DNA of 49,736 bases from NCBI GenBank assembly GCA_019358935.1, contig JAHHIK010000062.1, positions 1 through 49,736 on the forward strand, given 5' to 3'. This document shows, piece by piece, positions 1 to 49,736 of the stretch. The position numbers and the translations under genes were made by a program. Source of the stretch: Tolypothrix carrinoi HA7290-LM1 (lineage in GTDB: Bacteria > Cyanobacteriota > Cyanobacteriia > Cyanobacteriales > Nostocaceae). The notes beneath the pieces are model-generated. The model searched no databases and was not told where the DNA came from. It saw nothing but the letters and a program-made list of their open reading frames with translations. How positions within the stretch are numbered: position 1 is the first letter of the stretch; each line of letters starts with the position of its first letter.

Positions 1-121
1 GAGTGAAAAATCAACCCTGAAAGCTATCGCAAAGTGCAAAATTCCAGATTCCAATTTTACGACCCAAATAGACCTTGCGATCGCAGCTTAATTTCCGCAC
101 CTTTTTTATGGTGACCTGTAC
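1..121 (+). mobile_element. Right end of an insertion sequence (transposase C-terminus plus terminal sequence) inserted in the TpsA gene
   Basis: Frame 2..91 is open (SEKSTLKAIAKCKIPDSNFTTQIDLAIAA*). After ...GGTGACCTGTAC at 121 the sequence switches abruptly at TTAG (122-125) to FHA-type coding sequence LALVGGD, which in the paralog 8028-10547 is an internal motif (SNQTLALVGGD). IS family not determined. Confidence 0.6.
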
Positions 122-2260
122 TTAGCATTGGTGGGGGGTGATATCAACTTAGAAGGGGCAACGCTTAAAACTGCTGGCGGACACATAGAATTGGGCAGTG
201 TAGGGGATAACAGTTTAGTAAGTCTCACCCCCATCAATAAAGGTTTTGCCTTGGGCTATGATGGTGTGCAAAACTTCGGAAACATTAAACTATCGCAACA
301 AGCGGCAGTTGATGCTAGTGGTCCGAGCGGTGGTGGTATACAGGTAAGAGGCAAGCGTATCACCCTCACCGATGGTTCCCAAATAGAGGCAAGTACTCTG
401 GGAGCGGACAAAGGCGGATCTTTGGTTGTGAATGCTACTGAGTCGGTAGAGGTAAGTGGTACCACCGCCAACCAGCACTTTCCTAGTGGCTTTTATGTTG
501 AAGCTTACCCAGGCGCAACCGGAGAAGCGGGAGAGTTGCGGATAAACACTGGTGAATTACTGATTAAGAATGGGGGACAGGCTAATACAATTACTTTTGG
601 TCCGGGTAAGGGCGGGAGTTTGACTGTCAATGCTAAGAGAGTGCAACTGATTGGTCGCTCCGATAATGGTAAGTTTCCCAGCGGCTTGTTGGCTTCTAGT
701 GAACCACCCCCATCAGGTCAAGTCCCAACAGGGGATGCGGGAAAGGTGACGATTACTACTGATGAATTGCTGATTCAGGATGGAGCAGAAGTTAGTGCTG
801 CCACATGGGGTGCTGGCAAGGGAGGGAGTTTGACTGTCAACGCCAAGAGAGTGCAATTGATTGGTCTTGGTAGTCCTCTTGGTACCGGTAACTGCCCCGC
901 GAATCCTTTCTGTCCTAGCGGCTTGTTTACTTATGCTCGAAGAAATACAACAGGGGATGCGGGAGACCTGACGATTCACACCGAGCAATTGCTTGTTCGG
1001 GATGGAGCACACATCAGTGTTTACACTTCTGGTGCAGGTAAGGGCGGGAGTTTGACTGTCAAGGCCAAGAGAGTGCAACTGATTGGTAATCGTACTTGCG
1101 ACAGTCTTTACTGTCTTAGCGGCTTGTTTGCTTATACTGGACAATACGGGACAGGAGATGCAGGAGAAGTACTGATTAAGACTGGCGAATTACTTATTCA
1201 GGATGGAGCAGTGGTGAATGCTAGCACATCTAATAGAGGCAAGGGTGGGAATTTGACTGTCAACGCCGAGAGAGTACAATTGATTGGTATCTCCCCCCCT
1301 ATTCAGTTCGACGACGTAGTAGGACTGATAGGTATGTTGCCCAATGATATAATTCCCAGCTCCTTGTTTACTAGTAATGTATCAAATAATGTATCAAGCG
1401 CAACAGGGAATGCGGGAAACCTGACGATTAACACTGGTCAATTGCTTGTTCAGGATGGAGCTGCAATCTCTGTGATGGCTTTTGGAGAAGGAAATGCAGG
1501 TAATTTAATTATCAATGCTCGCTCTATCCTTTTAGACAAAGGTACTCTGATCGCTAACACTCGCAGCAATAGCACTGACCCAAATAAAGAGCAAGCTACT
1601 ATCACCTTGCGTTCCAGAGATTTAATATTGCGTCGCGGTAGCAACATCACCACCGAAGCCAAACGCACAGCTACGGGTGGTAATATCACTATTGACACTG
1701 GTATCCTCGCTGCTTCTGAAAATAGCGATATCAGCGCGAATGCCGAAGCTTCCGGGGGTCGGATTAAAATTGATGCTCAAGGTATCTTTGGGACACAATT
1801 CCGGAATAAAAATACTCCAGAAAGTGACATTACTGCTACGTCAGCACTTGGACCAGAGTTTAGTGGCACCGTGAATATTAATGCACCAGATGTTGACCTC
1901 AGCCGTGGCTTAATCAACTTACCATCAGTCCCAATTGACACTGAACTTGCCCAAGGCTGCAACTCCCCCAACTATGCCCAAAGCAGTTTCATCATCACCG
2001 GACGCGGCGGCTTACCCCCCAATCCCAAAGACATTCTTACACCTGACGCTGTGCAGGTAGATTGGGTAACTCTCAACCCGGAATTAGATAAAAACTCAAG
2101 TACAAATATTTCCACCAATCCAAATACTACCACACCAGCCCCAATAGTTGAAGCGACTGGCTGGGTATTCGGTCCCAAAGGCGAAGTCATCTTTACAGCC
2201 CAAGTCCCAACACAACACCAGAATTCTTGGCAAACACCATCAAAGTGCCATGAAAAGTAA
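122..2260 (+). pseudogene. Filamentous-hemagglutinin-like TpsA exoprotein, 3' part; TPS secretion domain missing from the window
   Basis: Repeats of G(D/E)AG(D/E)L.I.T.ELLIQDGA and GKGG(S/N)LTVNA; C-terminal SSFIITGRGGLPPNP and IVEATGW motifs shared with 8028-10547. It begins at a point equal to about residue 228 of the paralog. Confidence 0.8.
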
Positions 2261-4145
2261 TACGCGCTTTGCATTCATGACTTCCACCTCACCCCCTGCC
2301 CCTCTCCTTAATAAGGAGAGGGGAGCAGTCAACGGCGGGGTGAGGTTTTTGAACACAACTCGGTATAAATTTCCAAACAAGCTGGCAACGTACTGCTTAC
2401 ATATAAGTATAGTTGCATTGCTGAACATCACTCATTCACGCCTTTTAGCACAAGTTGTGACTCGAGCACAACTACCAAATGGCAATTCTTTCCAAAGTCA
2501 ACAACTCCCTCCGCCGCAGGATGTGCAACCACGCCCATCTTCTCCAGTTCCCACACCCAAACCGCCACAGCCACTCCCTCCACCCGAAAACTTACTTCCT
2601 CCCTCTCGTCCAACTCCCACACCAAGTGAACCAATTCCTGGCAAGTTTCCTGAAACTATCATCGTTGAACGCTTTGAAGTTATTGGCAGTACCGTATTCA
2701 GCCCCGAAGAGTTAGCTCTTGTACTCGCTCCCTTTACCAACAGACCTATCTCACTGACTGAAGTGTTTCAAGCTCGTACCGCCATCACAGAGTTATACAT
2801 CAAAAAAGGTTACATCACTTCTGGAGCATATATCCCTGCTCAAACAATGCAGTCCGGTGTTGTCAAAATCCAGGTAGTCGAGGGTAAATTGGAAGACATC
2901 CAAGTCACAGGTATCAGGCGACTAAGACGCAATTATGTACGCAGTCGCCTAGCAAGAGCCACCTCGCCGCCTCTCAATAGAGAGCGCTTGCTCGAAGCCT
3001 TGCAACTGCTGCAACTTAACCCTTTGATTCAAAACCTGTCTGCTGAACTCACCGCAGGAACACGTCCCGCTACAACCATACTACAAGTCCAGATACAAGA
3101 AGCACAAACCTTTAGTACGCAAATCGTTTTGGATAATAGGCGATCGCCCAGTGTTGGTAACTTCCGCCGTCGATTACAAGTTAACCAAGCTAATTTACTT
3201 GGATTTGGAGATGGTCTGAGTTTAGCATACACCAACACCGATGGCAGCAACGCCTTTGATGCTAACTACACATTTCCCGTCAATCCCCAAAATGGCACTC
3301 TCTCTTTTTACTACGGTACAACATCCAGCGAAATCATTGAACGTTTTTTCAATTCCCTAGATATACAATCAGCTTCCCGCTACTACGAACTCACATTCCG
3401 CCAGCCAGTCATCCAAACTCCTACGCAAGAATTTGCTCTTGGCTTTACCGCCTCTCGACGAGAAAGTGAGGCTTCATATAATCCTGGAGAGATTGGAAGA
3501 ATTGGCTTTCCTTCCATTGGCGCTGATGAAGAGGGACGCACTCGGGTATCTGCGTTACGATTTTTTCAAGAATGGACTGCTCGCAACAGCCGTGAAGTTA
3601 TCGCCGCTCGCTCTCAATTTAACATTGGATTGGGTGCATTAGGTGCGACAATTAATAGTAACCTTCCCGATAGCCGCTTTTTCTCATGGCAAGGACAAGC
3701 TCAGTGGGTACGTCTTTTGGCTCCTGACACCGTACTGTTACTTCGTGCAGATATGCAACTGGCATCAACAGCACTTCTACCTTTAGAGCAGATTGGTTTA
3801 GGTGGGTTGGATAGTGTTCGCGGCTACCGTCAAGATTTCTTACTTACAGATAATGGTGCTTTTGCTTCTGCTGAAGTTCAAGTCCCAATTCTGCGCGTAC
3901 GCGAGATAAATGGCGTTTTACAAATCATCCCCTTTGTTGATTTCGGTGTTGGCTGGAACAGTTCAGATACAGACAATCCAAACCCTAACACTTTAGCATC
4001 CGCCGGTCTTGGTTTACGCTGGTCACAGAGCGATCGCTTTACTGCTCGTCTTGACTGGGGTATTCCTTTAATATCTGTTGATTCAAGGGAAAGAACATGG
4101 CAAGAAAACGGTCTGTATTTTTCCATACAATACAACCCTTTCTGA
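2148..4145 (+). CDS. ShlB/FhaC/HecB family TpsB outer-membrane transporter (true start probably 2250 or later)
   Basis: Pro-rich linker, POTRA-like segment (LYIKKGYITSGAYIP..VKIQVVEG), VRGY motif (GGLDSVRGYRQD), C-terminal Phe. Confidence 0.9.
   Translation: MKRLAGYSVPKAKSSLQPKSQHNTRILGKHHQSAMKSNTRFAFMTSTSPPAPLLNKERGAVNGGVRFLNTTRYKFPNKLATYCLHISIVALLNITHSRLLAQVVTRAQLPNGNSFQSQQLPPPQDVQPRPSSPVPTPKPPQPLPPPENLLPPSRPTPTPSEPIPGKFPETIIVERFEVIGSTVFSPEELALVLAPFTNRPISLTEVFQARTAITELYIKKGYITSGAYIPAQTMQSGVVKIQVVEGKLEDIQVTGIRRLRRNYVRSRLARATSPPLNRERLLEALQLLQLNPLIQNLSAELTAGTRPATTILQVQIQEAQTFSTQIVLDNRRSPSVGNFRRRLQVNQANLLGFGDGLSLAYTNTDGSNAFDANYTFPVNPQNGTLSFYYGTTSSEIIERFFNSLDIQSASRYYELTFRQPVIQTPTQEFALGFTASRRESEASYNPGEIGRIGFPSIGADEEGRTRVSALRFFQEWTARNSREVIAARSQFNIGLGALGATINSNLPDSRFFSWQGQAQWVRLLAPDTVLLLRADMQLASTALLPLEQIGLGGLDSVRGYRQDFLLTDNGAFASAEVQVPILRVREINGVLQIIPFVDFGVGWNSSDTDNPNPNTLASAGLGLRWSQSDRFTARLDWGIPLISVDSRERTWQENGLYFSIQYNPF
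2286..2346. repeat. Palindromic dispersed repeat in the 5' part of tpsB
   Basis: Outer inverted repeat ACCTCACCCC/GGGGTGAGGT and inner hairpin CCCCTCTCCTTA-A-TAAGGAGAGGGG. Confidence 0.7.
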
Positions 4146-7102
4146 TATTTGGGCGATCGCGTAGAAAGTGGCTGACTGAAAAAAGGCAGAGGGCAGAGGG
4201 CAGAGGAGCCAGTGCGGTGGACGGGTTCCCCGGCATAAAGGAGCCAGTGCGGTCTTGGTGTCAGACCAAGTGGAGCACCTGGCATCACCTGGCGTGGCAG
4301 AAGGGAAAAGAGTTGTTCCCTCTGCTATCAGGTTGCAAGCCCCTAAATTTATTTATGGAGAAGGGAAAAGATTTGTTCCAAGATTGCTTGCAACGAGCGA
4401 ACTTGCGTGTCCTTGTATCAAATCCTTACATTTATGTAAGGGGTTTCCTTCTGTCTCCAGCAAAGCTGCCTTCTGCCTTGCCCCGAAGGGGCTTGACTCA
4501 GGGTGTATTGGCGCTGCTGACTGCGTTTCTCTGCACAGTACTTTCACCAGTTTTTGCCACCGTACTGGCTGTTAATTCTACTACCCAGACTCCACAAAGT
4601 AACACGGCTCAAAGCGAAAACTCTGTGCAAATTGGCAAAGCACTGTATGAGGCTGGAAGATTTGCTGAAGCAGTCAAGGTTTTGGAACAAGCAGCAGCAG
4701 CCTTTAAAGCCAGTGGGGATAAACTCAATCAAGCTATGACTTTGAGCAATCTTTCTCTAGTTTATCAGCAACTCGGACAGTGGACTCAAGCTGAAGGTGC
4801 AATTACCCAAAGTCTGAACCTCTTAAAAAATGGCGACAACTCAAAACAGCGTTTTGCAATTTTCGCCCAGGCTCTAGATGTCCAAGGGCGGTTACAATTG
4901 GCACGAGGACAAACTCAAGCTGCACTTTCTACATGGCAAGAAGCCGCAAAAATTTATAAGCAAATAGGCGATTCGGCGACATTAACCCGGAACCGCATTA
5001 ATACTGCTCAAGCGATGCAAGCTTTGGGGTTTTACCGTCAGGCGAGCAAGACTTTAACTGAGGTTCAGCAATCTCTGACAAAGCTTCCAGACTCTCCACT
5101 TAAAGCGACAGGATTGCGTAGTCTCGGCAATATCCTGCGAGTTGTTGGTGATTTAAACACCTCTAGAGAAGTCTTGAAGGAAAGTTTAGCAGTAGCGCAG
5201 CGAGTGCAATCTCCAATCGCTATCGGTGAGACTTTGCTCAGTTACGGTAACACGGCTCTCGCTCAGGGGAAAACTCAACTTACTCTGGGTAACACAACCC
5301 AAGCTGAAAAAGAAACTCAAGCAGCATTAAAATACTACCAACAAGCTGCCCTTGTCGCACAACCCACCACGCGCATCCAGGCACAGCTCAATCAACTTAG
5401 CCTACTTCTGGAAAAGGAGCAATTTCCTGCTGCATTGGCTTTAGCATCTCAAATTCAACCAGAAATAAGTAAGTTGCCCACCAGCAGAACGTCAATATAT
5501 GCCCAGATTAACTATGCCCAAAGTATAACACAATTAAGACAGAAAACTACCACAGATAGTCCTTCATGGCTGGATATTGCTCAGATGTTGTCGGGTGCTG
5601 TTCAGCAGGCGCAAAGCTTAAAAGACCAACGAGCAGAATCTTATGCCCTGGGTACTTTAGGCGGGTTGTATGAAAAAACAGGGCAATTCTCTGAAGCACA
5701 AAACCTTACCAAGCAAGCACTGATCATAGCTCAAACTCTTGAACCTGAGGACATTGCTTATCAGTGGCAATGGCAGTTGGGACGTTTGCTAAAAGCCAAG
5801 GGAGATATTCCAGGAGCAACTGCTGCATACGATTCAGCATTCAAAACCCTTGAGTCCCTGCGTCGAGATTTAGTCGCCATGAATCCGGAAATTCAGTTTT
5901 CCTTCCGCGAGAGTGTGGAACCTGTCTATCGGGAGTTGGTTGATTTGCGGTTGCAAAGCTTGGGTAACGCTGAAACTATGCAATACAATCTTACGCAAGC
6001 CCGTAATGTGATTGAATCGCTCCAGCAAGCGGAACTGAACAACTTCTTCCGCTCACCCTGTGTGGAACCGAGGGTAGCAATTGACACTGCGCTTGGGCAG
6101 GACAAAAAAGCAGCAATTATATATCCAATTATTTTACCAGATCGCATTGAGGTTATTCTCACGTTGCCTGGACAAAAGGAACTTCGCAAATATACAACGG
6201 CTATACCCAAGGATAAAGTAGAAAGCACTGTCGCTTCCCTGCGGAAAGACCTACTGCAAGTCGAACAGACTTTTCAGGTTCAGAAGCAGTCTCAGGAAAT
6301 ATATGAGTGGTTAATCCGACCGATGGAAGCAGACTTTACTAAAAATGAGATAAAAACCTTAGTGTTTATACTGAATAGTGAATTGCAGAATATCCCGATG
6401 GGGGTTCTCTACGATAAACAGCAACAGAAATATTTGATAGAGAAATATGCTTTAGCTCTCACCCCTGGGTTGCAACTTTTTGATCCCAAACCTTTACAAA
6501 AGGTACAGTTAAATGCTTTAACTGCTGGAGTAGGCGAAAAACGCTTTGGGTTTTCTGCATTGCAAAATGTGCCACGGGAATTGAAAGAAATCAAGTCTGA
6601 GGTACCCAGGAGTGAAGAACTGTTGAATCAGCAGTTTACTGAAAACAACTTGCAAAAGAGACTGCAATCAAATTCTTTCTCGGTAGTTCATTTGGCGACT
6701 CACGGCGAGTTTAGTTCCGACCCAGAAAAAACTTTTATTCTTGCTTGGGATAAACTGTTAAAGGTAAAGGATTTTGATAGTTTACTGCGAGTGAGTGAAT
6801 CTAGCAGGTCTAGCAACATTGAATTACTCGTCCTGAGTGCTTGCAAAACTGCGCTGGGAGACAAGCGAGCAGCGTTGGGATTAGCTGGAGTGGCTGTGCG
6901 AGCGGGCGCACGCAGTACACTGGCTTCTTTATGGTCAGTAGATGACCAGTCTACCGCAGATTTGATGAGTGAGTTTTACCGACAGTTAAATAATGGGGCG
7001 AGTAAAGCCGAAGCACTCCAGCGTGCTCAACTTGCGGTTTTTGCAAAGGATAATAATCCTTATTTTTGGGCACCTTATGTGCTGTTGGGAAATTGGTTGT
7101 AA
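4097..7102 (+). CDS. TPR + CHAT (caspase/HetF-like) domain protein
   Basis: TPR-like helical repeats; CHAT motifs VVHLATHGEF (His), LLVLSACKTA (Cys), ASLWSV and PYFWAPYVLLGNW. Confidence 0.9.
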   Translation: MARKRSVFFHTIQPFLIFGRSRRKWLTEKRQRAEGRGASAVDGFPGIKEPVRSWCQTKWSTWHHLAWQKGKELFPLLSGCKPLNLFMEKGKDLFQDCLQRANLRVLVSNPYIYVRGFLLSPAKLPSALPRRGLTQGVLALLTAFLCTVLSPVFATVLAVNSTTQTPQSNTAQSENSVQIGKALYEAGRFAEAVKVLEQAAAAFKASGDKLNQAMTLSNLSLVYQQLGQWTQAEGAITQSLNLLKNGDNSKQRFAIFAQALDVQGRLQLARGQTQAALSTWQEAAKIYKQIGDSATLTRNRINTAQAMQALGFYRQASKTLTEVQQSLTKLPDSPLKATGLRSLGNILRVVGDLNTSREVLKESLAVAQRVQSPIAIGETLLSYGNTALAQGKTQLTLGNTTQAEKETQAALKYYQQAALVAQPTTRIQAQLNQLSLLLEKEQFPAALALASQIQPEISKLPTSRTSIYAQINYAQSITQLRQKTTTDSPSWLDIAQMLSGAVQQAQSLKDQRAESYALGTLGGLYEKTGQFSEAQNLTKQALIIAQTLEPEDIAYQWQWQLGRLLKAKGDIPGATAAYDSAFKTLESLRRDLVAMNPEIQFSFRESVEPVYRELVDLRLQSLGNAETMQYNLTQARNVIESLQQAELNNFFRSPCVEPRVAIDTALGQDKKAAIIYPIILPDRIEVILTLPGQKELRKYTTAIPKDKVESTVASLRKDLLQVEQTFQVQKQSQEIYEWLIRPMEADFTKNEIKTLVFILNSELQNIPMGVLYDKQQQKYLIEKYALALTPGLQLFDPKPLQKVQLNALTAGVGEKRFGFSALQNVPRELKEIKSEVPRSEELLNQQFTENNLQKRLQSNSFSVVHLATHGEFSSDPEKTFILAWDKLLKVKDFDSLLRVSESSRSSNIELLVLSACKTALGDKRAALGLAGVAVRAGARSTLASLWSVDDQSTADLMSEFYRQLNNGASKAEALQRAQLAVFAKDNNPYFWAPYVLLGNWL
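4178..4498 (+). mobile_element. Miniature non-autonomous element with nested short repeats, inserted in frame (321 bp) in the CHAT gene
   Basis: Begins GAAAAAAGGCAGAGGGCAG, ends CTGCCTTCTGCCTT plus hairpin GCCCCGAAGGGGC; flanked by TGACT direct repeats (4173-4177, 4494-4498); related to 13927-14595 and 48770-48965. Confidence 0.7.
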
Positions 7103-7192
7103 GGGTCGCAATAGAGAAACCAAACGTTGTGTAAACAAGTGTCTATCATTAAAAAAATAACCAATTCCTAGGGATGAGGAAAAACTTCCGCA

Positions 7193-7501
7193 ATGCAGTA
7201 TCAAGTCTTTATCCAAAGTCAATCAGAACAGAGCTTTATTGCATCTGTTGTGGGGATGCCTAATTTAACCGTTGAGGGTAGGACAGAAAAAGAGGCGATC
7301 GCTCTCGCAAAGGCTGCCTTAGAATCACAATTGGCAACAGGGAAATTTGTGACCATTGAGGTAAATCCAATCTTACAACCTATTCGGACTGTACCCCAAA
7401 TGAAGTATGCAGGGATATTCGCAGACGATCCAACGTTTGATGATTTTATGGAGAAACTGGCTGTAATCCGCAAACAAGCTAATGCTGTAGAAGACGGGTG
7501 A
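7193..7501 (+). CDS. HicB-like antitoxin
   Basis: RNase H-like HicB pattern (FIASVVGMPNLTVEGRTEKEAI); overlaps the start of the PIN toxin gene. Confidence 0.7.
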   Translation: MQYQVFIQSQSEQSFIASVVGMPNLTVEGRTEKEAIALAKAALESQLATGKFVTIEVNPILQPIRTVPQMKYAGIFADDPTFDDFMEKLAVIRKQANAVEDG

Positions 7502-7902
7502 TGGCAACCTACATTTTAGATACTGACCACCTTAGTTTCTACGGACGCAATCACCCAACAGTCGTAGCACGGTTGCAGGCAATTCAGGTGCAATTGACGA
7601 CAACTGCGATCAATGTTGAAGAACAGTTACGGGGTCGTTTAGCACAAATTGCTGAAGCTAGGGATGGAGCGACATTATCGAGTGCTTATCAGCGACTAGT
7701 AGAAACAGTCATGATGCTGTCAGAGTTTGATGTTCTTCAGTACGATACAAAATCCCGTGAAATTTATCAAGAACTTAAAGGGCGGCGCATTCGTGTTGGT
7801 ACTCAAGATTTACGAATCGCCTCTATCACCCTTGCTTACAAAGGAATACTCTTAACAAGAAACCTGCAAGACTTTGAAAAAGTTCCAGGACTATCCATCT
7901 AA
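7498..7902 (+). CDS. vapC: PIN-domain (VapC) toxin, possibly shortened by a premature stop
   Basis: YILDTD, EE, DLRIASI and TRNLQDF PIN motifs; after the TAA the frame continues DWSILG*. Confidence 0.85.
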   Translation: MMATYILDTDHLSFYGRNHPTVVARLQAIQVQLTTTAINVEEQLRGRLAQIAEARDGATLSSAYQRLVETVMMLSEFDVLQYDTKSREIYQELKGRRIRVGTQDLRIASITLAYKGILLTRNLQDFEKVPGLSI

Positions 7903-7910
7903 GACTGGTC

Positions 7911-8002
7911 AATCTTGGGCTAACTCAGTATCAACTGGTGCAGTTGGCAAGTTGATTTACGCCACTGTTGAGGTCGATTTTAGCGGCTCCATCTTGAACG
8001 AG
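7911..8002 (-). pseudogene. Short, internally deleted relic of a third TpsA gene
   Basis: Minus strand reads LVQDGA-AKIDLNSG, then after a frameshift INLPTAPVDTELAQD*; matches IDPNSGLINLPSVPVDTKLAQG of 8028-10547. Confidence 0.7.
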
Positions 8003-8027
8003 GTTATGAATTATATTTATCTAAAAT

Positions 8028-10547
8028 CTAGGTATGGCACTTAGCTGGTGTTTGCCAAGAACTGCGAGGCGTGGTGGTGGGTGCCGAGGCTGTGAAAACT
8101 ACCTCGCCTTTGGCGTTGAACACCCACCCAGTCGCTTCAACTATGGGTTCTGGCGTGGGGTTTGTTGGTGTGGAAACAGATGGACTCTTGCGGTTGTCAG
8201 TGTTTGGGTTGAGAGTCACCCAATCTACTTGAACGGCGTCCGGTGTGAGAATGTCCTTGGGGTTGGGGGGTAAGCCGCCGCGTCCGGTGATAATGAAACT
8301 GCTTTTCGCGTAGTTGGGGGAGTTGCAACCTTGGGCAAGTTTGGTGTCAACTGGGACTGATGGCAAGTTGATTAAGCCACTGTTGGGGTCGATTTCGGGT
8401 GTGTTGAGTTCTACAGTGCCGTTTACGCCAAATTCTGAACTCGCTGTGATGTCGCTTGTTTGTGGGTTTTGTTTTTCTCGAAATTGAGTGCCATAGATAC
8501 CAAAAGCGTTGATTTGGACTCTACCGCCTTTGCCAGTGAAGGCATTGGCGGTGATATCGCTGTTTTCCGAAGGGGCAGCGACGATGAAGCCCGACGGGGT
8601 ATTGATGGTGATGTTACCGCCATCGCCACCCTGCTGTGCCGTGCCTGCTGTGGTGGAAATTTCACTGCCACGGCGCATCAGCAATAAGTCTGCAACGTTC
8701 AACTTGAGGTTACCGCCATTGCCAGAGAGAGTCTGTGCTGTAATCTCACCGTTGTCGAGGCGCACGGAATTAGCAGTGATGCTGAGGTTGCCTGCCACAC
8801 CTTTTCCACTGCTGCTGGCACTAACAACTGCCCCATCCTGAATGAGTAACTCACCAATGTTAATTGTTAAGTCTCCCGCATTGCTGATTGTACCTGGGTC
8901 AGCTTGAGTAAACAAGCCGCTGCGAACCCGACCATCGGCGGAGCGACCAATTAGTTGTGCCTTGTCAGCTATGACGGTCAAATTCCCGCCCTTGCCACCA
9001 CCAAATGTGCCAGCACTTACTTGAGCCCTATCCTGAATGAGCAGCTCACGGGTATTAATGGTCAAGTCTCCCGCATCTCCAGTTGCGTCTTTGTTAACGC
9101 TAGAAAACAAGCCGCTGGGAATCTGACCATTGGTGGAAGCACCAATTAGTTGCACTTTATCGGCTGTGACGGTTAAATTCCCACCCTTGCCACTACTAAA
9201 TGTACCAGTATTTACCTGTGCCCCATCCTGGATAAACAATTCACGGGTGTTAACTGTCAGGTCTCCCGCATCCCCTGATGAGCCTGAGTTAGCTTGAGCA
9301 AACAAGCCACTGGAATACATTTTATTGGCGGTGGTACCAATTAGTTGCACTTTATCGGCTGTGACGGTCAAATTCCCGCCCTTGCCACCACCAAATGTGC
9401 CAGTAACTACCTGTGCCCCACCCTGAATGAGCAACTCACGGGTGTTAATTGTCAAGTCTCCCGCATCTCCAGTTGCGCCTTGGTTAACGCTAGAAAACAA
9501 GCCGCTGGAAAACTGACCACCGGCAGATTCACCAATTAGCTCCACCAATTCAGTAGCCTTCACAACCATTACTCCGCCTTTGTCCGCCCCCAGAGTACTT
9601 GTCTCTATCAGAGAGCCATTGCTCAGGGTGATTCTCCTGCCTACTACTTGTATATCACCACCACCTGCGCCTCTGGCATCTACCACCGCTTGTTGGGATA
9701 GTTGAACGTTCCCAAAGTTTTGCACGCCATCATAGCCCAAAGCAAAACCTTTGTTGATGGCGGTGAGGCTGACTAGACCTTCTCCTGCAACACTGCCCAA
9801 TTCTATCCTTCCGCCAGCTGTCTTGAGCGTTGCTCTCTGTAAGCTGACATCACCCCCCACCAACGCTAAAGTTTGATTGGATGGCACCCGTAGTTGAGTT
9901 GTTGCCCTGATTCCTTGACCATCGCCCTGCACCTGAATCGAACCAGGATTTGCCCCATATTGCAAGCCAATAGGAACACTCACGGTCAACAACGGTTTTG
10001 TTTGAGGAGCCAAAGCACTAAACTCTGTACCATCTGGAAACTTCAGACTACTGGCAGTACTCGCTATAAACGAACCCCTGACATCCAAACTGGCATTTTT
10101 CCCAAAAATAATCCCATTCGGATTAATCACAAACAAGTTAGCATTACCCAAAACACCAAGTTTCCCAAAAATCCTAGATGCATCACTCCCTGTCACCCGA
10201 CTCAGAATATTCTCAATTCCAGATGGATTTGCAAAATACGCCTCTCGTCCTTCACCGATATGAAATTGCGAAAAACTGTGAAACAGATTAGCTCCGCGAA
10301 TTGCTCCACCATCAATTTTGTCAGCTTGCGGGTTTATTGGTGTTACCACAGAACTTTCTGCTCCCAGTGTACCATCCGCTACGGGCTTAAGTTCTTGAGC
10401 AAGAGTGGAACTTGCAGAGAATGCAACTGTCTGTAACATGGCTGCGGCGATTGGGCACAGCTTAGCGCCCTTACGGGCGATCGCACACAAGGGAGCCATC
10501 TCTAATCTCAATAAGAATCTACACTTACTAGAATTTTTTGTTAACAA
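8028..10547 (-). CDS. Filamentous-hemagglutinin-like TpsA exoprotein (intact)
   Basis: TPS domain (NLFHSFSQF, NILSRVTG, NPNGIIFG), four ~60-aa internal repeats, conserved C-terminal block. Start codon uncertain. Confidence 0.9.
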   Translation of the reverse strand: MLTKNSSKCRFLLRLEMAPLCAIARKGAKLCPIAAAMLQTVAFSASSTLAQELKPVADGTLGAESSVVTPINPQADKIDGGAIRGANLFHSFSQFHIGEGREAYFANPSGIENILSRVTGSDASRIFGKLGVLGNANLFVINPNGIIFGKNASLDVRGSFIASTASSLKFPDGTEFSALAPQTKPLLTVSVPIGLQYGANPGSIQVQGDGQGIRATTQLRVPSNQTLALVGGDVSLQRATLKTAGGRIELGSVAGEGLVSLTAINKGFALGYDGVQNFGNVQLSQQAVVDARGAGGGDIQVVGRRITLSNGSLIETSTLGADKGGVMVVKATELVELIGESAGGQFSSGLFSSVNQGATGDAGDLTINTRELLIQGGAQVVTGTFGGGKGGNLTVTADKVQLIGTTANKMYSSGLFAQANSGSSGDAGDLTVNTRELFIQDGAQVNTGTFSSGKGGNLTVTADKVQLIGASTNGQIPSGLFSSVNKDATGDAGDLTINTRELLIQDRAQVSAGTFGGGKGGNLTVIADKAQLIGRSADGRVRSGLFTQADPGTISNAGDLTINIGELLIQDGAVVSASSSGKGVAGNLSITANSVRLDNGEITAQTLSGNGGNLKLNVADLLLMRRGSEISTTAGTAQQGGDGGNITINTPSGFIVAAPSENSDITANAFTGKGGRVQINAFGIYGTQFREKQNPQTSDITASSEFGVNGTVELNTPEIDPNSGLINLPSVPVDTKLAQGCNSPNYAKSSFIITGRGGLPPNPKDILTPDAVQVDWVTLNPNTDNRKSPSVSTPTNPTPEPIVEATGWVFNAKGEVVFTASAPTTTPRSSWQTPAKCHT
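10447..10484. repeat. 30-bp short dispersed repeat inserted at a HIP1 site in the TpsA signal region
   Basis: GCGATTGGGCACAGCTTAGCGCCCTTACGG followed by GCGATCGC; frame preserved. Confidence 0.5.
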
Positions 10548-10650
10548 GTAGTTCTCCCTATCGCTGTGATCGCAGTTGCATTAGTCATCAGTGTAAACCA
10601 CATTCAGTTGAATACTAATCTGCTTACTTCTCGGTTTCCGGTGTACGAGT

Positions 10651-10679
10651 TTTATGCAAAAACCCTTATTTCTTTACAA
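10651..10679 (-). promoter_or_regulatory. Shared upstream motif, copy 1 (TTGTAAAG...TTTGCATAAA)
   Basis: 21/29 identical, same spacing, to 16350-16378; related to 16820-16849. Confidence 0.55.
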
Positions 10680-10714
10680 AACTTCATTCACCGCAGAAGA
10701 GGGAGCCGCAACAA

Positions 10715-11494
10715 TTATTTCTCTAAACCATAACGTTCCACAATCGGTGCAGTAGCAAACTCTTCTAAACCCACAGCTTTTAACAAATCATTCCAATCCT
10801 GTGCAAGCACCGACGACCCTGAATTAGTACGACGCATATCAGCTAAATTAGTCAAGGCATCCTGCCAAATTTTATTAACAGCATAGGCAGTGTACTCTTT
10901 CGGTTTTGCCGCCTTTAACTGACTTTCAAGGTTCGGGGTGAGTGCGACTCTTTGCACCCATGCTTTAACGTAATAATAATCAGATGTGTTTTCCGGGTTG
11001 CCACAATAAACTTTGAAGTACCATTGATACTTATTGTCTTGCTTAAGGGCATATTGCGGACTTTGTGGCAGAGTCATGCCAATGATACCAGACCTATCAG
11101 GCAGCTTCAAAGATGTCTTGTAGATATTTTTGCCCTTTTCATCCTGAAATATAAACTCTCCAGAACGCAAGTTCGTGGGTAACTCAGGTAGATAAACCCA
11201 AAAGGTTGGATACTCAGAGACTGTCAATGTTAAGAAAGATATCGATTCATTGACAGTTTTCTCACCAGGCACCAAAGCAGTTACAGACTGTTTCACGTCT
11301 GGACAGCCGTTACGCCTTGCCCCTCCTTGACGGCGACCGACAGGTGCGCCGCTACGTGGAAAGTTCAATTTCTCAAGGCGGTTTTGTGTATTAACTTTAG
11401 GATTATTGACTGGTTGAGCAACTTGTGCTTTCACTTGTGTAGAGTAACTCGCAAGACAAAGGAGTATCACAGGGATAACGCCAGCAAGTTTCAT
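10715..11494 (-). CDS. DUF928 domain protein (signal peptide)
   Basis: Signal peptide, GRRQGGARR.C, PTFWVYLP, YQWYF, IWQDAL and W..LL.AVGL motifs. Confidence 0.85.
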   Translation of the reverse strand: MKLAGVIPVILLCLASYSTQVKAQVAQPVNNPKVNTQNRLEKLNFPRSGAPVGRRQGGARRNGCPDVKQSVTALVPGEKTVNESISFLTLTVSEYPTFWVYLPELPTNLRSGEFIFQDEKGKNIYKTSLKLPDRSGIIGMTLPQSPQYALKQDNKYQWYFKVYCGNPENTSDYYYVKAWVQRVALTPNLESQLKAAKPKEYTAYAVNKIWQDALTNLADMRRTNSGSSVLAQDWNDLLKAVGLEEFATAPIVERYGLEK

Positions 11495-11559
11495 AATTAA
11501 GTGTCCAAATGCCGATATGACTATATAACATCAAGACACAATACCTGTATTTCGGAATT

Positions 11560-13860
11560 TTATCCTCGTATTTTCCACACTACTACCGTAGCAGTTAATA
11601 TTAATGTCAAAGCAGGCGGGACAAGTGGTATCCATCCAGCTTGTGTAAAGATGCCAAAACAAATTCCAAATAATATTAGTAGCGCTCCTGCTACTGCCAA
11701 CCCTAGGTACATCGGCTTTGAGTACCGCCATGCTATCATTCCTCCCACCAAAGACCATATCCAAACCCACAGTACTTCCACCCACCAAGACCACCACCAC
11801 AACAAAGGTCTACCATCCTCAACAGCACTGAGAATATGGCTTACCATATGCGCTTGCACGAACACTCCCGCTATTTTCTTTTGTATTTTCTTTTTATGAA
11901 AGGGAGTTTTCCAATAATCAGCATCACTTGGGGCTGTAACGCCAATAAGGACAATACGATTTTTTAATAACTCAGAGTTAATTTGGTTATTGTCATTAAG
12001 GATATCTCTAAGAGATACAGTCTCAGCAATATTTTCCTGAGTCCGCAGCGAACGATAATTCAGCAGCACTTGATATCCTGATGCATCCACTGCTTGGTAA
12101 CCGCTAGTGTGCTCCTTTAATTGTTTAAACAAAACGTTGCCAATTTTTAAGTACCCTTGTTGAGTGATATCTGCTTTAATACCTTGGTCAAGCAAATAGT
12201 GACGTGCAAGCTGAAGGCTCAAAGCATTCTCTGCCGTACAAGGAGATTTTAGAGAAGGAGTTAAATACAATAATTGCCGACGTGGAACCTCATCGTCATC
12301 TACCACAAAATCACTAAAAGTCTGGCGTTTTGTTGGAACTTCGTAAGGGGGGTGAATACCATCTGGTGCGTTATCAAAATTAGCAGCAACTTTGCACACC
12401 GCAAAAATACGGTTATCCTGCTTTAAGCGAGTGATTAAATCTGCATAGTTAGGGTCTACAGAGAAATCACGATAAATATCTATACCGATAGTTGTTGGTT
12501 GATACTGCTCAAGTTTTTGCAGCAATTGAGTAAGTGCTTTATCTGAGAGCGATCCTGTCCTTTTCATCCCCTTCTGGTTCTGATAATGAATATCTGCTTC
12601 ATCAACAGTAACTATCACTAGACGTGGATCTGCGCTTTCAATTGCTGGTCGTAGCTGCATAAGATGGTCGTAAGCTTGCAATTCCCACGGTTGTAGTATT
12701 CCGAAATAGCGCACTCCCATGACTATGCTTGTGACAAGTACACTCGCCATAAGCACGGTCAGAAAATGATATTTAGGATCGGTTTTTTGAGTGCTTAATT
12801 CTTGCCAAGTCAGCGCTCCAACTCTGGGATTTTGGATTAGGACTGGTAGCCAAGTTGCATTGGGAAATTTATCCTCCAAGCCTTGCAGCTTTTCCCTTGC
12901 TTCCCGTGAAGCCAAATATAAAGATTTACCACCCGAAAAAGCTTTTAGAAAATGCTTTAAAAATTCTTGTGCCACCTCATCCGTTACAGGTTCCCGCATA
13001 ACAATCATTTGCGGGATATCTAAAGAAGCTAACTGCCGTGCTAATCCCAAACCATCACAGGAGTTAAAAATTGCTAGCTGTAAACCTTGTTCAATAGCTC
13101 TTTTTAAACCGTACTTTAATTCTTCAATTGCTAAACTATCTGTTTGATTGATATAAATACGACCAATATCATCAGCAGTTTCACTATGCCCCGCGAAAAA
13201 GAAAATATCCCACTGCTGCCAAAGATAATTGTTTAGTTCGTTACGTTGCGGTTCTACTAAAAAAGCTATTTCAGCATTTGGTAAATTTTCTAGCAACTTG
13301 CGGTCTAATTGAACATCAATTCCATTACTATTGCCCAGAATCGCCAAAACTCTTACTCTCGGTTTACGTGGTGGTTTTGGAGGTGTTTGTGACGCTGTTG
13401 TAGTTAAGGCAAATTCTGCTAACGAGTATCTATCAAAGAAATCCCACAAATGCCAGGGAATTCTCTGTAATTCCCGATTATCAGTGCGAATTAATACTCG
13501 AATAGCTTCGGTTCGTTTTAATTCTTCGCGTAATGTGTTGTTTATACAGCGAAATTCTTCCGAGTCAAGCCATCTTTGTAGGCAGTCAATTAATACTTTA
13601 GCTTTTTGGCGGCATTCTGAAATTCGCGTTGTGATAGAACCATCGTAAATAATTTCTTGTGGCTTGATGCGACTTGGCATCCCTAAACTGCGATACTTGT
13701 GTTGCCACTGGCACAGGTAGGTAGCCAAGTCGGGATATGGTGGTAATTTGCCTGAAATTTCTATTTCTGGGTGAACACAATCTGAGCCTATCTCTAGCGT
13801 CACCCGAAATCCCTGGTGTTCTAAATCACCATCAAACTTAAGAACAACTAACTTCGCCAT
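11560..13860 (-). CDS. CHAT + CHASE2 transmembrane protein
   Basis: N-terminal CHAT-like domain (FFFAGHS, IFNSCDG), TM segment, CHASE2 motifs (ELQAYD, IGIDIYRD, IVLIG, GVFVQAH), three C-terminal TM helices. Confidence 0.88.
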   Translation of the reverse strand: MAKLVVLKFDGDLEHQGFRVTLEIGSDCVHPEIEISGKLPPYPDLATYLCQWQHKYRSLGMPSRIKPQEIIYDGSITTRISECRQKAKVLIDCLQRWLDSEEFRCINNTLREELKRTEAIRVLIRTDNRELQRIPWHLWDFFDRYSLAEFALTTTASQTPPKPPRKPRVRVLAILGNSNGIDVQLDRKLLENLPNAEIAFLVEPQRNELNNYLWQQWDIFFFAGHSETADDIGRIYINQTDSLAIEELKYGLKRAIEQGLQLAIFNSCDGLGLARQLASLDIPQMIVMREPVTDEVAQEFLKHFLKAFSGGKSLYLASREAREKLQGLEDKFPNATWLPVLIQNPRVGALTWQELSTQKTDPKYHFLTVLMASVLVTSIVMGVRYFGILQPWELQAYDHLMQLRPAIESADPRLVIVTVDEADIHYQNQKGMKRTGSLSDKALTQLLQKLEQYQPTTIGIDIYRDFSVDPNYADLITRLKQDNRIFAVCKVAANFDNAPDGIHPPYEVPTKRQTFSDFVVDDDEVPRRQLLYLTPSLKSPCTAENALSLQLARHYLLDQGIKADITQQGYLKIGNVLFKQLKEHTSGYQAVDASGYQVLLNYRSLRTQENIAETVSLRDILNDNNQINSELLKNRIVLIGVTAPSDADYWKTPFHKKKIQKKIAGVFVQAHMVSHILSAVEDGRPLLWWWSWWVEVLWVWIWSLVGGMIAWRYSKPMYLGLAVAGALLILFGICFGIFTQAGWIPLVPPALTLILTATVVVWKIRG

Positions 13861-13926
13861 AGACCCATTTGAAATTTGGGATTTTGGAGTATCAAAATAA
13901 CACTACCAAATTGTGAAAGTTTTTTA

Positions 13927-14595
13927 CCGAAGAAAGGCAGTCTTCTCAGAGGGCAGAGGAGCCAGTGCGGGGGTGAAGCAGCACTGCGGACGGGTTTTCC
14001 TTTCAGCGCAGTGCTGAAAGGGTTCCCCGGCATAAAGGAGCCAGTGCGGTGAGGCAGTACGGTGAGACCAGCCCCCATCGTGACGGAGACCGCCAAGACG
14101 GGGGACTGGCGAACCCGAAGGGTCTTGGTGTCGGACCTGCGTAGAGTAACTGCCGAACCCGTAAGGGTCTTGGTGTCGGACCTGCGTGGAGCATAGGAGC
14201 GTCACCTGACGTGGCAGAAGGAAGGAAAGCATAATTTTCAGCTTTATCACAAAATGCGCGTAAACTGGCGAAAAAACAAGGATTTCAGTTTTCGTGAACA
14301 AGGAGGCAAACAGCATTCGTTCCGAGAGCGATCGCTTTAAGGCAACTAACGGTATCGGCTGAAACGCTGATTAATAGGTTCAAACCAGGTGTACAGGTGT
14401 TTTGCCGAAATGTCCATATGGCAGGACTTCTAAAAAACTTTGTGATCAAGCTGAATTCTGGTTCCATAGAAAGTCCTTTGTTCTCTGCCATAAGGTTTAA
14501 AGCCGAATGTATTTATTTCTGGAGAAAAATAAGAGAGTGCAAACTTTCTTAAATCGAACGTATTCATTCGTGGGTAAGCATAGCTGCCTTCTGAA
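13927..14595 (+). mobile_element. Miniature element carrying a nested stack of short dispersed repeats
   Basis: Begins GAAGAAAGGCAG; contains GGAGCCAGTGCGG twice, GGGTTCCCCGGCATAAAGGAGCCAGTGCGG (also in the 4178-4498 element) and GGGTCTTGGTGTCGGACCTGCGT twice; probable right end CTGCCTTCTG near 14584-14593 (boundary uncertain). Confidence 0.65.
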
Positions 14596-14665
14596 ACTTA
14601 GTCAAATCCTTAATAATTGAAACATGACTATTACAAACTGCACCAATCATTTCGGATTCTGACCT

Positions 14666-15625
14666 TTAGGTTATAAAAAGCTCTGTAAAGCTGACATCAC
14701 CTAAAGCAACTTTAACGCTAAAACGTTCTCCAATTTCGCTGCTAAAGTTTAATTGAATACTCTTTGTGTTTCTCGCAGTTGCCTGCATGACTGCTATTCC
14801 AGCTTCATCCAATACTAGAAGTTCAAGTTCTGATGGCAAGTAATTTTGACCACCAGTTGGGTACACTTTGATGCCGATATTTATTTCTTCTCTTGAGACT
14901 GGAAACAGTCCTACCACTAAAGCGATTTGCTGACTTTTTGAATTTCGTCCTAAGTCCAGAAGTTTACCTTTCTGTAGACTATAAGTTGAATTTTCTGGAT
15001 GAAGAGCTAAAGTCTGTTCAGTCCCTCTAAATCTAAAAACTAGTTCTGATTGTTGCGGATTCAAAAGCGATTCTATAGTCTGCCAACTAGCATCAACAAC
15101 ATTCATCAACCACTGGCTCAGCTGAATTGGCTGTTTAACTTTTTCAATTGGTTGCTTCAGGTGTATAAGGAAATCTTCAAGGGAACCCAACTGGCTTAGA
15201 AGTAACTCACCATCATCAGGAACTGTTTTAACAAATCCCAGTAGTGTTGCTTCTTCAAGCGATGACTCAAACTGTACAGCTACATAGCCAATTCTATCTG
15301 AACAAACTTCTGGTATAATATGAATAATTTGCTCATTAGGTAACACCGAGAGGCACTCTATTTTCCCGAAACCAATAACTTCTAAATCAGCAATATCCAT
15401 GAGAGTTTGTATGACTGGGTGACAACTTAAACTTGCTTGCCAAGAAGTTTGAATTCCCATACAACGCAGATAAAATTGGACAGCAAATACTGCCAAAGTA
15501 TTGAGATAAACCTGTTTGGCTTTCTGAGGATTCCTATGTTTCTTTCGGAAACGTTCTGCAAGTGCGTGAGCTTCTAAGCTTACCGGTACCGTAAAGGTTA
15601 AAGATTCTGATATATTTCCTCTCAT
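14666..15625 (-). CDS. DUF1822 family protein
   Basis: KAKQVYLNTLAV.AV..YL, DRIGYVAV, ATLLGF, LSQW and GERFSVKV motifs. Confidence 0.85.
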   Translation of the reverse strand: MRGNISESLTFTVPVSLEAHALAERFRKKHRNPQKAKQVYLNTLAVFAVQFYLRCMGIQTSWQASLSCHPVIQTLMDIADLEVIGFGKIECLSVLPNEQIIHIIPEVCSDRIGYVAVQFESSLEEATLLGFVKTVPDDGELLLSQLGSLEDFLIHLKQPIEKVKQPIQLSQWLMNVVDASWQTIESLLNPQQSELVFRFRGTEQTLALHPENSTYSLQKGKLLDLGRNSKSQQIALVVGLFPVSREEINIGIKVYPTGGQNYLPSELELLVLDEAGIAVMQATARNTKSIQLNFSSEIGERFSVKVALGDVSFTELFIT

Positions 15626-15640
15626 TTGTACACCTATTCC

Positions 15641-16291
15641 TTAATCGACCTGATTCTCACAATATTCTTTTAACTTGGAAGATAGCTTTTTTATACATCG
15701 GTAATAGAAGCTGCTCACTGTAGGAACTTTCATTTCAAATTCTGCTGAAATCTCTTTCCATGATTTTCCGGACATTCTGAGCATAGCTAATGCTTGAAAC
15801 GTTGCTTGGGGACATTTCTCTATATACTCATTTTTGAAAATGTCTTCTGGGTCTGATTCTATACATTGCTTGACGATTTCTGTGAGGTCTTTTGATTCTG
15901 TTGGTAAGGCAAGATTATCTAGGTCAGTAATGGTCATTTTTGTTACGGAACAATGACTTAGGTTTTGACGAAGAGTATCTTTAAAAAATCGTCGTGACAA
16001 AAGAACATTGACCCATACCAAAACCGTACCGCGTTCCGGGTCGTACTTATCAATATTTTGACAAATATAAAGGAAAAGTTCCTGACGTGCTTCATTGTAA
16101 ATATCTTGAACATTGCTGAAAAATTGATTTTTGGATGGATACCAAAGATTGCCAAAGCGCACAATGCTGTGAATTAGCTTTGTTAAAGCGATTTGCCGTT
16201 CCTGAGAATGTGGCGGGTGTCGCTGCGCAACAGAAGCAAGCTGTAGTAAATACGAATCAAGTTCATCTCTCCTCATTACTTGAGACTCCAA
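15641..16291 (-). CDS. Divergent sigma-70/ECF-like factor
   Basis: Region-2-like YNEARQELFLYICQNIDKYDPERG...WVN and region-4 HTH (GKSWKEISAEF...TVSSFYYRC). Confidence 0.75.
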   Translation of the reverse strand: MESQVMRRDELDSYLLQLASVAQRHPPHSQERQIALTKLIHSIVRFGNLWYPSKNQFFSNVQDIYNEARQELFLYICQNIDKYDPERGTVLVWVNVLLSRRFFKDTLRQNLSHCSVTKMTITDLDNLALPTESKDLTEIVKQCIESDPEDIFKNEYIEKCPQATFQALAMLRMSGKSWKEISAEFEMKVPTVSSFYYRCIKKLSSKLKEYCENQVD

Positions 16292-16349
16292 ATGTTATTG
16301 AAGAGCCGAAGTGAACTCCTATTTCTCTCTCGTGGTGAAAGCATGGCAC

Positions 16350-16378
16350 TTTATGCAAAACAACTGTATTTTTGACAA
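16350..16378 (-). promoter_or_regulatory. Shared upstream motif, copy 2 (TTGTCAAA...TTTGCATAAA)
   Basis: About 60 bp upstream of the sigma-like gene; matches 10651-10679. Confidence 0.55.
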
Positions 16379-16819
16379 TTGTTTACATTTTGAGTTGCAC
16401 TCAAGAACTTTAGTGTTCTGTTCTAGAATAAAATAACTCGTGCATGAGATTCGCAATTAGCTGTAACACAAGGAATTACCTCTAAATTTTGAATGAATTT
16501 TGGCACAGCGGTAAAAGTAGTGAGCCAGGAACTGAGCCAAAGATGCGCCAACAATGTGCTGTCAAGCCTTTGCATAAGTACTTACTTTAGAGGTGTGAAA
16601 GTAGGCGTTAGCACTTCCTACACCGATAAGTTCTTACTGACTAAGCAGTTTATAAACAAAAATATACGGAGAGAAAAAGATGACAGACAATCAGTGTTGC
16701 TTTGTCCAATGACGTAATGACGCAATAACTACAGGATAACCATAGACGTACTCTCGGATCTGTTGAAAGCGGCGCGACTGATCTAATCGGGGTGGGACAC
16801 CAGCAAAAAGTATCAAGTT

Positions 16820-16849
16820 TTGTAAAGAAAAACGAGAGCTTTGCAGAAA
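16820..16849 (+). promoter_or_regulatory. Shared upstream motif, copy 3 (TTGTAAAG...TTTGCAGAAA)
   Basis: First 11 nt identical to copy 1, spacer 1 nt longer; oriented toward 16933. Confidence 0.45.
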
Positions 16850-16932
16850 AGAAGTCGTAGTAGCAAGAGAAACAGTTAGAGCAACGGATCTGTTTTGGAC
16901 AGGTTTGTATCAATACTAGATAGGTTTTGAGT

Positions 16933-17145
16933 ATGATGCTCATTCGTGACGTTGTTCAACAGGCTATAACGGCTGGTTATCTAACGGTTTGGGCAGAAGA
17001 AAGATTGCGACAACTTCTGAGTACAAAGTATGACTTGGAAGATTTAAACGCTTTTATGAGTTTACTTGAAGGGGCAATGGCTGGGAGAGTTCGGCAAGAG
17101 TCACGTGAAACCAGACGCTATCAGGGGCATGGCGATGAGGACTAA
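16933..17145 (+). CDS. Small hypothetical protein of a type seen in cyanobacteria
   Basis: IRDVVQQAI..GYLT..AEE.LRQLL....DLEDLNAFMSL..A...G.V.QES pattern. Confidence 0.7.
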   Translation: MMLIRDVVQQAITAGYLTVWAEERLRQLLSTKYDLEDLNAFMSLLEGAMAGRVRQESRETRRYQGHGDED

Positions 17146-17184
17146 TTTTTTTAAGCTCATTTAGTAATTGCAGGAAATTGAACT

Positions 17185-18102
17185 ATGGTTTTTGGCAACT
17201 GCATTTCAAAGCAACGCAATTCTCAAGTCACACCGCAGCAGCTAGAAAAAAACTTGCAGTTTTCTGTCGAAGATGCGGTTTTCTGGGTGGATACAGACGC
17301 ACGGTTTCTATTTATCAATGATGGGGCTTGTAGCTTAACTGGGTATTCCCGTGAGCAATTACTCTCCATGACTATGCACGACATATACCCGAACCTTTCA
17401 GCAAAAGTTTGGACAGAGTATTGGAGAACAATTAGGCAGCAAGGTTCTTTCACCTTTGAATCTGTGTGTCGGACTCAGGAAGGTTGGAGCTTTCTGGTAG
17501 AAAACATTGTTATCTATCCTCTTCCTTATCTGGAACACGTTGGCAAGGAGTATGGCTGTATTTTTGTTCGCAATATCAACAAAAGTAGGCAGTTAGACGT
17601 AAGTCTAAAGACAACCATTGAAGAGCTAGAATGCAGAGTCCAACAGCTTACTGCTAAATTGGAAGAAGTGAAAGAGCAATCTTGCCGTGAGATTGTAGAA
17701 ACTCGCCAGACCTTGGCACAAGAAGCAGTCCCGTATTCGTTCTGGCCATCGATTTCTCATCTGAATCAAGTCTTCGACTTCATCGAAGCCAATTATGGTC
17801 AACAAATTACTGTGTATAATGTAGCCCAGGCAGTTGGTTACTCTACTGCTTACTTGAGCAATCTGGTGAAGTCCAAAACTGGACGGACTATACATAGTTG
17901 GATTGTTGATCGCCGGATGGCAGAAGCGCGATCCTTGCTTCTAAAAACTGACCAAGCCGTGAATAAAATTGCTGCGGCAGTGGGCTATCCAGATGCAGGT
18001 CATTTCACCCGCCAGTTTCGCCAGCTCTACAAAGTAGCTCCAAAAGTGTGGAGAAATATACATTGCAGCCAGAGCGGCATTCAGCAAGACGGAATAAATT
18101 AA
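17185..18102 (+). CDS. PAS + AraC-family transcriptional regulator
   Basis: PAS (NDGACSLTGYSREQLLSMTMHDI), coiled coil, AraC double HTH (VAQAVGYS..YLS; IAAAVGY.D..HF.RQFR). Confidence 0.88.
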   Translation: MVFGNCISKQRNSQVTPQQLEKNLQFSVEDAVFWVDTDARFLFINDGACSLTGYSREQLLSMTMHDIYPNLSAKVWTEYWRTIRQQGSFTFESVCRTQEGWSFLVENIVIYPLPYLEHVGKEYGCIFVRNINKSRQLDVSLKTTIEELECRVQQLTAKLEEVKEQSCREIVETRQTLAQEAVPYSFWPSISHLNQVFDFIEANYGQQITVYNVAQAVGYSTAYLSNLVKSKTGRTIHSWIVDRRMAEARSLLLKTDQAVNKIAAAVGYPDAGHFTRQFRQLYKVAPKVWRNIHCSQSGIQQDGIN

Positions 18103-18490
18103 GCTCAATGGCATACGAAGTATTGACGAGGCTGGAGGTTTACCAGTGGCGAGAGTCCTTCGGACACGCTGCGCGAACGCCCTGCCTGGGAAATCTCTGC
18201 CAGCACTGGTGTAATTTTTAACGTAGTTCCAGCCCGTCGCGCTACCCAAACTGACCCATTGTGGTTTTGTGGAGTGCTTAGCAAAGAAGTCCCGTCAATC
18301 CTGAGTAAAAGAATAAATGTCCTACTTTACGGCAAAATTTTCCATTGAAATGGGGTATGGGGGCACTTAAACTTAATGCTTTAGGGCATATAAATTTGTT
18401 GAACTAATCAATAGTCCATAGTTGTGTTGTTCTCTGGCTAGTTAGGTTGTTCCCGTTGCATATACATTAGGTTATTTCGCAACAACTCTT

Positions 18491-20314
18491 ATGTTTAAAG
18501 AAGTGCTGGACGTTGTACGTAGCTACACAAAAACTTTCTGCCGTTCTCTACCATTTTTGTGGACAGCAGCACCAAGAGAAACAATCTTGATGATCGCTGG
18601 TGTGTTGTTACAGGGAATTGTTCCCGCGCTGAGCGTCTGGATTACCAAGCAAGTGGTAGATGCAGTGGCAATAGCTTTAAACCAAGGGAAAGAAATTAGC
18701 TCAGTACTCCTCGCTAGCTTGGTAGCTGCATGGGTTGGGGCTTTACTACTAGAGGTTCTCCTGCGACCTTGGATGTCAGCAATTCAGGGAAATTTGGGTG
18801 AAAAGCTAACAGCTCACATCAACTTGCTTTTGATGCGTAAAGTTGACACTTTTCCCGACTTGAACCGTTTTGAAGACCAAAAGTTTTATGACGAGCTACG
18901 GATTCTCCAGGAACAAGTAAACTACCAGCCAATGAATTTTATTGGAAATTTGGCTCAGGGAGGCAGCAGTTTGTTCACTTTGGTAACTATGGTAGTGCTG
19001 CTATTCCCACTTGGGTTTTGGATTCCGTTTGTGATTATTATTACAACCCTACCCCAGATATATGTTTCCTTCCAGTATGAAATGATCATTTGGGGAGCCA
19101 TGTATGAGAAAAGTCCAGAATCTCGGCGGATGCAGTACTGCTCTTCAGTAATGCTTACTGATACCTACGCTAAGGAAGTGCGCTTGTTTAAGCTTGGTCC
19201 GTTGTTTATTAGTCGATATGTCAAAGAATTTCAGTCTTTGCATCAAACTATGCGCCACTTGCGGGGGAAACAAGCTTTTTGGGCGGCGCGTTTGTCTGTG
19301 ATGAGTGCTTTGGGGAATGGCTTTGCCTTTTATTGGGTGGTGCAGCAGGCTTTTAGAGGGGAAATTAGCCCAGGAAGTGTACTCCTTTTTGTGCAATCAC
19401 TAGCTTACCTCCAGCAGAATCTAGAACAGTGTATCGCTGTCTCCTTAACTACCTTTGAGACTCTACTCTATATGCAGCAGTTTTTTGGTTTCTTGGAGAG
19501 CCAACCAATAATGCCTGTGTGCATTCCGGGTAAACCAGTACCTGTTCCCATGCGATCGGGTATCACTTTTGATAAAGTACACTTTTGCTATCCAGACAAT
19601 CGGTCTGCGGTTGTAGACGTTTCCTTTACCCTGGAACCAGGTGAAACAGTAGCCCTCGTAGGAGAAAATGGGGCAGGCAAGACCACCCTAGTAAAGCTAC
19701 TGACGCGGTTATATGACCCTACAGAGGGAGCAATTGTGATTGATGGTGTAGACCTAAGGGAATTAGACTTGGATGCATGGCGGCAAAATATTGCTGCGGT
19801 GTTTCAAGACTTTAGCCGCTATGCACTCACACTGGGAGAGAACATTGCTTTGGGAGACATTGCAGCGCTGAATGACTCAGAACGCCTCAGACGTGCAGTC
19901 CAAAAAGCTGGTATTGCGGAACTAGTCGAAAAGTTTCCGCAAGGAGATCTCACTCCTCTGGGCAAGCAGTTTGGCGGCACAGAACTGTCTGGAGGAGAGT
20001 GGCAAAAGTTAGCGATCGCCCGAGCTTTCATGCGAGAAGAAGCCCAACTACTCATTCTTGATGAGCCGACAGCTGCCCTTGACCCCCGGAGCGAGTATGA
20101 GGTCTACCGCCGCTTTGTTGAACTAGCTCAAGGTAAGACTACGCTTTTAATCACCCACCGACTGGCTTCTGTACGCATGGCTGACCGCATCTTAGTTTTG
20201 AAATCCGGGCGACTTATCGAAGAGGGCACCCACCAGGAACTTTTGCGACGTGGAGGTGAGTATGCCCAGCTTTGGAATATGCAAGCCCAGCAATATGGTG
20301 CTCAAATAATTTGA
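18491..20314 (+). CDS. ABC exporter, fused permease/ATPase (lasso-peptide D-type)
   Basis: About six TM helices, Walker A GENGAGKT, signature LSGGEWQK, Walker B LLILDE; directly upstream of the cyclase. Confidence 0.9.
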   Translation: MFKEVLDVVRSYTKTFCRSLPFLWTAAPRETILMIAGVLLQGIVPALSVWITKQVVDAVAIALNQGKEISSVLLASLVAAWVGALLLEVLLRPWMSAIQGNLGEKLTAHINLLLMRKVDTFPDLNRFEDQKFYDELRILQEQVNYQPMNFIGNLAQGGSSLFTLVTMVVLLFPLGFWIPFVIIITTLPQIYVSFQYEMIIWGAMYEKSPESRRMQYCSSVMLTDTYAKEVRLFKLGPLFISRYVKEFQSLHQTMRHLRGKQAFWAARLSVMSALGNGFAFYWVVQQAFRGEISPGSVLLFVQSLAYLQQNLEQCIAVSLTTFETLLYMQQFFGFLESQPIMPVCIPGKPVPVPMRSGITFDKVHFCYPDNRSAVVDVSFTLEPGETVALVGENGAGKTTLVKLLTRLYDPTEGAIVIDGVDLRELDLDAWRQNIAAVFQDFSRYALTLGENIALGDIAALNDSERLRRAVQKAGIAELVEKFPQGDLTPLGKQFGGTELSGGEWQKLAIARAFMREEAQLLILDEPTAALDPRSEYEVYRRFVELAQGKTTLLITHRLASVRMADRILVLKSGRLIEEGTHQELLRRGGEYAQLWNMQAQQYGAQII

Positions 20315-20528
20315 CGGAACTGTTTGGCACTCAGCAAAACCGAAGGAATATCCCATTTCATCGAGAGATTTTCCATTGAGACTGAGCTTCGCAACCTTTA
20401 AATTTAATAGTGTGATTAATGACTCCAATTGTAGATATCACTTCTGTTTAGCAATAATTTTTTGCGTGCCAAGAAAATCTTGTGCAACAAGATTAATTCA
20501 CCTGATTAGTAATAGCAGGAAAAAACTT

Positions 20529-22427
20529 ATGAAACGTTGGTTTTGTGGCTTATCATCAGCAATTGATAGTTCTGAAGCAAATCTTCCTAAACCCCTGGAT
20601 GGAGAAATGCTTTGGCAAGGAGTAAATCCCTTTTGGGTATGTGGAAATTGGGGAAAACAGCAAATTATTACGCTTTTTGAAGGTCCTGTCCGGTTGGCTA
20701 TAGTTGGTACTTGCCTAGAACCTTATGAGAGTTTGGTTGAATTGTTCCACAACGCTGTTAGAAGTCACGATTACAGCCGACTGATGAGATTACCAGGGAG
20801 CTATAACCTAATTGTGCAAGAAGAGGCTGACACTTATGTATTTACAGATATAGCTGGTCTTAGACCTGCGTTTTATGCAGAATATGGATCTTGTATTGCT
20901 TACTCCTCCTTGGGTGTCCCTTTACAACAATTGATCAAGGCAGAAGTAGATCCGTGCTGGCTTGCTAATTCTTTAATAGGTTTTAGAGCACCAAACTTAG
21001 TACAAAATCGCTCTCCTTTTCGCAATATACAGGCTGTTCCACCTGGTCACTATTTACAAATAACTTCCGGCAAACCGACGTGTAAGCGTTATTGGAATGC
21101 ACCGCAGGAATACAGTAGCTTCTCTGAGGCGGCTGAACAGTTGCGTGAGCAGCTACTAACTGCTGTCGAAGGTAGAGTTCGCTTATACGGCAATGTAACT
21201 AGCGACTTGAGTGGTGGTTTTGATTCAACCAGTTTGGCTCTAATAGCAGCAAAGAGCCTAGGGACGCAGGGTCATAACTTACATACAATAACCATTAAAG
21301 GCACTTCCTCTACTGAATCTGAAGACGTTAGATGGGCGAAGCACGCAGCTAGTCTTTACCCAAACATTGAATCTGTGATGATTGAGAGTCACGAGTATCC
21401 TGCGGAGTTGAGTGACCTGGAGTCAATCCCCCTGACAGATGCACCAGATCCAGTCGTATTTTCTCTAGGTTTAATTAGCTACTCGATGGGAGTTGTCAAG
21501 TCGAAAGGATCGAAACTTCATATGAGTGGGGAGGGTGGAGATCCAGTTCTTGCATCACATCCTTCCTATTTAGCAGATTTACTAAGACGTGCACAGGTAG
21601 GAGTATTTCTCCAGCACACTTATGGGTTGTCCCGAGTCAACAACTTGTCGCCAATCGCCTTAATGAGTAGTGCTGTAAGACTCAGTATTACTTCATATCG
21701 TCAGTGGCTACTTCAACAAGCTAAAAAAATTTTGACTGGACAATCGCATCAGCCGCTTAGAAGCAAGGAATCTATAAGTGCAGTCATAGGATGGCATTAT
21801 GCTTTGAATCCTGCTGCATGGTATACAAAAAGTTTTGTGGATTTAGTTGTAGCACAGCTACAGAGGTGGGCAACAGTTGCAACTCCTCTTACCGACTCTC
21901 CTGGGGAACATAGTTCTATAGATTTGATACAAAGGACTGGATTCACCAGCTTAGTTCAGCAGCAGGTAGCTGAAACTTATGATGTCAATTTAGAATTTCC
22001 CTATTTTGATTCGTTAGTAATTGATGCCTGTTTTAGTGCAAAGCCAGAGGAGCGGACAACTCCATTTGCATATAAACCGCTTCTCTCTAGAGCACTTGAG
22101 CGCGATTTACCGAAGAGTATTTTTACACGGACTAGCAAAGGTGATTACACAGGGGGTGAATTTGTCGGACTCCAACAAAATCTGCCGATAATCAATGAAG
22201 TTTTTCAGACCTCTTTCTTAGCTGATATGGGTCTGATTGATATCAGAGAACTTCGTAATTACATGGAACAGCTTAGTATGGGACTCGCTGCTTGTTCATT
22301 CCATTTCAATCAAACGCTGGCAATTGAGCTTTGGTTGCGCCGCGTGGCAGATGCTAGGAATAGTTTCTGGGAGCATTCGACTTTTGCAAATGTACCGCCA
22401 GAGGGGAATTTACAGACAGCATTCTAG
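20529..22427 (+). CDS. Lasso-peptide cyclase 1 (asparagine-synthetase-like, C protein)
   Basis: SDLSGGFDST ATP-binding motif, SGEGGD, PYFD, KPLL, R.SKGDY; no N-terminal Cys. Start MKRWFCG set by alignment with 24617. Confidence 0.9.
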   Translation: MKRWFCGLSSAIDSSEANLPKPLDGEMLWQGVNPFWVCGNWGKQQIITLFEGPVRLAIVGTCLEPYESLVELFHNAVRSHDYSRLMRLPGSYNLIVQEEADTYVFTDIAGLRPAFYAEYGSCIAYSSLGVPLQQLIKAEVDPCWLANSLIGFRAPNLVQNRSPFRNIQAVPPGHYLQITSGKPTCKRYWNAPQEYSSFSEAAEQLREQLLTAVEGRVRLYGNVTSDLSGGFDSTSLALIAAKSLGTQGHNLHTITIKGTSSTESEDVRWAKHAASLYPNIESVMIESHEYPAELSDLESIPLTDAPDPVVFSLGLISYSMGVVKSKGSKLHMSGEGGDPVLASHPSYLADLLRRAQVGVFLQHTYGLSRVNNLSPIALMSSAVRLSITSYRQWLLQQAKKILTGQSHQPLRSKESISAVIGWHYALNPAAWYTKSFVDLVVAQLQRWATVATPLTDSPGEHSSIDLIQRTGFTSLVQQQVAETYDVNLEFPYFDSLVIDACFSAKPEERTTPFAYKPLLSRALERDLPKSIFTRTSKGDYTGGEFVGLQQNLPIINEVFQTSFLADMGLIDIRELRNYMEQLSMGLAACSFHFNQTLAIELWLRRVADARNSFWEHSTFANVPPEGNLQTAF

Positions 22428-22575
22428 TGAAAACAGATGACGAAAGCTCCCGATGGAGGGCTAAGTGTCTGGAAGCTTGCATGTGAGAATTTTCAGGCGC
22501 AACACTTAGCTTTCACACATTAATGCGTTTTAAGCCACTTCAACTGAAGTTTTAGGAACAAAAGGAGAAAATAAC

Positions 22576-22845
22576 ATGGAACAAATTTGCATTCCACCGC
22601 ACGTTTCTACAACCTTTTTTAAGGATACTGCTGTAATATTAGATGCGCGAACAAACGTCTACCACGCATTAAATAATACTGCTGCCGATTTTTGGAAATA
22701 CCTAATGCAAAATGGTTCGTTCGAGAGTGCGCTCAATGAGGTGTTGGAATTGTATGACTATTCTTCAGATCTGATTAGAGAAGATATGGAGGATCTTGTT
22801 CGCTCCCTTCTTCATGCTGGACTACTTAAGAGGGTGCAAAGTTAA
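22576..22845 (+). CDS. RiPP recognition element (PqqD-like, lasso B1)
   Basis: 89 aa; AVILD....YHALN.TA..FW..L and D...LV..L..AGLL; AGGAG Shine-Dalgarno site. Confidence 0.88.
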   Translation: MEQICIPPHVSTTFFKDTAVILDARTNVYHALNNTAADFWKYLMQNGSFESALNEVLELYDYSSDLIREDMEDLVRSLLHAGLLKRVQS

Positions 22846-22927
22846 CTATAACTCAATCGAAAAATACAATGCCACCCTAACAAGATGTTGGCAACCGACC
22901 TTCTCATTATCAAACTGGAGAAATATC

Positions 22928-23347
22928 ATGAACACTGAGATGACGCTACAAACAATCAGTTTTAAGCTAACTTTGATAGAACGTTTGAAGGGTATATTTG
23001 CTGTAATCATTGCTTATATAGCTTTACGTTGTCTATCACTTTCAATGATCTGTAAAATTGTCGGTGTAGTAAAGCGTCTCTGCTCGCGTGAGATAGACGT
23101 TGAAGAAGCAGATATCGCGTGGGCGGCAGTGCGTCAGTCCAGCTTTTTCTTTTTAGGAAGGGTAGCCTGCCTAGAGTTATCATTGGCATTTGTTCTTTTT
23201 GCTCTCACTAAGGGTCTATCGGCAACGTGCTGTGTAGGTGTGGCAAATGAGCCATTTCGAGCACATTCATGGGTTGAGCTTAGTGGAAAACCCTTCCGTG
23301 AGCCTGACTATGTAGAACAGGATTTTAGTAAGTTGTTTGCAATCTAA
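22928..23347 (+). CDS. Lasso-peptide leader peptidase (transglutaminase-like, B2)
   Basis: ACLELSLA (Cys) and GV...PFRAHSWVE (His/Glu). Start chosen at MNTEM. Confidence 0.88.
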   Translation: MNTEMTLQTISFKLTLIERLKGIFAVIIAYIALRCLSLSMICKIVGVVKRLCSREIDVEEADIAWAAVRQSSFFFLGRVACLELSLAFVLFALTKGLSATCCVGVANEPFRAHSWVELSGKPFREPDYVEQDFSKLFAI

Positions 23348-23535
23348 CTAGGTAAAGTAAATTAAACATAATACTTACTACCTTAAAAACCCAATCTCTT
23401 TAAGAAACTGGGTTTCTCGATTTTTCGGTTTGTTTAAAGTTTATATACTTGACAAGAAGTGTAAGTTTGTTATGCTGCTCCTCTATGCATACATATGAAA
23501 CTTAACTCTTCAATTTGCTAAATAACAACACAATT

Positions 23536-23564
23536 ATGAGCTGTTGATTACCTCAACAGCCCAT
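23536..23564 (-). terminator. Stem-loop downstream of precursor A1
   Basis: Minus strand ATGGGCTGTTGA-ggtaa-TCAACAGCTCAT, 12-bp stem with one G-U pair. Confidence 0.55.
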
Positions 23565-23604
23565 GATTACAGTGCTACATTCTCCTAATCAAAAAGTTGA
23601 TAGA

Positions 23605-23730
23605 TTAGAAGAAAACTCTACCTCTATTGAAAATTATCTCACGTCGATTCAGAACATCGGCTGCCAATGTCGCCTTAATTGCATCACCCATTTGAATTAG
23701 TTGGGGTTTAGAGTATTGCTTCTTAGTCAT
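23605..23730 (-). CDS. Lasso-peptide precursor A1: MTKKQYSKPQLIQMGDAIKATL-AADVLNRREIIFNRGRVFF
   Basis: Translated by hand, 41 aa; leader YxxPxLxxxG and Thr at -2; Glu at core position 9; GAGGA Shine-Dalgarno site; leader nearly identical to A2. Confidence 0.88.
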   Translation of the reverse strand: MTKKQYSKPQLIQMGDAIKATLAADVLNRREIIFNRGRVFF

Positions 23731-23789
23731 GGCTTTATCCTCGAAAAGATTTACGTTTGTTTGTAGTTGAATTCGTCAACCACACTTTT

Positions 23790-23818
23790 AATTTAAGAGG
23801 TTATTAACTCAAATTCAA
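23790..23818 (-). promoter_or_regulatory. Putative sigma-70 promoter of precursor A1
   Basis: TTGAAT-17 nt-TAAATT on the minus strand; the TAAATT and a following small hairpin are retained upstream of A2. Confidence 0.4.
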
Positions 23819-24007
23819 TGGAAAATCTTGCGGTAGGATGGGATATTTCTTTGGTCTTGCTGAGTATTTTTGAAACTGATTATAAGTACTATGCAAAGAT
23901 TAATTAGATGTAGTTAAACGGTGCTACAAGCTGAAATTAATTACCCTATTTCTGCCAGAGACACTCATTGCAAAGCAGCCTGACAACAGGAATTTGACGG
24001 TGCTTAT

Positions 24008-24267
24008 TCAAGCCGCAGTTACATGACCCAACTCCTCTGGAGCGAGATAGGGATGAACCACCTGCCCATCTTTGCACCAGATGACTCTATGGGTACAACG
24101 GGCAACCTCTGGCTCATGAGTGACTACAACTACCGTCATACCACTAGCGTTTAACTGGGTGAAGATATGGAGGATTTCTCGAGTAGTATGAGAGTCCAAT
24201 GCGCCAGTGGGTTCGTCTGCAAGCAGGAGAACAGGGCGATTGACAATAGCACGGGCGATCGCCACTC
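24008..24267 (-). pseudogene. Duplicated 3' fragment of the efflux ABC ATPase
   Basis: Highly similar to the last ~85 aa of 27187-27894; no Walker A. Confidence 0.85.
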
Positions 24268-24298
24268 AGGTTGTTAGCAGTCTAACAATAATGTGAGA

Positions 24299-24403
24299 CG
24301 GCTGATTAAAGAGGGCATCCACCAGGAACTTTTGCGACGCAGAGGAGAGTATGCCACGTTTTGGAATATGCAAGCCCAGCAATATGGTGCTCATATAACT
24401 TGA
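24299..24403 (+). pseudogene. Duplicated 3' fragment of the lasso ABC exporter
   Basis: RLIKEGIHQELLRRRGEYATFWNMQAQQYGAHIT* matches 20210-20314. Confidence 0.85.
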
Positions 24404-24616
24404 GGAACCGTTCGGCACTCAGCAAAACCGAAGGAATATCCCATTTTATCGAGAGATTTTCCATTGAGACTAAGTCTTACACCCCTGTAAGTTAATAGTA
24501 TAGGCGATGACTCCAATTGTAGATATCACTCCTGTTTTGTAACAAGTTTTTGAATCACAAGAAAACCTTGTGCAATAAGATTAATTCACTCGATTAATAA
24601 CAGCAAGAAAAAATAT

Positions 24617-26452
24617 ATGAAACGTTGGTTTTGTGGCTTCTCATCAGTAATTGATAGTTCTCTAGCAACCCTTCCTCAACCGCTTGATGGAAAAATGCTC
24701 TGGGAGGGGGCGAATTCCTTTTGGGTGTGCGGAAATTGGGCAAAACAGCAAATTATCACGCTTTTTGAAGGTCCTGTTAAGCTGGGTATAGTTGGTACTT
24801 GCCTAGAACCTTATGAGAGTTTGGTGGAATTGTTCCAGAACGCTGTCAAAAAGCACGACTACAACCGACTGATGCGCTTGCCTGGTAGCTATAACCTGAT
24901 TGTTCAAAACGAGGCTGATACATATGTCTTTGTAGATGTGGCTGGTCTTAGACCAGTGTTCTATACAGAGTATAATTCTTGTGTTGTTTACTCCTCCTTA
25001 GGTGTTTCTTTACAACAGTTGATCAAGGCAGAAGTAGATCCGTGCTGGCTTGCTAATTATTTAGTAGGTCTTACAGCACCAAACTTAGTACAAAATCGCT
25101 CTCCTTTTTGCAATATACAAGCTGTTCCCCCTGGTCACTATTTGCAAATATCTTTAGATAAAGCAACCTGTAAGCGTTATTGGCATGGACCACAGGAATA
25201 CTGTAGCTTTTCTGAAGCCGCTGAACAGTTGCGTGAACAGCTATTAACTGCTGTCGAAGGTAGAGTTCGCTTATACGGCAATGTAACTAGCGACTTGAGT
25301 GGTGGTTTTGATTCAACCAGTTTGGCTCTAATAGCAGCAAAGGACTTAGCGAAGCAGGGGCAGAAGTTACATACAATAACCTTGAAGACCGTTTCAGCTA
25401 CTGAGTCTGAAGATGTTAAATGGGCACAGCATGCAGCTAGTCTTTACCCAAACATTGCACCTGTGATGATTGAGAATCATGAGCTTCCTGGGGAGTATAG
25501 TAATTTGGAGTCAATTCCTCTAACAGATGCACCAGAACTGGTCCTCACTTGTATAGGCCAAATCAGCAAGTTAATGGAAATTATAAGGTTGAAAGAATCT
25601 CAACTTCATATGAGTGGAAACGGTGGAGATGCAGTTCTTTTAGCCCCTCCTTCATATTTGGCAGACCTGTTAAGACGGGCACAGATAGGAACCTTTGTCC
25701 AACAAAGTTATGGGTGGTCTCGAATCAGCCATTCGTCGGTAGTAGACTTAATGAGTAGTGCCGTAGAACTGAGTCTAACTTCATATCATCAGTGGTTACT
25801 TCAACAATATAAAAAGCTTGTGGCTGGACAACTATCGTCCCAGCAGCTGATGAACCAGTTTATGGGATGGGATTTTCCTCCGGATGTCAGTAGTTGGTAT
25901 ACAAAAAAATCTGTGGATTTAGTTGTAGCAGATTTACAGACGTGGGCAACAGTCGCAACACCTTTTGCCGACTCTCCTGGGCAACATGAATCTATAGCGG
26001 TGATCCAATTGAACGGAATCGGTGCCAGAGTGCAGCAGCAGATAGCTGAAACTTATGATGTCAATTTAGAATTTCCCTATTTTGATTCTTTGGTAATTGA
26101 TGCCTGTCTCTGTGCAAGACCGGAGGAGCGCACAAATCCATTTAAATACAAACCGCTCCTCTCTAAAGCGCTGCACCGCGATTTGCCGCAGAGTATTTTT
26201 ACACGCACGACTAAAGGTAATTATACAACTGATGAGTTTATTGGCTTCCGGCAAAATCTGGCTGTCATCAACGAATTATTCCAGACTTCCCTCTTGGCTG
26301 ACATGGACTTGATTGATATAAGGGAGTTCCATGCTGCCATGAAGCAGTTTAGTATGGGAATTGCTGCTATTTCGCCAAATTTCTCTAAGACACTGGCAAT
26401 TGAACTCTGGCTACGCCGTGTGGTGGATGCTAGTAATAGTTTCTGGATATGA
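24617..26452 (+). CDS. Lasso-peptide cyclase 2
   Basis: Full-length paralog of 20529-22427; SDLSGGFDST, SGNGGD, R.TKGNY. Confidence 0.9.
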   Translation: MKRWFCGFSSVIDSSLATLPQPLDGKMLWEGANSFWVCGNWAKQQIITLFEGPVKLGIVGTCLEPYESLVELFQNAVKKHDYNRLMRLPGSYNLIVQNEADTYVFVDVAGLRPVFYTEYNSCVVYSSLGVSLQQLIKAEVDPCWLANYLVGLTAPNLVQNRSPFCNIQAVPPGHYLQISLDKATCKRYWHGPQEYCSFSEAAEQLREQLLTAVEGRVRLYGNVTSDLSGGFDSTSLALIAAKDLAKQGQKLHTITLKTVSATESEDVKWAQHAASLYPNIAPVMIENHELPGEYSNLESIPLTDAPELVLTCIGQISKLMEIIRLKESQLHMSGNGGDAVLLAPPSYLADLLRRAQIGTFVQQSYGWSRISHSSVVDLMSSAVELSLTSYHQWLLQQYKKLVAGQLSSQQLMNQFMGWDFPPDVSSWYTKKSVDLVVADLQTWATVATPFADSPGQHESIAVIQLNGIGARVQQQIAETYDVNLEFPYFDSLVIDACLCARPEERTNPFKYKPLLSKALHRDLPQSIFTRTTKGNYTTDEFIGFRQNLAVINELFQTSLLADMDLIDIREFHAAMKQFSMGIAAISPNFSKTLAIELWLRRVVDASNSFWI

Positions 26453-26681
26453 AGGGATTGGTATAGATAGCTTTTACTTCTTTTTTTACGAAACTGCTGT
26501 ACTATTAGACTCTAGAAAAAATGTTTACTATACTTTGAATGATAGCGCCGTTGAGTTTTGGAAATTCCTAGTGCAGAACGGTTCATTTGAGTGTGTGCTC
26601 AAAGAAGTGTTGGAATTATATGAAGATTCTTCAGATGTTATCAGCAAAGAGCAGTTGTATTCACAGCCACTTAATGCTTAA
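26427..26681 (+). pseudogene. Degenerate second RRE (B1) copy
   Basis: ETAVLLDSRKNVYYTLNDSAVEFWKFLVQNGSFE aligns with 22576-22845; native N-terminus and last helix are missing; no B2 copy follows. Confidence 0.75.
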
Positions 26682-26718
26682 GCAGAAGTTTCCCAGTCAA
26701 GGGGAAACTTCTGCTTAA
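26678..26718. terminator. 17-bp perfect inverted repeat between convergent units
   Basis: TTAAGCAGAAGTTTCCC-agtcaag-GGGAAACTTCTGCTTAA. Confidence 0.7.
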
Positions 26719-26788
26719 TTAAACTGTATTGCTCTAATTAAGGAAAGCAGTTTAGATCTTATCGGCTGGAAGATCCTTTTACTTACTA

Positions 26789-26911
26789 CTAAGGTCGGAT
26801 AAATGTACGCGCTCCAAACAAGTCGCGGTACCGCCCAAATATCCCCAATGTTGCCTTAATCGCATTACCAACCTCAATTAATTCGGGTTTAGAGTATTGC
26901 TTCTTAGTCAT
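26789..26911 (-). CDS. Lasso-peptide precursor A2: MTKKQYSKPELIEVGNAIKATL-GIFGRYRDLFGARTFIRP
   Basis: Translated by hand, 40 aa; YxxPxLxxxG leader, Thr at -2, core Gly1 and Asp8; AAGGA Shine-Dalgarno site; stacked stops TAG TAG TAA. Confidence 0.92.
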   Translation of the reverse strand: MTKKQYSKPELIEVGNAIKATLGIFGRYRDLFGARTFIRP

Positions 26912-27186
26912 GTTTTTATCCTTCAAAAGTTTAGGTTTATTTGTAGTTGAAATGCTCAGCTACACTTCTAAATTTAAGAGATTATAAACTCAAAAACATT
27001 GGAAAATATTGCGCTATGATAGGATATTTCTTCGGTCTTGCTAAGTAGTCTTGAAACTGATGATAAGTACTCTGCCAAAAAATAATTAGATCTAGTTGGA
27101 CGGCGCTGCAAGCTAACACTAATTACGCCATTTCTGCCACTCATTGCAAGGTAGTTTAACAATAACGTGAGTTCGAGGATGCTTAG

Positions 27187-27894
27187 TTAAACCGCAGTTA
27201 CATTACCCAACTCCTCTGGAGCAAGATAGGGATGAACCACCTGCCCATCCTTAAACCAGATGACGCGCTGGGTACAACGGGCAACCTCTGATTCATGAGT
27301 GACCATAACCACTGTCATACCACTAGCATTTAACTGAGTGAAGATATTGAGGATTTCTTTTGTGGTATGAGAGTCCAATGCGCCAGTAGGTTCGTCTGCT
27401 AGCAGGAGAACTGGATTATTGACAATAGCACGAGCGATCGCCACTCGTTGTTGCTGTCCACCCGATAGCTGATTGGGTTTATTGTGCAAGCGTTTTTCCA
27501 GTCCCACTCGCATCAACGCCTCAGTTGCCCAATCTCGCCGTTCGTCTAGGGGAACGCCCGCATAGACCATCGGTAGCATGACATTCTCCAGAGCACTCAA
27601 CTGGGGCAATAGGTGAAACTGTTGAAAGACAAAACCCAGTTTCAAATTACGGATGTGAGCCAAATCTTTGTCACCCAGATGGGCAACATTCACCCCATCC
27701 AAGTAGTAGCTTCCAGAAGAGGGGTGATCTAAGCAGCCAATGACGTTCATCATCGTGGACTTACCCGAGCCAGAAGCTCCCATAATGGCGCAATATTCTC
27801 CTGCTTCTACAGTCAAATTGACACCAGCAAGAGCATGAACTGTGGTTTCTCCAGAACCATAAACTTTTGTGATGTTTTTTAAGTGAATGCTCAT
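27187..27894 (-). CDS. ABC ATPase, MacB/LolD-like
   Basis: [34 protein letters not shown]. Confidence 0.92.
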
Positions 27895-27896
27895 GG

Positions 27897-29102
27897 TTAT
27901 GCACCTCTCAACGCAGCAATAGGATCAAGCCGAGCTGCTTGTCGCGCCGGTGCAACACCGAAAATTAAACCAATGCTACCGGAAACGCCTGCTGCTAACA
28001 AGATTGCCCCCACGGGTACTGTCGGTTTCAAAGGGGTCAAGATACCAACAATAAGTGCACCACTGACGCCAATGCCTGTGCCAATTAAGCCTCCTGCTAC
28101 TGAGAGGATAATTGCCTCAATCAAAAACTGCGTGAGGATTGCCTGTTGAGTTGCTCCTATTGCCTTCCGTAGTCCAATTTCCTGTGTACGCTCTGTTACA
28201 GACACCAACATAATGTTCATGATGCCAATACCACCAACTAATAAGGAGATACCTGCTATTGATGCCAAGACTAAGCTCAAAGCTCCCGTCACCTGACTGA
28301 CTAAGTCTTGAACCGACTTGTTTGCGGCAACCATAAAGTCTTTCTTGCCATGTCTGCGCGTGAGAATGTTGGTGGTTTGGAAAGCTGCTGCCCGGACGCT
28401 AGCTTTGTCCTTGGCAGAAAGTTCTAGGTAGTCAATGGGAATGCCATTGGGCGATCGCCTTCCTGCTAACTGACCTGCCATAGTAGTAATAGGCACGTAG
28501 GCTATCTCATCGGGATTATTACCCATGAAAGCTCCTTTGGCTTGCATCACCCCAACCACTTGAAAACTTAAGTTATTCATCTGCACTGACTGACCAAGAG
28601 GATTTTCGCTACCAAAGAGTTTGCGTGCGACTGCTGGTCCTAAGATGACAACTTGGGCATTTTGCTGTTGCTCAATGCGGTCAAAAAAGCGCCCCTGGCG
28701 AACACGTAGGTTTCGCACATAAAGAATTCCCGATGTTGTACCTGTTACATTTACTTTACTTATGCGTCCCTGACGGGATAATTGCAGGTTGCTACTAATC
28801 TGCGGGGCGGCTTCCTGGACGGCAGGTGCCTGCGTTGCTATTGCCTCAGCATCTGCCAAAACCAGTTGTGCAACCTCAGTGTTCACTCCCTCCGCATTCT
28901 CCCCTCCAGGAAAAACAGAGAGTTGATTTGGTCCAAAGGACTCCAACTTTTGCTGAGTAAACTGCTGTGCGCCTTGCCCGATAGCAACCATCGCAATCAC
29001 GGAGGCATTGCCAATGATAATACCGAGCATGGTGAGTGTACTACGGAGTTTGTTGGCAGTGAGCGTTTTAACTGCCATATTTGTACTTTCAAGTAGGTTC
29101 AT
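27897..29102 (-). CDS. ABC permease, MacB/FtsX-like
   Basis: LRSTLTMLGIIIG; GGIGIMNIMLVSVTERTQEIGLRKAIGA; PA..AARLDPI.ALR. Confidence 0.92.
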   Translation of the reverse strand: MNLLESTNMAVKTLTANKLRSTLTMLGIIIGNASVIAMVAIGQGAQQFTQQKLESFGPNQLSVFPGGENAEGVNTEVAQLVLADAEAIATQAPAVQEAAPQISSNLQLSRQGRISKVNVTGTTSGILYVRNLRVRQGRFFDRIEQQQNAQVVILGPAVARKLFGSENPLGQSVQMNNLSFQVVGVMQAKGAFMGNNPDEIAYVPITTMAGQLAGRRSPNGIPIDYLELSAKDKASVRAAAFQTTNILTRRHGKKDFMVAANKSVQDLVSQVTGALSLVLASIAGISLLVGGIGIMNIMLVSVTERTQEIGLRKAIGATQQAILTQFLIEAIILSVAGGLIGTGIGVSGALIVGILTPLKPTVPVGAILLAAGVSGSIGLIFGVAPARQAARLDPIAALRGA

Positions 29103-29335
29103 GGTTTTGGTTTATGGGGATTCTTACATCTTGCACTTGGGAAAATAAATGTCAAAGTCATTACATATTATTTGACTCCGTTCTCGTCACGGGACTGTAA
29201 GTCCCGCCGCTTATAGCCGAAGTCCATTTTAAGGGACTGAAACTGGAACTAATTCATGAGTATATTTAAACACTATTTAATGCAAATATTAGTGGTTTAC
29301 TCGTAATGGTGCAAGATATTAGGATTGAAACAAAA

Positions 29336-30679
29336 CTAAAATCCAACAGTATCTACGCCCTCAATTTTTTCGTTGCTTGGAGGAGATATAAACACGCGAT
29401 CGCCCTTTTTCAGACCTTCTAACACTTGAACTTGGTCACCACTAGCTGCGCTCACCTTAATAGGTTGGAGCCGTGCCGTAGTTTTTTCATCAGCGACATA
29501 CACCCCTGTTTGACCATTAGGCTGAGTCACAACCGCAGCCAGGGGAATCACCAAGGCATTCTTAATTGGCTCACCCAGGAATGTGAGACTCATGTTCATC
29601 CCTGACTTGAGCTTTGCCTGCCCGGTAGAGAGTGCCACTTTCACCCGAAAGGAGGTAATATTGTTTTCTTGCACAGCCCTAGGTGCAATTAGGCTAACCT
29701 GTCCCTTAAAAGTTTCGTTAGAATAGGTGTCTGCTTGAATATTTACAGTCTGACCTGAATGAATTTTAGAAATGGTGGCTTCAGGAATTTTGGCTTCAAT
29801 TTCTAAGCCACTGGAGAGTTCAGCAATGGAGGTGGACGTTGCTCCTTCATTGGAAGAGGCTGATGTGGTAGGTGTGACGAAATCTCCCTCTTGAGCAAAG
29901 CGGCGGGTGATGATGCCTGCAAAAGGCGCACGAATAACCGTATTGTTGAATTGGCTTTGATAAAAAGCAAGTTGAGCTTTTGCCTGAGCCACTTCGGCTT
30001 CTGCTTGAGCAATTTCCTCAGGGCGCAGTCCGTTGCGGGCTTTTTTCAAACTCTCTCCCTGTTCCTTGAGTCGCGCTAGCTCTGCTTCCAAATTTGCCTT
30101 AGCTTCCCGTTGTTTAGCAATAAACTCTCCAAAGGCGTTCCGGGAAATTGCACCCTCTTGAGCTGGGATTTGATTACGTTTGAGTTCTTCTGTTGCACGG
30201 TTTAGCCTTGCTTGGGCTGCTGCTACAGATGCTGAGGCAGAAGCAACTCTGGCTTTTGCCTCAGCAATTTCTTCAAGACGAGTTCCAGAGCGCTTTAGTT
30301 CTAAGTCAGCCACAGCTTTTTCCAGTGATGCTAGATACTGATTGACCTGCGCCTGGACTTTCTCGCTACTCATACGGGCAATGATTTGTCCTTTGGTAAC
30401 GCGATCGCCCTCAGTCACATATAGTTTGGCAATGCGTCCAGAATCTTCTGGACTTAGGTTAATTTTTCGCACAGCTTGCACCACCCCGTTGGCTTGGATT
30501 TGTACCACCCAATCTTTAGTTTGTACCAATACAGTTTGGTTAGCTAGGTCTTGCTGAGAGGAAGTGTCTTCGGTCTTCAGGTAAACTAAAGTTGTGATGG
30601 TTCCTAAAGCTCCGATGAGCATGATTGCGGGTATCCAGAGATTTAGCTTCTTGACCCGACTCAACGGTAAAATTTGCAT
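29336..30679 (-). CDS. Efflux membrane-fusion protein (MacA/HlyD family)
   Basis: N-terminal TM, lipoyl half-motifs (V.EGD.V.KGQ; IRAPFAG), long coiled coil. Confidence 0.9.
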   Translation of the reverse strand: MQILPLSRVKKLNLWIPAIMLIGALGTITTLVYLKTEDTSSQQDLANQTVLVQTKDWVVQIQANGVVQAVRKINLSPEDSGRIAKLYVTEGDRVTKGQIIARMSSEKVQAQVNQYLASLEKAVADLELKRSGTRLEEIAEAKARVASASASVAAAQARLNRATEELKRNQIPAQEGAISRNAFGEFIAKQREAKANLEAELARLKEQGESLKKARNGLRPEEIAQAEAEVAQAKAQLAFYQSQFNNTVIRAPFAGIITRRFAQEGDFVTPTTSASSNEGATSTSIAELSSGLEIEAKIPEATISKIHSGQTVNIQADTYSNETFKGQVSLIAPRAVQENNITSFRVKVALSTGQAKLKSGMNMSLTFLGEPIKNALVIPLAAVVTQPNGQTGVYVADEKTTARLQPIKVSAASGDQVQVLEGLKKGDRVFISPPSNEKIEGVDTVGF

Positions 30680-30765
30680 TAGTATATTTTATTTAAGAGA
30701 ATTGAGAAGCGAACCAGTTTAGTTCAATGCTTCAATCGTAGGAGCTTGCCTGTGTTTACCACATG

Positions 30766-30856
30766 GATCTAAGTTCCCAAAAGCTCTTGTGACCAAAGTA
30801 CTGCAACTAATAGGACCTTGGTACTATACTCTTAGAGTAAATCGCGACCAAAGACT
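30766..30856. promoter_or_regulatory. Imperfect direct repeats between the efflux operon and the two-component genes
   Basis: GATCTAAGTTC (30766), GACCAAAGTAC (30791), GACCTTGGTAC (30814), GACCAAAGAC (30846). Confidence 0.45.
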
Positions 30857-30922
30857 CTGGTAAAGAGAAACTTCCATCGCGTACAGTATGAGCTGAGAAC
30901 CTTTTGTGAAGCCGCCAACACC

Positions 30923-32203
30923 GTGAACCGTCTTCTGCAACTTAAAACCCATCCTTTTCGTTTACTGCTCTACTTGGAATGGATTTTGTTGATAATTACA
31001 GTTCTGGGTGAGCTACCGTGGGAAGACATTCCCTACCTAGAAACACTGCTGGGAGAGTCTTATAATAGACCAAAACTGCTTCCGTACTCTTGGCTGCTAA
31101 ATATATTTTGCATTGTAGGATTCGGGTTAATGGGGTTGCGGTTGCCAAGGGGTACAACCGCAAGTAAATGGCTTTACACGGCGCTGGAATTGGGAATAAT
31201 CTGGCTCGTAAATGCCCTGGGAAGCTGGCGTATATCTTTTCTGTCTCCTTATCTAATTGTCGTCATCCGCAGTTGCCTAATTTTTAAACCAACGGGACGA
31301 CTGTTAGCTACTGGATTGATCTTTATTTCTTTCTTGCTATCACTGGTAATTTCGGTAAAGGATCTTCCAGCGATTCAACTGGAACTGACACAACCCAAAC
31401 CTGTAACGCTCAATGAAATTAGGATTTGGTTTATTATTAGTAGTATCAACACAGCATTTTTGTTTGGATTGGTGTTGGTATTTGTTTTAATGCTGGTGAA
31501 TGCGTTGCTGGCAGAACGTCAAAGTCGGCAAAAACTGACACTCGCCCACGACCAGTTACGCGAATATGCCTTACGGATAGAAGACCAGGCGACTTTACAG
31601 GAGCGTAACCGAATTGCCCGCGAAATTCATGATTCCTTGGGTCATGCAATGACGGCTCAAAGTATTCAGTTAGAAAATGCGTTGTTATTTTGTCACTCCA
31701 ACCCAGATAAAACCCAAGCATTTTTGACCGAAGCCAAGCAATTGGTAGCAACAGCTCTCAAAGAGATTCGTCAATCAGTCTCTAGGCTCCGGTCTGACTC
31801 ATTGCAAGGGAGAACTCTAGAATCAGCCCTCGCTACCCTGATTCAAGACTTTTACAAAAGGACGAACATCACCCCAGACAGCAAAATCAGCCTGACTTAT
31901 CCGCTGACGGCTGAAGTTATGACTGCTGTCTATCGCATTGTTCAAGAAGCCTTAACGAATATCTGCAAACACAGTGATGCAACACAAGTTACCCTTCAGT
32001 TGCAAACGATACATAGACATTTACATCTGCTGATTTCTGATAATGGTAGAGGCTTCAACCCAGAACAAAACACAACGGGTTTTGGACTTCAGGGAATGCA
32101 AGAAAGAACGGTAGCCCTGGGAGGTCATTTCAAGCTAGCAAGTGAAATAGGAAAGGGTTGCCGTGTCACTGTTGAGATTCCACTTGTGAAATTTCTGCCA
32201 TGA
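30923..32203 (+). CDS. Membrane sensor histidine kinase (HisKA_3, NarX/DesK type)
   Basis: Multiple TMs; [34 protein letters not shown]. Confidence 0.92.
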
Positions 32204-32868
32204 TTCGCTTGTTGCTAGTAGACGACCAAATTATCATTCGCCAAGGACTCAAGAGCTTACTAGAGTCTAAGCCAGACTTACAGGTGGTTGGAGATGCCGA
32301 AAATGGTCAACTGGCACTGGATCTGCTTGAGTCCCTACAGGGAACACCGCTACAACCGGATGTGGTGTTGCTGGATGTGCGGATGCCCGTAATGGATGGT
32401 GTAGCAGCGACCCAGCAAATTTACCAACGCTTTCCTCTGACGCAGGTTCTGATTTTGACCACCTTTGATGACGATGAATATGTTTCGCAGGCAATGCGCT
32501 TTGGGGCGAAGGGGTACTTACTCAAAGATACTCCGTCAGAGGACTTGGCGATGGCTATTCGGGCAGTTTACCAAGGTTACACTTATCTTGGACCCGGACT
32601 GTTTGAAAAAGCACTTCCACACCAAAGCACTGCTGCTCCCGTTAAGCCAGCCATTCCTCCTGAATTAGCGGATCTGTCGCCTAGGGAGTGGGAGGTATTG
32701 CGGTTAATTGCTTCTGGAGCGAGCAATCGTGAAATTGCACAGGCACTTTACATCTCAGAAAGAACTGTAAAAAATCATGTTACCAGTATTTTGAGTAGGT
32801 TAGGTTTACGCGATCGCACCCAAGCAGCGCTTTTTGCCAGTTCGTTCCTTCCCCTGCTGGATGCTTAG
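32200..32868 (+). CDS. NarL/LuxR-family response regulator
   Basis: LLVDD, DVRMP, GYLLKD; HTH LSPRE.EVL.LIA.G.SN.EIA. Confidence 0.93.
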
Positions 32869-33282
32869 CGGGACTTTATAAACCTATTTCTCTACTTGGA
32901 CGTATTGACAGAATTTACTCGCTTTTAACTTGTTACCAATGCATCAAATACAACCGTTACCTTCAAGTTCACATAAACCTTTGGATAACCACAGAAGAGT
33001 TGCCTTATACCAAGAGATTTTCTAGATTCTTTATTCTAGAATGAACCTTCTCCAACCGAGTGCCATGACGACGCACTTATCTACACAAAACGCGCAACCC
33101 TCCCCAAATCAAGCAGAATTTTTAGTATTAATCGACAATTATTTCTAATAAACTGCTTGATTTGGGGCACTTCACGAGTATCCGTGGAGCGCAGAACGAG
33201 TACCCGTAAAAGGTTTGCGCGTTTTGTGCAGGTTTTCCCCCGGAACGCGACGGTTGGAGTATCTGTACAAAAGAAATTAATT

Positions 33283-33318
33283 ATACATTTTAACTTTTGT
33301 ACAAAAGTTAAAATGTAT
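33283..33318. promoter_or_regulatory. 36-bp perfect palindrome upstream of parA (candidate centromere/operator)
   Basis: ATACATTTTAACTTTTGT|ACAAAAGTTAAAATGTAT, with related TACAAAA repeats on both sides. Confidence 0.6.
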
Positions 33319-33383
33319 CAAAAAACAAAGTTACAAAAATGTAATAATATTTTTATGCTTAGGTAAATTTGTCTTTTAGTACA

Positions 33384-34243
33384 ATGGAAGGAAACTACAC
33401 TCCTACAGTTGTCACTTTGGGATTGGCTTTCTTGACAGGGAAAGTCAACGGTTGCCCTGATGCTGGGTCGATACCTGGGGCGGTTGGGAATTCCCGTACT
33501 GTTCGTTGATGCTGACCCGCAATCATCGCTCACTAGCTTTTTGGGTGTAAAAGTACAACCCTCGACCCCCACTTTGCTGGAGGTAATCACCCAGCCGGAA
33601 GAAAAAAGCAAGATTGTTAATGCGATCGCCCCAGTACCAAATGTCCAACTTGACAACCGCACTATCAGTAACACCAACTTGTTTTTAATCCCAAGAGACG
33701 ATGGACTTGAGAACGCGAATTACAAACTAGCATCCAGCGGCAGCGCGTTTATTTATCCTGAGAAATCGCCTACGGAACATTGCCAACAACTTTGGCGTAA
33801 TAATTGTAGATCCACCGCCTGAGCGATCGCACCTAGCTCAAACTTCCCTTGGTGCTGGTGATAAGTGGGTTATCCCAGCAGAAGCCAACGTCAAGGGAGT
33901 GCAGTCACTCGTGCGGACTTTGGAATTGGTCAAAGAATTTCAGCCAGCTTTACCTTATGGCGAATTAATGGGAGTGGTTCCCTTTCGTGCCAAGTGGACG
34001 GGTGTAAATCCAACCAAAGCCACTAAAAGCAGTATCGAAGCAATGGGCGAAATAGTGGGAAAAGATTTGATGTTACCCCACCTGCTCGAATCCGATGTAT
34101 ATAAAAATGCTATCAACCAACGGGTATCACCAGCAGACTTAGGACAACCGGGACTGGAATATCCAATTGCGGTATTGGCGCAGAAGCTAAAACCAGCATT
34201 AGCCGAACAGTACGCAAAACTAATCCCCTACGTAACAGTGTAA
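33384..34243 (+). pseudogene. parA: ParA-family ATPase with two frameshifts
   Basis: QGKST out of frame with ATG 33384; VDADPQ.SLT; second shift near 33750 into ILRNRL...IIVDPPP...IPAE.NVKG, continuing into ORF 33899-34243. Confidence 0.8.
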
Positions 34244-34265
34244 TTTATAGTAGCAGGAGCAACCA

Positions 34266-34709
34266 ATGAGCCTATTAGATGAAATTCGCGCTCGTTCTAC
34301 TCAACCTACCGTGGAGCCACGTATTGATGTATTGCAGCAAGAGAAGATTGATGACACGTTGAATGCGATTGCCCCTTCAGCACCTCAGGATAAGTTCGCA
34401 CTTAGAACAACTGAGATATCGGAACTTAAACGCCTAGAAGAATTACTCGCCAACTTTCCAGAAATTGCTGCGAGAATACCCGTGCGGTTAGAAACTCCAA
34501 TTAAAGACGAACTCGACGAATTGTGCAACCGAGAAAAAGTCACAATCGAAACATTACTCGAAGCATTTTACGTAACTTGTAAGGATAAAGAATCAGTGAT
34601 GCGGCAAGTTATTCTAGAAGCAAAAAAGCGGTTGAAAAGTCGGAAGGAGGCGGGTAATATTCGCTCCAGTCTTACCAAACTTAATAACTTAACTAAAAAT
34701 ATAAAGTAG
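34266..34709 (+). CDS. Hypothetical protein, probable ParA partner (DNA-binding)
   Basis: AGGAG Shine-Dalgarno site; directly after parA; RHH-like segment IPVRLETPIKDELDELC. Confidence 0.65.
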   Translation: MSLLDEIRARSTQPTVEPRIDVLQQEKIDDTLNAIAPSAPQDKFALRTTEISELKRLEELLANFPEIAARIPVRLETPIKDELDELCNREKVTIETLLEAFYVTCKDKESVMRQVILEAKKRLKSRKEAGNIRSSLTKLNNLTKNIK

Positions 34710-34805
34710 TAACGCGCGATCGCGCCCGTCACAACAACGGCTGTGCCGACGTGTAATCGTAAGAAAAGCGTGACGAAAAACTCAAGTTGAAAGAGGAGAA
34801 AAGCA

Positions 34806-34916
34806 ATGAATACCTTGCAGACTGTCAAAGAAGTTTCCGTCGGAGAAATCACCAAAGCTATCTTGGTAGATTTACAAAAACTCTCCTCTTATTCTGGAGA
34901 ACCAATGGCAGCGTAG
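34806..34916 (+). CDS. Possible 36-aa small protein or gene remnant (MNTLQTVKEVSVGEITKAILVDLQKLSSYSGEPMAA)
   Basis: GAGGAG Shine-Dalgarno site upstream; hairpin GTCACGC-ttgtcg-GCGTGAC directly downstream. Confidence 0.3.
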   Translation: MNTLQTVKEVSVGEITKAILVDLQKLSSYSGEPMAA

Positions 34917-35028
34917 AGGGTAGTCACGCTTGTCGGCGTGACCCCTAAATTATTGGCGAGGAGTGGTTTTTTGGCTTTTTTCTCTGATAAAGCTGCTTGA
35001 CGGGAGCAAAGGAGGCAAGGGCATTGCT

Positions 35029-35916
35029 CTACAAATACAAAGCGCTGCTATCATCGGGCAATGCGTGCAAGTATTTACTGGTAATCGCGATATTGCTGTG
35101 TCCCAAAGTCTTCTGAATCAAAGCAAGGTTCGTACCCTTTTGAATGCTGTGGGTGGCATGAGCATGGCGCAACCAGTGACAAGAAGCTTTCTCGTTGACT
35201 CCAGCACGGAGTGCAGCAGCTTTGACAATCGGGTGAATGTTTTGTCTGTGCAAGTGTCCTTTGGTTTTGTGGCTTACAAACACTGGGGCATCCGGTGGGG
35301 CGAAACCTCTCAAGCTTAGAAGAAGCTGCCAAAGGTCTAATGGCAGTCGGATAGAACGCCGTTTGTTCCCCTTGCCCAGCACTGTTATCTGCCCGGAGTC
35401 ACCGCGTGGCATCAAATCTTTCCACTTCAGCCCACACAGTTCGCTAACCCGCAATCCTCCTTTATAAAGTAAAGTTAAGATGATGTAATCGCGGGTGTTT
35501 GTAGCCCCATCAATTAGCAGATCCACTTCTTCAAAGGACAAATAGCGCTCGGTCAGATTGTCGTCTGATCTCTTGATTTTGAGGGCGCTGCCAACATTGA
35601 ATTCTATGTACTCCATCTTGGCTGCGAACGAAAACAGCGACTTGATAGCTGACAGGTGATTTTCTTGGGTGAGGGTCGAATTTCCCTGAGTTTCCAACTG
35701 CATCCAGTAATCGTGCAAATCTTCAAGCGTTACCTCGGGTAAGGATTTACCTACAAATCCCAAAAACTTAGTGATGATGCGTTGGTAAGCTGACTGGGTT
35801 AAAGTCGCTTTGCCGTGCAGCCACATTTGAATTAGTTTTTGTTGAGCGTCAACAGGTGCTAGGTGTCGCAACTGCTTGCGATCGCGGATGTCCTGAACCA
35901 GGGCAAGAGGGGCCAT
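35029..35916 (-). CDS. Tyrosine recombinase (Xer/resolvase-like)
   Basis: GLRVSEL, GKGNK.R, HWLRH, LGH, Y catalytic motifs; start set at MAPLALV. Confidence 0.92.
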   Translation of the reverse strand: MAPLALVQDIRDRKQLRHLAPVDAQQKLIQMWLHGKATLTQSAYQRIITKFLGFVGKSLPEVTLEDLHDYWMQLETQGNSTLTQENHLSAIKSLFSFAAKMEYIEFNVGSALKIKRSDDNLTERYLSFEEVDLLIDGATNTRDYIILTLLYKGGLRVSELCGLKWKDLMPRGDSGQITVLGKGNKRRSIRLPLDLWQLLLSLRGFAPPDAPVFVSHKTKGHLHRQNIHPIVKAAALRAGVNEKASCHWLRHAHATHSIQKGTNLALIQKTLGHSNIAITSKYLHALPDDSSALYL

Positions 35917-37116
35917 TGTCAAAAAGCGAGTTAACAGACAAAAGTATTCTTCTGTCTGATTATCCCCTGAAAAGGGCGTCTGCACTGCACAAAACGTGGA
36001 ATATACACAGTGGTTACTAAATGCTGTACTGGGGTGAGCCTGCACTTAAGTCCCCGCGAACAGGCGATCGTCACCCACGTCCATCAAAACTCGTTTGTTT
36101 TACGACTGTCAAACATCGTTATCCGAGCCGATTTTTTGCCCTTTTTGTAAAAATTGCCCCCTACGGCAGATTACGGAGCGCTGCGGCTACAGGCTGTTCA
36201 TTGACACCGCCACCCTTGGCAGGAACAGAGAGCTATTTATTGTTAACCCCCCAAGCAACTCTACTGAACGCATCATCTCAACTCAAGATGTGGGGGAAGT
36301 CGTTGATTGGTTAAGGAAGCAGGATTTATTTGAGTGAGCTTTAAGCGACTCCTGCCTCTCTTTGCCGAAGCGCTGCTGTACACCCCGGTGTAACGCCGAA
36401 GCTGGCTCACGCTCACGGGAGAACTTCATATAGAAAAAATATGGCTTGCTGTGTTTTTAAATCCACCTAGGCTACCCATTCGACTATCTCAAATCCTGTG
36501 GTAGGAGCAAGCAAAAAATAGTCATACAAAAGATTCTAGAAGCATAAAACTTGAGATTAGAAGCATAACTGAAGTATTTAGTATCGGGTTTTTCTTGGGC
36601 ATTGTTCTTATAAAATCTTCTGAATGCTTACTGTACGCATTATTTTACTTTTCCAGTCTGATCAAATCTTTTTTAATCTTGGAATTTATTTAAATAAAAA
36701 TACTCAATTGCGCCAAGCGTGATAGAAAGCCGGGACTGTTGAAAAGTATAACGATTGAGTTTTAGTACCTCGACCAGTTAGAGGGATTGCCGTTTATCCC
36801 TGTGGTTTTAGGACTTTGGACGCTTGTTTACAAACGTAGATGTCTAGCATTGACTACATGCACTCTTTGCAATGGAGCGCGATTTCTTTGAGCGGTAAAT
36901 ACGAAATAAAAATTATCAGAAGTGAATGTTCTTTACTAAAACTAACGGACGGTGGCATGAGCCGTGGGAGTCATTTCTAATAAAAGCAATAATTGCAACC
37001 ATCTCCATCGCACCATAATGAAGGAGCCACCAAGATAGCTGGGTAGTAGGTGGGACAACCATTACTACCACTGCTTCAATGTTCTGGTTGTATTTCTGGA
37101 CAACGCTTGATACTTC

Positions 37117-38841
37117 TCACTCCAAGAATAGCTTGTTCGTCATCCACTCCTTACGCAGATTGTTGAGATATTCTGGGCTAACAGTATCAAGCGTGATAGC
37201 TGGTTTTTGTCCGGGTTTATAGCTGGTAATATCTGGTAGAATATCCAACTGCATGGGGTCAACTGAGATAAATATTAGCGGTTGTCCTAATTGCTTAGAC
37301 TGTGGTTTTAGTTCGTTAAATCTTTCTTTTAATTGAAGCCTTAGTGCTGCATCTTCTACAATCTTGGCATTAGTTATTAGGTTGTACAGTACACCATAAC
37401 TATCATTAACCGTACCGTCTGGCTCGACGTTATAATTACCTTGAGCGATGATATAAAGGTTCTTTCTAATGTTGCTGTCACCGATACCCAATGCTGCTAA
37501 ATTAAATGATTGAGTGTCGATAATTAGACAAACATTCAGTTCCCGACCAACTGTAATAATGGTGCTGATTTTCTTGAGATAAGGTTGAAACCATTGTTCG
37601 TCCTTAACTGTTTCGTATTGAGAATGCCAATCAGCAAGGATTAACCTGACTGGTTGGTTGTCGAATTCATGGCGGCGATGTTCTGGAACCCTCCGGCGCT
37701 GATCGTAAATGTTGTAAACTTGGTCAATGGCTGCCATCGCCAGTTGTGGTTCTAGGGGGTCAAATAACAGTACCCGTCCTTTTTTATCCAACCCACAGAA
37801 AGAATCGTTCTTTTGAGCGATCGCCCAAACTGAGGCTCCTTGAAATCGCTCGTTAAATTTGGTCAGCATATACGACTCAGTTACGCTTTTACCAGCACCT
37901 GTACCACCAACAATTAGAGTTGAACGTTTTGCAGCCAGAATTCTGTTAAGTGGTTCAAGTGTGGGACTGGGGCTGTCAGGGGGCTTATCCTGAGTCGGCT
38001 CAATTTGTTGAGGTTCACCCTCTACAATTGCTCCCTTGTCTCCTTCTCCCTCTACCTTGTCTCTGGGGTCAATTGTCCCTTGTAGGGTTTGAGAGCCTTG
38101 CAAATAGGGGGTTTTCTGAGACTTGAGAAAGTTAACATACTCCTGCTTCTGCTGTTCCGTCATACCAGCGGTTTCAGCTTCAAACACCGCGTCTTTTGCT
38201 TCCATCTGGGTGATTTTTATTTCGGTTTCACCCAGGATTTCAGCCTTTTGGATGTCCACAGTGCGATCGTTAGCAACGAGATCCAAGTCGGCTTGCAATT
38301 CGACCTGCTTGACTACCACTTCACGATAATCGTCCATTAGTTCTGACTGTGCTTTGAGTTCAGCCTTTGCCACATCCCGTTTTTCAGCAACAGTTTGGAA
38401 GTTAGCCAGTTTGCGCTCGTCAGACTGCAAATGCCGCAGCATCCACCCCGCAGAGGCAAACCCAACGAATGCACCCAAAGCCCACAGTGGTTTGAGGGGA
38501 TTACTGGCTTTAACTAAGCCCTTGGGTGAAATACCCTCGTTGGGTACAATAGTGGTCGGCATTCCGTCTTTCTTCCACTGCTGCCAATGCCATACAGTCA
38601 TACGGTAGGGACAGTTGTGATTATCGACACACCGGAATTCGTTCTGGGGAGTGCGGATGCAGAAATAAATCCGGTTGCTACTTTCCCCAGTCCAAGCAAC
38701 AGCAGCGCAAGTTATGCCAACAGCACTCGTTACCCCAATGGCGGCAATCTTCCTATCAAACGGCAATCCCCCAAACCACTGCATGAAGCTGGATTGCTGA
38801 GTTGAGGCTAATTGTTCGTGTTGTTCTGTCAAGTAGCTCAT
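37117..38841 (-). CDS. Membrane-anchored P-loop ATPase, FtsK/HerA/coupling-protein-like
   Basis: Two TM segments, coiled coil, Walker A GGTGAGKS, atypical Walker B LILADW, GRELNV, IDTQS. Confidence 0.75.
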   Translation of the reverse strand: MSYLTEQHEQLASTQQSSFMQWFGGLPFDRKIAAIGVTSAVGITCAAVAWTGESSNRIYFCIRTPQNEFRCVDNHNCPYRMTVWHWQQWKKDGMPTTIVPNEGISPKGLVKASNPLKPLWALGAFVGFASAGWMLRHLQSDERKLANFQTVAEKRDVAKAELKAQSELMDDYREVVVKQVELQADLDLVANDRTVDIQKAEILGETEIKITQMEAKDAVFEAETAGMTEQQKQEYVNFLKSQKTPYLQGSQTLQGTIDPRDKVEGEGDKGAIVEGEPQQIEPTQDKPPDSPSPTLEPLNRILAAKRSTLIVGGTGAGKSVTESYMLTKFNERFQGASVWAIAQKNDSFCGLDKKGRVLLFDPLEPQLAMAAIDQVYNIYDQRRRVPEHRRHEFDNQPVRLILADWHSQYETVKDEQWFQPYLKKISTIITVGRELNVCLIIDTQSFNLAALGIGDSNIRKNLYIIAQGNYNVEPDGTVNDSYGVLYNLITNAKIVEDAALRLQLKERFNELKPQSKQLGQPLIFISVDPMQLDILPDITSYKPGQKPAITLDTVSPEYLNNLRKEWMTNKLFLE

Positions 38842-39377
38842 CTTCTCCCCCTGCTACCACTCTTCACAAAAGCCAACACAATGGCAATAACTACTGCAAT
38901 CCCCAATCCATTAACCCAGTTGGGAGAACTTGTGGGGGGTGCGTACATCTCCCTGATTTCGCTTTGTGCCACAGTTTTTGATGTACTTGCTTCTAGCCAT
39001 TCTCCCACTGGTTCTGATAGAGAACACAGTAGGGCAAGCGAGGCGCTAGCACCCGTCATGATGTTGGTTAAAAGCTTCCCCTTCTCCCCCGCTGCTGTGG
39101 CAGTGAAGTACAAATGAGCTACACCCAAAGCGAGAAACATTCCAACAGGGTGGACTTGTAGCAGGTGAAACGTAAAGATTACGGCAGAATTAAGAGATGC
39201 ACCCGCCACTATCTCGCAACAGTTACCAGCCCGTCGAAATGTCCTCTCTCGGTTGTTTTCTGGTAAGGGTTTCTGTTGCGTGTTGGGTTGTTGGGATTTC
39301 TCTTGTTGTTGAACCAGCCCCGTATATTGGAAAGGGCTGGTATTAGTTGGGGTTTCAGGTTCTTTCCGTGCTAACAT
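38838..39377 (-). CDS. Hypothetical membrane protein
   Basis: Several hydrophobic segments; ATGA overlap with the ATPase gene. Confidence 0.7.
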   Translation of the reverse strand: MLARKEPETPTNTSPFQYTGLVQQQEKSQQPNTQQKPLPENNRERTFRRAGNCCEIVAGASLNSAVIFTFHLLQVHPVGMFLALGVAHLYFTATAAGEKGKLLTNIMTGASASLALLCSLSEPVGEWLEASTSKTVAQSEIREMYAPPTSSPNWVNGLGIAVVIAIVLAFVKSGSRGRR

Positions 39378-39390
39378 CCAGCATCCCCTT

Positions 39391-40134
39391 TTAGCGGTTT
39401 CCTAGTCCATTCCAGAAATTAGTCCACCAATTCCCAAAACCCCGAACTGTACCGCTTGCTGATACGGAACTGGCTGGTGTAGTACTGTCAGCAACTGATA
39501 CTGGTATCGTTTCTGGTTGCTCTTGATGGGGGTTCAACGCCCTGGAACCGTGTCTGGCACGAGCAAGTAATTCTTGCCTTCTGGCTCTCAATCCCTCCTG
39601 GATGGTTTGCCGCTGCTCACTAATTTGGTGGCGACTCTCGATGGAAGACATCTTGTTTTCATGCCGCCACAATTCCCCTTGTAAGTCCTGGTGCAGTTGG
39701 GCTGCAATTTCAGTAAGGGCATTCTTCCGCTTTTGTTCGATTCGCAGTAGGTCAGCCCTATCTTGCGCGTCGATTTTTTGCATCTTTGCGTCAAATTCAC
39801 CATTGAGCTTGCGGATTTTAGCGATCGCGTTGGCAACTTTAGAGCCGAATTGTTTTCTTAGCTCCGTCCAGGTAACTTGCCCGTCTGCCAGTTTCTGCAT
39901 TGCCTCGAAGTAGGTTTTGGCGTTTTCCAGAAACGGGTCGAGGTACTGGGCTAGCTGGTCGGCGTTCTGCGCCATATCAGCAAATTGTTCAAGTTTGGAG
40001 ACATCACTAAGGTACGCCAGAATATCAGCGTCTACACCACCCCAGGCAAGGGATTTTTCGTCGATGTGGGAGCTATGCCCCATTGCTGGGTTAGAGATTC
40101 CAAAATCCATAAATTCTCCTCTTGTTTGTTTCAA
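39391..40134 (-). CDS. Hypothetical coiled-coil protein (likely start MDFGIS)
   Basis: Long helical Q/E/K/R-rich ORF in the same operon; AGAGGAG upstream of the internal ATG. Confidence 0.7.
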   Translation of the reverse strand: MKQTRGEFMDFGISNPAMGHSSHIDEKSLAWGGVDADILAYLSDVSKLEQFADMAQNADQLAQYLDPFLENAKTYFEAMQKLADGQVTWTELRKQFGSKVANAIAKIRKLNGEFDAKMQKIDAQDRADLLRIEQKRKNALTEIAAQLHQDLQGELWRHENKMSSIESRHQISEQRQTIQEGLRARRQELLARARHGSRALNPHQEQPETIPVSVADSTTPASSVSASGTVRGFGNWWTNFWNGLGNR

Positions 40135-40364
40135 CTTTTCTTCTTAAATTAAATGGTCGTGTCCAAGTGGCGCGTGGTTCGCCAAAGTACCGGATGATTG
40201 CTTGTGGTACTACCCGCACGTCCAGGAGCAATCAGTTCGTCCCAGATGGTTGCGTTTCAACGCGCTCCCAAATGCTTCAAGCTGACATGCTGCTTTCAAT
40301 TTGTTGGATGTAGTCCCGCAGAGGTGCAGTTTCAGTTGGGTGCGGTCGAGTTGGTCGAGAATAT

Positions 40365-40619
40365 TCATGCGGCTTCCTTTTTACCCTGATAGGTTTGTGC
40401 CATAGCAGCCAAAGCAGATTTATTCAGTTGTCCTGTAGGCGGATTTTGTTGTACGACGATTGGGGTAGATGCCTCTTTACCGTTTTGGAAAATTAGCTTT
40501 TCAACCGCACTTCCCAAAGCTTGGGAGGTCACGTCCAGGGGTAATCCAAATAGCTTACAAATTTCTTCTGCCGCGAAGTAGCTGATCGTAATGCGGCGAG
40601 AGGAGAAAGAATTGCTCAT
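40365..40619 (-). CDS. Small protein following parM (possible ParR-like adaptor)
   Basis: TGATG overlap with parM; GGAGG Shine-Dalgarno site. Confidence 0.6.
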   Translation of the reverse strand: MSNSFSSRRITISYFAAEEICKLFGLPLDVTSQALGSAVEKLIFQNGKEASTPIVVQQNPPTGQLNKSALAAMAQTYQGKKEAA

Positions 40620-41734
40620 CAGTCCTCCAAAGTGATTTCAGTTAGTAGTTTCAAGCCAAGTGCGTTGATAAATTGGGGTTGGTCTAAAGTTACAAATCCC
40701 AAGGAATGAAGTTTTTCAGGTATTCCAGGAAGATTTACGCCACCACCCCAGCAGACAAAATACTGGGAATTGTCCAAGTAGCCGCCAGAACTGGCAAAGT
40801 TGGCGAATTTCTCAATTCGTGAAGACCACCACTGCTCTAAGCAGTCAAAGTATTCATGGTCAAATTTCTTACCTGTGAGTGCATTGCCGCCATAAGCAAA
40901 GGTTTTAGCAAGTATGCCTTGGTTAATTAGGCTGGGTGAGTGCTTTACGTCTCGACTCAGAAATGAGGCATAGTCATTTTTCTTGTCCAGCATTTCTGCA
41001 ATCAAGAAGTGCAGTTCGCCAACACCACCCTCAATTAGGTGTCGGTCAATCACTGCGCCACTGCCATTAAAAATTGTGGCAAGCCAGGTGCTAGACCCGA
41101 TATCAAGTGCAACTGCAATCTCTGATGGGTCAAGTTGGAGGTGGGAGCTGCCAAAAAGACAGTAGGCGATACTTCCAAAACCCTCTGGGTATACCCCAGC
41201 GACGTTGATTTCAACGGTTTTCTGCACAATTTCGCGGCTTACAGGGTGCTTGTGTTCAAAAGTATGTGTCCCAGAAACTCTGCGTTTGATTTCGGCTTCC
41301 CACTTTTCCGGATTATGGTTGGAGATACTCACCCAAAGTGTTGAACCATCTGGAATGTTGATGATGGCTAAATCTGCAAGGATGGCTTCTAGTGCCAACT
41401 CTGCCTTCTTGCCCTTGTCCTCATGCAAGAGGATGTGGTGTGGTTGCGCGATCGCTGCACTTCCCCAAAAAAATTGAACCGAGGCTAAGTCTTTGCGAGA
41501 GCCGGACACATACCGCACCCACGCACCATCCTTGCTGATGGTTTCGTGGTGGCGAACGTTACGATTCTTAACCCTGGAGTAGGCAGCAGGTACAATAGCC
41601 GCGAATTCATCATAAATTCCCTTGCCGTCACCGGCTCCTGGGTCTTTCCCACATCTAAACTCACGCGAATTTAAATTGGCAGCAGAATTTAACTGGCTGT
41701 GCCAGTTTTTGGTATTGGAGTATAAAAATGTCAT
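40619..41734 (-). CDS. parM: ParM/StbA-like actin-family ATPase
   Basis: Actin-fold motifs DPGAGDGK, VYPEG, ALDIGSST, WGGG, NA.GL. Confidence 0.8.
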   Translation of the reverse strand: MTFLYSNTKNWHSQLNSAANLNSREFRCGKDPGAGDGKGIYDEFAAIVPAAYSRVKNRNVRHHETISKDGAWVRYVSGSRKDLASVQFFWGSAAIAQPHHILLHEDKGKKAELALEAILADLAIINIPDGSTLWVSISNHNPEKWEAEIKRRVSGTHTFEHKHPVSREIVQKTVEINVAGVYPEGFGSIAYCLFGSSHLQLDPSEIAVALDIGSSTWLATIFNGSGAVIDRHLIEGGVGELHFLIAEMLDKKNDYASFLSRDVKHSPSLINQGILAKTFAYGGNALTGKKFDHEYFDCLEQWWSSRIEKFANFASSGGYLDNSQYFVCWGGGVNLPGIPEKLHSLGFVTLDQPQFINALGLKLLTEITLED

Positions 41735-41887
41735 GCTACATATTTCTTAAAAGTATTGATGTGGCTGTATTTAAGCTAATGAATGCTCAAATACAGTCGT
41801 GTTCTTTGATCCAATATTTGGCGCTGGCTAGCTGCCACGTTCCGGTGTCTATTTAATTGGCTGTATGCCAGTTTACGGTTTGATGAT

Positions 41888-41917
41888 ATATTAGCGACAG
41901 GTGACGACACCTGTCAA
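41888..41917 (-). promoter_or_regulatory. Putative parM-operon promoter with an overlapping operator
   Basis: Minus strand TTGACA-18 nt-TAATAT, overlapped by inverted repeat GACAGGTG-acga-CACCTGTC (41896-41915). Confidence 0.55.
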
Positions 41918-41978
41918 GCATATAAGACTATTTTCTAAAAAGAGGGGATAATGACGTTTGTTGTCTTCCTCTTTGTCT

Positions 41979-42158
41979 ATGCCCTCCGACAAGCCCAGAA
42001 TCACAATTAGAGTTACAGAAAAAGAACTATCTGAACTTCAAACTGCGGCTGATGAAGAGTATAGAAGCGTACCATCGCTTGTCCTGAAATTAGTCAAAGA
42101 GTTCTTGGACAAACGTCGCGGTAAGCAGAATAAAAAAAATGATTTGAACGAATCTTGA
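41979..42158 (+). CDS. Ribbon-helix-helix (CopG/Arc-like) regulator
   Basis: RITIRVTEKELSELQTAADEEYRSVPSLVLKLVKEFL; divergent from parM. Confidence 0.75.
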   Translation: MPSDKPRITIRVTEKELSELQTAADEEYRSVPSLVLKLVKEFLDKRRGKQNKKNDLNES

Positions 42159-42674
42159 CCTTTTATCACTCCCGTCACGACCACTAGCGGAACAGTAAGT
42201 ATGTCTTAATTTAACCTACAAAAAACAATTTAATTTATCACCCCTAATCTCAATAATTGTCCAATCAACGTTCTTATTTAGCGATGCCTTGGGGAAGTGA
42301 TATTTTTGTTATGTCTATCATTTTTATTAGTAGTAAATTTAATCGGAATCAACTATTAAATTAAGGAGCGAAATTTTTCACACTTGGGGGTCATCTATTC
42401 ACCCAAACAAAGCCAAGTTAGTTATCTAAAAAAAAAGCTCATCGCTCTCAATGTATTGATAAATAAGGCTTTCAACGTTTATCTTTATTTATCTTTCTCA
42501 TGAAAGCCCAAAAAAGGTTTTCATTGACGGCACAATCATCTACAATCGATCTGAAACAATTGTTTGAAAGTAAAAGCTGTAACACTTCTTAAAATAAAGT
42601 GATTTTTGCACGGTAAGTGCAATACAAAATACAGTGGTACAATTTAGCCATCAGTTATTGACGAAACAAGAATG

Positions 42675-42708
42675 CAATATAAACTTAATAACCATTAAGT
42701 TTATATTG
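42675..42708. repeat. 15-bp perfect inverted repeat
   Basis: CAATATAAACTTAAT-aacc-ATTAAGTTTATATTG. Confidence 0.7.
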
Positions 42709-42782
42709 TGGCAGAAGGTTTCACACTATTACACAAGTTAACGGAGGTGAGGACGCTTTCATACTAAAAAGATTACATAATG

Positions 42783-43028
42783 CAAAAACACCGCTCACTA
42801 AGAGCAGTGTTTAAGCCCCAAACGGGGAAAAGCATTTTCAAGAAATCAGGAGCGGGTTACTCTCGAAAACCTAAGCAGTGCGGACGTTGGGGAACTGAAA
42901 CACCGTTTAAGTTGGAGAAGAGATATAACAGCTATAACTAACTAGCAAAGCAATTAGCGGTTTAACACCGTCAATAAGCCCATTCTGTTAGTTGCTCGCG
43001 CCGTTATTGGGCGTGTTCGAGCGTCCTA
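42783..43028 (-). ncRNA. Candidate antisense RNA upstream of the replication gene
   Basis: Minus-strand extended -10 TGcTAAGAT (43043-43035) and terminator-like AAACACTGCTC-ttagt-GAGCGGTGTTTTT (42812-42784); no ORF of 60 aa or more between them. Confidence 0.35.
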
Positions 43029-43215
43029 TGGATTATCTTAGCATTGTCGAGCGATCGCTTACATTCTTTTTGAAAGACTTTTACCAAAATTTTATTTTTA
43101 ACCAATCAAAATACCAAAACCTCCCCAAGAATGGTTAAAAATTCTCAAAAAGCAAAGAAGAAGCTAGATATCCACTGCTAACGGTGTACAACCCGCTCCA
43201 AAGTCCACAAAACCT

Positions 43216-46200
43216 TTGGAGAGTATCATGTACACATCATCATCTAACTCGGATCATCAGTCAGAAACCTTTGACATTCGCAACTTCCTAGACCGGCTTA
43301 CCCCAGCCAAAGAGAAAAACAAGTACATTTGCCCCGTATGCGACGGACACAACTTAGGGATTAACCCAGAAAATGGGAAATATCAATGCTTCAACGGTTG
43401 TCAGTGCCCCGATATCCGAGAAGCCATATCACCTTGGGCTGAAGTTGTTGGTAAGAGAAAAGGGGATAACTCACAATGGACGAACACTCTTTACCCCAAC
43501 AAGCGCTTTACCAAACAATCGCCCAAACCAGCCCCAATCCCGCAATCTGGTGAACTAATTGTAGTGAGATTGGCAGATGAAGCAACTGATGTACCCTCTC
43601 CCCAAAAACCACAGTTTGTCCCAGACCGAGTAATCGACAAACTTAAATCGGATGGTGCAACGGCAGCAGAATTAAAGGAAATTACCGTCACCACCTATGA
43701 TTATGGCAATGGGCAAACAGTTCACCGCTTTGAAAGCCCGTGTGCGGCTCACTATAAGGGACGCGCTAAATCCTTCAGCCAAAGCCACGTTGATAAGAGC
43801 GGTAAAACCAGGTGGAATAAGGGGAATAAACCCTGGAAGGCATATCGGCTAACAGAAGCTCTAGCTGCGGCTTCTTCAATTAATGGAGTATCTATTTTAC
43901 TTCAACACGAGGGTGAGGGTTGTGTTGAAATCGGTAGAGTTAGTGCGATCGCCGGCTTCACATTTCAAGGTAGCGGTTGGGATAAAAAGACTATATCAAA
44001 TGAATATCAACGCGCTTTGTCCGCTGGGATAGGGCTAATAGTCTTCCTGCACGACTCCGACGACGCTGGATTAAAGAAAGCCCAACTATGCCAAAAATGC
44101 GCCGACAAAGTAGGAATTGCATTTATCGCCATTAACCCCCATGATATTTGCCCTGACTTACCATATAAGTCAAGTGATATCAAAGAAATTTTAGGGCAAA
44201 TGTCAGTACCCGACTTTATTCGCAGGCTGTCAGAAGAAATTCATGCTGCTGTTGCCAAGCGATCGCTCGAACTACAACTTGAAAAAGAACGAGAAGAACA
44301 ACTAGAAGATGCCCGTCACTTCCAAATATCTCATTATGACCCAGAAAACCCAGAATCCTTTTACAAACCTATCTGTGAGAGACTGGGGTTATCGCTCACT
44401 AATTGCGTAACCTCCACCACTTTTGACGGTTGGGCTTATCGCAATGTGTTTGATAATGCTCAAAACTTTCGAGTTATCGATTCAGCGTTTTATCGTTGGT
44501 CTGAAAAAGTTGAAATTTGGCAGCACCAACCAGATAACCGTATTTATACCTTAGTTGCCGACGCTGGGGAAAGAGCATTTAAACTCAAACACTCAGACAA
44601 ATTTGGCTGGCAGGTGATTAAGCCTTATGAAACAAATAGTCACAAAGAATCAGCCTTTAAATTCTGCCGCAGCAAGTTAGAACGTCCAGAACCACTGCCA
44701 ACAAATACACATTTACTGGCATTTGGCAACTGCGTTGTTGACTTGCGAACCGGGCAGCAGTTGCCGAAAAGTAAAGATTTTTACCTAACTCACCTCATCC
44801 CGCACGACTACGAACCCAACAAACCATGCCCCGAAGTTTTCCAGAGGTTTATAGTTGACTCTTTTGGTGAAGACATGCTGTCGGTAATTCGCGCATTCAC
44901 CAGTATGTTTCTTGACCCAACTGCTCCTTATGGCAGATTCCCCCATCTAATTGGGCAAAGTGGCGGCGGGAAGGGGACATTGGGACGGTTCTGGGGTAGT
45001 TTATTTGGGAAAGAAGGTTCTGGCAATGCCACTAATTTTGTAGATATTTCCACCCCTGAAGGTCGCCATCAATACCTAACAGGCAAGCGAATATTTGGCT
45101 TTCCTGATATGGGTGGCTATGCCGAAGGAGTGCGGGCTTTTTACGAACTAGTTGACAATGGTCCCAAGACTGGTAGGGCATTATTCAACCCAGTAGCATA
45201 CGACAAACAGTGGTACATGCGGTTTTGGCTAGCCTCTGTAGACCACTTGCAAATTGAAAATGCTGGGGACGGCTGGGTGCGTCGTGCTTACCCAATTCCG
45301 GTAAAAAGCAGGGATATTATACCAGACCCCGACTTGCGAGTCAAGTTAGAAGCAGCAAAGGCTGATGTTATCAGTTGGGCGTTAGCAATGCCTCGTGACG
45401 AACGGGATCGGATACTGCTATCACGACCCGAATCTGAACGAGCAATAAATTTGGCGCTAGATGCTGCTTTGTACGGAGATTCTACCAAGAGTTTTGTAGA
45501 TTTGTGCTTGCGTCCGTCACCAGAGGCGAATTTTGTTCCCAATCACCTACTGCACAGTTGGTATGTAGCTTACTGCAAGGAACATGGCTACAACCCATTG
45601 GGGATGAGCAAATTTATTTCTCATTTGAAGACCATTTTACCGAGAAACTCTGTTGACCGCAGCTGGTCGCCAATGATTAACGGAAAACGCGATCGCATTC
45701 AGGCACATTGGTCCAATCTCGCATCGCTGCCTGGGGTATTTGTTTCATGGGAACCGTCTGATAGAAACAGTGGGGAAAAACTTTCTCCACCACAAAACCC
45801 AATTTGGATTTGCATTAAATCCAAGTGTAATGAAGGTGGATTGATGGATTTTGAAGATTTCTGGAGTCCGCCCAACCCCCCAGACGATTCGGGTAATGGC
45901 GGTAACGGCGGTAACGGCGGTAACGGTAATGGCGGTAATGGTTCGGGCAATGGGTGTAACAGTAATGGCGGTAACAGTAATGGCGGTAATGGTTTGGGAT
46001 CGGGAGGTAACACCCCTACATCCCCCACTCCCAGCAATCCACCGATCTTCCGGGGTGAAATTGTGGAAAATAACCCACCAAAAACCCCATCAGCCAGTCA
46101 CAGCATGGGTGTCCAGGCTGTCCAGGGGGAAATTTTTCATTCTACCCACCTTGGACAGGCTGAAACAACGCAATATCAAGGGTGTCCACCCTGTCCAATT

Positions 46201-46824
46201 GTCCAGGGTATAGGTTTTGATTTAGAAAAAAATAATGAAGTGACCCAGCGAAATTATCAAATTGTTGAAACGAATTTTTCCTTTAGTCCTATAACAGTGG
46301 GTGGACAAAATATGGACACTTTGGACAGTCGCTCTGGTACTGGGTTTCAGAAAACTGCCTTAAAGAGCGTAAATCAAGGACAAATTGCTAATACACTCCC
46401 ATTTGATTCAGTAGCAAACGCGCAGGTAGTATTAGATACCCTAAGTCAAGAAAATGCGGGTGAGTTGCTGTTTGATTTAACTAATATGTGGAGCGAGTCA
46501 GAATTAGCAGCAGTGCGATCGCACTTTACACACGAACAAGTGGAAGCAGTGAGACAGACATTGAAGCAGTATCGCGCTGCTACCCACAAAACCGCTGCTA
46601 CCCACTCTACTGCCAACGTAGCCATACCGCAGTTAAAAGTTGGGGATGTGGTAGCTAGTAACGATCGTGAGAGTAAGGCTTACAATTGGCGTGGTAGAAT
46701 TACTCGGTTCCACCCAGGAAATCCAGAACTTTGTTATGTGAACTATCCCGAACGAAGAACCGAATTAAAACTAAAACTTACAGAAATTTCTTCTCTGCTC
46801 TCCGAATTGCGTTTATTAGAATGA
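43216..46824 (+). CDS. Primase-helicase replication protein (Zn finger + TOPRIM-like + D5/SF3 helicase)
   Basis: CPVC...C.NGC Zn finger; HEGEG and HDSDDAG TOPRIM-like motifs; D5_N-like LAFGN.VVDLRTG; Walker A GQSGGGKGT; low-complexity C-terminal region. Confidence 0.82.
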   Translation: MESIMYTSSSNSDHQSETFDIRNFLDRLTPAKEKNKYICPVCDGHNLGINPENGKYQCFNGCQCPDIREAISPWAEVVGKRKGDNSQWTNTLYPNKRFTKQSPKPAPIPQSGELIVVRLADEATDVPSPQKPQFVPDRVIDKLKSDGATAAELKEITVTTYDYGNGQTVHRFESPCAAHYKGRAKSFSQSHVDKSGKTRWNKGNKPWKAYRLTEALAAASSINGVSILLQHEGEGCVEIGRVSAIAGFTFQGSGWDKKTISNEYQRALSAGIGLIVFLHDSDDAGLKKAQLCQKCADKVGIAFIAINPHDICPDLPYKSSDIKEILGQMSVPDFIRRLSEEIHAAVAKRSLELQLEKEREEQLEDARHFQISHYDPENPESFYKPICERLGLSLTNCVTSTTFDGWAYRNVFDNAQNFRVIDSAFYRWSEKVEIWQHQPDNRIYTLVADAGERAFKLKHSDKFGWQVIKPYETNSHKESAFKFCRSKLERPEPLPTNTHLLAFGNCVVDLRTGQQLPKSKDFYLTHLIPHDYEPNKPCPEVFQRFIVDSFGEDMLSVIRAFTSMFLDPTAPYGRFPHLIGQSGGGKGTLGRFWGSLFGKEGSGNATNFVDISTPEGRHQYLTGKRIFGFPDMGGYAEGVRAFYELVDNGPKTGRALFNPVAYDKQWYMRFWLASVDHLQIENAGDGWVRRAYPIPVKSRDIIPDPDLRVKLEAAKADVISWALAMPRDERDRILLSRPESERAINLALDAALYGDSTKSFVDLCLRPSPEANFVPNHLLHSWYVAYCKEHGYNPLGMSKFISHLKTILPRNSVDRSWSPMINGKRDRIQAHWSNLASLPGVFVSWEPSDRNSGEKLSPPQNPIWICIKSKCNEGGLMDFEDFWSPPNPPDDSGNGGNGGNGGNGNGGNGSGNGCNSNGGNSNGGNGLGSGGNTPTSPTPSNPPIFRGEIVENNPPKTPSASHSMGVQAVQGEIFHSTHLGQAETTQYQGCPPCPIVQGIGFDLEKNNEVTQRNYQIVETNFSFSPITVGGQNMDTLDSRSGTGFQKTALKSVNQGQIANTLPFDSVANAQVVLDTLSQENAGELLFDLTNMWSESELAAVRSHFTHEQVEAVRQTLKQYRAATHKTAATHSTANVAIPQLKVGDVVASNDRESKAYNWRGRITRFHPGNPELCYVNYPERRTELKLKLTEISSLLSELRLLE
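45892..45995 (+). repeat. Gly/Asn-coding tandem repeat in the primase-helicase gene
   Basis: GGCGGTAA(C/T) units encoding GNGGNGGNGGNGNGG. Confidence 0.8.
46110..46327. repeat. Array of TGTCCA/TGGACA hexamers (candidate iterons)
   Basis: TGTCCA at 46110, 46119, 46183, 46192, 46200; TGGACA at 46152, 46302, 46313, 46322; AT-rich spacer about 46210-46295. Confidence 0.65.
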
Positions 46825-46923
46825 ACGACGTGACGCTTCTAGAGTGCGTTTTCTATGCAACTAGAACTCATAAAGAGAAGAAAACGTCAATATAAAGGAG
46901 AACCTCCCTTTTCTTGCTGCTTA

Positions 46924-47298
46924 ATGACACCCATCACCAATGAGCTGATTGCCGAAATCATCTGTCGTCTAGTCGCTTCTCTCCATCCAGAAGAAATTAT
47001 CCTTTTTGGTTCCTATGCTTGGGGGATACCCCATCAGTATAGCGACCTGGATTTATGTGTCATTTTACCGAATGACATTCCAGAATTTGACCGCATCGAA
47101 TGGGGAGTAAGAGCATTAAACGTTTTGGACGATTTGATGGTTGATGTAGATGTTTTAATCAAAACCCGCTTGGATGTCGAAACATTTAAAACAGTTCCGG
47201 CTTCCCTGACACGAAAAATAGTAGAATCCGGTAAATTACTTTATGGACAAGGCAAAGCGCACTTTGATACAGTTTTGGTTGAAAAAAGCCCAGCGTGA
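46924..47298 (+). CDS. Minimal nucleotidyltransferase (MNT) antitoxin
   Basis: IILFGSYAWG.P..YSDLDL motif; VDV; likely start MTPIT. Confidence 0.85.
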   Translation: MTPITNELIAEIICRLVASLHPEEIILFGSYAWGIPHQYSDLDLCVILPNDIPEFDRIEWGVRALNVLDDLMVDVDVLIKTRLDVETFKTVPASLTRKIVESGKLLYGQGKAHFDTVLVEKSPA

Positions 47299-47660
47299 CG
47301 ATTGCTGCTGCACAAAAATTAGCCCCAGAACTGCCAGATATCGCTATATATCATTGCCAGCAAGCAGCAGAAAAAGCTCTTAAGGGGTTTCTGGTTCTCC
47401 ACGATCAAGACTCTGGAGACACACATAATATCAACACTTTGGTAAAATTGGCTTCTGCATTTAAGCCAGAATTGGCGACTGTATTAAAAGAAGCAGGATA
47501 CCTGAGTCAGTACAACCAGACGTATCGATATCCGATGGAAGCAACAGAAGATTTTAATCCCACCCCTGGAGAATTAAAGAAAGCATATAGGTTGGCAAGT
47601 GACGTTTACAAAAATGTTATTGACTTCATGCCAGAGGAAGTTACCGGAAAATCTCAATAA
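47243..47660 (+). pseudogene. HEPN-domain protein with a +1 frameshift
   Basis: ATG 47243 gives MDKAKRTLIQFWLKKAQRD, then the frame shifts near 47299 into IAAAQKL...YHCQQAAEKALKG...THNI...RYP. Confidence 0.75.
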
Positions 47661-47846
47661 TGACCAAAGCAAATGTTTGTTGAGATTGATTATATCGAAG
47701 CAGCGCATTTTAAGTATCTATCTCCAAGCTCCTCTCAACCCCTACTTTCTCACAAAGATCGATATTTCTCGCTCCAACCCCACAGACCGCAACGAATACT
47801 GTTTATCCTTCCACGTTGCGATTGCCCCCAAGAGCTACATATCAGT

Positions 47847-48308
47847 CTAAAGCCCCAAATCATGAAAATTGGCGCTTGACAACGAAAAAACCGCTTTTGC
47901 ATCCAATGAGTCCTCCTCTTCATCGACAGCTTCATCAGACTTCATCAGGCTTGGTGACTCACTCATATCAACATTCCTATTGCCGACTCCATTGCCATGC
48001 ACATTTCCCCCACCAGCAAAAAAAGAAGCAAAATCTAACCCAGCCCAACTGCACAAATTTTTACAGTGAAGCAGCAGTAATTCTACAGCCATGCGAGTAC
48101 GTTGTTTCAGTTCGCCATCGCTAACACTACCCTTATCAGCATATGGCTGCAAGCACATACTGAGCATAGACAGAGCAATTTGAACTGGTGGCAAAGATAT
48201 ACCCCCAAGCCTTCCCTTTTTAATAAACTCTATTAATCTTCCCGAAGGACTATCTAAATCTACCTTTTGAATTCTAAATTCAACCATTTTCTGCCCCATA
48301 ACGCCCAA
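47847..48308 (-). CDS. Hypothetical protein downstream of the second parM-like gene (acidic C-terminus)
   Basis: ORF directly follows 48312; position typical of an adaptor gene. Confidence 0.55.
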   Translation of the reverse strand: MGVMGQKMVEFRIQKVDLDSPSGRLIEFIKKGRLGGISLPPVQIALSMLSMCLQPYADKGSVSDGELKQRTRMAVELLLLHCKNLCSWAGLDFASFFAGGGNVHGNGVGNRNVDMSESPSLMKSDEAVDEEEDSLDAKAVFSLSSANFHDLGL

Positions 48309-48311
48309 CCA

Positions 48312-49681
48312 TCAACTTTTTTCTAAAAGTTCTTTATTCTTAATCAACTGCAACAAAGCCGCGTGCACACCAAAACACTCCACAAGCCGGTCTATCAAAG
48401 GGTCATTAGCCTTAAGATTAAAACTATGACGAATAGCCTTAACAACCCCACCACTACCCCCTCGCACCACCAAAGCGTGAGCAAAAAATTCCTTCAACTG
48501 CTTCTCTAATTTCTTAGATGCACCACCAGTAACCAACACCTCATCCACAATCACCAAATCCTCCGCTAGAAAATCCTTCAACCATCGCTCCACTAAAACC
48601 CAATAATCCAAAGTACTTTGCTCAATAGCTTGAAAAATCCGTTCAGCCTGATTAGATAGATTTTTAGAATTAGACAAACGGACCAACAAAAACGCACGAA
48701 TACATTCCGGCTTATCGCGTCCAAAATAAACAGCTTCAGCTAACCGTGCTTCCGGAATATTGGTTTTATCCGCCTTCGGCGGAAGGCAGAAGGCAGAGGG
48801 CAGAGGGCAGAAGGTATAAATTATGTCTTTGATTCAGCCTTCTGGCTGGAGCCAACTGGGTATAAAACCCCACCGTCTACACGGTGGATTCAATCGGTTG
48901 GGGTTTGAATCCCCATCCGACTGCTCCTTCAGCATAGCTGCCTCCTGCCCTCTGCCTTTCTTCAACCAAACCAGTATTATCAGCAACACTTTCAACAATT
49001 TGGAAAAACCCCATTGATGGACAATCCTTACGCTGAATTTGCCCCCGACGATACAAAATGCCAGTAATATTGTAGTGACCGAAAATTAAACAAAGAATAT
49101 TACGCGATTTAAACGGCTGTGCATTTGAGTCAGCCTGCCTAATCATTAACTGTCCCGCACCTTCTGGCTTAACATCCAAACAACTAAATTGAATTTCATA
49201 ATTTTTTGACCGAAAATTAAGTGTAAATGCATTCTCTTCACCCAAGAGACTGGACATCAGCTCTTCTTTGTGCGAATAATACTCCGAAAGTGGCAGAAGC
49301 ACTTCAAGTGCCACTCGAACCCTTCTATACAAATATTGCTCCCCGCGATAGCAATTCCTTCCGAGTCCCTCTTTCTCAGCTATGGCACAGATAATCGCAC
49401 CACACCTGGATGCAGCCATCTCAAATTTTTGTTCTTTTTTTTTGCTAGTTGATTTCAGTCGATAATTAGGCTTTTGAGCCAAAAGTCCGAAAGCCAGTCC
49501 CGTCCCATCATTCAACTTTATCCAAGCATCATCTTCAGGATTACAGTTGACAATTGTCAAATCTGACAAGAGCTTTTTAGATAGACTTGCCACTTCCGGC
49601 TCCATTAATATTAGGGACTTCCAAATAATAAATTAATCAACAAAAACTAAGAAGCCACGTTGATCAAAGAATGATAATCAT
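48312..49681 (-). pseudogene. parM: Second ParM/StbA-like gene, interrupted by a miniature element and degenerate at the 5' end
   Basis: LLPLSEY, VKPEG, IFGHYN and VLVTGGAS motifs; removing 48770-48965 joins NTGL to DKTNIPEARL in frame with 48312-48689; the 5' frame from ATG near 49681 has stops. Confidence 0.75.
48770..48965 (-). mobile_element. 196-bp miniature element
   Basis: Minus strand begins TTGAAGAAAGGCAGAGGGCAG, ends CTGCCTTCTGCCTT plus hairpin CCGCCGAAGGCGG; same end structure as 4178-4498. Confidence 0.75.
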
Positions 49682-49736
49682 TTGAGGAGAGGAGAAAGGG
49701 GTTGCCGACGGCAACCACCTCTTACCCCCTCAAGTA

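What the first reader, a model, noticed from the sequence alone, without database searches (positions are those of the whole stretch)
18491..26911. Cyanobacterial lasso-peptide cluster with two hidden precursors, two cyclases and one shared RRE/peptidase
Seen: exporter, cyclase 1, RRE, peptidase, cyclase 2, and two 40-41 aa minus-strand ORFs below the ORF-track cutoff. Their 22-aa leaders are 18/22 identical (MTKKQYSKPxLIxxGxAIKATL) while the cores are unrelated. Established: a YxxPxL leader, Thr at -2 and Asp/Glu at core position 7-9 define lasso precursors. Inference: one B1/B2 pair processes both leaders and each cyclase closes its own core. I do not recognise either core as a characterised lasso peptide.
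Basis: partly seen in the sequence, partly recalled or inferred. Interest (0 to 1): 0.92.

Follow-up and report, generated by a model that had tools for sequence, protein, structure and literature searches.

The report
Twin-cyclase cyanobacterial lasso peptide cluster
A cyanobacterium carries two different versions of a lasso-peptide gene cassette side by side; the second has lost its leader-binding and leader-cutting genes but kept its own knot-tying enzyme and peptide, so it probably borrows the first cassette's helpers, which makes it a convenient natural pair for testing how these enzymes choose their peptide.

Summary
In detail: exporter, cyclase C1, RRE, peptidase, cyclase C2 and two 40-41 aa minus-strand precursors with 18/22 identical leaders. 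The region is two ~4-kb cassettes in tandem (81-83% nt). Unit 2 holds a start-less RRE remnant, has no peptidase, and is joined to unit 1 through exporter and ATPase stubs. C1 and C2 are not sister duplicates (AU p=9e-5). C1 sits in a clade whose four loci with DNA context all encode A1-like Glu-ring cores. C1 and C2 differ mainly in the C-terminal domain, while the ATP loop is identical. This supports shared RRE/peptidase with one cyclase per core (A1 Ala1-Glu9, A2 Gly1-Asp8), by inference only. Cyclases outnumber RREs in 3 of 5 multi-cyclase genomes. Against: A2's putative -35 box is degenerate, no transcript of this locus was seen, and the family-wide cyclase-core correlation depends on the C1 clade. 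The family is already catalogued as unnamed predictions (at least 9 rows, LassoPred); A1 and A2 are not listed there. Verdict: real, a new architectural variant of a known class, less surprising than 0.92.

The parts
18308..18379 (+). Copy of the shared upstream (promoter-like) element in front of the exporter
   Evidence: nhmmer E=1.7e-4; alignment
18491..20314 (+). MsbA-like ABC exporter (lasso D protein), 607 aa
   Evidence: 90-96% identical in syntenic loci L006, L008, L010, L013, L016
20329..20428 (+). Shared upstream element in front of C1, ending in a -35/17/-10-like site
20529..22427 (+). Lasso cyclase C1 (albusnodin-type macrolactam cyclase), 632 aa; predicted partner of A1
   Evidence: NF033561 above cut-off; motifs SGGFDS 228, GEGGD 334; clade with A1-like cores
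22576..22845 (+). RRE / B1, 89 aa; the only intact family RRE in the genome
   Evidence: Pfam PqqD
22928..23347 (+). Leader peptidase B2, 139 aa, Cys..His-x-x-x-Glu motifs visible; the only family B2 in the genome
   Evidence: NF033537 above cut-off, PF13471; motifs read from the translation
23605..23730 (-). Precursor A1: 22-aa leader + 19-aa core AADVLNRREIIFNRGRVFF; predicted Ala1-Glu9 ring; cyclised monoisotopic mass 2274.25
23767..23865 (-). Shared upstream element in front of A1
24008..24265 (-). 3' stub (codons 151-234) of the MacB/LolD-type ATPase; right end of unit 1
   Evidence: 90% aa to 27187-27894; 7.5 stub-specific non-synonymous changes against 1 and 2 in the intact copies
24293..24403 (+). 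3' stub (codons 574-606) of the exporter; left end of unit 2; unit junction at about 24276-24298
24417..24516 (+). Shared upstream element in front of C2 (-10-like site at 18-bp spacing)
24617..26452 (+). Lasso cyclase C2, 611 aa, 73% identical to C1; predicted partner of A2
   Evidence: NF033561 above cut-off; intact motifs; AlphaFold2 pLDDT 91.1; separate lineage
26481..26651 (+). RRE remnant (matches residues 14-70 of 89). Its own start and first codons are deleted, the C-terminal ~19 residues and the following peptidase gene are absent; an in-frame upstream start exists inside the end of C2
26789..26911 (-). Precursor A2: 22-aa leader + 18-aa core GIFGRYRDLFGARTFIRP; predicted Gly1-Asp8 ring; cyclised monoisotopic mass 2123.15
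26947..27046 (-). Shared upstream element in front of A2; the only one of 15 aligned copies without TTG at the -35-like position
27187..30679 (-). MacAB-type tripartite efflux genes (ATPase, permease, membrane-fusion protein), conserved right flank
30923..32868 (+). HisKA_3 sensor kinase and NarL/LuxR response regulator, conserved with the locus in L006, L010, L013, L016
17185..18102 (+). PAS-AraC regulator on the left flank (also in L008, L010, L013, L016, in part in L010 and L016); candidate regulator of the shared element, untested

Best explanation
This is a lasso-peptide locus where relatives carry one swappable cassette (cyclase-RRE-peptidase plus precursor) between a conserved exporter and conserved efflux/two-component genes. 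This genome carries two different alleles of that cassette in tandem. Because the family leader is nearly invariant, the second RRE and peptidase were redundant and were deleted. The second cyclase was not redundant, because cyclases are matched to the acceptor residue and loop of their core. Working model: the single RRE binds the YxxPxL motif of both leaders, B2 cuts after Thr-Leu, C1 closes Ala1-Glu9 of A1 (19 aa), C2 closes Gly1-Asp8 of A2 (18 aa), and the shared exporter secretes two cationic Arg/aromatic lasso peptides. All five transcription units share one promoter-like element. SHOWN: gene content, tandem structure, RRE remnant, separate cyclase lineages, location of divergence, shared upstream element. 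INFERRED: processing, cyclase-core pairing, ring positions, co-regulation, origin by uptake of a second allele. An antagonistic (antimicrobial) role is a guess from charge, export and hypervariability.
For: Tandem units 20220-24275 and 24309-27452. G003 (same genus) has one cyclase, 87% to C1. Syntenic loci keep the exporter at 90-96% while the cyclase ranges 57-87%. C1+C2 as sisters is rejected, p-AU 9.4e-5 on 23 of the 85 tree rows. C1 lies in a 100*-supported 12-row clade. The 4 outside members with DNA context (L005, L007, L013, L022) all encode Glu-acceptor cores with an A1-like loop; the best are 14/19 identical to A1. C1 vs C2: N-domain 81.5%, C-domain 69%; C1 vs L022 (A1-like core): 79% and 85%. 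Residues 301-330 are 47% identical between C1 and C2 but 93% between C1 and L013 or L022, while the ATP loop 211-240 is 100%. C1/C2 dN/dS is 0.33, like other family pairs (0.19-0.42); RRE remnant 0.46 against its closest RRE versus 0.11-0.19 between intact RREs. Cyclases outnumber RREs in 3 of 5 multi-cyclase genomes: G000 2:1, G371 3:1, G154 2:1; not in G155 3:3 or G152 2:2. L009 is a second two-cyclase locus with one RRE. L005 and L019 have an intact cyclase and precursor with no RRE/B2 hit at E<0.05.
Against: No experiment and no transcript of this locus; the RNA runs held only relatives' contigs. A2's -35-like hexamer departs from all 14 other copies. The family-wide cyclase-core correlation (partial Mantel r=0.44, p=0.0008, 17 pairs) falls to r=0.23, p=0.065 with one C1-clade member left and r=0.18, p=0.14 with none, and kin are not independent. 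No close relative of C2 was fetched with its core, so the C2-A2 pairing rests on adjacency and exclusion; the most A2-like local cores (L010, L009b) go with cyclases only 60-62% like C2 in the C-domain. Single cyclases serve different cores elsewhere: L013 has Ala1-Glu9 and Gly1-Glu8, L006 has three cores, and caulosegnins I-III (8- and 9-residue rings) use one enzyme set (PMC13352647, passage). That C2 is still open is only modest evidence: P(no nonsense codon) is 0.17-0.01 for an assumed 2-5% neutral drift, and dN/dS mostly reflects the time before the tandem formed.
Confidence: 0.62

Rival explanations
1. Unit 2 is a dying cassette: RRE and peptidase went first, and C2 and A2 are intact only because not enough time has passed; only A1 is made.
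For: Two deletions already hit unit 2. A2's -35-like site is uniquely degenerate, 1 of 15. No RNA evidence for this locus.
Against: Both deletions spare C2 and A2 and stop within about 30 nt of C2's stop codon. C2 keeps the catalytic motifs and an open 611-codon frame while the ATPase stub shows relaxed constraint. The same loss pattern (RRE gone, cyclase and precursor kept) occurs in L009, L005 and L019.
Confidence: 0.2
2. Both units are active but the cyclases are promiscuous: either closes either core, and the second cyclase adds dosage rather than specificity.
For: One cyclase serves several cores in L006, L007, L010, L013 and in caulosegnins. C1 and C2 are 73% identical, the range in which FusC accepted foreign cores. 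The cyclase-core correlation is weak outside the C1 clade.
Against: Cores that share one cyclase in this family also share the acceptor residue and loop type, whereas A1 (Glu9) and A2 (Asp8) differ in both. C1/C2 divergence is concentrated in C-terminal helices that are conserved within the C1 clade.
Confidence: 0.13
3. A2 (or both precursors) is cleaved by the RRE/peptidase of the genome's other lasso cluster on contig C2, or by a translated RRE remnant, so the 'shared B1/B2' is not the only route.
For: G000:C2:2159-4915 encodes RRE, peptidase and cyclase with two precursors that also carry a YxxPxL motif. An open frame runs through the remnant from an upstream start.
Against: That RRE is only 31% identical and its peptidase is not detected by the family B2 at E<1e-4. 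The remnant lacks most of the last helix, which forms the leader cleft (recalled, not tested). A2's leader is 18/22 identical to A1's.
Confidence: 0.05

Closest known systems
Class II lasso peptide clusters with split B1/B2 and an albusnodin/ikarugamycin-family cyclase (NCBIfam NF033561; e.g. albusnodin, fusilassin-type layout)
   Same: A, C, B1, B2, D gene set; YxxPxL leader with Thr at -2; acceptor at core 8-9; both cyclases above the NF033561 cut-off; A1's nearest solved chain is the fusilassin (TfuA) leader, weakly (E=0.81).
   Different: Two cyclases of separate lineage with one RRE/peptidase; precursors on the opposite strand with their own copy of the promoter element; actinobacterial cyclases are only about 24-32% identical; no acetyltransferase seen in the cluster.
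Predicted, unnamed cyanobacterial lasso peptides in the RODEO/LassoPred set (PMC12214591, supplement file 3)
   Same: At least 9 rows are members of this family (Cylindrospermum, Nostoc-type entries); one core is 14/19 identical to A1. antiSMASH also flags the L018 cluster (PMC8073705 table).
   Different: All 9 rows have empty family and name columns. None of the 12 rows with the QYSKP leader string is A1 or A2. The passages and rows seen say nothing on two cyclases or shared maturases.
Multi-precursor, one-cyclase clusters (caulosegnins I-III)
   Same: Several cores behind similar leaders share maturation enzymes (PMC13352647, PMC13381572; passages).
   Different: There the cyclase is shared too; here the cyclase is doubled and only RRE/peptidase/exporter are shared.
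'Firminodin' predicted family of Bacillota (13 rows in LassoPred file 3)
   Same: Core motif Gly1..Gly-Arg/Lys-Tyr/Phe-Arg-Asp-x-Phe-Gly resembles A2; one row shares GRYRD with A2.
   Different: Nine-residue ring against eight in A2, different leader, unnamed predictions. The cyclases were not compared, so common descent is untested. No paper in the library holds the word.
'lasso_cyano' type (NF033528 precursor, NF033535 cyclase)
   Same: Cyanobacterial lasso clusters; a cluster apparently of that kind lies on contig C2 of this genome (not scanned against NCBIfam).
   Different: Window cyclases score 98-102 bits against a cut-off of 525 for NF033535 and are about 22% identical to the C2-contig cyclase.

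Membership tests
Lasso peptide gene cluster | Asparagine-synthetase-like macrolactam cyclase with intact ATP loop | tested here: met
   NF033561 above cut-off for both; SGGFDS and GxGGD motifs; fold matches amidotransferase/beta-lactam synthetase/AsnB
Lasso peptide gene cluster | RRE (B1) and transglutaminase-like leader peptidase (B2) | tested here: met
   PF05402 43.9 bits, PF13471 57.9 bits, NF033537 above cut-off; RRE is below the NF033530 cut-off (50 against 70)
Lasso peptide gene cluster | Precursor leader with [Y/W]xxPx[L/V/I] and Thr at -2 | tested here: met
   Both precursors; Y, P, G, T, L invariant in 15 aligned family precursors; motif as given in PMC13381572. A2 matches NF033521 only below cut-off, 14.6 against 19
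Lasso peptide gene cluster | Asp/Glu at core position 7-9 with bulky tail residues | tested here: met
   A1 Glu9, A2 Asp8. 53 of 53 distinct family cores have an acid at 8-10 and 51 have Arg before it; shuffles give means 9.0 and 2.6. Caveat: the cores came from a profile search whose seed included cores
Lasso peptide gene cluster | Threaded macrolactam product (core -18 Da, carboxypeptidase-resistant) | not testable with these tools
   Needs expression, LC-MS/MS and NMR
lasso_cyano type (NF033528/NF033535) | Cyclase above the NF033535 cut-off | tested here: not met
   97.7 and 102.4 bits against 525
Characterised lasso peptides | Core identical to a described peptide | tested here: not met
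   No PDB hit for A2, only a weak leader hit for A1 (chains under 20 residues are not in that library); not in LassoPred file 3. MIBiG itself could not be searched
Firminodin (predicted family) | Gly1-Asp9 ring and firminodin-type leader and cyclase | tested here: inconclusive
   Core motif alike but ring of 8 and another leader; cyclases not compared

The most novel reading that the evidence does not exclude
Filamentous cyanobacteria run an undescribed modular lasso system. A fixed leader plus one RRE/peptidase/exporter/promoter platform accepts interchangeable cyclase+core modules, stacked in tandem or parked elsewhere in the genome and served in trans. The modules yield a large family of hypervariable, strongly cationic lasso peptides (53 distinct cores, median net charge +5) built on an invariant Arg-[Asp/Glu] ring closure, including cores that begin with Arg (11 of 53) and cores whose acceptor falls at position 10 (5 of 53), outside the natural 7-9 range. 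These would be competition peptides diversifying by module exchange, and this window would be a natural orthogonal two-cyclase pair.
Probability: 0.4. Interest if true: 0.72.

Novelty: new variant of a known kind. Interest (0 to 1): 0.5.

Why it matters
What makes a lasso cyclase accept one core and refuse another is an open, actively engineered question, and no lasso cyclase structure was found in the PDB (also stated in PMC13352647). Two 73%-identical cyclases that share leader, RRE and peptidase but face a Glu9 and an Asp8 core give a clean 2x2 test, and the differing segments (about 301-330, 361-480, 571-600) are ready targets for helix swaps. The PDB lasso structures come from three other phyla (PMC12214591) and my searches found no paper with 'cyanobacterial lasso', so these could be among the first characterised cyanobacterial lasso peptides. 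The class and its logic are known, which caps the surprise.

Tried and rejected
Recent in-place duplication of one cyclase: rejected. Two-strain chimeric assembly: not supported (X1 may be the source sample). Gene conversion between the units: one 98-nt identical tract at 21157-21254, but it covers the conserved ATP loop and informative sites do not favour U1=U2 there; not claimed. Generic promoter/terminator scan: 20 and 9 sites against 16.3 and 7.8 expected, uninformative. Plasmid collection: best matches under 60% identity, none of this family among the 20 rows listed of 281. Small-share sequencing runs (0.05-0.10) are no evidence of habitat; only X1, X6, X7, X14 were laid, and X6/X7 look like one data set. 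Relatives' RNA-library contigs cover cyclase-RRE-peptidase (X14, 20419-23308; X6/X7, a C2-like cyclase with RRE and peptidase pieces), but contigs may include DNA and do not show transcription. Mapping variable residues onto the pocket: no model coordinates were in the script box (one search lists the files), so only secondary structure was used. Complex prediction was not run: RRE-leader is a textbook pair and cyclase-core is an enzyme-substrate pair. Literature searches for two-cyclase lasso clusters gave no precedent; the two 'two macrolactam' papers concern other things. Three key papers (Barrett 2025, Tietz 2017, Barrett and Mitchell 2024) were not held and may discuss multi-cyclase clusters. 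One LassoESM supplement (scanned PDF) could not be searched; supplements of the bioRxiv paper were not seen. Our-findings look-ups by words and by sequence were empty.


Full report
OBSERVATION. C1 (20529-22427) and C2 (24617-26452) both pass NCBIfam NF033561, albusnodin/ikarugamycin-family macrolactam cyclase. The peptidase passes NF033537, the RRE matches Pfam PqqD and the exporter is MsbA-like. The two minus-strand precursors have 22-residue leaders identical at 18 positions; a precursor pattern scan of the whole 7.96-Mb genome returned only these two. C1 and C2 are 73% identical and keep the SGGFDS and GxGGD motifs. C2 models confidently (pLDDT 91.1, pTM 0.92) as an asparagine-synthetase/beta-lactam-synthetase fold.

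Self-BLAST shows a tandem: 20220-22370 matches 24309-26446 (81%), 22614-22784 matches 26480-26650 (76%) and 23664-24275 matches 26845-27452 (83%). Unit 1 ends in a 3' stub of the downstream ATPase and unit 2 begins with a 3' stub of the exporter. After C2 lies an RRE remnant matching residues 14-70 of 89. Compared with L008, a deletion removed its ribosome site, start and first codons; a second deletion removed its end and the whole peptidase. The genome therefore has two family cyclases, one intact family RRE and one family peptidase. A ~100-bp element sits upstream of C1, C2, A1, A2 and, more weakly, the exporter. The next genome hit is at E=0.41, and the element recurs in L006, L008, L010, L013 and L016. 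It ends in a -35/17/-10-like site; co-regulation is inferred. A second, unrelated lasso cluster lies on contig C2. Contigs of run X1 bridge the junction without differences at even depth (possibly the source sample).

THE FAMILY. One search returned 113 proteins, of which 78 score above E=1e-140. One search gave 76 loci, 19 of them cyanobacterial; L092 was added. The family cyclase occurs in 12 of 389 same-family genomes and 4 of 401 phylum-wide (G000 included; at most 3 candidates scored per genome). The G-handle hits overlap the L loci and are not counted as independent. Precursors were found in 19 of the 20 outside cyanobacterial loci (none in L008, whose contig ends). A profile search gave 54 precursors with 53 distinct cores. 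All have an acid at position 8-10, 51 have Arg before it (shuffle means 9.0 and 2.6), 47 have only one acid, and the median net charge is +5. This fixes Glu9 (not Asp3) in A1 and Asp8 in A2 as acceptors, by inference. At the syntenic site the exporter stays 90-96% identical while the cyclase ranges from 57 to 87%: a variable cassette in a conserved frame. G003, of the same genus, has one cyclase, 87% to C1.

ORIGIN. In an 85-row tree C1 lies in a 100*-supported clade of 12 and C2 lies outside it with P0002, P0004-P0006 (SH-aLRT 90, unstarred). Forcing C1 and C2 together is rejected (p-AU 9.4e-5; 23 rows chosen from the 85). C1-C2 synonymous distance (0.50) exceeds C1-L013 (0.31). The tandem therefore joins two old alleles, most simply by uptake of a second cassette and recombination in the flanks (inference). 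The window also carries an integrase, an actin-like partition protein and a D5-type primase, which fits mobile DNA but was not followed up.

DOES EACH CYCLASE HAVE ITS OWN CORE? For: all four outside C1-clade loci with context encode Glu-acceptor cores with an A1-like loop, up to 14/19 identical. C1 is as far from L022 as from C2 in the N-domain (79% and 81.5%) but much closer in the C-domain (85% and 69%). Residues 301-330 are 47% identical to C2 and 93% to L013/L022, while the ATP loop is 100%. These segments are helices of the synthetase domain; that they line the pocket is inference. Against: the partial Mantel correlation over 17 outside pairs (r=0.44, p=0.0008) drops to 0.23 (p=0.065) and 0.18 (p=0.14) when the C1 clade is thinned or removed. 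No near relative of C2 was fetched with its core. Single cyclases serve several cores in L006, L007, L010 and L013 and in the caulosegnins (PMC13352647, passage).

IS SHARING REAL AND RECURRENT? Among five multi-cyclase genomes, cyclase:RRE:B2 counts are 2:1:1 (G000), 3:1:2 (G371), 2:1:1 (G154), 3:3:3 (G155), 2:2:2 (G152) (draft genomes). L009 is the only one of the 20 outside loci with two cyclases in tandem; it has one RRE and two peptidases. L005 (21.8 kb) and L019 (whole 8.5-kb contig) hold an intact cyclase and a precursor without any RRE or B2 hit. This is the reverse of the case in PMC13381572 (passages), where two RREs evolved to keep pathways apart.

IS UNIT 2 ALIVE? C1/C2 dN/dS is 0.33, within the family range of 0.19-0.42. 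The remnant shows 0.46 against its closest RRE, and the ATPase stub has 7.5 private non-synonymous changes against 1-2 in the intact copies. For an assumed 2-5% neutral drift, the chance that C2 escapes a nonsense codon is 0.17-0.01: modest support. Against: A2's -35-like hexamer is the only one of 15 lacking TTG, and no RNA of this locus was found.

WHAT IS KNOWN. Lasso biosynthesis, split B1/B2 and multi-precursor clusters are textbook. At least nine family members are rows without family or name in the LassoPred data set, one 14/19 identical to A1. A1 and A2 are not among the 12 rows with their leader string (PMC12214591, supplement file 3; the EYSKP listing was cut at 26 of 34). A2 resembles the predicted Bacillota 'firminodin' cores. 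Searches for a two-cyclase lasso cluster, for 'cyanobacterial lasso' and general listings (titles and abstract starts only) showed no precedent and no characterised member, but the library lacks most subscription journals and three key papers. Papers seen as passages only: PMC13381572, PMC12480086 (plus supplement search, one file unreadable), PMC13352647, PMC8073705, PMC12214591 (plus supplement rows), PMC12070363, PMC11433410, bioRxiv 2020.11.25.399105. That the leader binds between strand 3 and helix 3 of the RRE is recalled, not from a call.

VERDICT. Real feature; lasso cluster by every sequence criterion; product untested. Best model 0.62 (shared RRE/peptidase/exporter, cognate cyclases), dying unit 2 0.20, promiscuous cyclases 0.13, other route 0.05. 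New variant of a known kind; interest 0.5.

Noticed in passing
G000:C2:2159-8650: Second, unrelated lasso cluster: RRE, peptidase, cyclase, two identical 70-aa precursors with Cys-containing cores, a kinase-like ORF and an ABC exporter; a further PqqD-like hit at C2:9649-9858.
   Followed up: partly
window 18308-18379, 20329-20428, 23767-23865, 24417-24516, 26947-27046: Five copies of one promoter-like element with two imperfect repeats about 20 bp apart just upstream of a -35-like hexamer, as expected for an activator site; regulator (PAS-AraC or NarL-type) unknown.
   Followed up: partly
P0139, P0149, P0152, P0164, P0167: Five family cores place Arg-Asp at position 10, beyond the 7-9 natural ring range stated in bioRxiv 2020.11.25.399105; 11 of 53 cores start with Arg.
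   Followed up: no
L011:9517-9663, L018:9205-9402, L020:543-722, L021:3015-3188: Precursors with poly-Arg loops and Gly/His-rich tails.
   Followed up: no
L009:5293-12831; L005:10001-12275; L019:679-3056: Independent two-cyclase, one-RRE locus, and two cyclase+precursor modules without RRE or peptidase.
   Followed up: yes
P0003/P0027 and P0018/P0032: Pairs of cyclases from different clades with equal longest-contig lengths (61455, 5887), possibly further two-cyclase loci; DNA not fetched.
   Followed up: no
L010:9142-9774 and L004, L011-L018: Precursor orientation varies: upstream on the cyclase strand in many loci, downstream on the opposite strand in the window's group; L010 has three upstream precursors with A2-like Gly1-Asp8 cores.
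   Followed up: partly
window 35029-47660: Tyrosine integrase, actin-like partition protein, D5-type primase and a nucleotidyltransferase-HEPN pair; PIN gene at 7498-7902: the contig may be plasmid or other mobile DNA.
   Followed up: no
window 128-16291: Two-partner-secretion/CHAT module (ShlB, TPR-CHAT, TPS domain, DUF928, CHASE2-CHAT, DUF1822, sigma-70-like) with internal repeats shared between 122-1297 and 8813-9869.
   Followed up: no
L023, L026: Nearest non-cyanobacterial cyclases (34-39% to C2) are from Bacillota; one has a similar leader pattern; long branches, placement unsure.
   Followed up: no

Follow-up and report, generated by a model that had tools for sequence, protein, structure and literature searches.

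Propeptin, a lasso peptide of Microbispora sp. SNA-115, competitively inhibits prolyl endopeptidase with a Ki of 0.7 uM; loss of its C-terminal Ser-Pro gives a Ki of 1.5 uM and lowers an antibacterial activity that is already weak (40 ug per disk) more than 100-fold (excerpt of the review PMC13514767). Trilenodin, from Paenibacillus, inhibits B. subtilis and K. pneumoniae, with extra ABC genes giving the producer immunity, and cochonodin, from Streptococcus suis, is its relative (PMC11664905). In lariatin, Arg7 is required for production, and Tyr6, Gly11 and a cation at position 17 favour activity (PMC4960549). The high charge of lariocidin is proposed to allow transporter-independent uptake (PMC11451635, PMC13352647).

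Our search of open papers found no characterised cyanobacterial lasso peptide, and searches with core strings of the family described below returned no paper. The string 'cyanobacteri' occurs 0 times in the reviews examined, the cyanobacterial products in the excerpts of PMC8600333 and PMC9576775 are just predicted or of other classes, and the solved lasso structures of the LassoPred set come from three phyla, none of them cyanobacterial. The window analysed here, 49,736 nucleotides of Tolypothrix carrinoi HA7290-LM1 (contig JAHHIK010000062.1), holds two predicted lasso precursors, A1 and A2 (Table 1). A2 is the subject of this analysis.

The A2 precursor and its described relatives

The A2 reading frame translates into a 22-residue leader, MTKKQYSKPELIEVGNAIKATL, and an 18-residue core, GIFGRYRDLFGARTFIRP. 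The original prediction described a core of this length with Gly1, a single acid at Asp8, four Arg, no Cys and the bulky tail residues R13, F15 and R17, all of which the translation bears out; the Arg are at positions 5, 7, 13 and 17 and the net charge is +3. Its assignment to class II, as a lasso precursor whose predicted ring joins Gly1 and Asp8, is also well supported. Asp8 is the only acceptor candidate, within the class II range of core positions 7-9, the absence of Cys agrees with a class without disulfides (PMC7549694), and the leader has the YxxP motif and Thr at -2 of class II leaders. The cluster provides a cyclase, an RRE, a peptidase and an ABC exporter, and Asp8 recurs as acceptor in 12 of 61 family cores. 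The computed monoisotopic mass of cyclised A2 is 2123.154 Da.

The gene is not a chance reading frame, as a strict lasso-precursor pattern matches just two ORFs in the whole 7.96-Mb genome, A2 and A1. Their leaders are identical at 18 of 22 residues (dN/dS 0.22, 22 codons), and an RBS-like, purine-rich tract (GAAGGA) precedes the A2 ATG, ending 7 nt short of it. The Y, P and T of the leader motif are invariant in 34/34 family leaders, and the invariant Thr(-2) places the cleavage site; identical leaders of relatives in the LassoPred table are cut at the matching position. Scans of sigma-70 promoters (11 against 9.0 +/- 3.0) and terminators (4 against 3.2 +/- 2.2) did not rise above shuffled sequence. 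The Pfam search assigned no family to A2, and the NCBIfam lasso-leader model NF033521 matched it weakly (14.6 bits, cut-off 19). With the NCBIfam cyanobacterial lasso precursor model NF033528 (cut-off 33), A2 gave no match at E<=10 and A1 gave 13.3 bits; judged from sequence, the A2 family is different from the cyanobacterial family of that model.

The closest likeness is to propeptin, which was met in an acceptor-motif search of LassoPred supplementary file 3 and has the same sequence in Table 1 of PMC12427821. From two residues before the acceptor to the C-terminus, propeptin (YRDLFGGHTFISP) and A2 (YRDLFGARTFIRP) are identical at 10 of 13 positions, and both have Gly1, no Cys, a 10-residue tail and a C-terminal Pro. 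With the Arg-Asp that is fixed in the family set aside, the remaining 8/11 matches have a chance of 2e-8 by composition or 2e-7 by position-specific frequencies, low enough to withstand some thousands of such comparisons. Several of the matched positions vary within the family (Tyr-2 is found in 2/60 cores, Thr+6 in 2/60 and Pro+10 in 0/42), so the A2 sequence is either an old one retained or the outcome of convergence. In favour of descent are a Bacillota 'firminodin' row, LP_13521, which has all 8 A2 ring residues with one Trp inserted, and P0153, a core matched by the cyanobacterial profile that also resembles the 'firminodin' rows.

The differences lie mainly in the ring. That of propeptin (Gly1-Asp9) has nine residues, among them Pro, Trp and one more Asp, whereas the predicted A2 ring has eight and contains Ile-Phe-Gly-Arg; the net charges are about -1 and +3. 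Propeptin and its listed kin actinokineosin are actinobacterial, whereas A2 is cyanobacterial. The cyclase searches matched no Microbispora-named protein, their nearest named non-cyanobacterial matches being actinobacterial at 24-32%. A2 thus has the flank and tail of the propeptin type, with a 10-residue tail ending in X-Pro, and a Gly1-Asp8 ring in place of the nine-residue one, for which reason we call it propeptin-like rather than a member. As far as the sequences go, it is a ring-contracted, cationic propeptin analogue.

The 'firminodin' family, one row of which fits every residue described for trilenodin in PMC11664905, shares with A2 Gly(-4), an aromatic residue (-2), Phe-Gly (+2,+3) and Arg (+5) around the acceptor. 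Unlike A2, it has 9-residue rings, mostly 23-residue cores and long hydrophobic tails, and its peptidase is fused to an ABC transporter, whereas B1, B2 and D of the A2 cluster are separate. Lariatin A, from Rhodococcus jostii, resembles A2 in its 18 residues, 8-residue ring and Gly1, Tyr6, Arg7, Gly11, Ile16 and Pro18, but has a Glu8 acceptor, Trp9 and Asn14, which A2 lacks. This 6/18 identity, with a chance of about 0.004 per comparison by hand estimate and weak after many comparisons, is no more than suggestive. Lariocidin and lassomycin have the high positive charge and 8-residue Asp ring of A2, but beyond these no common sequence motif, and a mechanism like theirs was rejected for A2 for that reason. 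By Pfam, the A2 cluster contains no second-ring peptidase, acetyltransferase or methyltransferase. Charge-driven uptake of A2, as proposed for lariocidin, would be analogy only, and keywimysin was set aside as kin, its aromatic and cationic likeness being merely loose.

Two modules and two cyclases

From left to right the cluster consists of a PAS-AraC regulator, exporter D, C1, B1, B2 and A1, followed by two transporter remnants, C2, an RRE remnant and A2, and finally by the MacAB-type efflux genes and the pair of sensor kinase and regulator. By annotation it is a complete lasso cluster that has one RRE/peptidase pair for two intact cyclases, the whole RRE and peptidase genes being in module 1 only.

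Table 1. Positions of cluster features in the window
Feature	Position	Strand	Details
PAS-AraC regulator	17185..18102	+	Pfam
ABC exporter D	18491..20314	+	607 aa; Pfam, NCBIfam
C1 lasso cyclase	20529..22427	+	632 aa; NF033561 350 bits, cut-off 300; clade precursors all Glu
B1 RRE	22576..22845	+	89 aa; sole whole copy in cluster; NF033530 E 2e-13, 50 bits, below cut-off 70
B2 leader peptidase	22928..23347	+	139 aa; sole copy in cluster; NF033537 67 bits, cut-off 33; PF13471
A1 precursor	23605..23730	-	19-aa core; predicted Ala1-Glu9 lasso; ORF translation
MacB-type ATPase gene, 3' remnant	24008..24265	-	left side of module junction
ABC exporter gene, 3' remnant	24308..24403	+	right side of module junction
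Conserved upstream element of C2	24422..24529	+	
C2 lasso cyclase	24617..26452	+	611 aa; predicted A2 partner; NF033561 353 bits, cut-off 300; SGGFDS at 228
RRE (B1) remnant	26481..26651	+	matches residues 14-70 of 89; no peptidase gene follows
Hairpin, 17-bp stem	26678..26718	.	likely terminator between converging C2/RRE-remnant and A2 genes
A2 precursor gene	26789..26911	-	40 aa; leader 26911-26846; core 26845-26792; predicted Gly1-Asp8 ring 26845-26822
Conserved ~108-bp upstream element of A2	26934..27041	-	common to C1, C2, A1, weakly D
MacAB-type efflux set	27187..30679	-	ATPase 27187-27894; permease 27897-29102; adaptor 29336-30679
HisKA_3 sensor kinase and LuxR-type response regulator	30923..32868	+	divergent from efflux set

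The ~108-bp upstream element is probably a co-regulated promoter region, to judge from its distribution. A profile built in part from four of its five matches finds just those five in the genome at E<=1, all inside the cluster (C1, C2, A1, A2 and weakly D), with none before the MacAB genes. The element recurs before cyclase or precursor genes at seven other loci (L021, L022, L026, L029, L030, L037 and L038). The arm adjoining the cluster, 33460-47660, is plasmid- or ICE-like, with a ParA-like fragment, a tyrosine integrase, an actin-like protein, a D5-type primase and a nucleotidyltransferase-HEPN pair. The stretch 128-16291 carries two-partner secretion, CHAT/TPR, CHASE2, DUF928, DUF1822 and sigma-factor genes, a PIN-domain gene and internal repeats. 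Another contig of the same genome (L035:2159-7000) has a second, unrelated lasso-type cluster with an RRE, a peptidase, a cyclase 22% identical to C2, two identical 70-aa precursors, a 161-aa ORF and an ABC transporter.

The two modules are 81-83% identical in DNA, and C1 and C2 are 73% identical (dS 0.46, dN/dS 0.36). We dropped in-situ tandem duplication as their origin on two grounds: the junction remnants and the corresponding intact copies have different best-matching relatives, and the divergence of two of the three remnants shows purifying selection. L037 is the best match (93%) of the ATPase remnant, and likewise of the exporter remnant together with the spacer downstream of it, while the intact ATPase and exporter copies best match L022 (94% and 90%). 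To their L022 counterparts C1, B1 and B2 are 87-88% identical and C2 73%. The dN/dS of the remnant divergence is 0.20 for the ATPase and 0.23 for the RRE; the 31-codon D remnant gives 1.14. The C2-A2 module thus appears, on these comparisons, to have been acquired from a sister cluster by recombination. A cassette of C2, RRE, probably the peptidase, and A2 would have recombined into the resident cluster, with redundant genes lost afterwards. The best DNA match of C2 itself to any locus is just 79-80%, too low to single out a donor. On such an origin C2 and A2 would be a pair, and with the RRE beside A2 truncated and the peptidase gene missing, A2 would need the module 1 copies. Misassembly is spoken against by contigs from a public sequencing run, possibly of the source sample, that span the module junction (21983-24389) and the RRE truncation with A2 (26059-27600) with 0 differences; a second run, with a small share, gave just fragments of relatives.

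Other loci show related arrangements. L031:3293-10900 is a second two-cyclase locus, its second module having a peptidase, while the cyclases P0003 and P0027 (77% and 68% identical to C2) and the precursor P0170, all with one and the same length of longest contig, hint at a third. L033:7848-8300 is a decayed cluster in which the exporter is intact and the last 85 cyclase codons and an RRE stub are left.

Decay of module 2, with A2 unexpressed or unmatured, seems unlikely to us. The truncated RRE, the lost peptidase and the two transporter remnants at the junction would fit it, as would one 60-codon window of C2 with a dN/dS of 1.15. Yet C2 is open over 611 codons and keeps all invariant columns of a 26-cyclase alignment, departing at two near-invariant ones, and its predicted structure (pLDDT 84.9) has an asparagine-synthetase-like fold that matches TsnB9 and beta-lactam and asparagine synthetases; no solved structure matches C2 by sequence. 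A2 has retained its leader and RBS-like tract as well as the upstream element and the hairpin, the losses are restricted to genes redundant with module 1, and L031 has likewise kept a second cyclase where no second RRE was found. That C1 closes both A1 and A2, with C2 spare, is slightly less likely still. The L022 orthologue of C1 (87% identical) is the sole cyclase of a 17.8-kb locus with Ala1-Glu9 and Gly1-Glu8 precursors, so that enzyme likely tolerates an 8-residue Gly1 ring, and 9- and 8-residue rings can lie behind one cyclase. The difficulty is the acceptor, which is Glu in A1 and Asp in A2. C1 belongs to a supported five-member clade (98/99) that is adjoined by Glu precursors exclusively, with C2 outside it, and C2 is under purifying selection. 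Most characterised cyclases accept Asp alone or Glu alone, dual tolerance being rare with two exceptions known (PMC12480086), and lariatin E8D was not produced (PMC4960549).

We therefore think it quite probable that C2, rather than C1, would close the A2 ring. All six one-cyclase loci with several precursors (L022, L023, L024, L028, L029 and L030) use a single acid type, and A2 and C2 each keep the upstream element. At 9 of the 10 cyclase columns that best separate Asp from Glu, C2 has the Asp-group residue; that separation is only just above what shuffling without regard to kinship gives (1.68 against a 95th percentile of 1.62). At columns separating 8- from 9-residue rings, likewise confounded by kinship, C2 mostly carries the 9-ring residue. 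Asp substrates lie beside both cyclases of L031, so acceptor choice is not the sole reason to keep two.

The cyanobacterial precursor family

Among 389 genomes of the family, 13 have a B2 relative at E<=1e-20, as do 8 among 401 genomes sampled across the order, counting the present genome, and the named loci belong to Nostocales-type cyanobacteria and Microseira. Cyclase/peptidase loci and a leader-only profile yielded 34 precursor genes with 31 distinct cores at 22 loci including this one, a count that left out eight duplicate stretches and the unrelated L035, with L001-L020 outside the scan. No precursor was found at the scanned loci L026, L033, L042, L050, L053 and L055.

All 31 cores have one acid at positions 7-10 with Arg directly before it, against an Arg share of 19.6% elsewhere in the ring. 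Another 30 cores came from a profile search, with Arg before the acid in 30/30, a count biased by that column being part of the profile; one further match escaped the core pattern. An exhaustive search, from which two long false matches were dropped, added 15 more, with Arg in ten, Lys in one and other residues in four. Strict invariance of this Arg was thus rejected, two of the exceptions, P0176 and P0179, themselves resembling A2, and the overall count is 71/76 family cores, whose kin are not independent. Counted by eye, the background is 0/48 rows in part of the LassoPred table and 5/62 characterised-peptide rows. The cyclase probably recognises this Arg, since lariatin production was lost with R7A but not with R7K (PMC4960549).

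The first 61 cores are otherwise diverse. Rings have 8 (19 cores), 9 (36) or 10 (6) residues, eight amino acids (G, A, R, S, W, L, H and I) occur in the first position, and the net charge runs from +1 to +10 with a median of +4. The 10-residue rings, beyond the usual 7-9, are predicted for L037:5633-5767, L038:9247-9384, P0136, P0140, P0161 and P0162, whose sole acceptor is Asp10. Precursors of L046-L049 have poly-Arg tails (up to seven consecutive Arg) and His/Gly-rich extensions; among them L047 (Glu8) and L048 and L049 (Asp8) have near-identical rings and form a natural pair for acceptor specificity. Two Cys in the tails of P0143 and P0171 are class IV-like.

LassoPred supplementary file 3, searched with leader terms, yielded 12 Cyanobacteriota rows, each identical to a precursor found here; the A2 and A1 cores were not found in it. 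These rows have the same leader as A2 and likewise Arg-rich cores, and carry no family, name or structure. The chemistry is that of a known lasso class, with sister precursors already catalogued, unnamed, in genome-mining tables.

Predicted product and activity

The putative pathway would begin with B1 binding the YxxP leader of A2, as leader likeness suggests, and B2 cutting after Thr-Leu. The cyclase would then adenylate Asp8 and bond this residue to the amine of Gly1, closing the ring around the tail, with Arg13 above the ring and Phe15-Arg17 below as predicted plugs, by analogy with trilenodin and cochonodin. That a Gly1-Asp8 lasso is made from A2 is, judged by lasso biochemistry, highly probable, with ring and threading both predicted. 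Leu at lariatin position 9 blocked production (PMC4960549), and the Leu9 of A2 counts against a product; propeptin too has Leu after its acceptor. Exporter D would secrete the lasso, the MacAB set would protect the producer, and A2 would inhibit neighbouring bacteria through its cationic-aromatic surface and C-terminal Arg-Pro; to these steps we attach somewhat better than even confidence. An antibacterial role for A2, by analogy, seems to us fairly probable in the same degree. Likeness to propeptin and the trilenodin family makes antimicrobial activity plausible on a better basis than the composition used in the original prediction, and nothing points specifically to the allelopathy against cyanobacteria that it also raised. 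The complete reading, a propeptin-like precursor of a predicted Gly1-Asp8 class II lasso, likely closed by C2 with the shared RRE/peptidase and likely exported as a cationic antibacterial, has in our view an even chance of holding throughout.

The lasso might instead act mainly as an inhibitor of prolyl oligopeptidase (S9A), as propeptin does in vitro, though this is improbable. Propeptin minus its last two residues still inhibits at the Ki given above (PMC13514767), A2 shares 9 of 11 residues with it from acceptor-2 to acceptor+8, and two PF02897 genes in the genome show that such enzymes are present in the lineage. However, the Pro and two Trp of the propeptin ring are missing from A2, whose ring is smaller and cationic, the only Pro of A2 is C-terminal, in the part dispensable for inhibition, and the propeptin tail is not kept across the wider family. 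The retained C-terminal X-Pro, the lack of a ring Pro and the shift of +4 charge units favour an antibacterial over a peptidase inhibitor. Still less probable, and by some way, is that A2 is a signal for the neighbouring sensor kinase and not a weapon. A sensor kinase does adjoin the cluster in L021, L022, L029, L030, L037 and L038, but the kinase-regulator pair here faces the efflux genes, which is the arrangement of peptide-resistance modules. The pair was not seen at other loci, whose cores are also cationic, and the closest characterised peptides are antibacterial.

A wider proposal, which we put forward tentatively and hold to be less probable than its contrary, is that propeptin and trilenodin belong to one cross-phylum lineage with an uncharacterised cyanobacterial branch, of which A2 would be the most conservative member. 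This branch would have radiated into strongly cationic lasso antibiotics, with cyclase-precursor cassettes exchanged among clusters, and A2 would be the first active cyanobacterial lasso antibiotic. If this is true, the branch covers net charges between +1 and +10, ring sizes of 8, 9 and 10, eight first residues and an Arg before the acceptor, and two 73%-identical cyclases with one RRE/peptidase and Glu9 and Asp8 substrates form a natural experiment on the choice of acceptor and ring size. A2 offers a first cyanobacterial candidate in which ring size and charge can be compared against the two known activities of propeptin. The cluster is a clean setting in which to see how cyclases tell Asp from Glu, and 8- from 9-residue rings, within one shared leader system, and across the family the varied first residues, 10-residue rings and poly-Arg tails suggest tolerant cyclases that may be useful in engineering.
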